In this document: positions 1-64,000 of the stretch, one piece after another | How the letters are laid out: the number at the start of each line of letters is the position of its first letter | Numbering within the stretch: position 1 is the first letter of the stretch | Origin: Octopus sinensis | Taxonomy: Eukaryota | NCBI RefSeq assembly: GCF_006345805.1 | Contig: NC_043018.1 | Location: forward strand, 5,332,001 to 5,396,000 | Direction of reading: 5' to 3' | DNA: 64,000 bases | Notes under the pieces: generated by a model | What the model saw: the letters and a program-made list of their open reading frames with translations, nothing else | What the model was told of the DNA's origin: nothing | The model's database searches: none | Position numbers and translations under genes: made by a program

Positions 1-25
1 GCATGTATGTATGTATGTATGCATG

Positions 26-59
<34 letters not shown>

Positions 60-97
60 TGCATGTATGTATGTATGTATGTATGTATGTATGCATG

Positions 98-131
<34 letters not shown>

Positions 132-821
132 TGTATGCATGTATGTATGTATGTATGCATGTATATATGTATGTATGTGTGTGTGTATGTATGTATGTAT
201 GTAGGTAGGTATGGATGGATGGATGGATTATTGAATTTATTTGCTTGCGTATGTGCACACGTAAATGTGTAGTTATATTATGCATCCACGTGTGGGGGAG
301 GGTAGAAAGAGTGAGAGGGAGAGAGAGAGAGAGAGTCGGAGAGTCATCTACCCAGAAAAATATCTGCTCCAATATTTACTGACCGCATTTACTTCCCATA
401 GCCCAGACTCACTACTCGACATTTCAAGATTTTTACCCAGTTCNNNNNNNNNNNNNNNNNNNNNNNNNNNNNNNNNNNNNNNNNNNNNNNNNNNNNNNNN
501 NNNNNNNNNNNNNNNNNNNNNNNNNNNNNNNNNNNNNNNNNNNTGAAAGGTGTTGGTGTTGCTGAGGGTGGTAATAAATGCTGGTGGTGGTGGTGGTGGC
601 AGTGGAGGTGGTGGTGGTGGCAGTGGAGGTGGTGGTGGCAGTGGAGGTGGTGGTCGTGGTCGTGGCTGGTGGCGGTGACGGTGACGCTGTGTTCGTCTCT
701 GCAGTGGTTGAGTCGGTGGCGATGATGACTGTGATGACAGTTGTTGGGGGAGTGGCTAAGTGGTGGTGGCCATGGAAATCGTAACGGAGGTGTTTGTGGA
801 TATTGTGGTGGTGGTGATGAC

Positions 822-864
<43 letters not shown>

Positions 865-1300
865 GCGATGACGATGACGATGGTGGCGATAGTGGATATT
901 TCGATTGTGGTGGTAGCGATTAGTGAGCTTATGTTAGTGATGATGATGAGGGTAGTGATTGTGGGGCGGTGGTGATTGACGGCGGGGGTGCCTGCTGGTG
1001 GTGATGGTGGAGATGATGATGGAGGTGGGAGCGAAGTGGGTGATGGTGCTGTTGTTGAGTTTTCTCTTTAATAAGACGGGTTAGCGTTTGAGTTGAGGGA
1101 GGTTTGTGCACTACTTCTTGTAAGGCTATCGACCACGTGGTGGTGGTCTTAGTAGGGCAACAATGACAAAGTGGAAATGGCGTGGATGGTTGTCAGGGTG
1201 ATGGTATGGCGGTGGTTATTAAGTGATGCTTACCTTCTTTCTTATGACGATGATGATGATGAGGATGCTGTTTGTAGTAGTAGCAGTCGTTGTCATCGTG

Positions 1301-1334
<34 letters not shown>

Positions 1335-1396
1335 AGTGCAAAGTGTGTTTTTTATTGTTTATTCTACGTTTTTTGTTGCTGTTCATCTTATTGCTC

Positions 1397-1449
<53 letters not shown>

Positions 1450-1538
1450 GTTGTCGTCGTTATTGTAGTTATTGTTCCACCAAATTTCAAGCCTTATGCC
1501 TATAGTAGAAAGGATTATTATTATTATTATTATCATCA

Positions 1539-1587
<49 letters not shown>

Positions 1588-1592
1588 CATCA

Positions 1593-1651
<59 letters not shown>

Positions 1652-1800
1652 GGTTAATTGCAAAGTGCTCATATGTTCACGCCACGAAAACCACTACCTT
1701 CAGGCTTTCTTTATCCTAATCACCACACCTTTTCAGATAACAATAAATCCAAACAACAACAACAAGGCACCTACATACTTCTCTCTCTCTCTCTACACAC
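1..1800. repeat. Compound simple-repeat block: (TATG)n, (GA)n, (GGT)n, (GAT)n, (CAT)n, (ATT)n
   Basis: Directly visible. Confidence 0.95.
444..543. other. Assembly gap (100 N)
   Basis: N run. Confidence 1.
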
Positions 1801-2825
1801 ACACAGGCGCACACGCGAGCACACGCACGCACACATAAACGCAAACATACACGCACACGTTGTTTATTATTTCTTTTTTGCTTGGGTGAAGATTTCGTGG
1901 GGAAGGGACCGAACGGCGTTCGGCAGTAGCAGATTTCTTTTCATTTTTTAAATTTCTTTGTTAATTTTTAACTATTTTTTTCTTTCTCTCTTTTTCTCTC
2001 GTTTTCTTTCTTTCTTTCTCTCTCTCTCTCGCTTTCTTTCATTCTTCCTTCCTTTCTTCTTTCTCTCTTTCTCTCTCTCTTTCTTTTCGTAAACTTTTTA
2101 CTTCGCCCTTTTCTTTTAAATCTATTTCTGGAGTCATTTTCCTATCACGTCTTTATTTCCATCGTTTCTGAGATAAATTGATTAAATAAGTATATTTCCC
2201 CCTCTCCTTCTCTCTCTCTCTCTCCCATACACACATCCGCTCTCTCTCTCTCTGTTTTTCTTTCTCTCTCTATCTGCCCCACTCTCTCTCAGCTTTTTCT
2301 TTACTTTTTAGAGCTTTTTCACAATAACAGCACTAACAACAACAATAGCATCAAATTTTGGCATCGTTTTCACCCGTTTCCACACTTTTTTTCACTTTTA
2401 TTTTCCTTTAACCTCTTCTCCTCCTCATCCTACTCTTCTTCTTCTTCTTCTTCTTCTCCTTCTCCTTCTCCTTCTCCTTCTTCTTCTTCTTCTTTTTCTT
2501 CTTCTTCTTCTCCTCCTCCTCCTCTTCCTCTACCCCTAAATCAATTCCTCTCTTTACGCTGGAGTAACTTTCCTCCTCCCACTACCGCCCCTTCCATATT
2601 CTTCTTTATATTCTTTTGCCCACCCCCTCCGTCTCCCCGTATTTTTATCTATGATCATCATCGCAACGCTTTTCGCCTTTCATCTTAGCTTCGTCACAGT
2701 TTTCTATAAATAAAAGTCTTTCTCTGCGTTCTTTCTCGAAATAATTTTGCATTTGTTTTAGCCATTTTATATTTCTACTTTCATTTTTATCTATTCATAT
2801 AGATTATTATAATTATCATGATTTT

Positions 2826-3190
2826 TGGCCGCGAGCCGGCAGAAACGCTAGGACGCCGGGCGAAATGCTTAGCGGCATTTCGTCTGCTGTTACGTTATGA
2901 GTTCAAATACCTCCGAGGTCGACTTTGCCTTTCATCCTTTCGGGGTCGATAAATTAAGTACCAGTTATGCACTGGAGTCGATATAATTGACTTAATCCGT
3001 CTGTCTGTCCTTGTTTGAACCTCTGTGTTTTGCCCCTTGTGGGTAGTAAAGAAATAGGTATTTCGCCCGTCGCTACGTTCTGAGTTCCAATTCCGCGGAT
3101 ATCGACTTTACCTTTCATCCATTCGGGATCGATAAATTAGATACCAGTCAAATACTGAAGTCTATCGACTACCCCTTACCCCAAATTTCA
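2826..3190 (+). mobile_element. tRNA-derived SINE family B (full copy plus tandem partial); other copies at ~30412-30610, 44435-44650, 44720-44900(-), 45730-45940(-), 45990-46130(-), 49938-50140, 60620-60850(-)
   Basis: Recurrent GGCGGTGAGCTGGCAG...GAGTTCAAAT.CC.CCGAGGTC.ACTTTGCCTTTCATCC.TTCGGGGTCGATAAATTAAGTAC block. Confidence 0.8.
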
Positions 3191-3792
3191 GGAGGAGGAA
3201 GAGGAGTAGAAAGACCCATTATCATGATCATCATATCATCTTCATTATTATTAGTAGTAGTTGTAGTATATTCCTATATTGTTTATATCTTGTTTCTAGT
3301 TGTTTGGTCTGTGAGTGTTTATTAACGTATGATATATTATATATATATATATAAAAATATATATATTATATATATATATATAGGGGACCAAATGTGTACG
3401 TATGCTGCTATAGGTATATATATATATTTTTTTTTAAATGGAACAAGAGCGTAACAGGCGACAAAACATCCGGAAAAATAATGCAAAAAAGTACATGAAA
3501 AAACAAGGACGAGTCAGTTGGAGCTTTCTTTCTTCAGTCGAGTTCCAGATCGCCGTTGCAGTTTCGGCCGGTTACATTCGAGACTGCTCTAATCTGGCCT
3601 ACCTAACCCTAAGCTAAAAGATCTAGATTCCTTGGAAGAAAGCAAGCTAATGTATACGAAAACAAGGACGAAAAAGAAAACGGAGAAATGGTAGACAATT
3701 ACAATGAAGAAAGAAAGCTCCGAATGACCCTGTCCTATTTTTCTATAGTCTAACTGTCCGGATGTATTGTTGTCACCTATTACGTTCTTGCT

Positions 3793-3828
<36 letters not shown>

Positions 3829-4076
3829 TTCAAAATGTGACCTCGTGTGTACCGTTGGCGATTTTTTTCCCTCTGTCTTCCCTTCTCTGGATCTTCCTTC
3901 TCCTATGTTTCCTACGAAGAGCTCCGCTCGAAACGTTAAACCCTCCTTCTTACCTTCTTTTCTGAGCGTCCAATAATACTATATTTGTTCCACGTCCTCG
4001 CGTTGTTGTGTTTTTTAGTGCTTTCTTGTTTGGATTAACTATATATATATATATATACATGTGTGTATACACACAC

Positions 4077-4107
<31 letters not shown>

Positions 4108-4375
4108 TGGTAAAAACGGTAAGATAACAAGTGAAAGAAAGAGACCTCAATTTTATGTAAATAGAGGAATTTATCTATAAATATAATATGTGAAAATTTT
4201 TCGGTAGCTAGATAAAACTCTGAGTTTCAGCTACCGAGGTGGAAATCCACGCCACCATCTCTTCAGGTACCTGGCCACACACATATAACCAAAGAGATGG
4301 TGTTGTGGATTCCACCTCGGCATCCGAAAGTTAGAGTTTTGTCTTGGCTACCGAATAATTGTCACATATTATATT

Positions 4376-4422
<47 letters not shown>

Positions 4423-4604
4423 GCGATCCACATATGTCACTGCTGAGGATATCATCAATTTTAAATTGATCTGATTTCAAATCTTAGTGTTTGAATGCTT
4501 TATATATATATGTGTGTGGTGTGTGTATGTGTGTGTGTGTGTGTGTATGCATATATATACATATGTATGCATGCATGTATGTATGTCTATATATATATAT
4601 ATAT

Positions 4605-5015
4605 ATTGTTGTATTTAGGAATGGTCATTTTGCCAGTTTAGCCAATAAAAACACACGCACTATATATTTGGTGTTACTTTGCTGCAGCGTTATTTATTTT
4701 TTACACTAATCTTAATCTTATTTCGGTTAGAGTTCTTTCGTCACACTCCTGCGACCGCATCGGTGGTCCTTTGCTTTCTTCTTTCTTATTTGTGTGTCTC
4801 TCCTTACTAACGGTCAGCCATTTTGTATTTTGTATTTCTATTTTATGTGTCTTTATTTGCGCATGCGTATAACTTTATGTGTGTTCATGTTTAGTTAGTG
4901 TATGTGGGGGGGGGGAAGTGCCTCTTTCTCCTGTTTATATACGTTCGGGTAATTTGTTTTTGTTTGTGTTTTTATTGGCTAAACTTGCAAAATGACCATT
5001 CCTAAATACAACAAT
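4605..5015 (-). mobile_element. PLE 3'-end fragment with an inverted ~50-bp copy of the terminus (fold-back)
   Basis: 4605-~4950 is the reverse complement of ~23085-23424; 4966-5015 is an inverted copy of 4605-4655. Confidence 0.85.
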
Positions 5016-5069
5016 ATATGTTTCAACACACGATTTCACATCAAAAATCTTGCAAAACAAATATATATA

Positions 5070-5115
<46 letters not shown>

Positions 5116-5522
5116 ATATATATATATAATATTAGAAAAAAACACATTTTATCAATTCAAAATGAACAATTAAATTACACCATCTAGAAAATTACATATA
5201 ATAGGAATATTAAAATTAAAATAACAATAAAATGTCAACGATAAGGTAAATTGCAAAAAAATAATAAATTGTTATTTTAATTTTGATATTTCTATTATAT
5301 GTAATTTTCTAAATGGTGTAATTTAATTGTTCACTTTGAATTGATGAAAGGTGTCTTTTCTCTAATTTTACATATATATATATATATTGGCCTGCTCGCT
5401 TAGCCAGCGGGGTGGCGTCATTCAAAGGCTAAAACAATGCGAACGCATTGTGACCAGCGATGTGTAGCAACATCTGATGGTCTGGTCGGTCACGTGATCA
5501 CGTGATATATATATTTATTATA

Positions 5523-5562
<40 letters not shown>

Positions 5563-6643
5563 TGTGTGAAATTTGATTTAGTATTTCTAAATTGAATTTT
5601 GTTTTTCCTTGTAATTTGGATTTTATTCCCTCAAATGATAATTATACATATATATATATATATAAGCAAAACATTCAATCACTGAGATTTGAAATCAGAT
5701 GTCATTACTGTTAATATCATCTGTAGATAAATTTTAAAATTAATGATGTCACCAGCAGTGACGTAGGTGGATCGCAGGCGCAATAGCATTAAATAGCTAT
5801 GAATTATAAATTTGTACGAAGCTTTAGGATGCTTGACAAGCATCCACCTGCTAGAAATAAGTGCTAAAGTCTTAAATTTATCCACCGTACCGCACCAAGA
5901 TAACAAAGAAAAAAAGTATGCGAGGAAAAAAGAAAGGATTAAAGCATTTAACAGCACAAATGAAAATATTATGCAATTAAAGATATCCACATACCAGGTT
6001 TCGGCTTTTGGGTATTTAAGTCCTGAGCCTCGTCAGTGTGGCATTTTAGCATTATCTAAGTACAAAGTAAATGATGTCTAAATAAAATAAGACAGGATGG
6101 TTACGGCTGGGATGTCTTTGATCATAGCGCTACTGGAACTAAATGTAACAAAGATGTCTGTACGTGGTTAGTGAACCTACTTAAAATTTTCCTCACATCG
6201 TAAATTATTGTCTTTAAACAGGCCACAGGAGACAAAGGAACAGAAAACTATCGTTGTATCGGGAGATTAACACAGCTATTTTTGGATAGAAACTCCCTCG
6301 CAATGTACTTCAAATACAAAAACAAAGCAAGGGAAGCAACTCCGATAAGATCAGCTGAATGAAAATTTAGGATAACAGAACCACTGAAGGTTATATCTTG
6401 GGCTTGCACGTTAAGAAAAAATAAACTGGATGATCGAGTCCGGAATGTGGTCGAGTAAAGCCCTTCTCCATCATTGACAACGCTCGACTGGACTATTGGA
6501 ACCAAATGTGTAAATACATGTGCGTTCTTTGGTTTGCTCTTTAACCATAGCTCTAATATAGTTTGTATTGAATTCTCACTGTTTCTGTCTGTTTCTTCCT
6601 CTCTTCCTCTCTCTCTCTCCAAATATGTATATATACATATGTA

Positions 6644-6723
<80 letters not shown>

Positions 6724-6940
6724 CAATATAGGGAGGCAAAAAATTTGTAGAATTTTTTTGCCACCAGCGGCCTAGTGGGAAAAAATTAAATAGTCATAGA
6801 CCATTTTTAGTTCAACATCACAATCAAGGAACCGCCATAATAGGCCATTCACCCACTAGAAATAACAGCCAAAAGCTTCAACCGCAAAATAACATCAATT
6901 CCGTAAAACCAGGAGAAAATTAAAAAACATTTACCCTGTA

Positions 6941-7045
6941 ATTTCTTATACGATGCACCGTTTCATCTACTGTTTATGGTAAACTAACCTGATTAAATTA
7001 ATCAAGCCAATCTACCATAGGCCCTTAGATTCATCAGTAAGAAAT
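6941..7045 (-). ncRNA. Type I hammerhead ribozyme (intact), predicted cleavage between 6949 and 6948
   Basis: Reverse complement of the 7759-7863 motif: plus strand reads atttctta-ta-cgatgcaccg-tttc-atcta...tagat-tcatcag-taagaaat. Confidence 0.88.
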
Positions 7046-7279
7046 AGCCAAGTCGGAACAGATATTTTTCACGAGGCATTCCCGTCCCTGCCTCGGCAAT
7101 ATCTGACCTAAAATTTTCAAATCATCGCACTCGCGCCAAATTTATCGGCAGCAAATAAATATAAGCCGCCGATTCCATTACGGAATTAACCAGAAAATTC
7201 ATAATTAATCAATATAGGGTGGCAAAAAATTTTGTAGAATTTTTTTGCCACCAGTGGGAAAAAATTAAATAGTCATAGA

Positions 7280-7378
7280 CTGATGAATCTAAGGGCCTAT
7301 GGTAGATTGGCTTGATTTAATTTAATCAGGTTAGTTTACCATTAAACAGTAGATGAAACGGTGCATCGTATAAGAAAT
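7280..7378 (+). ncRNA. Hammerhead ribozyme copy lacking the 5' strand of stem I (cut by the fold-back junction)
   Basis: CTGATGA starts at 7280 directly after non-matching TCATAGA; stem II, GAAA, stem III and GUA are intact. Confidence 0.75.
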
Positions 7379-7758
7379 TACAGGGTAAATGTTTTTTAAT
7401 TTTCTCCTGGTTTACGGAATTGATGTTATTTTGCGGTTGAAGCTTTTGGCTGTTATTTCTAGTGGGTGAATGGCCTATTATGGCCGTTCCTTGATTGTTG
7501 TTGAACTTAAAAAATGGTCTATGACTATTTAATTTTTTCCCACTAGGCGCTGGTGGCAAAAAAATTCTACAAAATTTTTTGCCACCCTATATTGATTAAT
7601 TATGAATTTTCTGGTTAATTCCGTAATGGAATCGGCGGCTTATATTATTTGCTGCCGATAAATTTGGCGCGAGTGCGATGATTTGAAAATTTTAGGTCAG
7701 ATATTGCCGAGGCCAGGGACGGGAATGCCTCGTGAAAAATATCTGTTCCGACTTGGCT

Positions 7759-7863
7759 ATTTCTTACTGATGAATCTAAGGGCTATGGTAGATTGCCTTG
7801 ATTTAATTTAATCAGGTTAGTTTACCATTAACAGTAGATGAAACGGTGCATCGTATAAGAAAT
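7759..7863 (+). ncRNA. Type I hammerhead ribozyme (intact), predicted cleavage after GUA at 7855
   Basis: Stem I ATTTCTTA/TAAGAAAT; core CTGATGA (7767-7773); stem II ATCTA/TAGAT with an extended hairpin; GAAA; stem III CGG-TGCA-TCG; then TA. All invariant core nucleotides are present. Confidence 0.9.
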
Positions 7864-8239
7864 TACAGGGTAAATTTTTTATTTTCTCCTGGTTTACGGA
7901 ATTAATGTTATTTTGCGGTTGAAGCTTTTGGCTGTTATTTCTAGTGGGTGAATGGCCTATTATGGCCGTTCCTTGATTGTGATGTTGAACTAAAAATGAT
8001 CTATGACTATTTAATTTTTTCCCACTAGGCCGCTGGTGGCAAAAAAATTCTACAAAATTTTTTGCCACCCTATATTGATTAATTATGAATTTTCTGGTTA
8101 TTCCGTAATGGAATCGGCGGCTTATATTTATTGCTGCCGATAAATTTGGCGCGAGTGCGATGATTTGAAAATTTTAGGTCAGATATTGCCGAGGCAGGGA
8201 CGGGAATGCCTCGTGAAAAATATCTGTTCCGACTTGGCT

Positions 8240-8344
8240 TTTCTTACTGATGAATATAAGGGCCTATGGTAGATTGGCTTGATTAATTTAATCAGGTTAG
8301 TTTACCATTAAACAGTAGATGAAACGGTGCATCGTATAAGAAAT
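8240..8344 (+). ncRNA. Type I hammerhead ribozyme with one stem II mismatch (ATATA/TAGAT)
   Basis: TTTCTTA-CTGATGA-ATATA...TAGAT-GAAA-CGGTGCATCG-TA-TAAGAAA. Confidence 0.8.
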
Positions 8345-8465
8345 TACAGGGTAAATGTTTTTTAATTTTCTCCTGGTTTACGGAATTGATGTTATTTTGC
8401 GGTTGAAGCTTTTGGCTGTTATTTCTAGTGGGTGAATGGCCTATTATGGCCGTTCCTTGATTGTG

Positions 8466-8516
<51 letters not shown>

Positions 8517-8542
8517 TGTATGTATGTATGTATGTATGTATA

Positions 8543-8781
8543 TAGGGTCTCCGTAAAAGTTAATATACAGTTATTTGTAACAAAGAAATATCCTGGTTAA
8601 TCTAAAAAGATTTTCAGAAAATATATGTAATACATCAGAAATTGTCGCAACAATATAGACAATCAATTTCATTTCCTACAGTTTTGATCAATTTTCAAAT
8701 TTTAAGCCATTAGTTTTTAGTAATGCCTATTTCATAGAGTTGTTTTCAGCCTAAATGTATAGTAACTTTACAGACACCATG
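8543..8781. mobile_element. Tc1/mariner-type MITE
   Basis: Imperfect ~28-bp TIRs (AGGGTCTCCGTAAAAGTTAATATACA / TGTATAGTAACTTTACAGACACCATG) in TA context. Confidence 0.45.
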
Positions 8782-8785
8782 TATC

Positions 8786-8854
<69 letters not shown>

Positions 8855-9156
8855 ATGTGTATACATACAACATACTATAAATATATATATATATATATAT
8901 GCATATATGGTTACAGGACGTCATGTACGTATACGTATATATATATATATCTTATGTGTATATATCTATATATATAATATATATATTTATATATATATAT
9001 ATATTATATATATATGTATATATATATGTATATATATATATATATATTATATATATATATATAATAATACATATAAACACATGCAAACACACACTCATAT
9101 ATATAATATATGCATAAATACGCTCACAAACGCACACATAAATCAGCGATTCCCTC

Positions 9157-9192
<36 letters not shown>

Positions 9193-11252
9193 AATCCATC
9201 TTTTCCTCCATCCATTCATTTTAATTCTCTTCGTCTGTGTCCCAATCCATTTCTTCTCCGTTAGTAGAGCCAACACCACCGCTAACACCATCTTAGACAC
9301 CACCACTACCACCACCACCACCACCGCCACCACCACCACCACCACCACAACAACAACAACAGTATGTCGCAGTAACACCCTTTCATGCTAATTTATTATT
9401 GTACCAGGTGTGAACAAATGCCTAGGGTTAAACTATTCTGCACAAATTTACACACCTTACATGTGTGTGCGTAGGTGTATGGTGTGCGTGTGTTTTTGTG
9501 TGCAGGAGTGAGTGCGTAGTATTTAGAGCGCCAGTGATTGTAATTAGTGTGTGTATGTGTGTGCTTCTCTGTGTGTATATGTGCTTCTGTGTGTGTGCGT
9601 GTGTGTGTGTATTTTCGGTGCAGGTTTCCGTCTCGGGCCGCAGGCTATGAACGAGCGGTTAAGAAGTTCAATGCTCACTGATGAAGTCCGGAATTCGATT
9701 TCCTTCATAATATCTTAAACAGTTTTTTTTTTTCTTTACTGTCTCTTTTCTTCACCAGTCGAGGTGTCTGGCCTAGTAGTTCGGGTGTTATAGTCACAAT
9801 TACAAAAGTGAGGCTTCGATTCTCGAGCCCGGCACTACTTTGGGCGCTTGAGTAAGACATTCGGTTTTCGTTGTTCCAATCCGCTCAGTTGTAAATAAGT
9901 CCCAACAAAAGCTGGAAAGTTAACCCCGCGGAGGAGTATCGCATCATTCAGTGGGATGATGGGGTAGTTGTTATCTCTGTCATTTATACGCTATGGAACC
10001 TGCATTAAGCCCCAGCTTTATGAGTCCTGGGACTCATGTCAGACTTAGGTCTGAGTCACCATAGCTTCTGCTGGATTCCAAACTTTTAAGTCAATCTGGG
10101 TTAAGGAAACCATACAGAAAACGTCTGCCTCATTTGTACATCAAAATTAAATATCCAACCTCGCCAAAGATTACCTCAAGTTGATTTGGCTTGAGAATAG
10201 CTTAAGAGTAGAAGAATTTGTGGAATACTAAGCCAGTTGCCTGTTAATTTTATAGTGAGTAGGTAACTGAGTTTATCGAATAACTAAATACATCATCGTG
10301 GTCGAAATCGATGGCAGATGCATTGATGCATCGAATTGGTAGAACACCGAACAGAAAAGCTCCGGTTTCAGTTTCCACCAAGGCGGAGTGAGTCAGAATG
10401 TCTCGCAGAATCAATTTGGAATTTCTGAGGTCAGTGCTCAAATCTTGTCGAGGTCAGATTGGACTTTACAATATCGGGATGCATTGCAGAATTTATGCGG
10501 ACTCTTTGCTTTCTCGGTCCAAATCCCGCCAAGGTTAACGGGAAAGGCATATCTTCGCAAGTTGTATATACACACGTATTTTGTTCATGTATATAAGCGT
10601 GTGTATGCATTTTTATACATATATGTCTTTTGACGTCTTTGTGGTCGGCTAAGAATGATCGACTCTGTAGGATTGTTTGCTCTCCATACACCCAGACAGT
10701 GCACTATCCCTCAAAATCGCGAAATATACACAACTGATAGATTAGCAATGTCAAACTTCGCGCTTAACCAGGTACATCCTTAACCGATTGAGTTAGATTT
10801 TCTCACACTCTTTTTTTCTTAATCCCTCCTTATGTTTAAGTATAATCCTTTCTTCCCTGACAAGTGACTCACATCCAAAACGTCAACATACTCAGTACTC
10901 ATTTTGAGTACGCATATCAAGCGCTCAAGAAACTTTCGCACTCGACATACTTTCTTATTTTTATGGTGTTACCCCCATCTTGATGTTTCCAACAATCTTG
11001 GCTTCATATTGTGTACCGAAACAAGTATTCCTCGATCTTGGCTCGGAACGTTACATCCTCTTTCCTTCCTTTCCTGGGCGTCTGATAATACAGTATTCGT
11101 ACCACGTCCGCGCGTTATTGATTCTTCTTGTTTGTTCTTTGTTTGGATTCACTATATATGAATATATCTCTGTGTGTGTCTGTGTGTCATACATATGAGC
11201 GAGAATCCTTTACATTCGCTGTTCGGGGCATCAATGCATCATACATACAAGC

Positions 11253-11296
<44 letters not shown>

Positions 11297-12880
11297 AGTG
11301 TATGTACGTTTCCGTGGGTATTTTCTCCTCAACATTTCTTTATTCTGCGTTCTTTATTTTCAGTAAAATTTGTCTTTGGTACTTGTATAATTTCCATGTT
11401 TTCTATTATGTATGAATGAAGGCACGTATATACGCATATTTTCTTGTGTATATATGTATGATTTCGTGTACACGCCAAAGTGTATATCTCTACGCATCTC
11501 TTTTTTTGTTTTTGTTTTTGCAATATAATGCAATTATTTAATAATGGTTTTACATCACTCTCGTCTCTGTTTTTTCACTTACTCAACTAATTGATATCAT
11601 CCCCACATCTCCCCCTCACACAATAAATACACTTCCTTCCTTCTTGCTTTCTTCTTTTCCTTCTTCTTCCCCTGTTTTCATTGTCTTTGCTGTCCATTTC
11701 GTATATTTAGAAGCCACCATCTCCGCGCAATCTTCAACAAAGTTTATATTTCACATCATCTGAGGTGACACCACACCGGTGAATAATGGGCGTGGTTGCA
11801 GGAACGAGATGAAGAGATAAAACAGTGCGCCTACGCATCAATTTATGAGTGCATGCATGCATGTATGTATGTATATATGTATGTATGTATGTATGTATCT
11901 ATCTATCTATCTTTCTTTTTGTCTCTGTCTGTCGATCTATCTATCTATTCGTATATATATATATATGTATATATATATATACATATACATACATACATAC
12001 ATACATATATATACATATATATATACACATATATATATATATGTATACATATATACATATATATACATACATACTGATGACTAAGTGTGGATTTACTTAG
12101 TAATATGCATGTGAATACTTTCAGTGTTTTGTGTACATAATATGCGTATGTGCGTCTGTTAGTACGGACTTGTACATATATATGTGTACTTTTATATATA
12201 TATATATATATCTGTACGCATGTACGCGCCTGTGTTTACAAGTGCCTGGCAAAAGACTGAAACAGAGCGAGATAGGTGGTAGGAGTTAACATTGACGCTG
12301 TTTTGGGGGTAAGGTGAGAGGAACTGTGACACGTTGCTACCGCCAGGGTTTACACTTGAAGCTGTCAAGTTGTGATTGTTCAAGGGGCGTGTTTTCATTA
12401 CACACCTGACTTCGTCTTTACACCGCTGCTCATTTTTACTTCCATCTCTGAGTTGCCATGGGTATGTGTGAATACGCATGGCTTCTAACTACGTGTGTGT
12501 CTCTGTACGTATACCTACATACACACACACGCATATTCACACACATGCATACAAATAGATGTATTCGTGTGTGCTTGTGTGTTGTACGAATATATATAAG
12601 CATATATATTATATATGCGCGCGCGTATGTGTGTTTATGTTGCGCGTATGTATATATGTGTTTGTGTGTATGTGTGTGTGTGTGTGAATATTATACATAT
12701 ATGTTTGCATGTAATTATATAAATACATATATATGTATATATTATATATTCATATCTATATATGACTACGTCTATTTATATCAGTATATTTATCTGTCTT
12801 TCTATGCGTATATACATGCACATACATATATGTACAGACACATATATGTGTATAATTGTATGTTTATATTCATATATATA

Positions 12881-12915
<35 letters not shown>

Positions 12916-12918
12916 TGG

Positions 12919-12975
<57 letters not shown>

Positions 12976-12981
12976 TGATAA

Positions 12982-13033
<52 letters not shown>

Positions 13034-14125
13034 GTAGATAGATTGATAGATAGATAGACGTATATATGTAAGTATATCTAGTATATATAAATGACAGTAT
13101 ATGTGTGTATAATGACTAACGCATACATTTCCACAATTCTCAACCGATTTTCTCCAAACTTTACACACACATTAGTTTGTCCCAAGGGACATAGCTATAA
13201 CATTTTGCCCAGAAGTTTCGCGTAAATGGACTTAAAGGGACATAGTTATTTGTATGTGGGACCTTCAATACTTTCTTAATCTTTTAAAGGATTTTGTCTA
13301 TTTATTTACTTCGACTGTCAACCTGTGAGGTGACCCAGTCAGGAAACAGGATTGGGAATCTGTCATTTTGTTTTCATGTAAATAAATATATAATTTTATT
13401 CAAAAGATTTATTCTAAATATCTTATTTTTGGCACAACACGTATTATGTCTCCAATAATTTTCTTTCATATAAATAAACGTTTGTTAATTAAAAAGATTT
13501 TCCTAATTCGTTCTATGTACATAGTTTTGTTGTATGTAGGGTCTTCCATATTTTTTAAATCTATATCGTCGTATGTTGGCATTTGAGAATATTTTTGACT
13601 GTCATGAAATTGACTAGGAACACTGTACACCTTGAATATCCAATACTAAACAATCTTAATCTCCATACTTAAACTGCATTAAACTTTGGCAAGCTTACCT
13701 TTACCTATTCTGAGTTATTTCAAAGGTGATGTTCTCTTCCCTCTCTTCTATTTGTTGATACCTTTGTTTACCTACCAATGCGTTGTTTCACTTTCAGGAT
13801 GCTTATTTACCCATTCATTAAGATATTTCGACTATTGTTCTTTGTTTCAAATACGTTTTAGCACTGCCGTTCTTGCCTTTTTAAACAATCACGTATGATT
13901 CGTCCCGAAGAATCAACCTTTAAATAAGAGTTTTGCTTCCACTAGCGAACGCTATGCGCATCATTCAGAAAGCTCTATACCAATTTCACTTTATGAAACA
14001 TTCGCTGTTACTTTATGCGCTGGCTATGTGGGAAGACAGAATAAAGGGGCTTTTGTTAGCTTATAACAGAATCGATAATCCCTTGGTACACTAAAACCCA
14101 TTTTCCTTTCCCAGATAATACAAGC

Positions 14126-14935
14126 ATGCCACCTAAAAAGAGAGCACACATTAGCAGAAAGTCTTCTGCAGCGGCAAGGCAGCGGCAAGGCAGCGCCAAG
14201 GCAGCAGCGCTGGCAGGCTGAGGAAACTGAGGACCGGAGGTCCTGTAGACTGTTGAAAAGAGCCGATGATGCTGCAAATACTCCAGAGCAGCGTAGAATC
14301 TATTGAGTGCGTTCTGCTGATGCAAGGGCAGCAGAAACTCCACAAGGGAGTGCTATCCATCGGGCATGCAACGCTGCATCCACATCTGCCACGAGTGACG
14401 TAGAAGCCCCAGAAGAGAGTACTATCCGTCGGGCATGCAACGCTACATTCACGTCTGCCACAATGTTGGCAGATGATAACCATTGGATGATGAGATGTCA
14501 GTCTACTGTATAACCGGTAGGATCTTGCCCATGGTTACTGGAAGACATCGAGTAGTCGATGGGCATCAAAGGCGATCAACTATGATCCTGCCGAGGATTG
14601 TGCCACTCATCAAGAGACTGTTACAGGGGACATGTCTGTAGTATATCCATTTTGCAAGGCCCTCAAGTGGGTTGGGGAATCCAATGGCCTATGCTGTTCA
14701 AACTGAAAATTTTGCTTGCCTGACTTGCAAAACACTCTTCAGCCTTTGCTCTCTTTACTCCTTCGTCAATACTCTGATTAGCAGCAATTTATACAGAAAA
14801 TTCGCGCTTATAATTATGCCTTCCAGATGACAAGTTTCGGTCACAAACCCATTCATGAATACTCCTATATGCCAACGTTCAAAATTCAGGGCCAACCCTA
14901 TCATCGCATAGGCTCTTTTCTTCCTGTCAACAAAC
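14126..14935 (+). mobile_element. Helitron Rep/helicase N-terminal fragment (pseudogenised)
   Basis: MPPKKR start, AAETPEQ-type repeats, CKALKW.GESNGLCCSN, and QKIRAYNYAFQMTSFG...FKIQGQPYHRIGSFLP, typical of the Helitron N-terminal region; multiple stops. Confidence 0.85.
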
Positions 14936-16904
14936 TGAACACCGAAAAGCCCTCAACGGACACGATAGTCCGTGCTGGAAGTCCTTGTCCATAAACTTGT
15001 CTCGTCAAGGAAGTACTACATGAAACAGTCCTAGAAGATATCTGGAAGGTAAAATGAATGCCGGAATAGGTGTGTTGGTCATAGATGGAACACCTTTGTT
15101 GATTTGTCTGCAATCCTAGAAGATATCTGGAAGGTAAAAATTACAACAGAAAGCGCGATGACAAAAATATAAGAATATCTATGTTCATAGATTTCTCGAT
15201 TCAAAAAGATCTGAGCTGCAGCGAAACAACAGCAAGAACAACAGCAGCAGCAACAGCAACAACAGGAGCAGCAGCAACAGCAACAACAGCAGCGAAAGAA
15301 AGTGGGTGTTTGTTATGACAATCCTTAATTTTTCGAGTGTTGATAGAAGTACCAGTTAAATCAGTGACTCTTAACCTGTGTCCTCATGACCCTTAGGGGC
15401 TCCCATAAGATTTTGTTGTTAGAATTTATCTGAAATAAATTGGTTATACTTCTGGAATACACAAGAATATTTTAACAATTTTTTTAAATACAAATTCTTA
15501 ATAACATTTAATTATAAAAACATAAGAGGCATCTTTAATCATAGAATGGCTGAAAGGGTCCATCCGAGTAATATACGAATCAAAGGAGTCTATAGGTAAA
15601 GAATGGCTGAGAATGGTAAATAATGGAGTTGATATAGTTAAAATATATCTCGCTCCTCACCATGACATCCCAGCCTCGCACCAAGAAAATTCTTGGGCTC
15701 CATGACAGTAAAGCATCACATGACCAGTGTAGTAACGACGTGAGTATTTCTTGTATGATAAATGGGTCTACTAGAAATAGCAGTCAGGTGTCCTTGAAAT
15801 CACACCCTGCCGTTCTAAAATCAAACACGAAACATTACAGAAAAATAGAAGGTATGAAAATATATTATCGACATAAATATGCAAAATGACGTGATAGTCA
15901 CGTCTGGAATGTTTCTCATTGGTTATCTGATTTGCTCAATTGGAACATCAGTTCCACTGCTTCACGAAATATGAAAGAACAACAAAAACATAACCAAATA
16001 CAAAATAAAGATGATAAATAAAAAGATTCACCTTACGCATGCGCACATGGATGCACCCAGAGAAACACAGAGAGAAGCAGAGAGTCAGAGAGACAAATAT
16101 ACCCACATAGTCGTGAGCATGCACACTTACACATACATACGCATAGATAAGCATATATATATACACACACAAACATATACACATGTATATCAGCATGCAC
16201 ACATATGCAGTGATAAACTTGCAAACTCATGCAGAAAGACACACACAGACGCACACATACACAGACACAAGTATGCATACACACACGCATAAACATGCAT
16301 ATACGTACATAAAGAGAAAATATGCCAACACACACACACACACACATACATATTCACAATCACACTCACACCAGCATACACAAACATGCATACACACGTA
16401 TTCACACATTCATTCACACAAGCGACCATAAAAGTCTACAAGAATCCATTCTTTAGTAACAGAAACTAATTGTCTCTGATATTTTCTGCAGAATCCGAAA
16501 TCAATAATGTAATTGTTCTTTAATTTCTTCTCAGAGTTCCGAATTAAATGCTTTTCAAACACCCCCACACATACACCACCACCACCACCACCACACATAC
16601 ACACATCACACATACACACATGTAAATACTTATACATATACAAATGTATATATATGTGTGTGTGTGCGTATATGCATGTAGTTATATAAGCCTCTGTGTG
16701 TGTATGTGTGTGTGTTAGGTTATTACTTCTCTCTGCATTGATGTACCTCTTATTAGTCAATAGAATTTCAACCAAATCATCGTTATACACACATACCTGC
16801 GTGTATATATACTTGCACACAAACACATCGACACACATACAGCTATACATTCATAAACCTACACAACTGACTGCATATATTATATATATATATATATATA
16901 TCAC

Positions 16905-16952
<48 letters not shown>

Positions 16953-17975
16953 CATATATATATATATATATATATGTATATAAGAATAAGCTCATGAATT
17001 CATACACACACACACACACACAGTGAATTAAATTTGAACTTCGCTTGTGTGTTTTATTTGATTAATTTCAAAGAAATAGTATCAAATTTACACATTTTAC
17101 GTTAAAACTTTCCACTGACTTCCATCTTCAATTCCTCAAAGAAATCAAACACTGTGTCCTGAGATTTCAATTATACAGGTATGTGTGGGTGTGTATGTGT
17201 GATAGAGAGAGAGAGAGAGAGAGAGGGGGGAGTGGAAGAGAGATAGGGAAAGACAGAAATAGTGAGACAGAGAGTATGCGAGAACGTGTTTCTATATGGG
17301 TAAATATAGATGCATGTGTATCTGTTTACATGTACATCTAACTGAGTGTAAACTTTTCTATTATATATATTATATATATTGTGTGTGTGTGTACTTATGT
17401 TTGTACATATATGTATATCTATCTATCATCTACACAGGTACATGTGTTAGTAGGCTATTATGTAGACGTGTATATATATATATATATATTATATGTATGT
17501 ATGTATGTATGTATGTAGTAATGTATGTAAGTAGGTAGGTAAATGGATATGTAAGTAACTGATAGATATATACATAGGTAATACGGACAGACAAGCAAAC
17601 ACACACATACACAAATGAAGACTGAAACACACAACCATTTACATAGACGCACACTTCACACACAAGGACACATATGGAGACACACTGCCACACACAACAG
17701 ACGCACGTATGTAGTCTCACAAACAAACACACACAAACACACACACACATACAAAAACACACACGCACACACAAACACAGACGTAAGCACACATACACGG
17801 ATTCACACACATACATACATGCATACATACATACATACACATACATACATACATACACACATACATACATACACACACACATACATACATACATACAAAC
17901 ATACATACAAACATACATACATACATACATACATACATACATACATGCATACATACATACATACACACACACATA

Positions 17976-18009
<34 letters not shown>

Positions 18010-19227
18010 CATACACACACATACATACATACACACACATACACATACATACACACACTCACATACATACATACATACATACATACATATGTGTATACAC
18101 ATGCACACTGATCCACACATCTGCACAAACAAACAAACAAAAGGAACGCAGCTCTGACACCGGACAGAGTCAACGACTCTTGAAGATGTTGCAAGACGCA
18201 ACGAAAATATATTCAATCTTACAACAGTGTCTAGAAGACAAATATTAGGAATAAAATCCCCGTTTGCAGCAAGAGCAGCAGCAGCAGCAGCACCAACATC
18301 ACCGCCAACAACAACAACAATATTTATCAAAGATAAATTCATAACAATTCTTTCAAAGGAACCAAAATTCTTTGCACAAGTGTTTCATAATTAGGAGATC
18401 ATGGTTGTGTTAAAATGTTCACCCTGTAAACTCATTGATCCGGGTTCAAGTATAAATTGAAAATCTTAGATATACTCATGTATTTTTTCGGTTTCTAAAC
18501 TGTGCAAGATAATCCTCAAGTGTATTCCATCTTACATTCATTTTAGCCAATTATAGTTAAACGAAATTTAAGACAGTAAAACTTGTGTAAACACCCACAC
18601 ACACCAGTTTTCCCATGTTTATACGCTTCTCAAATTCTGAATACACTTCTGTACGTGCACCTACGCCTCATTCCTCTCTTAAGTTCCCCCCATAGAAGCT
18701 AGGTCCATTAATCCTTACTTGTTTTATCCACTTTTTCTTTCCAATTTTAACCAGTTCTCTTTTTCTCTCCTTCTTCTGAGAAAAGACCAAAGTCCGAAGC
18801 GTTCAGTCACCATTCTTTTTTGCTTTGTGAAATTACGGCAATGCTTAAAGCTCATGCTTCCTGTGTTGTCATTTTCCATGTTGTATTACTTCCTTAGAAT
18901 TCAAACACGTATGTGTTTGTGTGTCTATGTGTGTATGTGTCTATGTGTGTATGTGTGTGTGTGTGTGTGTAAGTGCGTATGTGCGTGTGTGTGTGTGTGT
19001 GTGTGTGTTTAAGCATATATATCTTCAATCTTTCAGCTTTTACTTGATTTATTCATCAAAATGCAGCCAGGCTTGGTTATCACCTGAAAGGGTTTCAATC
19101 GAACGCACCTGCTGCTGTACTTATTGGGTTCAGTTTAGTACTTATTCGATCTGTCTGTTTCTCTGTCTCTATCTCTCACTCTTTCAACACACACTCACAC
19201 CCACACATACATATATGTATATATGCA

Positions 19228-19445
19228 CAGTAATCCCTCGACTATCACGTGTGTTACGTTCAACCGCCTCCCCGCGATAGACGAAAATCAGCGAAGTAGA
19301 AGTAGAACTGTATATGTTGTTTTTTTCTTCTTATTTTTATAATTTGTATATATTTGTTTTTTATAAATGCAAAACATCACCACAGAGGAATTGGTGTAAG
19401 CTTAATTAATAAACCAGGATATGTGAACCGCGATATGGCGATATA
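19228..19445 (+). mobile_element. pogo/Tigger-type MITE left part, truncated at the Tc1 element
   Basis: Starts CAGTAATCCCTCGACTATC...AAAATC.GCGAAGTAG, a Tigger-like TIR; no right TIR seen. Confidence 0.45.
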
Positions 19446-20622
19446 CCTTTGGTAGTAATTACGAAGTATGGACTCGTACAAAGTTTGAATTGTTTCCAAA
19501 GGAATTTTTGTCCATTCTTCAGCTAAAACAGTCTCCAGTTCTTGCAGCGATGATGGTGGAGTGTGTCGAATCCTTACATATTTTTTCTAAAATGCACTAT
19601 AAATGTTCAACAATATTGAGATCTGGGAACTGTGGTGGCCAGAAAAGATGTTCAACTTCATTAGAATGTTCCTCGTGCTATTCAGTAACAACTTTAACTG
19701 TATGAATTGATGCCTTTCAGACATAATAAGAAAAACGTAATTAAAATTCATTAAAATGACAGATCTATCGGACTGAAAGATTGCGTTTCCCTCCGGAAAC
19801 AGTTCTGAAACCATAGGATGGAACTGATCAGATAAAATGCTTAAATAATCTTGACTATTAATTCTGCCATGAAAGGAAACCATTGGGCCGGCGGATATTC
19901 AAGACATAGCTCCGCAGATCATCACAGATCCCCCTCCATATTTAACATATTTAACACGTATACTCACCCGGTGGTCAGAAATAAGAATAACATTCTTCCA
20001 CTGCTCTAGGGACCAATTCTCTAGGTTTTTACTCAACTCTAAAAGCTTTGCAACGTTTGCTTTTGAAAGTTGTGGTTTTCTGATTGCAGCCCTCCCGTGA
20101 AATCCGGGTTTGTGCAGCTCCCGGCGAACAATTTTTGTGGAAACTGGATTCTCGAGGTGGTCATTGATCTCTGCAATGATTTGGGGGATTGTACTTTTGT
20201 GATCCTTTGTAACAATTCGCGTAAGATTCCGACGGTCCCTGTCTGAAAGTTTTGATTTTCTTCCGGAGTCTTGTTTCGACGAGAAGGCTTCTTCCTTCTT
20301 TCTCAAAGACTGTCATTATTTTTGAGACAATAATTCTTGATACACCAAACAGTTCGGCTGTTTTTGTTAGTTTTGTTAGAGCCTGCTTTACGAGCACCAG
20401 CAATTTGACCTCTTTGAAAGTCCGATAGATCTGTCATTTTAATGAATTTTAGTTACCTTTTCCTGATGATATCTGAAAACATCAATTTTAGCAAAATATA
20501 TTAAGCAACACTAATAATAAATAAAAAAAAAATAAAAATAAACAAGGTTTTGACGGCTTTATAGATATTTCAAAATTATGATGCTATGATGCTAGGTGTT
20601 TCCATTATTTTATCCAACCCAT
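19446..20622 (-). mobile_element. Degenerate Tc1-like transposon
   Basis: TKTAELFGVSR HTH, SGRKSKLSDRDRR, VRRELHKPGFHGRAAIRKP, GGSVMICGAMS, GRINSQDYLSIL; frameshifted; 5' terminus near 20620. Confidence 0.85.
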
Positions 20623-20671
20623 ATATATATATAGTATGTATGGTGTGTGTGTGTGTGTGTGCGTATACACA

Positions 20672-20729
<58 letters not shown>

Positions 20730-21382
20730 CATCAATGTATATAATATCAATCTATTTATCTATGTATATATATATAGAGAGAGAGAAAGAGGGAAAGAGA
20801 GAGAGATAAATATATACATACATGCAACATACATATCTATCTAATACTAGATAGCTACCGATACAGATGTACATTAACGTATATATTTGTGGATATATAT
20901 TGCTAATGCGCGTATGTAAATATATCATGCGTTGTGTTTGAATATTAACATATAGCTGCACACCAGGAGTAGGTGATGCCTTTTCTTGAATATATTTATA
21001 AAGAGAAGCGGGTCATTGAAACTGACTCATTATACACGAAATGCTTAAGTAATAGCGAAACGAATACAGTGCAAAACCGTCGCTACAGAAGTACGAAGGA
21101 AATCTTGAGGAAATCCTCGTGCAATGAAGACGTTGTAATGTCGTCATTATGAGTTCCACGTTGTTTATATTTTGGTTGGCTGCTTAATGATATATTAACG
21201 AAATCGTGGCTGTCAATCTCATTATCTTGGAAGTAAAATATTTAGGAATATATAAGAAAGATGATATCATCGAGGCTTACATAAATAGCGCCATGGAAGG
21301 GTTAAATTAGTCATAAGAATGAGAGCATTTATATATATATGTGTGTGTGTATATGTATATATATACACACCCACACAAATAC

Positions 21383-21417
<35 letters not shown>

Positions 21418-21467
21418 AATACATATATACACATATATTTATATACATTTTCATATATATATATATA

Positions 21468-21501
<34 letters not shown>

Positions 21502-21750
21502 TGTATACGTATACATATATACATATATAGATATATATATATATACGTATAATATATATGTATATATGTATTATATATATATTATATACACACACATATA
21601 TATATATATCTTATATATATATATATCTATATATATATGTATACTTATTCATATATGTGTATGTATATATATATATACATATATATATGAATATGTATAT
21701 GTGTATTATATATGTATTTACATATATATATATGTGTGTGTGTGTGTGTA

Positions 21751-23424
21751 TGATATCAACATAGTGGTAAAGGCACTCCCACAAGAGAGTACTGTTGATA
21801 TAGTAATAGAAACTAATACTATGGAGAGCATCCAGCAAATAGCTAACTCCATCCACCAGAGTATTAAGGTCACAATAGACTACCCCACTAAACACCCCAA
21901 CCATTGACTACCAGTACTAGACATTGAACTCTGGCTTGAAATTGTGAATAATAAAACCCAAATCCTTCATTCATACTATGCCAAACCTATGGCCTCAAAA
22001 TACTTGATCCACCGGAACTCAGCCATTGCGGACAATGCCAAATTCAATATTTTGATGGCAGACCTCGTCAGAATAATGAGAAATGTGTCACGCATGTGCG
22101 ATCCTACAGAGTTAAAGAGACACATACAATAAATATTTCATTCACCGCATACAGTTCTCAGGTTACAGCCATAAAGAAAGGATCAGAGTATACAAAGGAG
22201 CCATGAAGAAATTTGATAATATATTATGTAATGATAGGAATGAGATTTGCCCACTCTATAGGAACAAGTCATGGAACACTATAGAAAGGACAAAAAAGAA
22301 AATAGAGAAGGCCAACTCTTGGTATGATAGCCATAAATACCAGGGTGCCATGTTCGTTGACACCACCCCTGGAGGTGAATTGGCGTACCGTTTTAGAAGG
22401 ACCCTAGACAAACTTAAGCTAAGGATTAAGGTTGTTGAAAAGCCAGGCAACCCTATCAAATCTATAATTGATAGAACCTATCCTTTTAGTAGAACCCCCT
22501 GTACGGATAAGTACTGTACTGTATGTAGATTTAGCCTACAAACAAACTGTAAAGCCAGAAATGTAGTCTATAGTATAAGATGTATAGAGGGACGATGCAG
22601 TAACAAGACAACGACATACGTAGGGGAAACGGCAAGAAGCATAGGAGAGCGGGTAAATGACCATTGGAGAGAACTCAAGGAAGGTAAAAGCTCATCGATT
22701 CTGTACCAACACGCCGAACAGGAACACGGGGGATCAATCAACAACATAGAAATTAAAATATTGTCCACACATAGAACAGATGCAACAATCAGACAAATTA
22801 CAGAAGCTACACACATAATAGAAAATAAACCTAGCCTGAATAGGAAACTAGAATGGAACACTAGCACACACCACAACATATGACGGTAGAGGATTCCAAA
22901 AACATAATAAATACACAGATAAATAAACAAATAGAAATAAATAACTATATAAGTTGTTTTTTTATTTGTTATTCTTATTACTAGAATTGTTGTTATACAT
23001 ACAATCATAGGTAATGATAATAATAAGTGGATATAAACACATGAACAAAATAAGAATAAACAAAAACAACAACAAAAACAAATTACATGAACGTATATAA
23101 TCAGAAGATACAAATATTACAGGCATCCCCCCCCCACACTAAATAAACATAGACGCACATAGAGATATAAGCATGCGCAAATGAAGACATACAATAGAAA
23201 TACAAAATGGCTGACAGTTAGTAAGGAGAGACACACAAATAAGAAAGAAGAAAACAAAGGACCACTGATGCGGTCACAGGAGTGTGATGAAAGCACTCTG
23301 GCCGAAATAAGATTAAGATTAATGTAAAAAATAAACAACACTGAAGCAAAATAACACCAAATATATAGTGCGTGTGTTTTTATTGGCTAAACTGGCAAAA
23401 ATGACCATTCCGAAATATAACAAT
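21751..23424 (+). mobile_element. 5'-truncated Penelope-like retroelement: RT C-terminal half, Cys-rich linker, C-terminal GIY-YIG endonuclease and 3' non-coding region; inactivated by stops and a frameshift
   Basis: Translation runs from (Y)DINIV at the RT YxDD region through LPVLDI, YAKPMASKY, SGY and TPGGEL to PC..KYC.VC, NVVYSIRC and YVGETARSIGERVNDH, ending IRQITEATHI...KPSLNRKLEW* (ORF 22203-22883). Flanked by (TG)n/(AT)n. Confidence 0.9.
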
Positions 23425-23546
23425 ATATATATATATATACATATGTATATACAATGTTGTGGAGTGGAATGAAAGCATTTGAAGTGGTCAAGATAACGTA
23501 AGACGTAAAAGAGATCTAAGGGAGAATGTAACGATCGAGAAAGTAA

Positions 23547-23760
23547 GTGAATGACAATGACCTTTTAGTGTTCACAGTCTGTGACAGACCATCCCTGTCT
23601 TTTGGTGGCCTCAAATCTCATCTGCGAACGCATGGAAAACGAAGCTTCACCAACTATTCTGCCTATATGTCTGTGCATACCTTTGAATGCAGTGTATGCC
23701 AGAAGGTTTGCAAATACAGTGGAGGTGTCAAAAGAGCAGAAGTTATCTGTGGCTCTTAGT
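23547..23760 (+). mobile_element. Degenerate LINE-type C2H2 tail, related to 39233-39469
   Basis: VCDRPSLSFGGLKSHLRTH and CSVCQKVCKYSGGVKR. Confidence 0.45.
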
Positions 23761-23899
23761 GTTCCAGATCAGAGTCGCACTCTATGCGGGTGTCTTTTCA
23801 GAATATTGTCTGTTTTTAAAATGCCACATCAGATGACATGATGGTGCTAGAGTGTAGGTACAGGAAGTGGTATACACTGCAAAGGAGTAGACAACCAAC

Positions 23900-23948
<49 letters not shown>

Positions 23949-24090
23949 ATATATATTATATATATATCAACAATCAAGGAACGGCCATAATAGGCCATTC
24001 ACTCACTAGAAATAACAGCCAAAGCTTCAACCGCAAATAAAAATTAATTCCGTAAACCAGGAGAAAATTTAAAAAAACATTTACCCTGTA

Positions 24091-24196
24091 ATTTCTTATA
24101 CGATGCACCGTTTCATCTGCTGTTTAATGGTAAACTAACCAGATTAAATTAAATCAAGCCAATCTTCCATAGGCCCTCAGATTCTTCAGTAAGAAT
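24091..24196 (-). ncRNA. Type I hammerhead ribozyme (CUGAAGA variant)
   Basis: Reverse complement has CTGAAGA, stem II ATCTG/CAGAT, GAAA, CGGTGCATCG, TA and stem I. Confidence 0.85.
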
Positions 24197-24579
24197 AGCC
24201 CAAGTCGGAACAGATATTTTCACGAAGCATTCCGACCCTGCCAAGGTAATATCTGACCTAAAATTTTCAAATCGTCGCACTCGCGCCAAATTTATCGGCA
24301 GCAAATAATATAAGCCGTCGATTCCATTACGGAATTAACCAGAAAATTCATAATTAATCAATATAGGGTGGCAAAAAAAAATTTTGTAGAATTTTTTTGC
24401 CACCAGCGGCTAGTGGGAAAAAATTAAATAGTCATAGACCATTTTTAAGTTCAACATCAACAATCAAGGAACGGCCATAATAGGCCATTCACCCACTAGA
24501 AATAACAGCCAAAGCTTCAACCGCCAATATAAAATTAATTCCGTAAACCAGGAGAAAATTAAAAAACATTTACCCTGTA

Positions 24580-24684
24580 ATTCTTATACGATGCACCGTT
24601 TCATCTGCTGTTAATGGTAAACTAACCTGATTAAATTAAATCAAGCCAATCTTCCATAGGCCCTCAGATTCTTCAGTAAGAAAT
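24580..24684 (-). ncRNA. Type I hammerhead ribozyme (CUGAAGA variant)
   Basis: Same motif one unit (489 bp) further along. Confidence 0.85.
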
Positions 24685-24758
24685 AGCCCAAGTCGGAACA
24701 GATATTTCACGAGGCATTTCCGACCCTGCCAAGGTAATATCTGGTTCCGACTTGGGCT

Positions 24759-24867
24759 ATTTCTTACTGAAGAATCTGAGGGCCTATGGAAGATTGGCTT
24801 GATTTAATTAATCATTAGTTTAGTTTACCATTAAACAGCAGATGAAACGGTGCATCGTATAAGAAAT
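24759..24867 (+). ncRNA. Type I hammerhead ribozyme (CUGAAGA variant), predicted cleavage after 24859
   Basis: ATTTCTTA-CTGAAGA-ATCTG...CAGAT-GAAA-CGGTGCATCG-TA-TAAGAAAT. Confidence 0.9.
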
Positions 24868-25250
24868 TACAGGGTAAATGTTTTTTTAATTTTCTCCTGG
24901 TTTACGGAATTAATTTTTATTTGCGGTTGAAGCTTTGGCTGTTATTTCTAGTGGGTGAATGGCCTATTATGGCCGTTCCTTGATTGTTGATGTTGAACTT
25001 AAAAATGGTCTATGACTATTTAATTTTTTCCCACTAGGCCGCTGTGGCAAAAAAATTCTACAAAATTTTTTTTGCCACCCTATATTGATTAATTATGAAT
25101 TTTCTGGTTAATTCCGTAATGGAATCGACGGCTTATATTATTTGCTGCCGATAAATTTGGCGCGAGTGCGACGATTTGAAAATTTTAGGTCAGATATTAC
25201 CTTGGCAGGGTCGGAAATGCCTCGTGAAAATATCTGTTCCGACTTGGGCT

Positions 25251-25357
25251 ATTTCTTACTGAAGAATCTGAGGGCCTATGGAAGATTGGCTTGATTTAAT
25301 TTAATCAGGTTAGTTTACCATTAAACAGCAGATGAAACGGTGCATCGTATAAGAAAT
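25251..25357 (+). ncRNA. Type I hammerhead ribozyme (CUGAAGA variant), predicted cleavage after 25349
   Basis: Same core and stems as 24759-24867. Confidence 0.9.
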
Positions 25358-25542
25358 TACAGGGTAATGTTTTTAAATTTTTTAATTATTTTTAATTTTA
25401 AATTAATTTTTATTTGCGGTTGAAGCTTTGGCTGTTATTTCTAGTGGGTGAATGGCCTATTATGGCCGTTCCTACACCACTTGTTTTCTACACCACTTGT
25501 CTTCGTCTTTTGTTTTCTTGTGAATTCTTCCTATATATATAC

Positions 25543-25597
<55 letters not shown>

Positions 25598-25606
25598 TAT
25601 ACGTAT

Positions 25607-26160
25607 ATGGGCATCGATTTGAATATTGATGCATCTTTCCAGGTGCAAATTACTAAGTTGGCAATAAAATGCAGAATTCTGGCCGGCTGGATCATTCGAA
25701 CTTTCGAAACGAGAAAAAAGAAAACCATGATGGTCTTATGGAGGACTTTTGTTCTAAATTGTCTGGATTACTGCTCACAACTGTGGTCACCAAACAGTGT
25801 AAAATCAACGAAGGAACTCGGGAAAATCCAGCGAAGTTACACAAAGAAGATCGACTCATGCGAGATATCAGCTACTGGGAGAGACTGAAAGAGTTAAGAC
25901 TCGGCTCGGTGAAGCGAAGCTGGGAAAAATATGCAATAAAATGCATCTGGAAAATCCTAGAGAATCTTGTTCCATACTTTGGAATTGTCACTTACACAAA
26001 AAAGAGAATGGGGTGCTAATGGATTGTACCAAACGTCTCGACATTGCCATCAAGATACAGGACCAAATGATGCAAAAACTTTGTCTTCAAAGGCCCACTG
26101 TTCTTGAATATCCACCCATTAATCCTGAGAGACCTCCATGGCGTGGAAACGAAAGCAAAC
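25607..26160 (+). mobile_element. CR1/L2-group LINE ORF2 C-terminal fragment
   Basis: GWIIRTF, LDYCSQLWSP, IQRSYTKKI, SYWERLKELRL and IWKILENLVP are post-RT motifs of CR1-group LINEs. Confidence 0.8.
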
Positions 26161-26186
26161 ATATATGTATGTCAGTGTATACGTAC

Positions 26187-26236
<50 letters not shown>

Positions 26237-26646
26237 CTTTTGGACATTTATGTTTTAATCACTACAATTGTTTCCACGCAACGTAGTTCTCCAGGGGCGC
26301 AGGTACTCGATTATGTTACTGTTTCCCTCCTTTATGAAATCTAGCTTTGATTCCTCAGGTGATATGTAAATATTGTCTCCGTAAGTTCACATCCTTGGTT
26401 TCAAGAACATCCTCTTTGTCTGTTGTCGCCTGACGTTAGTATTGGCCACTGACCATTGGCAAACTGCTTTGAATGTTTACTGAGATAGTCATTCTGCTAC
26501 AGTTAAAGTGGTTGCCGTTTTAAAGGGATTGGCATTTGATTTCTTATACCACAATTAAATATATATATACATATTTATATATGCGTATATAATATATATA
26601 TAATATATATATAATATATAATATACGCATATATATTATATTATAT

Positions 26647-26720
<74 letters not shown>

Positions 26721-27154
26721 ACCGTTCTTCATAATCTCCTGTCCCAGAGAAAGCACTTTCTCTTTGTCCATCTACTTCCGGTCACTTCAAAAGTGTAACT
26801 ACACGTGGACTGTTGGCTAGTTTTTGTCGCCTTCTTCCTTTTCTTTTGGACTTTCCTATGCCTCTTGTTTCCGAATAAGAGCTATGCTCGAAACGTAAAA
26901 CCACCACTCTTTCTTTCCTTCTTTTAACGTCTCGTTAACCTTTCACACGGACTACGCCTTCGCGTTGTTGTTTCATATATCTGCCTATATTTGGTAATCT
27001 TTATGTCGTTCGTTTATTTCAGGTACATCTTCATGTTTTGTTGAACCGGCAACGGAATTGCTGAATGTCAACATTAAAATTGTAGGTGAAAGAAAGTTAG
27101 CTGATATGGGGGTTGGGGTGGAAGCCATGTGAATATTGTCCAAGAGTTACCTGT

Positions 27155-27540
27155 ACCATCATGCTTCGCACCGTGTATCAAAATGCTGACATCATAACTG
27201 CTGCTCAGAGTACTGTGAACACTGTAAAAGTTGAAAGAGGTGACATGGTCAACCTCAACGTGTGCTAGTAATCCGTGGCCGGCAGGATTTTGATGGACAT
27301 TGGTCTCCAGTGAGGGTGACATCTTTAAACAGAACCTTGCACTCAATTCAGATAGCTATGTGAAGCTGCTGGAGACTGTTCAAACCCTGGTTAAAGAGGT
27401 TTCCTCCTAGAAGGCTATGTGTGGCAGCAGAATTTGGTTCCTTGTACATCCCACACACACGAAAATCTACATGTGGGTTTACATATAATACGCCTTGTCT
27501 TGCGTTAAATCCTTGACCGTGCAACCACAAAACGTATCAG
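27155..27540 (+). mobile_element. Degenerate maT-like transposase fragment
   Basis: Plus-strand frames give SSEGDIFKQNLALNSDSYVKLLETV and .VWQQNLVPC, homologous to the 38340-38500 segment. Confidence 0.65.
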
Positions 27541-27629
27541 ACGTTGTAAGTGCAGGGTTAAGACATGCAAAGTGAGATCTGGCGGAGCCCATCGTTTTCC
27601 ATTTGTGGCCACAGCCAAGAGAGCGGAGG

Positions 27630-27857
27630 AAAGAGAGAGAGAGAGAGAGGCAGAGAGACAGACAGACAGACAGACAGATAGACAGACAGACAGGCAGACA
27701 AACAGACAGACAGAGAAAGAGAGACGAAGTGAGAGACGGAGTGAGAGACAGAGACACATAGAGAGAGAGAGAGAGAGAGATGCAGAGAGACAGTCAGACA
27801 GACAGATAGACAGAGAGACAGACAGACAGACATACAGACAGACAGACGGGCAGACAA

Positions 27858-27890
<33 letters not shown>

Positions 27891-27990
27891 GACAGAGAGA
27901 CGGAGCGAGCGACAGAGAGAGAGAGAGCGAGATGCAGAAGTTCTGACGTACAGAGACAGACACTGACTGACAGACAAGCAGAAACAGAGA
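27630..27990. repeat. (AG)n/(AGAC)n microsatellite
   Basis: Directly visible. Confidence 0.95.
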
Positions 27991-28154
27991 ACGAGAGTGA
28001 GGGGAAAGAAACGGAGAATGGCCAAGAACAGGTCTAGAACTTTATCCGACCCGAAAGGATGGAAGGTAACGTTGGCGTGAACTGAAATCAAAGTGCAGAG
28101 AAACGAAAAGAATTCCGCAACGTAAATGCATATTCGTATACGCACACAGATACA

Positions 28155-28198
<44 letters not shown>

Positions 28199-29318
28199 AC
28201 ACACACGCATATATATATATTTATGTATTTGTCCATTCATAGTGATATAAACGTATACATGCCTACATATATGTGCATATATGTGTGTATATATGTACAC
28301 ACAAGTGCATATATGTATATATATATATATGTATGTATATAAATCAGAAACATAAATATATTCATGCATATATATATATATATATAATATATATATATGT
28401 ATGTATGTATATTTCGCATATTTAGAGATACATATATGTAAATATATAACTATATATTTATATATACATACATAATATTATACATATGATACATGTGTTT
28501 ATATTATATAAGTATATTTATAGATAAGTATATATATTTATAATATATATATACATACATATAAACACACACCACACATAATATTATAATATATATATAT
28601 ATATATATATAATATATATATTATATATATATATATATATATATGTTTATCTATATTTATACATGCATACGCACACATACGTAGTTTCCACCATACCGCA
28701 GAGAGTCCACAGGGATATGAAGATAACTATTTTTCCATATTTCAAAAACTGGTCTGCATAAAAGATTCTCTTTAATTTACTCTACATTAACCTTTTAAGA
28801 TTTCTTCAGATTTCGCATTTTCTTTCTCTTTCTTTATATTTTTCTATTTATTCCACCATCTGTTCTGTAATTACATTACACAAATAGTTCTAGAGTTTTG
28901 ACTTTTGACTTTAAATTCTTCATTTCAATTCCTCCGTACACACCGCCTTTATTAGCATTATTATTAGTAGCAATAATATTTCCGTTGACTGGAGGGGCGA
29001 TAGAGCTACGGACAAAATGCATTTTACTACATTACTCGCTTTGCTTTACGTTCCGAGTTCGAAATCCACTTTGGCGAAAGTGTATGTTTTTATCTGCTCC
29101 AGTCACTGGACTGTGGTCATGCAGGAGCGTCGCCTTCGAGAAATTTTAGTGGAATGAATCGACCACAGAAATTCATTTTTTTCAAGCGTAGTACATATTA
29201 TATGGGTCGCCTTTGCCGAAACTTTCGGTTACTGGGATGTAAAGAAACCAACAACGGTTGTCAAAGCGGTGCCAGTGGAAAATCAACGGCAGAAAGACAC
29301 ACACGCACAAATGCATAA

Positions 29319-29366
<48 letters not shown>

Positions 29367-32248
29367 GACAGGCTTCTTTCAGTTTCCGTCGACAAAATCC
29401 GCTCACGGAGGCTATAGTAGAAGATACTTGCCCAAAAGTTAACGCTGTCGGATTGAACCCATAAGCATGTGGTTGAGAGGCAAGTTTCTTACCTCACAGC
29501 CACGCCTTGAAATTTTCGCATATTCCCCGAAGCTAAATTGTCAATATTTTAATTCTTTGGATAGAAAAGAATGCCTTATTACACTCGTTCCGCCTATTTG
29601 GACCCTGAATTCTAATCCTATGGAGGTTAGCTGTGTCATTGTTTCGCTGGCAATATAAAAATTGTCAGCCCTACTGTTGATTTTGTTTCCTCATATAACT
29701 GTCCAATTACATTCAAACATCTTTAAAATATAGATGATTATTAGTTAACGTAATAATACATCATATATCGAAATGTATAAACTAAAGGGAATATCAAAAT
29801 AGTGACGTGGCTTGTTAAAATCAGAGTAACAGTAATTTCAGAGGAAGAATAAGTCAAAAACAACGATCCCAGGTTTCAAAATGTACTTACTTTATCGACC
29901 CCAAAAGGATGAAAGGTGAAAGCTAACTGGTAACAACCAGCACTAGCTTAGGCTAACCTCACTGTGATAATCCCGTTTTACATATTTTGAGCAGCTAAAT
30001 GAATGGATAGAAGACAACACCTAAATAGTTTGTTTTATATCTTTTAGTCAAGTGGAAAGGCAGTGTCCATAACATGTTGCCTCTCAGACTAGCGGTGGGA
30101 GAGGGAAGGTTTCATCAAACCGGAAACCTGGCCCTCATGCTTGCGACGGAGTGAATTGTTTCGCTAAAGATATCTAAAGTGCCGGGGAATGGTATTAAAG
30201 CAGATGATGGATGAAGTATATTACTACCCTGATTAGAAGGCAGTGAGCTGGCAGAATCGCTACCGTGCAGGGAAAATACTTAGCAGCATTTCGTCCGTCT
30301 TTAAAATCCTCCGAGGCTGATTTAAAATAATGGGGTCGATGTAATTGACTTAATCCCTCCCACGAAATTGCTGGCCTTGTGCGAAAATTTGAAACCATTA
30401 TTATTCTGGTAAGAAGGCGGTGAGCTGGGAGAATTGTTTGCGCGCTGGAAAACTGCTTAGCGGTGATTCGTCTGTCTTTACGTTCTTCGTTCGAATTCCG
30501 TTGCGATCAACTTTGGTCATTCTAGTGTCGATCAAATTAGTAACCCTCGAACACTAGGATCCATGTAATCGAATAAACCCCGCCCCTAATATTTCGGGTC
30601 TTGTGTCCTATTATTACCCAAAGAAGACAGCAATATGGCTAATCGTTAGGACACGGAAAGAAACGCTTAGCGACAATTTATAAATCGAGTCCGAAGCAGT
30701 GACTCACGAAGTTAACTTCGGCCGGGTTGAAACTCAGGGCAGAAGGAGATTAAACGATCCCTCTAACGCATTCTCTTTTATTCAGCTTCTTGATATGCTG
30801 AGTTCAAATTCCGCCGAAGTCAACTTCGCCATTCTTCTTTCGGGGGTCGGTCAAATAAGTAACGTTTGAGCATCGGGGTTAGTGTAATCGACTAGTGCCC
30901 TCTCCGAAACTTTTGATGCAACGTACCTATTGTAGAAAGAGTTATTAACCCTAGTAGGGCATGGCGATATTTGAAAAGATAAAAGGGAAGCAACTGCCAC
31001 AAAGCATCCGATCTTCTGCTCTTACGGTTCCATTAACTCACCGTCTTGGACTGGTAATTTGGTACTTTTCTTATCAGCCACCAAAAAGATAGAAAATAAA
31101 GATGATTTTGGCGTCATTTGAACTCAGAGCGCAGAGTGTCAAAACGACTATCAAGCGGCATTTTGTCCAACGCTGTATGCATCCCCACCACCCTTCCGTT
31201 GACACAACCGATTGCCCTTAAAAATGGTGATACATTATATAATCTTGGTGGTGCTACGTAGGTCGGTCTTGGGTGTTATTAATCTGCTCCACGTATGCGA
31301 ATACCTGGGCAAGATTTTCCAGTAAAACTGGTAATTGCTTTTTGCCTGCAAGTCTCTCGACCTCAAGCTACCGTTTTATATCCAAGAAACTTTGTTCGAT
31401 ACAGATTGCCAACTAGTTTTCTTGCAGACGTTGCTCACGAAAGGCCAAGATCCAAAAGAGATATAAAAGTCCCCTTACGTGCTATATTGGCACTTTATTA
31501 CGGACCCCCTAAAGTATCACCGTCAAGGTTGACCTCAATAGGATTTGAAATCAGAGCATACATACTGCGTGCTATTCTATTCAACATAGTAACAATTCTG
31601 CTAATTCAACCATAGTCTCCTACATTACGCATCTTGGAATAGATTGGATAAAGTTTTTCTAGATACGTAAAGCATGAACTCGACAGGACGATGATGAGTG
31701 GATCATATTTAATGAATTGTCTGCTCCGATGGGACTGAGCGAGGCATCTAACCAACAACAACCACAACATCGACATCAGCAACAACGATGACGACGACAG
31801 GTGCATCTCATTTTTGCCAAGTGAGAGGACAGGAGAAGCGTGGAAAAATATCTTACGCAAGGACACATCATGCCGCCGGTATTTAAACTGACGATAGACT
31901 AATGTAACCATATAAAAAGTTTATGGCCTTATATTGCGCCTAGCCATTTATATCAATTTTTATTATATACATTAGCATTTCGTTAAACCAGTCATAAATT
32001 TATATCGAAAGTATATATAGTGACAGATCGATTTAGCCAAACTATCCGAGCGATGGAATCGGCATTGCTGAGGAGTCTACAACTGATCGGTGAAAGTTGT
32101 TTAGCACAGTGCTCCTAGCATGGGGTGGTTATCTTCTCTTTCAGTGTATATACACTGTGCGCTTCATACAGAATTACGGGTTTTAGCTCGTAATTCTTGC
32201 AATATAGCTACTATTTTCAGCACCCTCAGCCACAATCAGTGACGGTTT

Positions 32249-32323
<75 letters not shown>

Positions 32324-32928
32324 CGGGCTTCCTCAAAGACTCCGTAATTAAAATTCACTCACAAGGCTTTGGCTACAGTACAATAAACTTGTCCAATGTG
32401 TTACGCAATGGGAATGAACTCGAAACCACATCGCTTGCAACACGAACTTCTTAACCACAATGTTATTTAAAAGTTTACTATATTTTCTAATTCGGAAATA
32501 AATTAAATCTTTTCCTTTCGTCAATTTTTTTTATTTTGATTTATTTTTTGCAAGATTCCAGATTTCTTTCTTTCTCTCTGTCTTCCAGTTGATCCTTTTG
32601 CTTACTTTCGTTTCATGAATTTCTCCACCCCCTCCCTTATTTGTTTCAGTCATAGGACTGCAGCCATTCTGAAAGGTTTAGCAATTGAGAGGTTTAGCAG
32701 TTGAATTTACCCCCAGCACTTTCTTTTTACAATACGTACTTATTCTATCATTTGTTTTGCCGCAATGCTAACTTACTTGGATGTAAACAAACCAATACAG
32801 GTTTCAGGAGTGGTTAGACAATCACCGCACACACACACACAAATAAATTTATATACACACACATGCACATGTTAATGAGTGGAAAAATGAAAGAAAAAGG
32901 CACTGAACACTTTTAGTTGCGTGTATTA

Positions 32929-34749
32929 CACTGTGCAACAAATTTCAGGTTCAAAAAAAGTTCAAGTTAAATAAGACTTGTTTCTGGGTCAAAAAATTGT
33001 CCTGATTCTGATTCTGACCTTTGTTTCTCGAGATTAGGCACCGTTTTCCTGTACCATGAACCATATGTTTTATAATATACTGCATAATATCGTGTATTGA
33101 ACACAACATTGCAAATACTGAAAGTTACAAAAAACAAAACAAAAATTTAGTTGGTATAACAAAACATATATTGGTTATGAATTAAAAACACACCTGTCAG
33201 TTTAAACAACTTTTGTCCCTCTAAACCTCTTGTGCGGATTGTGATCGTCTTTTTTTATACCCCAGCAGTAGTCTGCCAACATGCCAGGGTTCCATTTTCC
33301 TTTGAATCGTCGCTCCAGATTCTGATGGAATCTTTCCATCATTCACATCACCAGGATTTTCCGCAAAAAAAATCCAAATGCGAGTGAAGCACATGAACTT
33401 TTAGAGACATATTACATCCCATATCATGGTAATAACTCAGCAGATCATTCAAAACTTGCACATAGTCTTCTGAACGATGGTTGCCCAGGAAGTTATAGCA
33501 AATTTTCTTGAATGACTCAAAGGAAAGCTTCTCTTTTCTCTTGAGATGTGTGATGAAGGTTTCATCAAGTACAATTTTTCGAATTTGGTGCCCTATGAAG
33601 AAACCTTCTTTAATTTTAGCTTGACCCAGGGAAAGGAACTTTTCTGCAAGATATGCAAATGCGGAGGATTCCTTGTCCAAAGCTTTCACAAATTGCTTAA
33701 ACAAACCAAGTTTAATATGCAAAGGTGGTAACAATTCTAACACTTTTCACAAGTGATTTGTGCATGATATTGTGTTTTCCTTGCTCAATTTCATCTCAGA
33801 TCGGCCAATCCTTGCGTACATAATGTTCAGCTCTTTCTCTGGAATTCCATAAGCACATGAAGCAGCAAAATTTAGTATAGCCATGCTGAAGGCCAGTAAG
33901 CATGGCCACAACCTTAAAATCTGCACAAATATGCCTGGTATGGTCATCATACTGTGTGCATGTTAGAATTGCTTTCAGATTTTCATATGATTCTTTCATG
34001 GTTGTGCTATAAGCTATGAGAACAGAAGACAGAGTGTTACCATTGTGTAGCAGAACAGCTCTGATGCTGTCCTTGGATGCATCTATGAAAAGTCGCCAGT
34101 TGGTTTTATCATATGGTATTTCCAGTTACTCAAAAGGTTCAGTGATGTTATTACAAAAGCATAAGTCATCCTTCATGGTGAATAATGCAAGCAGATCCCC
34201 TGTACGTTTTCTGTACATTGTTATCTTCACTCCTTTCTCAAGAAGATTACGTTCTTGAAGTCTTGATGCCAGAAACTTACCTTTCTCTTTGGTTAAATAG
34301 AGAACCCTGCACAAGTCATTTGGAGCCTCTTGAGAAAATGGTATTGGTTTATTCTCGCTTTCTGGATCATTGGGTTCCACACATACACCACTGAAATGTT
34401 CATCAGCACTGCTAGAACTCTGCATTTCTTGTTCTGGAGATTTGGGCACAGGTAATTTTTGTACTGTCTTGCACTCGTTGTTGAAAACAAGTAAGATCTG
34501 ACAGATAAAAAAGATCATTAAACACAAGCTTTGAATCACATTGTAGGTGTTACTAAGATTGGTTGGAACCCATTTTACAATGCGGTAGAGATTTTTATTT
34601 AATAATAATGACATAAAGGGTATGTAGTGACAATTCTGTAGAAACCATGCCTAATTCAACAAAAAGAAGGCCAGAAATGGATTTCCCATGTCCTCTTGCA
34701 TATAAAAATGGCCACAGATCTCTTGTACTTTTTTGAGTGTTGCACAGTG
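32929..34749 (-). mobile_element. Chapaev3-like (CMC superfamily) DNA transposon with both termini and a decayed transposase
   Basis: 12-bp TIRs CACTGTGCAACA (32929) / TGTTGCACAGTG (34749) with TTA on both sides. Peptides MKESYENLK...ICADFKVV...GYTKFCCFMCLWNSR, LLPPLHIKLGLFKQFVKAL and SLKVHVLHSHLDFF. Family name is from recall of the motifs and the TWA TSD. Confidence 0.8.
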
Positions 34750-36128
34750 TTATCTAAAATAGTTTGATTCGGTTCTGCAAGACTTAAATTTTCGCGGGCC
34801 CCTAATAGAAGACTGTCTCTGTCAGACTGTAGATTACTGAATCGGTAATCTGAAGCTTGAAAGAGATGGGCTTCTGTTAGGGGCCTGCGGGACTTTACGT
34901 CGCATGGAATCGAAAGCAAAACTCTTTTAAATAATACACACGTACGATGGTTTCACTTAGAAAGTATTGGTCGACTCGAGCCATCGTAGAAGACATTTGC
35001 CCAAGGTGCCTCACAGTGGAACTGAACTCATGATTGCAAAGCGATCCTCCTAACCACGTAGCCATGTTAGCATATAGTTATTTATATATTTGTTCATTTT
35101 TAGTTTGCTTTAATATTTGTTGTATTTTAAAGAATAAAACATATAAAGACCCCTTTCGAGTCACATAGACTCCTAGGGCAGGGTTCCACGGCGCATATAT
35201 CCTTACTCCCTGGACCGGGCACCAGTCCCAAGTAGGAAATACTCGCTTGTGTTAGCTCAGTAAACTTCAACAACGTGAAATGAAGTGCTTAGCGCAAGAG
35301 CACAATGCATCTAGAAGGCCCGGGAATCGAAACTACAATCTAATGATTATGAGCCCAACGCCCCTAACCACAGAAATATATTTTAAATACTTCAATTAAT
35401 TACATAATTTTTTTTTATATATATTTATTTTCAAATTGGAATTATAAATTTCAGAGATTCACAAATGAAACTTTATTATATTTATATATTATTTTTCTAG
35501 TTTTTTTTTCTTTACTTTTCTTTTTTTGATGTGGTTGTTTTTTATGGCGGAGTTGATTTGTTAGTTAGGTTCATATTTACATATATATTTTTAGTAGTTT
35601 TATTTAACGTTTATGTATCTATCTCTCTCTATATATATATATATATTTTCCCTCTGAAATAGAAAAATGTAAAAGGAAAAACAAATAAAAACAGATAAAA
35701 TCTATGCAAAACAAATACAAAAAACAGCCAGAACGATACAGGTGTCTTGATAAAAATCAACGTACCTTTTAGCAAGTTTCGTTTAAAGAGGAAGTAATTA
35801 CAACACAGCTTCCGGTTATGGCGTGTTTCGTCTGCTTTATCTCGAAAATCAAAAATCGATGATGGCGCGCCTGTAAAGAGCTGGCTTTCGGTTGGTGATT
35901 GTAGCTAAGTATTTAATTAGCAGAAGATAATATGGAGGGAAGAGGTAAAGAGGGTAGGAGTATTAGGTGAGGGTGAAAGGGTGAGTTTAGTGACGAGATA
36001 TGTGTAGCGGGTACGGGCGTGATTGTAGCAGTAGCAGTAGTAGTAGTGGTAGATTCATCATCATCATCATCAAAAGCAGCAGTAGTAGCAGTACTAGAAG
36101 TATTAGCAGCAGTAGTAAGTAGTAGTAA

Positions 36129-36182
<54 letters not shown>

Positions 36183-37824
36183 CTGTAGTAGTAGCAGCAG
36201 CAGTAGCAGCACTAACGATAGTATTGGTTGTAGTGGTGTTGCGGAGATTGTCATGTTAGGGGTAGTGTTTCCAGTAGCGGTGGTTATGGTGGTCGTTTCA
36301 CTGGTAGGGGGTGGGGAGATGTAAGGGCTAGTGTTGGGGATAAAGTTGGGGACAGCGTCAGTGCTGGTGGTAGTGGTGGCGGCGAAGGTATTGTAAAAGT
36401 GGGGCTTAACAGGTTTGGGGACTCTGGTTGTTCAGATGGTGGTGATGTGGGTGATGGTGTGGGTGGTAGTGGTGGTGTGGGTGATGCGGGTTTATAATAC
36501 ACGCAATACTAGTGGCACAGGTAAATGTGGTGATGGTAGTGATGGTAGTGGTTGTGGTAATGGGAAGGTAATGGTAGTAATGGTGGTAGTGGTGGTGGTG
36601 GTGGTGGTGGTGGTGGTATTGGCGGTAGTGGTGGTGGTGGTGGTAGTGGTGGTGGTATTGGTGGTGGTGGTGGTGGTGGTGGTGGTGGTAGTGGTAGTGG
36701 GAAGTAATGGTAGTAATGGTGGTAATGGTGGTGGTGGTGGTGGTATTGGTGGTAGTGGTGGTAGTGGTGGTAGTGACGGTATTGGCGGTTGTGATGGTGG
36801 TGATGATAGTGTCTGTGTTAGTGGTAAACGTACACATTCTGACAGGAGTGAAGGTTTTCTTAATCTTTACAGCGATGGAGTTGCTGGCGATGGTTGCTAT
36901 TATATTTTCCTGTTCTTTAGCCCAAGGCACATTTCGGCTGAGGCGACCAAACTATCATCCGAAGAACTGAAGACAAAACACATCCCGCCACTTTAGACAC
37001 ATGTCAGACAACATGATCAAATATCTATCTTGATGATCCAAGATGCTAGGGCGTAGTGCCTGCTATTTCTAGCAAAAGAAACGATCAACTGCATCAGTGG
37101 TTCTTAACGACTTTTCACCTATGGGCCTCTTAGATTACCATTTTACTTGGGTGGAACCAAACAGCTTTTCGATGTTTCAAAAATCTTATTATATTATTAA
37201 GATTTATATAAAAAAAACAATTGTTAATAAATATTGACTTGTTATTGTTTCAGTCATTAGGCTGCGGCTATGCTGGAGCATCGCCTTCAAGACGTTTTAT
37301 TGAGCAAATCGACCCCAGGACTTATTTTTTAATGCCTAGTATTCATTCTGTCGGCCTTTTTCGTCGAGCTGTTAGGCTATGTGGACGTTAACACACCAAC
37401 ACCGGTTGTCGAGCAGTGATGGTGACACAACCACTAATATAAAGACGCACACACATAGATACACACGCGCACGCGCACACACACAGACATATATATTTGA
37501 TTAATGAGAGAGAAAGGAGATTGAAGATAGGAGAAAATTTGTTGATCACTCAGAAAGAATTGTGGGTAACAATAAACTTCCTTCTTTCTTCCATCTTCCG
37601 TCTTTGTCATTAACCAAATAGTCAACAAACACGGTGAAAGTAAACCTACTTTACCGGCAAAGTACAAGGTGTATACCATACGACTTATTAACTAATAATA
37701 TATATATATATATTTATACACACACACAGACAATTGTTGCCATTTTATATATTGTTTTTGATGTAGACTACACTGTATAGTAGGGTCAGTTGGACACCGT
37801 CTGTGAGAAAAAGAAGCAGCACTA

Positions 37825-38735
37825 TGATGCAATTCACTATACCAGAAATTTGGAAATGATTACTTGGCAATCGCGCCGGAAGCTCCAAGCTGAGGACTAT
37901 GCAGAGGATTCGGAAAGAGTCGGATATGTCTTATGGTGATTACGAATGTACTGCAGCTTGGAAAACTCACACGGATTGTCCTGATAAGAAAAGAACTGCT
38001 GAATTTGTTGGGGAGTTCCAAGGCCATGATTGACAACGATCCTACCAAGTCCATCACGTCCATCGCCAGGGACGTGGAAGTGTCTGAGTTTCTTATCAGG
38101 CAGGTAGTGCATGAAGATATTCGGTATTCCTCATACAAGATGAGAAAGGGCCAACTTTTTATTCCAAGCAATCAAGGACAAGAAGGAAGACCTCGCTACG
38201 AAGCTTTTGAACAAACTCAAGCATCCCCTCCAACCGAGCATGCTTTGCTTTTCCTCAAACGAGGAAATTCTCTGCCAACCGTTGCCTTGCCGTGTCCCCA
38301 AAGCATATACCGAGAGTGATAAAAATCGAAGATCCAGTCAACATCATGTGATCACTGGTGATGGTGACTTCATACCTCCATTCATCTTACCACATGGCCT
38401 CAGACTCTACACGAAGTCTACATCAAGTGCCTGCAGTCAAGAAGGTGGCTGCTGGAAGATCTTATGTCTGGCAACAGGACTCTGCACCATGCCAAACAAT
38501 CAGGAGAACCCAGTTATGACTATCAAACAATTTCTGTGATCAGATCACCCCTAACATCTGGTCACCTAACTCCTCAGACTGCAACCTCCATTGATTATTA
38601 TGTGTTGAGCGAGAGACAAAGAAAACTCCATGTAACACCAAAGATGAACTGAAGGCAAGAATCATGGCAGCAGTCACCAACTTAAACAAGGAGACCGTCC
38701 AGAAGAACTCCGGAAGATTCAAAAGTAAAAAGTAA
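37825..38735 (+). mobile_element. Degenerate maT/DD37D-like mariner transposase
   Basis: IDNDPTKSITSIARDVEVSEFLIRQVVHEDIRYSSYKMRKGQ, GDGDFIPPFILPHGLRL, and WQQDSAPC/W.PNS.DCN-type segments across frameshifts. Confidence 0.85.
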
Positions 38736-38788
38736 CACATCAGATGGAGGTAAAATTGTTCTTTTTATAACTGAACATAAAACAAACA

Positions 38789-38861
<73 letters not shown>

Positions 38862-39232
38862 TATATATAATGTAAGTATAGAAGCCATCTTATCATGGCT
38901 AACCACATTGGGGAGGGGATGTTACTGTAGCTTTATAGCCCCAAGAGATCTTCGTCTCTAGCTGGCTCTAGACACAATATCTGTGTCCTTGGAGTATTTG
39001 CAAAGGGAGGCCATCCCTTCCTCGCAAGCCTGAGTGATACGCTCGAACTAGTTTCGGGATTGTTGTCCCTCGTCAACGGGCGGTAACCACCAGGTAGCGA
39101 TGAAAGTGAAGGCTCCTTTGCAAATAGATATAAGTAGATAGATACTTACATAGACGCCCTATATATATATATATATATATATATAGTAAAGCTGGACTCA
39201 AGAGTCATCTTCGTAGTCATAAAACGAGACAG

Positions 39233-39515
39233 ATGAGTGACAACCTGGCCACTGGTGGTGGTGTAACACACCATACTAATCATATCTGTCGGGCATGTGG
39301 AAGAGAGTGTAATTCGGCAGGAGGACTTAAACGACATGCAAAGGTACATGAAGCCCAGTTACAACTACAGCCGGCTATTACCGGTAAAGGTTCTAGTTGC
39401 CAATTCTGTACAAGACATTGTAGATCTTTAGCTTGGCTAAAAAGTCACATTCGATCACAACACCAATAACAGTTAAGCTTCGTGCAATGGCCATACTCGA
39501 TAACGAGGGGGAAGC
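39233..39515 (+). mobile_element. LINE (RTE-like) 3' tail with two C2H2-like fingers
   Basis: CRACGRECNSAGGLKRHAKVH and [22 protein letters not shown], with no TGEKP linker; short tail into (TA)n. Confidence 0.55.
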
Positions 39516-39519
39516 CATA

Positions 39520-39579
<60 letters not shown>

Positions 39580-40029
39580 GCATTCATAGATGCGAACACT
39601 CACACACGTGCATATACACACATATATACATACATATATATATATATATTTTTATGTATATATGTGGATAGACATACATGTTTATGTAAATGTAAACCGA
39701 ATTTTTTGCGTACATTCCATATTCGTTTCTCGTTTCTTCCACGTTCCTTTATTGTGTAATCCTCTATGTTTATCTATTTTTTATAAGTTTTGAGGCTTTT
39801 GTTTAAACTATTTAATTTTGGAATTCCTTCATATCTTGCTCTGTGATTACTTCATTTATTCCCATGTTCAGTTTCCATTAATTCAGCCGTAACTCACAAA
39901 TTTTAATCACACAGACATACTGTTTTTCCTTTCTTTCTTTCTTTCTGTCGTATTGCCCCCTACTGGCCGGTCTTCCTTACTTCTTTATTCCCTTCTCTGT
40001 TTCCTTCATTCTTTCATTCTACACAGTAA

Positions 40030-40475
<446 letters not shown>

Positions 40476-40836
40476 AATTATGATCATACTATCACTGCAG
40501 TACTCTTCTTTAAATTGTAGTATATTTTATTACTTCAACGTATCTTGTTGCTGTTGTTGTTGTTGCTGTTAATTAACCCCTTGTTATTAATTAAACCTCT
40601 GTAACAAGGTATATCCGCTGTGTAAAACGCACTTACACGAACACATACACACACATATACACAAATACACGAAACGTAGCTGTGTGGTTAGAAGTCCGCT
40701 TCGCAACTACATGTATCCAGGTCCAGTCCCACTGCGTAGCTCCTTGCAAGGGTGTCTTCTACCATAGCCTCGGGCCCAGCGAGTAAATCTAATAGACGGA
40801 AACAGAAGCAAGACCATCCGCATGTGTGTGCGTGTA

Positions 40837-40867
<31 letters not shown>

Positions 40868-41477
40868 TAATGAATGTATGTATCTATATGCGTGTGTATT
40901 CTTGTTTGTGTGCGTGTAGTCTACCACTGCTTTTGAACCATTGGTGGTATGTTTACGTTCCTGTAACTTAACGATTTGGCAAAATCGAACGATAGAATAA
41001 GTAACAGGCTTCAAAATAGATATTTGGGTCGATTTCTTCGACTGAACCCCTCACTCCCCACCCCCCTTCAAGTCGTTTCCTGCAGCATCAGAGCAATCGA
41101 ACAACGGAAACAAGTAAAAGACAATCGACACACATACACACCAAACGACCCCTCCCCTTACAAGATTATATGAATTCCAAATTGCCGAAATATAGTTTCC
41201 TAGCCGCGTCATCCGGAAGAATAAATGCCAGGGGATGATTTGTCGCGATTATGGTAATATTTTTTGGTTTCCCGTGTTGTTCTTCTACAAGGGTCCCTTA
41301 ATCCTATTACCCGCACTTAGTTTGATCGCTCTGCCTTCAGTACTCGCCTGCTAAAGACTGGTACTCATGGGGTTCCGTAACCCAAGTTTGATCTTCATCA
41401 GTCCAGATTTCTTTTCAGTCTTACGAAATTCACGTGGCTCAGCTGGCAGTGTGCACCGGTGGCCGTGTCTTCAAGAC

Positions 41478-41512
<35 letters not shown>

Positions 41513-41527
41513 TGTATGTATGTATGT

Positions 41528-41565
<38 letters not shown>

Positions 41566-42209
41566 GGATAGATAAAACTTACTTGAAATGGATGCGTGGC
41601 GTTCGACCATATAACATTATATATATATATAATATATGTACATACCTGTATATATATATGTATATATATATGCATATAGGGGTATAGGACGTCAAAAAAC
41701 GTAGACAAAATGAAAAACGAGAACATAAAAAAACAAAAACATGGAAAGCGAACTTTTGTTTTTGAACAACAAAAGAAACAAATAGAGAAATGAGACAGGC
41801 AATATAAAGAACCATCCCTTCATCAGGTGTCCCCTGTTTTATCTACACCGCGTGACGAACGTTGGGACAAGAAGCGACTTCGTTAAAACAGTCGTTCCCG
41901 CAACAAATTAAATAAAACATGGGATTTGCGGAGGGTGAAAGTGGTAACAAAAACAGGACGGTAAGAACAAAACAGTAAAATCAAACGGTGATGGCTTTTA
42001 AGCCATCACGAGGTGAAGTGGTTAACGCTGGAGAAACGAGCTTTGACAGGAGACAAGCAAAAGTGTGTCTTGTCTCTTGTAAAGCAAGAGGTAGAAGGAC
42101 AGAGATGTTTTTTTATATTCTCGTTTTTCATTTTGTTCACGTTTTCTTGATGTCCTGTACCCATATATGCATGTATATATACATATATATGTAGATATGT
42201 AGATATATG

Positions 42210-42300
<91 letters not shown>

Positions 42301-42964
42301 TGTGTGTGTGTGTGTGTATGTGTTTGTGTGAATAAAAGATAGACAATTAGTTGTTTCTAGCCTCATAGCATTTATAAATACTTTGCGCAACTAAACGTAT
42401 AAATGTAATTAAACCGTAAACCGGACAATAGCCAGTGGCTGTCCTTCATAAATAGGTAGCTATCCAAAGATTTTGTAAATGTAAGTATATTTGACAAGAA
42501 AGAGAAAATATAAGGCATTTCTTTACAGTTGATTCAGAGATGCTGTGACAAATAGATGCAGTAATATGTATTATGTATGTACAATTCACTGAAAAGGTGT
42601 TAAATACATATGAAGCATGCCACCTCCAGGCTCTAATAATGTTGCCATCCATACCACCTTCAGAATGAATACATTTAGCAGTCGAAGATATTCTAGAAAT
42701 GCAAATATAAGGCCTCACATCAATAAACGGTGGAAACAAAAGCTGCCAGGTTGGCTGACTGACTGCACAATTGATGACGTAATACAGCCATGATCAAGGC
42801 GTTGGTCTTGCTTTTATCACTGCTCTTTTGCCTACCCTATTCCCTATCCGACTCCTTTTCTCTCCCCTTTGTTGAGGCAGGGCGTCATATATTTGTATAA
42901 GGAGAGTTTCTTCAACCGTTAGAGTTTAATACATTGTTAAACCATAAAATCTTAAACGATTTAC

Positions 42965-43240
42965 ACAGTGGTTCCCAACCTTTTTTTTTTTTGGCCTATG
43001 GACCCCGTGGATTCCTCCTTTACTCCCTTGAACCTCCATCGTCATCTGATGTATATAAAATCCTACTGTATTTTTATTATTAAATATTAGAAATTTTATA
43101 AAATGAAATTAGTATACTCTGTGTAACGTAGAAGAATAAGCAATTTATTACACATAATCTTTTAACAACAAAATCTTATACGGACCCCTAAAGTTCAAAT
43201 GTACCCCCAATGGTCATATGGACCTTGGCTGAGAGCCATT
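42965..43240. mobile_element. hAT-like MITE (related copy at ~51636-51845)
   Basis: CAGTGGTTCCCAACC left end and degenerate GG.TGAGAGCCA.TG right end, with GGACCCC internal repeats. Confidence 0.5.
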
Positions 43241-43385
43241 GCTTGACCAGAATGACGAATATCCAGTAATTTTGATATAAACTGTTAAGTCGTTGAGATT
43301 TTATGGGCTTCACGTGACATTTGGTATATCTATATTTATGTATATACGTCTATTTGTCCTCCTATCCCTGTCTCTGTCTCTCTTT

Positions 43386-43441
<56 letters not shown>

Positions 43442-46400
43442 CCCTTTTTCGGTCTGTATCCCTCTCTACCCACCTACGTTTGTCCACCTCTAACTGCAAG
43501 TTTGTCTCTTCCTTGGTAAATATGAAAACATGTCACTGATTAGATCATTTCAAATAATGGTGGGAAATTCTCCAGAGGGGTTTTCTGCATCAAGAGAAAA
43601 GAGTTAAGTGCATGCTTGCCATACTGAGCGAGTCTACTAAGCGAGGCGAGTCGAATATAATCATTATAAGTCGATTCAAATTATAAACGTAAAGTGAACA
43701 CAAAGGTAAGTAATGTCAAAGAAAATTACTTTTAAACTAGAAAGGAAGAGAACTACGAAAAGGTTATTCGTCTCCAATTTCCATCTTCTAAAGGCACAAA
43801 ACCTGAAATTTGGGAAGAAGAGACCCAGTCGATTACACCGAACCGTGTACCCAACTGGTACTTAGACTATTGATGAAAGGCAAAGTCAACCTCGAGGAAA
43901 ATCGAACTCAGAATGTAAAGAGTCGTAAGAAAAGCTGGTAAGCATTTTGTCCTGAATGTTAACGGTTCTGCCAGCACGCCTCCATATTTGGACAAAAAGT
44001 TAAATATAGGTAAGCAGGAAGAGTGTTTGATTTTTGGGGCAGACGTGCCCACAAGAATATGGACCATGATTGAAATATCAAGAAATATTTAGAAAACTCC
44101 ATAAAAATACTCATTCTTTTTCTTAACGCACAATATTTTAAAGGGATTATTTCTTCTGACGCCACCCTGCAGCCAATGAACGCATGAACAAAACACATAC
44201 AGTAAGTATTGGAACATCGATAATATTTATCTTGTTAATTGAAAAGGTATCCATCGATGTTTATGGATAGGCATATATCTATATTCTGTGTTGTGTGTAA
44301 GGGTGCGACCGTCAATGCGTCCCAGTAAATATGTTTCACAGTAATTTTTGTAATTTTTTAAATCTTTGTCTTGTGCTCTGGGATTCACCTGTTACAAAGG
44401 CGTATAAGTAAACGATATCATAACGCTTTCTAAGGCGGTGAGGAGCTGGCAGTAACGTTATCACACCGGGCGAAATGATTCGCGGTATTTCGTCTATCTT
44501 TACGTTCTGAGTTCAAATTCCGCCGAGGTCGAATTAACCTTTTATCCTTGCGGAGTTGATAAATTAAGTACAAGCTGCGTAGTGGGGTCGATCTAACCGA
44601 TTGGCCCCCTCCCGAAAAATTTCGAACTTTGTGCCTAGAGTAGAAAAGGATATCACAGCGTCTACTCGGAATGGACGGCGATCTGTTGATTCAAGACCAG
44701 AAATTTTGAAGTGGCGGAGGTGGAGTGAGTCACTTAAATCGACAACAACATTTGTCTGGTATTTTATTTTACCGACCTCGGATGGGTGAAAAGCAAAGTT
44801 GACTTCGGTGGTATTTGAACTCAGAACGTCAAGTTCCAAAGTATTATTAAGCATTTTGTCCGACGTCCTAACGATTCCACCACTTCACCGCCTCCCGTGT
44901 CTGTGGTCTCAGCTGTGTATAATTGTATGTACATCACTCTATGGCTGTAAAGGTTTTTAGCTGCGTGTAAAACAAGAAAACTACTGAACTTTGGTAACAA
45001 AATAAAACTCGAAATATTTACAAAAATTACAAAAACTCTCCAAGAATACAAATCATTAACGTAATTCAACGAAAATAGGAATTATTAACAAAACTGCTTA
45101 AAAAATATGAAACTTTTTACTGAAATGCTACAAAAATATGATTAAATTAACAAAAGTATTACTTTTAAAATTGCGGAAACTTAACAAAAAGCAGAAACGC
45201 ATATCTACAAAAGCAGAGATATTAAGAAAATGCTATGATAAATCCTTCCATGACACACAAGAACGCGAAGACAGGGAAAAAGAGATGGGAGTAGTTGTAG
45301 TAATTGTCGGTGTTGTTCGTGGTTGTGGTGGTGGTGGTGGTGACAGAGTATGGTGTTCGTGATGTTGATGGTAGTGTTGGTGATATTGCTGGAGGTCCTG
45401 GCGGAGTATGATGTTGGTGTTAATGGTGGTGGAGTGTGTTTGTGGTATAGCAGGATATGATGCTATTGATAGTGGTGGTGGTGGTGGTGGTGGTGCTGCT
45501 GCTGCTGCTGTTTGAATGTGCTGGTGTTGATGGTGGAGTGTGCTTGTGATGCTGGTGTTGGTGGTAGAGTGTGCCGGAGGTGGTGGTGGTGGTGGTGGTG
45601 GTGATGACAGTAGAGTGTGATGGTGTGGTTTTCTGGTGGGGATTGTTCTGGTGATGGAAGTGGGGGCGGGGAAGTGTGTTAATCGTTGTTTCTAAAAACG
45701 GTTGCCATGTATGAACAAATATTAACTTGAAATTTTGGCACAATGCCAGCAATTTCAGGGGAGAGGGTAAGTCGATTACATCGACCCTAGTGTCCAACTG
45801 GTACTTATTTCATCGATCTTAAAAGGATGAAAGGCAAAGTGAACTTCGACGGAATTTGAACTCAGAACACGAAGATGGACAACATACTGGTAAGCATTTC
45901 ATCCGACATGTTAACGATTCTGCCAGCTCACCGTCTGTCTAGGAATAAATATTCCTTTCAAGTTTTGGCAAAAGGACAGCGAATGTGGGGGAGGGCGTAT
46001 GACGATTACATCGACCCCAGTGCCCAACTGGTTCTTATTTTATCGATCCCGAAATGATGAAAGGCAAAGTCGACATCGGGGGAATTGGAACTCAGAACGT
46101 AAAGACAAACGAAATGCTTGCTCGGCGATGCTAAAGATTCTGTCATTTGGCCGGTTTTCTAAGAACAAATTCCGAGTCGCCAACACCAATATTTTTTTCA
46201 TTCCGACCAGCGCTAGAAAAACTCTAGAATTCCAAAAACAATGTGTACATATATACACACACTCACAAACACAATCATATGTACAGGTTTACACCTGAAC
46301 ACACCGAGGAAGCAGCCACAGTCACGTATGAATGGAGACAGACGTTCACGAAAGATATTGGAACGTGTCTAGGCAAACATTTGAAATTAGAAATCGGAGC

Positions 46401-46715
46401 CATTGAGGGACGATGCATGAAGTTTCTTCATTCGATGTGCTAGAAATAGAAAATAAACATAACTAAAATTGCACCCAGCCGTCTTGAGAGAAGGTTACAT
46501 CCGCTAATTGTAAATGTTGAAAGGAAACAAGACGCGACAACCACTGCTGGGCTGCTTTTTAACATTTGTCTACTCAGAAAAAAAAAAAAAAAACAGGCAC
46601 AGATGCACCTAGGTATATACAGATACAAACATATATATACACAAATACATTTACCTATATAGACATATATACACATGCACCCGCATATATGTATATATTC
46701 TTTTATTCTTTTATT

Positions 46716-47047
46716 GGAGCAACGCCTTTAGTCGGACAAATCGACCCCAGGACTTATTCTTTGTAAGCCTAGTACTATTCTATCGGTCTCTTTGCCCGAA
46801 CCGCTAAGTTACGGGGACATAAACACACTAACATCTGTTGTAAAGCGATGGTGGGGGACAAACACAGATGCATAAAGACACACACACACATATACGACGG
46901 GTTTCTTACAGTTTCCGTCTACCAAATCCAATCACAAGTCTTCTACTATAGCCCGAGGCTATAGTAGAAGAAACTTGCCCTGGGAGTCACGCAGTGTGAG
47001 TGAACTCGGAAACATATGGCTGGTAAGTATGATACTTACCACACAGC
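46716..47047 (-). mobile_element. SINE family A copy; other partial copies at ~29200-29515(-), 32330-32455(-), 37235-37470(-), 40670-41045(+), 53960-54175(-)
   Basis: Shared blocks GACCCCAGGACTTATT, GAACCGCTAAGTTACGG, ACTATAGCC.CGG. Confidence 0.75.
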
Positions 47048-47315
47048 AACACATACCACACGAAAGTAAACAAAAGACGAAGGCAGGTGGAGTACAAACA
47101 AACAATCGTATTTGTATGGCGCTCAGGAAAAAAAATAAAACAAGTCTTTTACGTTTCGAGCCTACGCTCTTCAACAGAAAGATACACAGAAAAGAAACAC
47201 GGAGAGAAACGAACGGGACAGTTTATACGAACAAGTTCAAGGTTGAAAGTTCAAGGTTAAAAATGTATAGACGTCGTGGTATATTTTAAGGATTTCACAT
47301 CAATAACAAAGTCAC

Positions 47316-47347
<32 letters not shown>

Positions 47348-47552
47348 GTATATATATATTTATACACATATATACACATGCATACATATATATGTAAATA
47401 CATATGTATATATTTACATATGTATAAATATATATACATATGTATATATGTATATACATATACATATTTATATATATATACATATATATTTATATATATA
47501 TACATATATATATACATACATATATATTTATATATATATATACATATATATT

Positions 47553-47600
<48 letters not shown>

Positions 47601-48081
47601 TGTGTGTCTGTGTGTGAGTGAGTATGTATATATTTAAGTATGTACGTATGTAGAAGTTTACGAACAAAAAGAATAATATATATAAGATCGTGCACAACTA
47701 AGGACACTGAAATACTCAAGGCGGTGCCCCAGCATGGCTGCAGTCTAATGACTGAAACAAAGCAATAGATACACATAGACGTATACACACGTTTATATAC
47801 ACATGCATGTACGTATATTCACACACATATATATTGAAAAATCCCAGTTTGCACTCCAATATGCAGCTATGAATATAGTAATAAAAACGTAAACAACTAA
47901 CACTATATAAATATACACACACACACACACACTGGCAGCACTCATATACACCATTACACACGTCTACACACATTCATTCAAATTTAGACTTACACGCATA
48001 CAAACGTTTACACAAACGTAATATGAAAGGCATTGGCATAAAACGACGTATATGTTGTGCGTGTATATACATGTATATATT

Positions 48082-48112
<31 letters not shown>

Positions 48113-49095
48113 GTATATATGTATATGTATGTATGTATGTATATATATATATATGTATGTATGTATGTATATATATATGTATGTATGTATGTATATATAT
48201 ATATATGTATGTATGTATGTATATATATATATATATGTATGTATGTATGTATGTATATACAAGCACAGCTTAGATACTTCAGAATCTCACATGCATACAC
48301 ACTATCACGTGTACACACACATGCATATGCACTTATACAAACGAACATGGAACACAAATAGGGACATAGATACACAGTAACAAACACAAATATATATATA
48401 TATATATACATATATACACACAGACCACGCGCGCACACACACACACACATACACTGAGCCACACAAGTGATAGGTAAGCATTTGCACATGCACACCTCCG
48501 CACAAGGTATATTTGTGACATATGTCTGAGCATGTCCCTAATTGATCCCGGTGTGTCAGTTAATAAGTGATATTCATCTTATAATTCCAGGTTCACACAA
48601 ATACACATTTTTCTCTCTTTCCCACTCTGCCTTTCTCTCGCTCTCTCTCCTTTCTCCTCTCACTCTCTCCCTCTCTGTCTACCTTTCTACATATCTAGCT
48701 ATCTATCCACCAATCTATCTATCTATCTTTCACATATACACACTTTCTCACTCTTGCTCTTTCTCTGCATATATATATATATATACGTATGTACATATGT
48801 GTGTGTGTGTGTGTGTGTGTATACGCACACACATTGAAATGTACTATAATCCACACGCACAAGCAAGAAGAGACACAAGCACAATCCCTCTCACTCATAC
48901 AAAACACACACACACACACACACATTCAGAAGTGAAAATGAAAGATGAATAATAAATAAGATAAAGTAATAACTACAACATCAACAACAGTAATCTTCAT
49001 AACAACAACAACAACAACAACAACAATAATAATAATAAACACAGATAACATTGATGATGATGACGAAGCGGATGGGGATGATGATGATAATAATA

Positions 49096-49162
<67 letters not shown>

Positions 49163-49287
49163 TAATAATGATGACGATGATGATAATAATAATGATAATA
49201 ATGATAATAATAATAATATATAATGATAATAATAATAATAATGATAATAATGATAATAATAATAATGATAATAATAATAATAATAAT

Positions 49288-49391
<104 letters not shown>

Positions 49392-49411
49392 TAATAATAA
49401 TAATGATGAGG

Positions 49412-49475
<64 letters not shown>

Positions 49476-49847
49476 TAATAATAATAATAATGATGATAAT
49501 AATAATAATAATGATGACGATGATGATAATAATAATGATAGCAATGACAAGCGAAAGTAATGAAGAAAATCGCCCGGATCAAAGAGTGTAGGAGAAGTAA
49601 TCTGAGAGGTTTAATCATTGGTTTAGGTATCTATTGAGCGGTGATAATTAAGCAAGCGGCAAGATAGTCCGGAGAGATTTCATAACAACCAAAAATAGAA
49701 AGTAACACCACCAACACCACCACCACCACCCACAACAACTACAACAGCAACAAGGACAACGACGATGACGACGTCAATAAACATTTTCTTCTTTCTTTTC
49801 TTCTCTTCCTTACTTCTTCCTCTTCTTTTTTCACAAAATTATTATTG

Positions 49848-49902
<55 letters not shown>

Positions 49903-50149
49903 TATTACTATTATTTTTGCTGTTGTTGTTGTTGTTAAGGCGGTGAGCTGGCAGAGTGGTTAAGCACGCTGGACGTAATGCGTAGCGGCGCTTCGACCGT
50001 CCTTACCTTCTTAGTTCTAGTTCCGCCGAGGTCAACTTTGCCTTCCATCCTTTCGGGGTCGATAAATTAAGTACTAGTGAAACACTGGGGTCAATGTAAT
50101 CGACTAGTCTCCTCCCCAAAATTGGAAACCTTGTGCCTATACTAAAATG

Positions 50150-50191
<42 letters not shown>

Positions 50192-50780
50192 GAGTGAGAG
50201 AGCAGTGCATGCCATCAAAGTGACACTGGGGTAAAATATACAAAGCCCAGTATACCCATCATGACTACCCGTCTGATAAGGGTACACCAGGCACATGCAT
50301 CACAACCATATGTGCGCGACATGGTGATCTCATATCAAGATAAACAGCACATGACCTTGCAGGTGGGGCCCAGTTAGAATTTTCTTCAGGTCGAGTAGCC
50401 CATCCTGCTCAAAAGGTCCCTGAATAAGGGTTGCTTTAGGATGTTGAACGAAACACCCATGTTTCCAGAGGTGAATTATTCAAACTGCAAAGAATCCCTC
50501 TCAACACATGGCTATGATGCTCCCCCACTACTTCTGCTCGTGATCAGAGATGCACATATCGTCAGCCACTAAGGGACATGCTCAACTGGTTAAGGTCAAA
50601 CAACTGACAAGCAAATCTGTGGTATTGAGCAGAATATTTGCTGTAGCCCATCTTTTATACCAAGACAAAACAATGTACATGATAACACTTCCAATCAGTT
50701 AAGATCAGAAGCCATGAGAGCCACTGCCTGGTACGGCATCAGGGCATTTATTATTATTATTATATTATTATTATTATTAT

Positions 50781-50815
<35 letters not shown>

Positions 50816-53493
50816 ATAGGGTGGTAGTAGTATTAGTGGTGGTGGTGGAAGTAGTAGTAGTGTTGATTGTAATGGTGGTGGTTGTGGTGGTGGTGGTAGT
50901 AGTAGTAATGGTGGTAATGATGATAGTAGTAGTGGTTGTGGTGGTGGTGGTAGTAATAGTGTTAATAGTAGTAGTGGTAGAAATATTCGTAGCGTTTGTA
51001 GTGTTAGTAGTAGTGGTGGTGGTGGTGTTGGTGTTGGTGGTATTAGTTTTCAATAATAATAATAACAATTGTTATTGACTTTGTTGTCGTTGCAAACATT
51101 GTTATTCATATCATCATTATCTACCACCAACCTAATCGTTGTTCTCCTATTTAGCATCTTCGTCGTCGCTTCATCATCATCAGCAGCAGCAGCATCATTA
51201 TGTGCTTCCGGTCCTTGCTGACGTCATCATCATCATTGTCATCGTCGTCGTCACCACCACCACCACCATCATCATCATCATAATCATCATCATGTTTGTT
51301 CTCCTGTTGTTCCTCGTCGACGCAGATGTCAGCATTATTCTCGGACCTAATCTCTCGAACGCAACGTTTGGTACAACAAACAAACGAGACGACTGGCTGA
51401 ATCATTCTGGATTCTTCTTTCCTCTTATGATCAATGTATGGAATAATCGGAACCACCTTCGATAAAAGCAAAAACAACAACAACAGCACACCAGACCTTG
51501 ATAATTTTCGTAACCTTTGGTAACACAACGGTGTTGAAGAGGAGGATCTTGACTTAGGATAGGGAATTCAGTTAATAATGATCCACATGCTATGATTGAC
51601 ACCTTTACAAGCTGACAAAATGTTTCTAGTCTGCAGATCTGTGGTTCTCAACCATTTTTTTACACCTTTAATTGCTATTTTACCCTTGTGGACCCACCTC
51701 GCCATTCAGGAGTTCTATAAAAAACTTGTTACAATATTTAATATATTGTAGAATTGTTACTAGTTTAGTGCATATATATTTCAACAGCAAAATTTTATGG
51801 GGACCCTAAAGGGTCATGTGGACCTCAGTTGACAACTACTGTTCCGGATGAAGAAGATGGGTAATAAAAGATGAAATAATACGTATGTAGAATTATTATT
51901 TGTGTGGAAAAGATATAAAATAATCTAGGAAATGATGTAGAATAATGAATGGTTAAATTCTCTGCGTGGAACATTAACGCGATTATATAAACGTTTGTAT
52001 GTGTTGTAGAGAAGATAAGTTAACAAAATTAAACAATGAAATCATTTTATTTTCTAGAAAAAGCTGGAGGATAAAAGATATCTATAAAATAAATAAATAT
52101 TTACAACAGCGCCGCTAAATAGTAAGACATCGCCCACGTCCAACGAAAGGGTAATGAGTAGCTGTAGGAATTATAAAAAATTAAAATGATTAAACTAATT
52201 AAAATAAAAAATCATTGGAATGTATAACTGAACTAGAGTGTGGTGGGTGCAAAACTTATGTGGCTAGATTACTTTCGGAGAATATGAACTGTGTTTATGA
52301 AAATGGATGTTGATCTTTAAAAAAAGAAAGGACTTAGCAGGTCAGGCGTTACCTTCGACTGACAAAACGTCAAAGAAATGTCAAGGTGAGTCGCTAAGAA
52401 ATTATTAGGAGGAACGAGTGAGTTAATTCATATTGTTGTACTCTAATATTATTCCATTGTCGTGTATAATTCCCTATAATTTAAATTTCGTTTATTCGGT
52501 GCCACATTTCTCTATTCTTCTGCGTTCATTCATTAGATGCTGCACTTCATGTCCTCCTTCATAGATTATTTCAGATTACTTTCAGTAAGAGACCCTATTT
52601 ATCTTCTATAGTCATGGTATATATTTACTCCTTTTTCGCATTAATATGAAAGCCGTCGGGAGGTGCAGTTCTGTCGAATTATTAAGAAGTGTGGCTTGCA
52701 ACCACAACGTCACAGTTTCCATTATTCTACATGGCACACTGAGGAAATTCAATTTTCTATAACCACAGATTGCCCCATATTCTGCGAGTGGAAATGAGAA
52801 GAATGAAACTATAGAATTCCACCGAATGGATTCTACACGGAATTCAAAAGGCGTAGCCTTGTCCGTTTTTTAAGCTTGATTTGCCTGAGAATTGCATTAA
52901 GAGTACCCGTACCTGCGTAACGCTCTGCTGCTTACACGTTAATTAATCTGCAGGTAATTCAATTAAGCGAACCACTGAATTTACGTCGTTGACTGACGGA
53001 GAACCATTTCCGCCCAAACCTTCCCATTTCCTTCTTTAGACATTCATTCTTATCTGTGATATATTAATATATTGCAGAAAACTAATATTGTTAGGAATTA
53101 TAGGTCGTTATTAAAAGAGAAATTGATTTAGCAAATATAACGTACCCAGCACTGTATTGAGTTTGGGGTCGTATTCAGTTTTGTTTCCGTTTAATAAAAC
53201 TCGTCAGCGAAACAAGAGATTCATACCTGCTCAATCATTAGACAAATTGTTACAGGTAAAAATTAAGCTGCCAATGATTTTCTCCAATGTAGCTTGCATG
53301 CTTCATTGCATAATTATGAAAAGCGAACTCAGAGAAACAACGCTGATGAGTCAATGGCATGCGTTTAAATCACTCCTGTACATTTTCAGATGCTACATCA
53401 ATTAATTTTCTCGTGTGTGACTTCAAATATTCGAGCCAAACGATGAGAAGGGTGATTCTTCTAAAAGGAACAACCATTTTGTTTTTGTTCTTA

Positions 53494-53793
53494 TCTTTAT
53501 ATATAAAAGAGAGGTTGTGTGCTGTCTAACCGGGTATCTTATAGTCGTGATTCATATCGAGCCCTTCTGGGTATTAGCGCGCGTCTACGATGAGTCTAAA
53601 AAAAAATTACCATCAATTTTTCCCGTTTTTAATGCATTTTTGGCATTATTAAATCTCAGAACGTAGAAAGCTACAGTAACCATCCCCCTTTGAGGTTAGC
53701 CATATTGAGATGGCTATTATACTTTACATCTCTAAAAATGCTTATATAGTTATTTCCCTTACAAACCCGAGCAACGCCGGGTGATACTGCTAG
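53494..53793 (+). mobile_element. 300-bp non-autonomous Helitron
   Basis: A|TC 5' end, CTAG|T 3' end, subterminal hairpin CCCGAGCAACGCCGGG 8 nt upstream of CTAG, no TSD. Confidence 0.75.
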
Positions 53794-53858
53794 TAGATTA
53801 TAAAAAAACAGTTCTTACAAAACCAATGCAAAAAGTGCTCGCATACACACACAATGGT

Positions 53859-53902
<44 letters not shown>

Positions 53903-54178
53903 GTAAAATATTGATGAAGATTGATAGATTTAGAGATATGTGCGGTACCTATCACACACACATATTCCCATTTACTTGTTTCACTCGTGAGACTGCGGCC
54001 ATGCTGGTGCACCGCCTTGAAGAAATTTCAGCTGAATGAATCGACCCCAGTACTTATTCTATCGGGCACTTCTGCCGAACCGCTAAGTTACACGGACGTA
54101 AACACATCAACACCGGTTGTCAAACGGTGATGGGGGACAAACACAGACACAAAGACACACACACACACACATATACAG

Positions 54179-54215
<37 letters not shown>

Positions 54216-57002
54216 CTATCTAAATAGTTATGTCCTTACCAATATCCCCAGCCGACACCACTACCAGCACAGCCATCAGAAATGCTGTTTAATTTTATCA
54301 CTGCCCCCCCCCCCGTTACCCCCAATATGAACACCGCCACCGCCGCCACCGCCGCCACCGCCTTCAACGTCCTTTTCGGTTTACCACTATTTCGCGATTA
54401 CGCCCCACCCCTTATCACTTAGAAACGCAGTCATCAACGTCGGAGGCCAAGAGGGAAATGAGCAAGACACATCAAGACACCCCCAAACTAACCCACGATA
54501 CAGGTACAACCTCTAATCACTACTTTCACACACACACACACGCACACACACACATACATACAAACAAATACACGCATATACACTCAAATACTCACTCACA
54601 CACACACAAACACACTCACACACAAACAAATATACGCACACACACACAAACAAATACACGCTCACACACACAAACACACTCACACACAAACAAATATACG
54701 TGCACACACTCAAGTATGTGCATACATACACATACAAGCGCATATGCATGCGCGCACACACAGACAAATACACGCCAACACACACGTGCACATACACGCG
54801 CTTGCACACACACACACACTCAAATGCACAAATACACACGAGTACAGAAAATGTTCGCACACATAAGCACACACCAACACACATATAGACAAATACATGC
54901 ACAAACACATATACATAAACACGCACATAAATACCCACACACATGCATATATACAAAAATACATTTGAACACACACATGCATGTACACCGGTGACCTTCC
55001 CACTGAATCGAACTTCCATCGACTACACACACGTATACACATACATACACACACGAATACATGCACGCACGCACAAATATACAAGTTCACGCACACACCC
55101 ACACTCACACGTGCATACATGCACGCACGCATACAAGCACATGCGTGCTTACACACACACATACGAGCTGCCACCGCTACCACTACGCTCATCAGTGATA
55201 CTATCACCTGAACGATTACCACAACCGCAAACACCACCACCACCAATAAACCACAAGTATCTCTACTGCAATACCTATAATCAAAAGTGCTACGCCACAA
55301 CCGCAACAAGATAAAAACATAACCACTAATACAATTGCCCATACTGTCCCTACTGTCTCTATAGATACGACTACAACCACCACCGACAGCACTGCAGTCA
55401 CCACCAATACTACTACAACCGTTACAACTAACATAGAGACTACCACCACCAGAATTGTCATACCACGACGTCTACGGCTTCATACACCATCACTACCTAC
55501 ATAATGACCATCACCACTGACTCTATGACAACAATTATAATAACACCCAGAAAACTGTTGGTTCTGTCATACACAAATAAGCAGATCAACTGCTAGAAAT
55601 CGCAGTGAAATGCCCCTTAAATCACACATTAGTATCATGGAAAAGGACAGATGAGACAATGTGGTTCTGGTTGTAGTTTACTTGCAAATACAAAAACAAA
55701 CAAACAAACAAAAGAAGCAAACGGGATGTCATGACTGGAACGTCTTTTATCATAGGACGTTGTGATCAGAGCTGACTTGGGGCTAAACGGCATCAATGAA
55801 CATCCAGAAGACAAAAATTTAACAGAAAAACAATCACCGCAAAAACAGAGTCGGAAATAAATAAATAAATAAATATAATATTTAAAAAAACAATGACAAT
55901 AACAACAACAACAACAACAACTTGATAAATCAACGTGAGAAGCAAAAACAATAAATAGAATAATATAAAAAAAAAAAAAACAGAGAGAGAGTAAGAGAGA
56001 GAGAGAAAGAGAAAGAGAGAGAGAGGGAGAGGGAGAGAGAGAAATTAGTTGCTGACTTGGTTGTTAAAGCTGATGTCCACATTACAAGTTGATTTCCCAA
56101 GGCAGAGGCTGCGCTTTTTTTTTTCAATCATCACCATCTTCATCATCATAATCGTCGTCGTCGTTGTCTTCCTTATCCTCAACCTCCATTATCATCATCA
56201 ACGTCCTCATCATCACCACTACACCACCACCACCACCACCATAAACGTTATTACTATCATCATCATCACCATCATCATCATCATCGTTGTCACCGTCGTT
56301 GTGATCATCATCATCATCATCATCATCCTCTGCCGTCGTCGTTGTCATCAGCGTCACCAGTATTATTATCATTATTTAATTAATATTTCTTATTTTATTA
56401 TATTTTCTTCTTTTCTTTTCTTTTGCCATACAATATATTTTTAAAATTTTGTTTCTTTTATTTCTTTAATTATTATCATTTTTTAATTATTGTAAGAAAC
56501 TAATTAAAATTTTAATAATCACGGTGTTTTGTAAGTTTATTTTAGTACTGAGCAAATGGATGGGAAAAACCTCGTGGAAAAGCCTGACAGTGCAGTTAGT
56601 ACGTTTGGCGACTGGCGCTTGACTTTGATGTCTTTCCGCCAGTGTCTCTGTATGGGAACAGTTATTAGGTGTCTGTGGATGTGTTAATGTGTACACTTGT
56701 GTGGGCATACGTGGTTGTGTGCGTGTGTGTGTGTGTGTGTCCGTGCTGAGGTGTATAAAGGTACATCTAGAGATGTGTGTATGTATGAGTATATGAACGT
56801 AAGAATGGATGGATATACGTATGTGTGTGTATATTTTAGTCCCTCCTTTTCCCATTCACTATACTTGTATGTATGTATACACACAAGCATGCATATAATA
56901 ATATATATGTGTGTATACGTATGCATCTATATGTATGTATATATCTAATTATAAATGTATCTCTTTCTCTCACGATATTATTCTTTTCTTTCTTTCTTTT
57001 AT

Positions 57003-57403
57003 TCTTTTACTTGTTTCAGTCATTTGACTGCGGCCATGCTGGAGCACCACCTATAATCGAGCAACTCGACCCCGGGACTTATTCTTTTGTAAGCTCAGTA
57101 CTTATTCTATCGGTCTCTTTTGCCGAACCGCGAAGTAACGGGGACATAAACACAACAGCATCGGTTGTCAAGCAATGCTAGGAGGACAAACACAGACACA
57201 AACACACACACGCATACATATATATATATACACATATATACGACGGGCTTCTTTCAGTTTCCGTCTACCAAATCCACTCACAAGGCTTTAGTCGGCCCGA
57301 GGCTATAGTAGAAGACACTTGCCCAAGATGCCACGCAGTGGGACTGAACCCGGAACCATGTGGTTGGTAAACAAGCTACCTACCACACAACCACTCCTGC
57401 GCC
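57003..57403 (-). mobile_element. tRNA-derived SINE family A, full length
   Basis: Reverse complement of the 62322-62755 element. Confidence 0.85.
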
Positions 57404-57764
57404 TATATATATATATATATAAATATATATGCATATATACATACGTGTATATACATACTTACATCTATACGTATATATATGCACATGTGGGCACAGGACG
57501 TCATGAAACGTGTACAACAATAAAACACGAAGCACGAGTACATGGAATATGAACTATTTTTTCGGAGAGTAGAAAAACAACAAAAAACTGATGAAGGGTC
57601 GTTCTTTATGTTGTTTCTTTTGATTTCCATTTGTGTCTTTCGTTGTTCGGAAGAATAGTTCATGTTCCATGTATTCGTACTTCGTAGATTTCTTTTGTTG
57701 TGAACGTTTCGTAACGTCCTGTACCCACCATGTACATTTATGTTGTATATATATATATATATAG

Positions 57765-57796
<32 letters not shown>

Positions 57797-57814
57797 ATAT
57801 GTATATATATATGA

Positions 57815-57849
<35 letters not shown>

Positions 57850-57937
57850 TTATATATATATATATATATATTGTATATACATATACATATATGTATATGT
57901 ATATAATATTATATGTATATATATATATATATATAAG

Positions 57938-57971
<34 letters not shown>

Positions 57972-58023
57972 ATATATATATTGTATAATATTATACATAT
58001 ATGTATATGTATATATATATATG

Positions 58024-58073
<50 letters not shown>

Positions 58074-58623
58074 TATTTTCGCTCCTATCTTCTCTCTTCG
58101 CATACAGGGATGGGGTGGGTTCGATGGGATAGATAGGGAAGCCACACCATCCCTTGCGTTTCCCACTCTCACCTCCCCCACCTCCCAACACCATAGCACA
58201 CAACACCACATAACATCACATCACACCACCACACACACACTAGCTCTGACCACTTCCCAGCCCCACATCCACACACCTACACATACACATACACACATGC
58301 CAAGGTCACCAGCCCTCTTCCGCACGCACATACATACTCTCTTATACACACACACGTGCAACTTCGTTTTGGGTTCATTTCTACTTTATTATCTCCCCTT
58401 CTTCCAAGCACTCCTGTATGACCCATCTGTCCCGCCATCGCCGCGATAGATCGCTAGCCACTACACATTCTTTATTTCTCTGTCGCCTGTGTTCTTCTTG
58501 TTCTGTTTGTGGAAGAGCGTAGGCTCGAAACGTAAAGACTTTCCCTTCCCGAGCGTTTAAACTGATCATCTGTTTCTTGTCTACACCACCAGTCTTCATC
58601 TTTTGTTTTTTATTGCGATTCTC

Positions 58624-58674
<51 letters not shown>

Positions 58675-58743
58675 CGTATGTATATATATATTATTTATAT
58701 TATTATATGATTGTGAACGCCATGCATCCTCTTCCAAGTAATT

Positions 58744-58779
<36 letters not shown>

Positions 58780-58933
58780 ATAAACAAACGCATATTCATA
58801 ATATATGTATACTATTGTGCCTGAGAAGTGTCATTCTCTTTTAGTACCTTATTATTTAACAAATTCACCTGTTCGATTTCCACTCATTAGTTATATATAC
58901 GTATTATATATTATATAGATATAATATATATAT

Positions 58934-59006
<73 letters not shown>

Positions 59007-59414
59007 GTTGTAGTGAAAGCCACACCTCTTGTTATATACAACTACACAGGGTTTCCTGGGCCGACGAAACAGCAATTTATTCCGCCATTTGTCATAAGAA
59101 CTTTATAAACTTTCGCTCTTGTATGGCCTATGTGAAATTGTATCGAAAGAGATTTTTCCACATATTTATATGCTGTTATATATATATAGCCTTGCGCGTG
59201 TGATTCGAGATATTATGGAGTGAATTATAAGTGTATGTATGTGTATGTGCACGTGCAGGCGCGTTTAAATAAATATATGTTCCTGCCTTACAAACGTGTA
59301 TATATCAATTTGATAAGCGAGTTTGCACGCTTAATATGACCTCGCATAACTGAGAGGAAAATTGCTCTTTAGCTGGAGTCAACGTCCGCAAGTGATCTTG
59401 CATAAACTAAAACT

Positions 59415-59514
59415 NNNNNNNNNNNNNNNNNNNNNNNNNNNNNNNNNNNNNNNNNNNNNNNNNNNNNNNNNNNNNNNNNNNNNNNNNNNNNNNNNNNNNN
59501 NNNNNNNNNNNNNN
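59415..59514. other. Assembly gap (100 N)
   Basis: N run. Confidence 1.
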
Positions 59515-59880
59515 TCACAAGGTTCTTTATTAAAATCCCCCACAATTGTTCGACTCATCCTGCACCAGTAATAACTGCATGGTATGTAAGATTAACCCTG
59601 GCATTAATTGTAGAACTAAAAACGCAGTTTACAGCATAAGGTGCATAGGTGTTTGTAGAGACAAGAACATGATATACATAGGTGAGACATTTAGGAACAT
59701 TGCAGAGAGACTAAATGTACGTAACGACAAAAAGCAGCCCTCCATACTCTATCAACATGCCAAAGACCAACATAAAGGCTCACTAGGTCAACTTGACATC
59801 CGCATTTTATCCAGGCACCCGAAGGATCCAACTCTCAGACAAATACATGAGTACGTCCTCATAAATGAAGGATCGCTTTC
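59515..59880 (+). mobile_element. Penelope-like element GIY-YIG endonuclease fragment, bounded by an assembly gap and a mariner fragment
   Basis: NCRTKNAVYSIRC...IYIGETFRNIAERL...ILYQHAKDQH...LRQIHE aligns by eye with the 22203-22883 protein. Confidence 0.85.
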
Positions 59881-59881
59881 T

Positions 59882-60515
59882 CTAAACATTTCGGTAGATA
59901 ATCCATTTCTCATCACCTGTCGCAATTTGCTTTAAAAAAGGCGCGTTTTCATTCCGTTTATAAAGCGAATCACAGATGGAAATGCGATCCAAAAGGTTCT
60001 TCTCACTCAACTCATGTGGTACCCAAACATCGTAGCGATTTGTGTACCCAAGCTTTACCAGGTGTTCATGAACGACGGATTTTGATAGGTTGAGGCTTTC
60101 TGCCAATTCTCGGGTTGTGCAATGTGGGTTATTCTCAATTAATGACTTGATTTGGTCATCATCTGTAGTGGATGGTCTGCCTGATCGCTCTTTATCAATA
60201 AGGCTACAATCTCGAGCTCGGAATCTTGCGAACCACTTCCGTACAGTTCTTTCGGATAAAGAAACATCACCGTAAACTGCGCATATTACTTTGGTTACTT
60301 GTGAGGCATTTTTCCTTTTACGGAAAAAGAAAAGCATCAAGTGCCGAAAATGAACTTTCTTATCTTCCATTTTAAAGGGTTACAGAATTAACACAGGTTA
60401 TAGGGACATAAACCTTCTTCCACGAAAAGATAGCTTAAACTGTGCTCTAAATGGAAGTGTAGTCAAATCCTATTTTATGGACACTACCATGTTCTAAAAT
60501 AGTTCGTACCATTTG
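59882..60515 (-). mobile_element. mariner transposase, N-terminal half only
   Basis: ORF 59882-60370: HFRHLMLFFF, WFARFR, RSGRP, TTRELAESL, WVPHEL, TGDEKWIIY, then breaks off after the first catalytic D. Confidence 0.9.
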
Positions 60516-61401
60516 CACCGAAATATCACTTTTGCATCCTAATTGCTTTTATCTATGCACTTGCACACATAACATACTACCTTCCTTTAACCAGCTTAAG
60601 GTCTTCGACAATACCTATTTCTTTATTACCCACAAGGGACTAAACATAGAGATGACAAACAAGGACAGACATAGGTATTAAGTCGATTACATCGACCCCA
60701 ATGCGTAACTGGTACTTAATTTATCGACCCCGAAAAGATGAAAGTCAAAGTCGACCTCGGCGGAATTTGAACTCACAACGTTACGGCAGACGAAATACCG
60801 CTAAGCATTTCGTCCGGCGTACTAACATTTCTGCCAGCTCACCGCTTCGACAATACCGTCATTTCAACTCAATAGTACACGCTCTTAAATCCCTACCTAC
60901 ACGTTTTCACACTATCCAGCTAACACATTATACACAATAACACACACACACACACACACACATACACACACACACACACTATCATCCTCCATCCGCAAAC
61001 CAACGCCACTATATTTCCACATTTTTACACATCTATGCACATACATCATAATAACACAAACGCACACCCTGCTTCGTCTTACGTCCACTTTCATACGCAA
61101 ACACACTTTAATACATCTGTGTACATAACCGCCTCTTTCCCCCTTCTTAGTCACGCAAAGAGCAGAATTCACCCCCTCCCTACCAGTAATTAATACCTCG
61201 CCTTCCTCCTGTGTCCTTCCTTCCTCAATACTCTTAATATTTCTCTTTCTCACTCGTATTATGTTGCTCTTTTACATTCTCTTTTTCTGATGAATGATTA
61301 ACATCCAAAACGTCACGAAACTTTTTCTCTATATCAAACTTTGAACTAATAACATATTCGTAAAACATCGTTCCTCTCATGTCGTTCTTTTCAATAATTT
61401 A

Positions 61402-61435
<34 letters not shown>

Positions 61436-61588
61436 CATACATACATACGTACATACATACATGCATACATACATACATACACAAACATACATATATATGT
61501 GTGTGTATATATATATACACAAATACATACATACATATATATATATACCGTATATGTATATATATACATATATATATATATACACACA

Positions 61589-61626
<38 letters not shown>

Positions 61627-61910
61627 TATATATATATTTATATATACATACACACACACATATATATTGCATTTCACACTAATGGCGCAAAATTAAAATG
61701 GAATTCCTTAATGAATTAAATATGGCGAAATACGGTTTGGTTTTCATTTTTAATTGATGAGACACGAGTTCAGGGTGTATGTATGTGTGTGTGTGTTTGC
61801 ATGTTATCGATGGTGTGTATGTATATTTATGTATGTATGTATGTGTACGTGTGTATTTAGACTCACATTTCAATGTAAACGTATTAACGTAAATGATGTT
61901 TATGATATGA

Positions 61911-61991
<81 letters not shown>

Positions 61992-62132
61992 TTATTTTAT
62001 AGAAGGAGCTTCTACAGGACTAGAACTGTTTCATTAATTTACTCTGCTATGTATTGAGTACCTTATTTACTGTGGTTAACCCCGACTCAACCCGGGATCT
62101 ACATATATGTATATATATATATATTATATATA

Positions 62133-62188
<56 letters not shown>

Positions 62189-62321
62189 AAAAAATGAAGT
62201 TCGAAAATGCTGCTGTATTATACAATTTTTAATTTTTATATATACATTATAACATGTTTCAGTTCCTGAAATGAACCTTATCAAAAAAAGTTATATATTA
62301 TATATATATAATATATATATA

Positions 62322-62755
62322 GGCGCAGGAGTGACTGTGTTTCTCGGCGTAGGTGTGGCTGTGTGTAAATAGCTTGCTTACCAACCACATGGTTCCAGGT
62401 TCAGTCCCATTGCGTAGCAACTTGGGCAAGTATCTTCTACTATAGCCTCGGGCTGACCAAAGCCTTGTGAGTGGATTTGGTAGACGGAAACTGAAAGAAG
62501 ACCATCGTATATATGTATATATAGATATATATGTATGTGTGTGTATATGTTTGTGTGGCTGTGTTTGTCCCTTCAACATCGCTTGACAACCGATGGTGGT
62601 GTGTTTACCTCCCCGTAACTTAGCGGTTCGGCAAAAGAGACCAATAGAATAAGTACCGGGCTTACAAAGAATAAATCCTGGAGTCGATTTGCTCAACTAA
62701 AGGCGGAGCTCCAGCATGGACACAGTCAAATGACTGAAACAAGTAAAAGGTTAAA
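62322..62755 (+). mobile_element. tRNA-derived SINE family A, near full length
   Basis: Head GGCG.AGG.GTGGCTGTGTG (A-box-like) and GGTTCAGTCCC (B-box-like), internal (TA/TG)n, tail CAGTCAAATGACTGAAACAAG; many copies in the window. Confidence 0.85.
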
Positions 62756-62765
62756 GAGTATACAT

Positions 62766-62796
<31 letters not shown>

Positions 62797-63014
62797 ATAT
62801 AGGCTAGAATTTATCGAAAAACAATTCTATCAATGGCCAGCATATTAAAAGATACCTTTAAAGGTGAAATTTATAAACAATTTATAAGTAAGGGCAAAAG
62901 AAAAAAATTCTAATGCCAAAATATGCCGAAAATAGACACAACGTCAATAACCACGTAATTTATCAGTACAAGCACGTGTTTCAAAGAAGGCCGACAGAAA
63001 TTTCTTAAAAAATC

Positions 63015-63938
63015 CGTTATTACCATATGGGATCCGATTTCAGAGTTAGTTCATAAGAGCCTTCTCTTCATCAGTGATAAATACGGTAAAGTATTAAGTG
63101 AAATCGTCTACAGAATTCATATTTTTTCCATCCAAATGATTTTGAAGACTGCGGAATAAATGATAATCAGATGGAGCAATGTCCGGCGAATATGATGTGT
63201 GGGATCCCTTACCAAACAGATAACAATATCTTACGTGGTACCGGTGTTTCTTCTTTCCCTACCCCCAGACTTCGGCGCTTGACATTTTTATAGAAAGAAG
63301 CCATTTCTTGTCACCAGTCAGAATTCGGTCCAAAAAAAGGTTAATTTGTGAGACGTGACTGCAAAGAAATGTACACACTCACTCGCTGCGCGCGATTGGA
63401 ATCGGACAGTTTGTGAAGAACCCATTGACGCAGTTTGCTGACTTTTCCAATGACACGCAGGTGAATGGTCGAATGACCAAGTCGAATCGTCTCTGCTAGT
63501 TCCTCAACAATTACGATGGGATTTTATTTCACCAGAGTTTTCAGAACGTTCTCGGCCACCTCTACAGATCTTCCAGGACAAGACACCTCTTCTACGCTGT
63601 AGCTTCCAGCTCGGAATTTCTAGAACCACCGTTGGCTCTGACTTACGCTTATTGTCCAATCCCCATATGCTGCATTAATATTCGTCGCATTTTCTTTTGC
63701 ATTCTTGCATTGATTGAACTCATAAAGCAAAACATACCGAATATGCTCCTTTGTCATTTTCATTCCAGCTTGGAAAAGATAACTGTTAAAATCGAACTGC
63801 ACTCTTCAAAACTTCCACCAAGAATAAGAAATTCAAGGTAAAACTACGACTTGTTTTTATAGCAAGTTGATGCAGGTAGTTTATCCAGTTTTGTTCCAAC
63901 ATTTTGAAAAAGCCGCATTATTTATGGGATGATCCAAT
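63015..63938 (-). mobile_element. Degenerate mariner element
   Basis: MTKEHIRYVLLYEF...QRWF and WVLHKLS-like segments with stops; TIR-like AAGCCGCATTATTTATGGGATGATCCAAT ending at ~63938. The left boundary is uncertain. Confidence 0.7.
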
Positions 63939-64000
63939 TTATATATATATATATATAATTATTATTTGAGGGAATATTATTCCTAACTTACAGGGAAAAA

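What the first reader, a model, noticed from the sequence alone, without database searches (positions are those of the whole stretch)
6722..8467. A ~490-bp non-coding tandem unit carrying a complete type I hammerhead ribozyme: candidate retrozyme / circular-RNA element
Seen: each unit reads ATTTCTTA-CTGATGA-ATCTA...TAGAT-GAAA-CGG-TGCA-TCG-TA-TAAGAAAT. That is an 8-bp stem I, the full hammerhead core, stems II and III and a GUA cleavage triplet. There are four copies here (6941-7045 minus; 7280, 7759, 8240 plus), spaced ~485 bp apart, and four more at 23966-25473. The unit has no protein ORF but has further strong hairpins (e.g. GGTGGCAAAAAATT/AATTTTTTTGCCACC at 7218-7252). Established: tandem type I hammerhead repeats in animals (newt satellite 2, schistosome SM-alpha, cricket pDo500, non-LTR retrozymes) are transcribed, self-cleave to monomers and can circularise. 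Inference: read-through transcripts would be cut into ~490-nt monomers starting UAAGAAAUUACAGG. I do not know of a description of this family in cephalopods, but I cannot search.
Basis: partly seen in the sequence, partly recalled or inferred. Interest (0 to 1): 0.93.

Follow-up and report, generated by a model that had tools for sequence, protein, structure and literature searches.

The report
Hammerhead-ribozyme tandem repeat (animal retrozyme)
Two stretches of this window are copies of a ~485-bp non-coding repeat that carries a self-cutting hammerhead RNA motif; it fits the already described "non-LTR retrozyme" class of animal mobile elements, and the way the copies are laid out suggests they were pasted in by the enzymes of a Penelope-like retrotransposon.

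Summary
A 481-490-bp non-coding unit occurs at 6724-8466 and 23968-25473. All 8 copies keep the hammerhead (HHR) core (CUGANGA...GAAA, A15.1-U16.1, GUA cut site). Six have all three helices. One (7280) lacks the 5' strand of helix I and one (8247) has a helix II mismatch. Shuffled windows give 0 comparable motifs.

It meets every testable feature of a non-LTR retrozyme (Cervera & de la Pena 2020): type I HHR in short tandem repeats, GC 36-37%, no ORF, strongly self-paired RNA. That makes it a new member of a known kind, not a new class.

Three refinements:
- Helix III is a weak hairpin (-0.2 kcal/mol), but its sequence ACGGUGCAUCGU is self-complementary. Dimeric transcripts fold into a double hammerhead in the unconstrained MFE, so cleavage probably needs two adjacent units.
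- Neither locus is a simple tandem array. Each is two 5'-truncated arrays joined head-to-head, with 3' ends outward inside (TA)n microsatellites. Three of four 3' ends fall at unit positions 121-130.
- This is the published insertion signature of Penelope-like elements (PLEs). A resident PLE family shows it in the same window (4590-5019).

Not shown: self-cleavage, circular RNA, transcription, the autonomous partner, and the source organism. Rfam does not detect the motif.

The parts
6724..7280 (-). Locus 1, minus-orientation array. Unit positions 147->485 then 1->~245 (1.2 units). Its 3' end faces left and abuts (AT)n.
   Evidence: blastn map of the 485-nt unit; alignment; end sequence ...CCCTATATTGAT|AAATATAT
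7279..8466 (+). Locus 1, plus-orientation array. Unit positions 396->485, two full units (7371-7855, 7856-8336), then 1->128 (2.45 units). Its 3' end faces right and abuts (TA)n/(TATG)n. The 5'-5' junction with the minus array at 7279/7280 has 2-nt microhomology.
6941..7045 (-). Complete type I hammerhead (helix I 8 bp, II 5 bp plus a long extension, III 4 bp). Predicted cut after 6949 on the minus strand.
7280..7378 (+). Hammerhead copy truncated at the inversion junction. The core and helices II/III are present; the 5' strand of helix I is absent.
7759..7863 (+). Complete type I hammerhead. Core CUGAUGA at 7767-7773; GUA at 7853-7855; predicted cut 7855|7856.
8240..8344 (+). Hammerhead copy with defects: A.G mismatch in helix II bp 3 and a 1-nt deletion in the helix I 5' strand.
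23968..24743 (-). Locus 2, minus-orientation array. Unit positions 328->485, a full unit (24099-24586), then 1->130. Its 3' end faces left and abuts (TA)n.
24736..25473 (+). Locus 2, plus-orientation array. Unit positions 368->485, a full unit (24860-25349), then 1->~121. The 5'-5' junction at 24736-24743 lies in the unit's own inverted repeat CAGATATT/AATATCTG (8-nt overlap). The arms 24634-24699 and 24744-24809 are 100% complementary.
24091..24197 (-). Hammerhead, core CUGAAGA, helix I 6 bp.
24579..24684 (-). Hammerhead, core CUGAAGA, helix I 6 bp.
24759..24867 (+). Complete hammerhead, core CUGAAGA. Predicted cut 24859|24860.
25251..25357 (+). Complete hammerhead, core CUGAAGA. Predicted cut 25349|25350. 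Together with 24759-24867 it brackets a releasable 490-nt monomer.
7553..7587 (+). 12-bp palindromic hairpin GGUGGCAAAAAA...UUUUUUGCCACC, present in every unit (also 6733-6765, 7218-7252, 8036-8070 and in locus 2). The second array-end site (unit ~245) lies about 10 nt 3' of it.
6623..6723 (.). (AT)n microsatellite, left flank of locus 1 (presumed target).
8467..8541 (.). (TA)n/(TATG)n microsatellite, right flank of locus 1.
23901..23967 (.). (TA)n microsatellite, left flank of locus 2.
25474..25601 (.). Right flank of locus 2: 58 bp unrelated to the unit (25474-25531), then (TA)n (25532-25601). The 58 bp is the end of another repeat family.

Best explanation
The two loci are independent insertions of one family of non-autonomous, non-coding retroelements of the metazoan non-LTR retrozyme kind. 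The unit is about 485 nt and carries one type I hammerhead.

Proposed life cycle:
1. A tandem array is transcribed into multimeric RNA. This step is inferred.
2. The self-complementary helix III segments (ACGGUGCAUCGU) of neighbouring units pair to form a double hammerhead. Each core then cuts at GUA|U and releases ~485-nt monomers with 5'-OH and 2',3'-cyclic phosphate ends. The fold is shown in silico; the chemistry is inferred from the hammerhead family.
3. A tRNA ligase of the RtcB type circularises the monomers. A lone helix III hairpin is weak, so the circles would resist re-cleavage. This step is inferred from PMC7229834.
4. Multimeric or circular RNA is copied into the genome by the reverse transcriptase/GIY-YIG endonuclease of a Penelope-like element. 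That enzyme cuts AT-rich or (TA)n DNA, extends both DNA strands, and starts reverse transcription at an internal RNA site rather than at the RNA 3' end.

Step 4 would produce what is seen here: two 5'-truncated tandem arrays joined head-to-head by microhomology, with 3' ends outward at a preferred unit position, inside a (TA)n microsatellite. The architecture is shown; the enzyme is inferred.
For: HHR motif:
- All core positions are invariant in 8/8 copies, and the only core difference between the loci is at N7.
- Six copies have all three helices, against 0 strict hits in 100 shuffles.
- The HHR-compatible fold lies within ~1.4-3.4 kcal/mol of the MFE (1.4-1.8 for six copies).
- The single compensatory change among 138 predicted pairs falls in helix II (A-U <-> G-C).

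Retrozyme features:
- Unit 481-490 bp, GC 36-37%, 57-64% paired as a circle, folding z-scores -5.4 and -4.7.
- No conserved ORF.

Double hammerhead:
- The helix III hairpin is worth -0.2 kcal/mol; the homoduplex is worth -17.5.
- Two HHR domains cofold to -75.1, against 2 x -30.8.
- In the unconstrained MFE of three ~600-nt dimeric transcripts, the helix III segments ~490 nt apart pair with each other, and helix I forms across the two units.
- The same dimeric mode is documented for newt and ASBVd HHRs (PMC6155905) and for axolotl retrozymes (PMC7229834).

Insertion architecture:
- Both loci are head-to-head arrays.
- The junctions differ between loci (unit 147/396 versus 328/368), so the events are independent.
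- Cross-arm copies within a locus are as similar as same-arm copies (0-1.6% substitutions), against 4-7% between loci. Each locus therefore came from one template.
- Array 3' ends fall at unit positions 128, 130, ~121 and ~245. Three read TTGAT|(AT)n, and each lies just 3' of a strong hairpin.
- Both loci sit in (TA)n, although only ~12% of the window lies within 60 bp of a (TA)>=8 run.

Literature match:
- PLE insertions are partial tandems with an adjacent inverted 5'-truncated copy and a (TA)n bias (PMC8557442).
- A purified PLE protein cleaves and extends both strands, prefers AT-rich DNA, and starts RT internally ~85-92 nt 3' of its HHR cut site (PMC11167929).
- Retrozymes have been proposed as PLE-dependent (PMC7229834; bioRxiv 10.64898/2026.07.22.740005).

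In-window control: a resident canonical PLE family (EN ORF 22203-22883 with a CX4CxxC linker and GIY-YIG/CCHH motifs; plus my own reading of the translation against the motifs named in PMC8557442) has a 5'-truncated insertion at 4590-5019. It has the same head-to-head, 3'-ends-outward, TA-flanked layout.
Against: - No experimental or transcript evidence is available here for transcription, cleavage or circles.
- Rfam Hammerhead models do not hit the motif. They also barely score a canonical-looking minimal HHR at 5992-6036 (E~9), so this negative is weak.
- The 10.1-11.1 pair is A-U rather than the usual G-C, and helix II carries a ~60-nt extension. Tertiary helix I/II contacts cannot be assessed.
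- Covariation support is one event.
- Copies show decay (7280, 8247, 1-nt deletions in helix I). They behave as neutrally evolving insertions, and locus 1 probably cannot release a monomer.
- The unit is slightly longer than the published 150-450 bp range.
- No autonomous PLE with a clearly homologous terminal region was found. The similarity to the PLE-A 3' end is weak (p~0.03-0.07).
- Locus 2 is nearly symmetrical, so its two outer ends are not independent under a fold-back or palindrome model.
- The 58-bp extra sequence at locus 2 is part of another repeat, not a demonstrated PLE 'tail'.
- No further copies turned up in JGI metagenome contigs, IMG/VR, protein space, or ~102 kb of possibly related ENA contigs.
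Confidence: 0.6

Rival explanations
1. Dead relic. The family once was a retrozyme or PLE-derived repeat, but these two loci (and perhaps the whole family) are now untranscribed, decaying insertions. No ribozyme activity or circular RNA exists today.
For: - Two of 8 HHR copies are clearly defective and two more have a shortened helix I.
- Within-locus divergence reaches 3.5%, with many homopolymer indels.
- The core is not visibly more conserved than the rest of the unit.
- No copies were found in any searchable collection.
Against: - Locus 2 retains intact HHR pairs bracketing full units on both strands.
- All 15 core positions are intact in 8/8 copies.
- Between-locus divergence is only 4-7%, so the family was active fairly recently.
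- Retrozymes studied so far are constitutively transcribed (PMC7229834).
- This rival concerns present activity, not the nature of the element.
Confidence: 0.22
2. Purely DNA-level satellite. The repeats were amplified by unequal crossing-over or replication slippage. The inverted arrangement arose by palindrome formation or template switching at fragile (TA)n tracts and internal hairpins. There was no RNA intermediate, and the hammerhead is a passenger.
For: - The locus 2 junction lies exactly in an internal inverted repeat, and the flanking 66 nt are 100% complementary, as fold-back replication would give.
- Locus 2 is nearly symmetrical.
- Locus 1 shows an A-B-A higher-order pattern: 7317-7498 and 8283-8464 are identical.
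- (TA)n tracts are known fragile, hairpin-forming sequences (general knowledge).
Against: - There are two separate loci with different junctions. The array-end position (unit 128/130, TTGAT|AT) is shared between locus 1 and locus 2, which random DNA breakage does not predict.
- Locus 1 is strongly asymmetric (584 versus 1186 bp), so it is not a simple palindrome.
- An unrelated resident PLE fragment shows the same architecture in the same window.
- The layout matches a biochemically demonstrated PLE activity (PMC11167929).
Confidence: 0.1
3. Not an independent element. The repeats are severely 5'-truncated insertions of an autonomous Penelope-like element, and the ~485-bp unit is simply that element's pseudo-LTR/3' region.
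For: - PLEs carry HHRs in their pLTRs and insert as 5'-truncated partial tandems with inverted copies (PMC8557442).
- In Xenopus, retrozymes are sister to PLE pLTRs (10.64898/2026.07.22.740005).
Against: - The arrays contain more than one complete unit repeated with a 481-490-bp period. A tandem of a full PLE would repeat with a period of several kb.
- No RT/EN coding sequence adjoins either locus.
- The two PLE remnants in the window share no significant similarity with the unit.
- PLE HHRs are usually minimal, with almost no helix III (PMC6155905). This one has full helices and a long helix II.
Confidence: 0.07
4. Chance resemblance to a hammerhead inside an ordinary AT-rich repeat.
For: No Rfam hit.
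Against: - 0 strict motifs in 100 shuffled windows, against 6 observed.
- All core positions are invariant, with the only change at N7.
- There is a compensatory change in helix II.
- The context is the one in which type I HHRs are known to occur.
Confidence: 0.01

Closest known systems
Metazoan non-LTR retrozymes (Cervera & de la Pena 2020, PMC7229834; e.g. mussel, coral and axolotl families)
   Same: - Type I hammerhead in every unit of a short, low-GC, non-coding tandem repeat.
- Predicted highly self-paired unit-length RNA.
- Co-occurrence with PLEs in the same genome.
   Different: - The unit (481-490 bp) is slightly above the reported 150-450 bp.
- Helix II carries a ~60-nt extension, and the 10.1-11.1 pair is A-U.
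- The arrays here are short (1.2-2.5 units) and paired head-to-head. I did not find this arrangement described for retrozymes in the papers read.
- No expression data.
Newt satellite 2 / axolotl HHR_Amex retrozymes and ASBVd: double-hammerhead self-cleavage (PMC6155905, PMC7229834)
   Same: - Weak helix III capped by a palindromic tetraloop.
- Two tandem motifs can form an extended helix III. Here it is 12 bp and forms in the MFE of dimeric transcripts.
   Different: - Helix III here has 4 potential pairs, against 1-2 in the amphibian motifs.
- There is no sequence similarity.
- The dimer requirement is predicted, not measured.
Penelope-like elements (Penelope/Poseidon/Neptune; PMC8557442, PMC11167929)
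   Same: - Insertion architecture: partial tandems, an adjacent inverted 5'-truncated copy, and an AT-rich/(TA)n target.
- The defined 3' boundary is not at the HHR cut site but roughly 100 nt downstream of it.
- An HHR is present.
   Different: - No RT/EN ORF, so the element is non-autonomous.
- The repeat period is the 485-nt unit, not a multi-kb element.
- The HHR is a full three-helix motif rather than the minimal PLE variant.
- No demonstrated 30-40-bp 'tail'.
Schistosoma SM-alpha and cricket pDo500 repeats
   Same: Type I hammerhead in dispersed or tandem non-coding repeats of invertebrates.
   Different: These rest on recalled knowledge and on mentions in PMC6155905. There is no sequence similarity, and I did not compare structures in detail.
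L1 twin priming (5'-inverted L1 insertions)
   Same: The geometry is the same: two cDNAs primed from the two target DNA ends and joined 5'-to-5' by microhomology.
   Different: A different enzyme family. L1 starts at the poly(A) tail. This comparison is an analogy from general knowledge, used only to explain the geometry.

Membership tests
Hammerhead ribozyme, type I | Conserved core C3-U4-G5-A6-N7-G8-A9 and G12-A13-A14 | tested here: met
   Invariant in 8/8 copies. The only variation is U/A at N7.
Hammerhead ribozyme, type I | A15.1-U16.1 pair followed by H17 (not G) at the cleavage site | tested here: met
   GAAA-C...G-U-A|U, i.e. a GUA triplet, in 8/8 copies.
Hammerhead ribozyme, type I | Three helices around the core, with helix I open-ended | tested here: met
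   Helix I 6-8 bp, II 5 bp plus extension, III 4 bp in 6/8 copies. One copy lacks the helix I 5' strand and one has a helix II mismatch.
Hammerhead ribozyme, type I | G10.1-C11.1 closing pair of helix II (usual, not absolute) | tested here: not met
   A-U in all copies. The effect on activity is unknown here.
Hammerhead ribozyme, type I | Match to the curated Rfam hammerhead covariance models | tested here: not met
   No hit at gathering score or at E<=10. The long helix II insertion probably explains this, and a canonical-looking minimal HHR at 5992-6036 also scores only E~9.
Hammerhead ribozyme, type I | Helix I / helix II tertiary contacts and Mg2+-dependent self-cleavage | not testable with these tools
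   Internal loops lie 8 bp (helix I) and 5 bp (helix II) from the core, but this says nothing certain about contacts.
Metazoan non-LTR retrozyme | Type I HHR within short tandem repeats (150-450 bp), from dimers upward | tested here: met
   Tandem spacing is 481-493 bp and arrays hold 1.2-2.45 units. The unit is slightly above the published range.
Metazoan non-LTR retrozyme | Low GC (<45-50%); no LTR; non-coding | tested here: met
   GC 36-37%. No conserved ORF. No terminal direct repeats other than the unit itself.
Metazoan non-LTR retrozyme | Highly self-paired unit RNA | tested here: met
   Folding z-scores -5.4 and -4.7, with 0/100 shuffles folding as well. 57-64% of bases are paired in the circular fold.
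Metazoan non-LTR retrozyme | Expressed as unit-length linear and circular RNA | not testable with these tools
   No transcriptome of the source organism is reachable.
PLE-mobilised insertion (PLE signature) | Partial tandem plus an adjacent inverted 5'-truncated copy (head-to-head, 3' ends outward) | tested here: met
   Seen at both loci. The same layout occurs for the resident PLE fragment at 4590-5019.
PLE-mobilised insertion (PLE signature) | AT-rich / (TA)n target bias | tested here: met
   Three of four array ends abut (TA)n directly; the fourth lies 58 bp from it. About 12% of the window is within 60 bp of a (TA)>=8 run.
PLE-mobilised insertion (PLE signature) | Defined internal reverse-transcription start (clustered 3' ends not at the RNA 3' end or HHR cut) | tested here: inconclusive
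   Ends fall at unit 128, 130, ~121 and ~245. Only 3 are independent if locus 2 is a fold-back, so n is too small.
PLE-mobilised insertion (PLE signature) | Optional 30-40-bp 'tail' at one end | tested here: inconclusive
   The 58 extra bp at 25474-25531 are homologous to the ends of another repeat (58574-58625; rc 47064-47101).
PLE-mobilised insertion (PLE signature) | Sequence relatedness to the pLTR/3' end of a resident autonomous PLE | tested here: inconclusive
   There is a 35-nt, 66%-identical block next to the 3' junction in both, but 55-138 of 2000 shuffles score as well. No blastn hit.
Autonomous Penelope-like element | ORF with RT and GIY-YIG endonuclease | tested here: not met
   The unit has no ORF, so it is not filed as a PLE.

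The most novel reading that the evidence does not exclude
Retrozyme RNA (multimeric or circular) is a direct template for Penelope-like-element target-primed reverse transcription on both DNA strands. Initiation occurs at a specific internal entry site: a strong hairpin followed by ~10 nt ending in UUGAU, about 125 nt 3' of the hammerhead cut. If so, the head-to-head, (TA)n-embedded mini-arrays seen here would be the general genomic footprint of retrozyme mobilisation in invertebrates. The dimer-only hammerhead would be what keeps the circular form intact.
Probability: 0.4. Interest if true: 0.55.

Novelty: new member of a known kind. Interest (0 to 1): 0.4.

Why it matters
Non-LTR retrozymes are a recently recognised source of abundant small circular RNAs in animals, and how they move is still open. 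PLEs have been proposed as the drivers, from co-occurrence (2020) and from sequence similarity to PLE terminal repeats in frogs (2026 preprint). The authors of that preprint state that invertebrates were not examined.

This window adds a different kind of evidence, the insertion footprint. Two independent retrozyme insertions show the head-to-head, 3'-ends-outward, (TA)n-embedded layout. Purified PLE protein would be expected to produce this layout, and a bona fide PLE fragment shows it 2 kb away.

A genome-wide census of this family's array ends would be a cheap and direct test of the PLE-mobilisation hypothesis. It would also give a candidate RNA entry site for biochemical work.

As a ribozyme, the motif is an ordinary though slightly unusual hammerhead (long helix II, A-U at 10.1-11.1, self-complementary helix III).

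Tried and rejected
- **Rfam.** The whole window at gathering score gave nothing. Regions 6600-8600 and 5850-6200 at E<=10 gave no usable hammerhead hit. The negative is uninformative, because a canonical-looking minimal HHR also scores only E~9.
- **TRF.** It does not report the ~485-bp period, even with a maximum period of 2000. I used blastn and the repeat finder instead.
- **Exact 23-nt HHR pattern.** JGI metagenome contigs and IMG/VR gave 0 hits.
- **Protein-space route to more copies.** The 83-aa ORF of the unit found no homologues. An exact look-up of a 77-aa unit ORF and of the PLE ORF found nothing on record.
- **Sampling a possibly related genome.** A TE ORF at 33348-33743 has 80-90% identical copies on Mb-scale ENA contigs. 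I fetched five 20-kb loci (L004-L008), which hold 0 retrozyme and 0 PLE-A copies.
- **Organism.** SRR and ERZ accession searches in the literature gave nothing relevant. The cephalopod origin is unverified.
- **Link to the resident PLE.** Logan contigs of a 78%-identical PLE-A relative (L001-L003) contain no HHR and nothing similar to the unit. The PLE-A 3' UTR has an HHR-like stretch (23262-23312), but with C at position A9 in both copies, so I did not count it.
- **PDB.** The sequence search with the PLE EN ORF gave no hit.
- **PLE 'tail'.** I considered whether the 58-bp sequence at 25474-25531 is one and rejected this as unproven, because it belongs to another repeat family.
- **Strand asymmetry of folding energy.** I considered it as evidence for the RNA strand and rejected it. 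The z-scores are alike on both strands (-5.4 versus -5.2), and the difference in raw energy follows G+U composition.
Full report
**1. What is there**

The string GAAACGGTGCATCGTA, which is the 3' half of the proposed hammerhead, occurs eight times. Five are on the plus strand and three on the minus strand.

I took the 485 nt between two predicted cut sites (7371-7855) as the unit and mapped it with blastn. This places every copy in two loci and nowhere else in the window.
- Locus 1 is 6724-8466.
- Locus 2 is 23968-25473.

The gapless repeat finder confirms direct-repeat spacings of 482-493 bp. TRF does not report the period, even when allowed periods up to 2000.

No ORF is conserved. The longest are 77-83 aa with non-ATG starts on the minus strand of locus 1, and they are broken in locus 2.

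**2. Is the hammerhead real?**

An alignment of the eight motif copies shows:
- CUGANGA, GAAA, the A15.1-U16.1 pair and the GUA triplet are invariant.
- The single core difference between the loci (U versus A) is at N7, the one core position that tolerates any base.

I wrote a structural scan requiring the core, helix I >=4 bp, helix II >=3 bp, helix III >=2 bp and H17 not G. Results:
- It recovers six family copies with helices of 6-8/5/4 bp.
- One hundred dinucleotide-preserving shuffles of the window give a mean of 0.1 relaxed hits and no strict hit.
- The copy at 7280 lies on the inversion junction and has no 5' strand of helix I.
- The copy at 8240-8344 has an A.G mismatch in helix II and a 1-nt deletion in helix I.

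The hammerhead-compatible fold is within about 1.4-1.8 kcal/mol of the MFE for six copies, and 3.4 for the junction-truncated copy. The nearest-neighbour model gives no credit for the core's tertiary structure.

Covariation is minimal. One pair, helix II bp 5, is A-U in locus 1 and G-C in locus 2. It is the only compensatory change among 36 hammerhead pairs and among 138 pairs predicted for the whole unit. That is one evolutionary event.

Rfam gives no hammerhead hit at gathering score or at E<=10. The ~60-nt extension of helix II is the probable reason. A canonical-looking minimal hammerhead elsewhere in the window scores only E~9, so the negative carries little weight.

Two departures from the usual motif:
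- The 10.1-11.1 pair is A-U.
- Helix II continues, after a 5-bp stem and an internal loop, into a long irregular hairpin.

**3. How the ribozyme would work**

Helix III (ACGG-UGCA-UCGU) is essentially unstable as a hairpin, at -0.2 kcal/mol. Because the tetraloop is palindromic, the 12-nt segment is self-complementary, and two copies form a 12-bp duplex worth -17.5 kcal/mol.

Two hammerhead domains cofold into a textbook double hammerhead at -75.1 kcal/mol, against 2 x -30.8 for separate folds.

I also folded ~600-nt transcripts spanning two neighbouring hammerheads, with no constraints (locus 2 plus, locus 2 minus, locus 1 plus). In all three:
- The two helix III segments, ~490 nt apart, pair with each other.
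- The 5' strand of helix I of the first motif pairs with the 3' strand that follows the second motif's cut site. This is the geometry of a double hammerhead.

Dimeric cleavage of this kind is documented for newt satellite 2 and ASBVd (PMC6155905) and for axolotl retrozymes (PMC7229834).

I therefore expect multimeric transcripts to cut efficiently and single motifs poorly. This would also protect a unit-length circle from re-cleavage. PMC7229834 raises the question of how circles stay intact and leaves it open.

Only locus 2 keeps apparently competent motif pairs bracketing a full unit: 24759-24867 with 25251-25357 on the plus strand, and 24579-24684 with 24091-24197 on the minus strand.

**4. 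The unit as an RNA**

- GC content is 36-37%.
- As a circle, 57-64% of bases are paired.
- Folding energy is far below shuffled controls: z = -5.4 and -4.7, with 0/100 shuffles as stable.
- The complementary strand has a similar z-score of -5.2, so folding does not identify the transcribed strand. Only the plus polarity carries a ribozyme.

These are the published properties of metazoan non-LTR retrozymes: type I hammerhead, tandem repeats of 150-450 bp, low GC, no LTR/PBS/PPT, and highly self-paired circular RNAs (PMC7229834). The unit here is slightly longer than that range.

**5.

Neither locus is a simple tandem array.

| Locus | Minus array (unit positions) | Plus array (unit positions) |
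|---|---|---|
| 1 | 147->485, 1->~245 | 396->485, full, full, 1->128 |
| 2 | 328->485, full, 1->130 | 368->485, full, 1->~121 |

In both loci the two arrays meet 5'-to-5' in the middle and their 3' ends face outward.

*Junctions.* They differ between loci.
- Locus 1 has 2-nt microhomology at 7279/7280.
- Locus 2 has an 8-nt overlap inside the unit's own inverted repeat CAGATATT/AATATCTG, with 66 nt of perfectly complementary arms either side.

*Origin of each locus.*
- About fifteen fixed differences separate the loci (4-7% substitutions).
- Copies from opposite arms of one locus are as alike as copies from the same arm (0-1.6%).
- Each locus therefore derives from a single template, and the two loci are independent events.

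*Outer ends.*
- Three of the four read ...TTGAT joined to (AT)n. All four lie immediately 3' of a strong hairpin.
- Three of the four are within 10 nt of each other in unit coordinates (121-130).
- Both loci are embedded in (TA)n microsatellites. About 12% of the window lies within 60 bp of a (TA)>=8 run.

**6. What this architecture matches**

Craig et al. (PMC8557442) describe PLE insertions as follows:
- 5'-truncated partial tandems.
- Often an inverted 5'-truncated copy immediately adjacent.
- A strong bias for microsatellites, (TA)n in particular.
- Hammerheads in the pseudo-LTRs of canonical PLEs.

Frangieh et al. (PMC11167929) showed that a purified PLE protein:
- cleaves and extends both DNA strands;
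- prefers AT-rich sites;
- starts reverse transcription at internal RNA sites. The main one is 111-118 nt into the ORF, and the hammerhead cut is 26 nt into it, so the start is about 85-92 nt downstream of the cut;
- does not need hammerhead cleavage in vitro.

Two arrays primed from the two ends of a cut (TA)n target, both starting at a preferred internal site about 125 nt downstream of the hammerhead cut and joined in the middle by microhomology, give exactly the layout seen here. A repeat period equal to the unit implies that the template was a multimeric or circular unit RNA.

PLEs were proposed as retrozyme mobilisers in PMC7229834. A 2026 preprint (10.64898/2026.07.22.740005) supports this in vertebrates, from co-occurrence and from similarity of frog retrozymes to PLE pLTRs, and states that other animals were not examined. 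None of the papers I read describes head-to-head retrozyme arrays.

**7. An internal control**

The window contains a canonical PLE remnant, which I call PLE-A (about 21750-23439, plus strand).
- The ORF 22203-22883 has a CX4CxxC linker, GIY (VVYSIRC), C-x4-C ... H-x4-H and YIG (YVGET) motifs. These are read from the translation and compared with the motifs named in PMC8557442.
- It has a sub-threshold Pfam GIY-YIG hit.
- An RT-thumb-like stretch lies upstream (this reading rests on my knowledge of PLE RTs).
- It is flanked by TA-rich microsatellites on both sides.

A second insertion of the PLE-A 3' UTR lies at 4590-5019.
- It is again a head-to-head pair: rc of 23062-23439, followed by a plus copy of 23373-23428.
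- Both 3' termini (...AAATAYAACAATA) face outward. The left one abuts (TA)n directly; the right one lies about 40 bp from (AT)n.

The retrozyme loci therefore share their layout with a genuine PLE insertion 2 kb away.

A direct sequence link to PLE-A is not established.
- There is no blastn hit.
- A 35-nt, 66%-identical block sits next to the 3' junction in both elements, but it is matched by 3-7% of shuffles. I record it as a lead only.
- The 58 bp between the right end of locus 2 and its (TA)n tract belong to another repeat family. They are not a demonstrated PLE 'tail'.

**8. Caveats**

- Locus 2 is nearly symmetrical. Its junction lies in an internal hairpin, so fold-back priming or a DNA-level palindrome would also explain it. 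In that case its two outer ends are not independent observations. That leaves three independent ends, two of them coincident. Locus 1 is clearly asymmetric (584 versus 1186 bp).
- Copies differ by many homopolymer indels, which may partly be assembly error.
- Locus 1 shows an A-B-A pattern: 7317-7498 and 8283-8464 are identical while the middle unit differs. This could reflect a dimeric template or later unequal exchange.
- I could not obtain any further family member:
  - no exact-pattern hits in JGI metagenomes or IMG/VR;
  - no protein-space hits;
  - none in ~102 kb sampled from Mb-scale ENA contigs that carry 80-90% identical copies of another TE of this window.
- Transcription, cleavage, circularisation, copy number and the source organism remain untested.

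**9. Verdict**

The retrozyme reading is supported at the level of sequence and predicted structure.

The element is a new family of an already described kind, the non-LTR retrozyme with a type I hammerhead. It is not a new class.

The added value is twofold:
- A predicted double-hammerhead mode of cleavage.
- An insertion footprint that matches PLE-type target-primed reverse transcription on both strands, which makes the PLE-mobilisation hypothesis testable by a simple genome-wide census of array ends.

Interest is moderate, at 0.4.

Noticed in passing
window 21750-23439 (+), ORF 22203-22883: A 5'-truncated canonical Penelope-like element ('PLE-A'). [quoted passage not shown] It lies ~500 bp upstream of retrozyme locus 2. 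A 78%-identical relative occurs in Logan runs SRR11869384, SRR11869391 and SRR11869394.
   Followed up: partly
window 4590-5019: A second PLE-A 3'-UTR insertion arranged head-to-head (rc of 23062-23439, then a plus copy of 23373-23428). Both 3' termini face outward next to TA-rich microsatellites. I used it as an in-window control for the PLE insertion signature.
   Followed up: yes
window 59546-59935 (+) and 59882-60370 (-): A second PLE-type endonuclease ORF (CX4CxxC, GIY-YIG; Pfam E=4e-4) abuts a truncated Mos1/mariner transposase ORF (HTH_48) on the opposite strand.
   Followed up: no
window 5992-6036 (-): A compact hammerhead-like motif with a canonical G10.1-C11.1 pair, 5-bp helix I, 4-bp helix II and 2-bp helix III (GCCACA-CUGACGA-GGCU...AGCC-GAAA-CCUGGUA|UGUGG). 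It lies 690 bp left of locus 1, is unrelated in sequence to the retrozyme, and scores only E~9 in Rfam.
   Followed up: partly
window 63026-63074 (-) and 32068-32141 (+): Two further, weaker hammerhead-like motifs (helix III 2 bp). With 5992-6036 that makes 3 non-family hits, against 0.1 expected per shuffled window. Some are therefore probably relics of other PLE or retrozyme families.
   Followed up: no
window 23262-23312 and its copy at rc 4720-4770: A hammerhead-like stretch in the PLE-A 3' UTR (CUGAUGC-GGUC...GGCC-GAAA) has C in place of the essential A9 in both copies. It is either a degenerate hammerhead or not one.
   Followed up: partly
window 25474-25531; 58574-58625; rc 47064-47101: The 58 bp between the right end of locus 2 and its (TA)n tract are the terminal part of another dispersed repeat, which elsewhere also ends in (TA)n. 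Either the retrozyme inserted next to or into that repeat, or this is a chimeric reverse-transcription product.
   Followed up: partly
window 25366-25410: The last partial unit of locus 2 has its segment CTCCTGGTTTACGG... replaced by an AT-rich 17-bp tandem duplication. This makes it 8-12% divergent from all other copies.
   Followed up: no
window 7317-7498 vs 8283-8464: Two segments two units apart are 100% identical over 182 nt, while the unit between them differs (A-B-A pattern). This suggests a dimeric template or later unequal exchange.
   Followed up: no
window 23340-23425 vs unit positions ~85-121 (e.g. 24944-24980): A 35-nt, ~66%-identical block (TTTTTATTGGCTAAACTGGCAAAAATGACCATTCC versus TTTCTAGTGGGTGAATGGCCTATTATGGCCGTTCC) sits about 12 nt upstream of the 3' junction in both PLE-A and the retrozyme. 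Between 3% and 7% of shuffles score as well.
   Followed up: partly
window 5109-5387: An AT-rich palindromic element (arms ~140 bp, 83% complementary) lies between two (AT)n tracts. It looks MITE- or foldback-like.
   Followed up: no
window 33348-33743 (-), 19899-20306 (-): TE-derived ORFs. The first has 80-90% identical copies on Mb-scale contigs of ENA assemblies ERZ25067570, ERZ25067590, ERZ25878469 and ERZ25067582, presumably host DNA of the same or a related species. The second is a Tc1-type transposase HTH fragment.
   Followed up: partly
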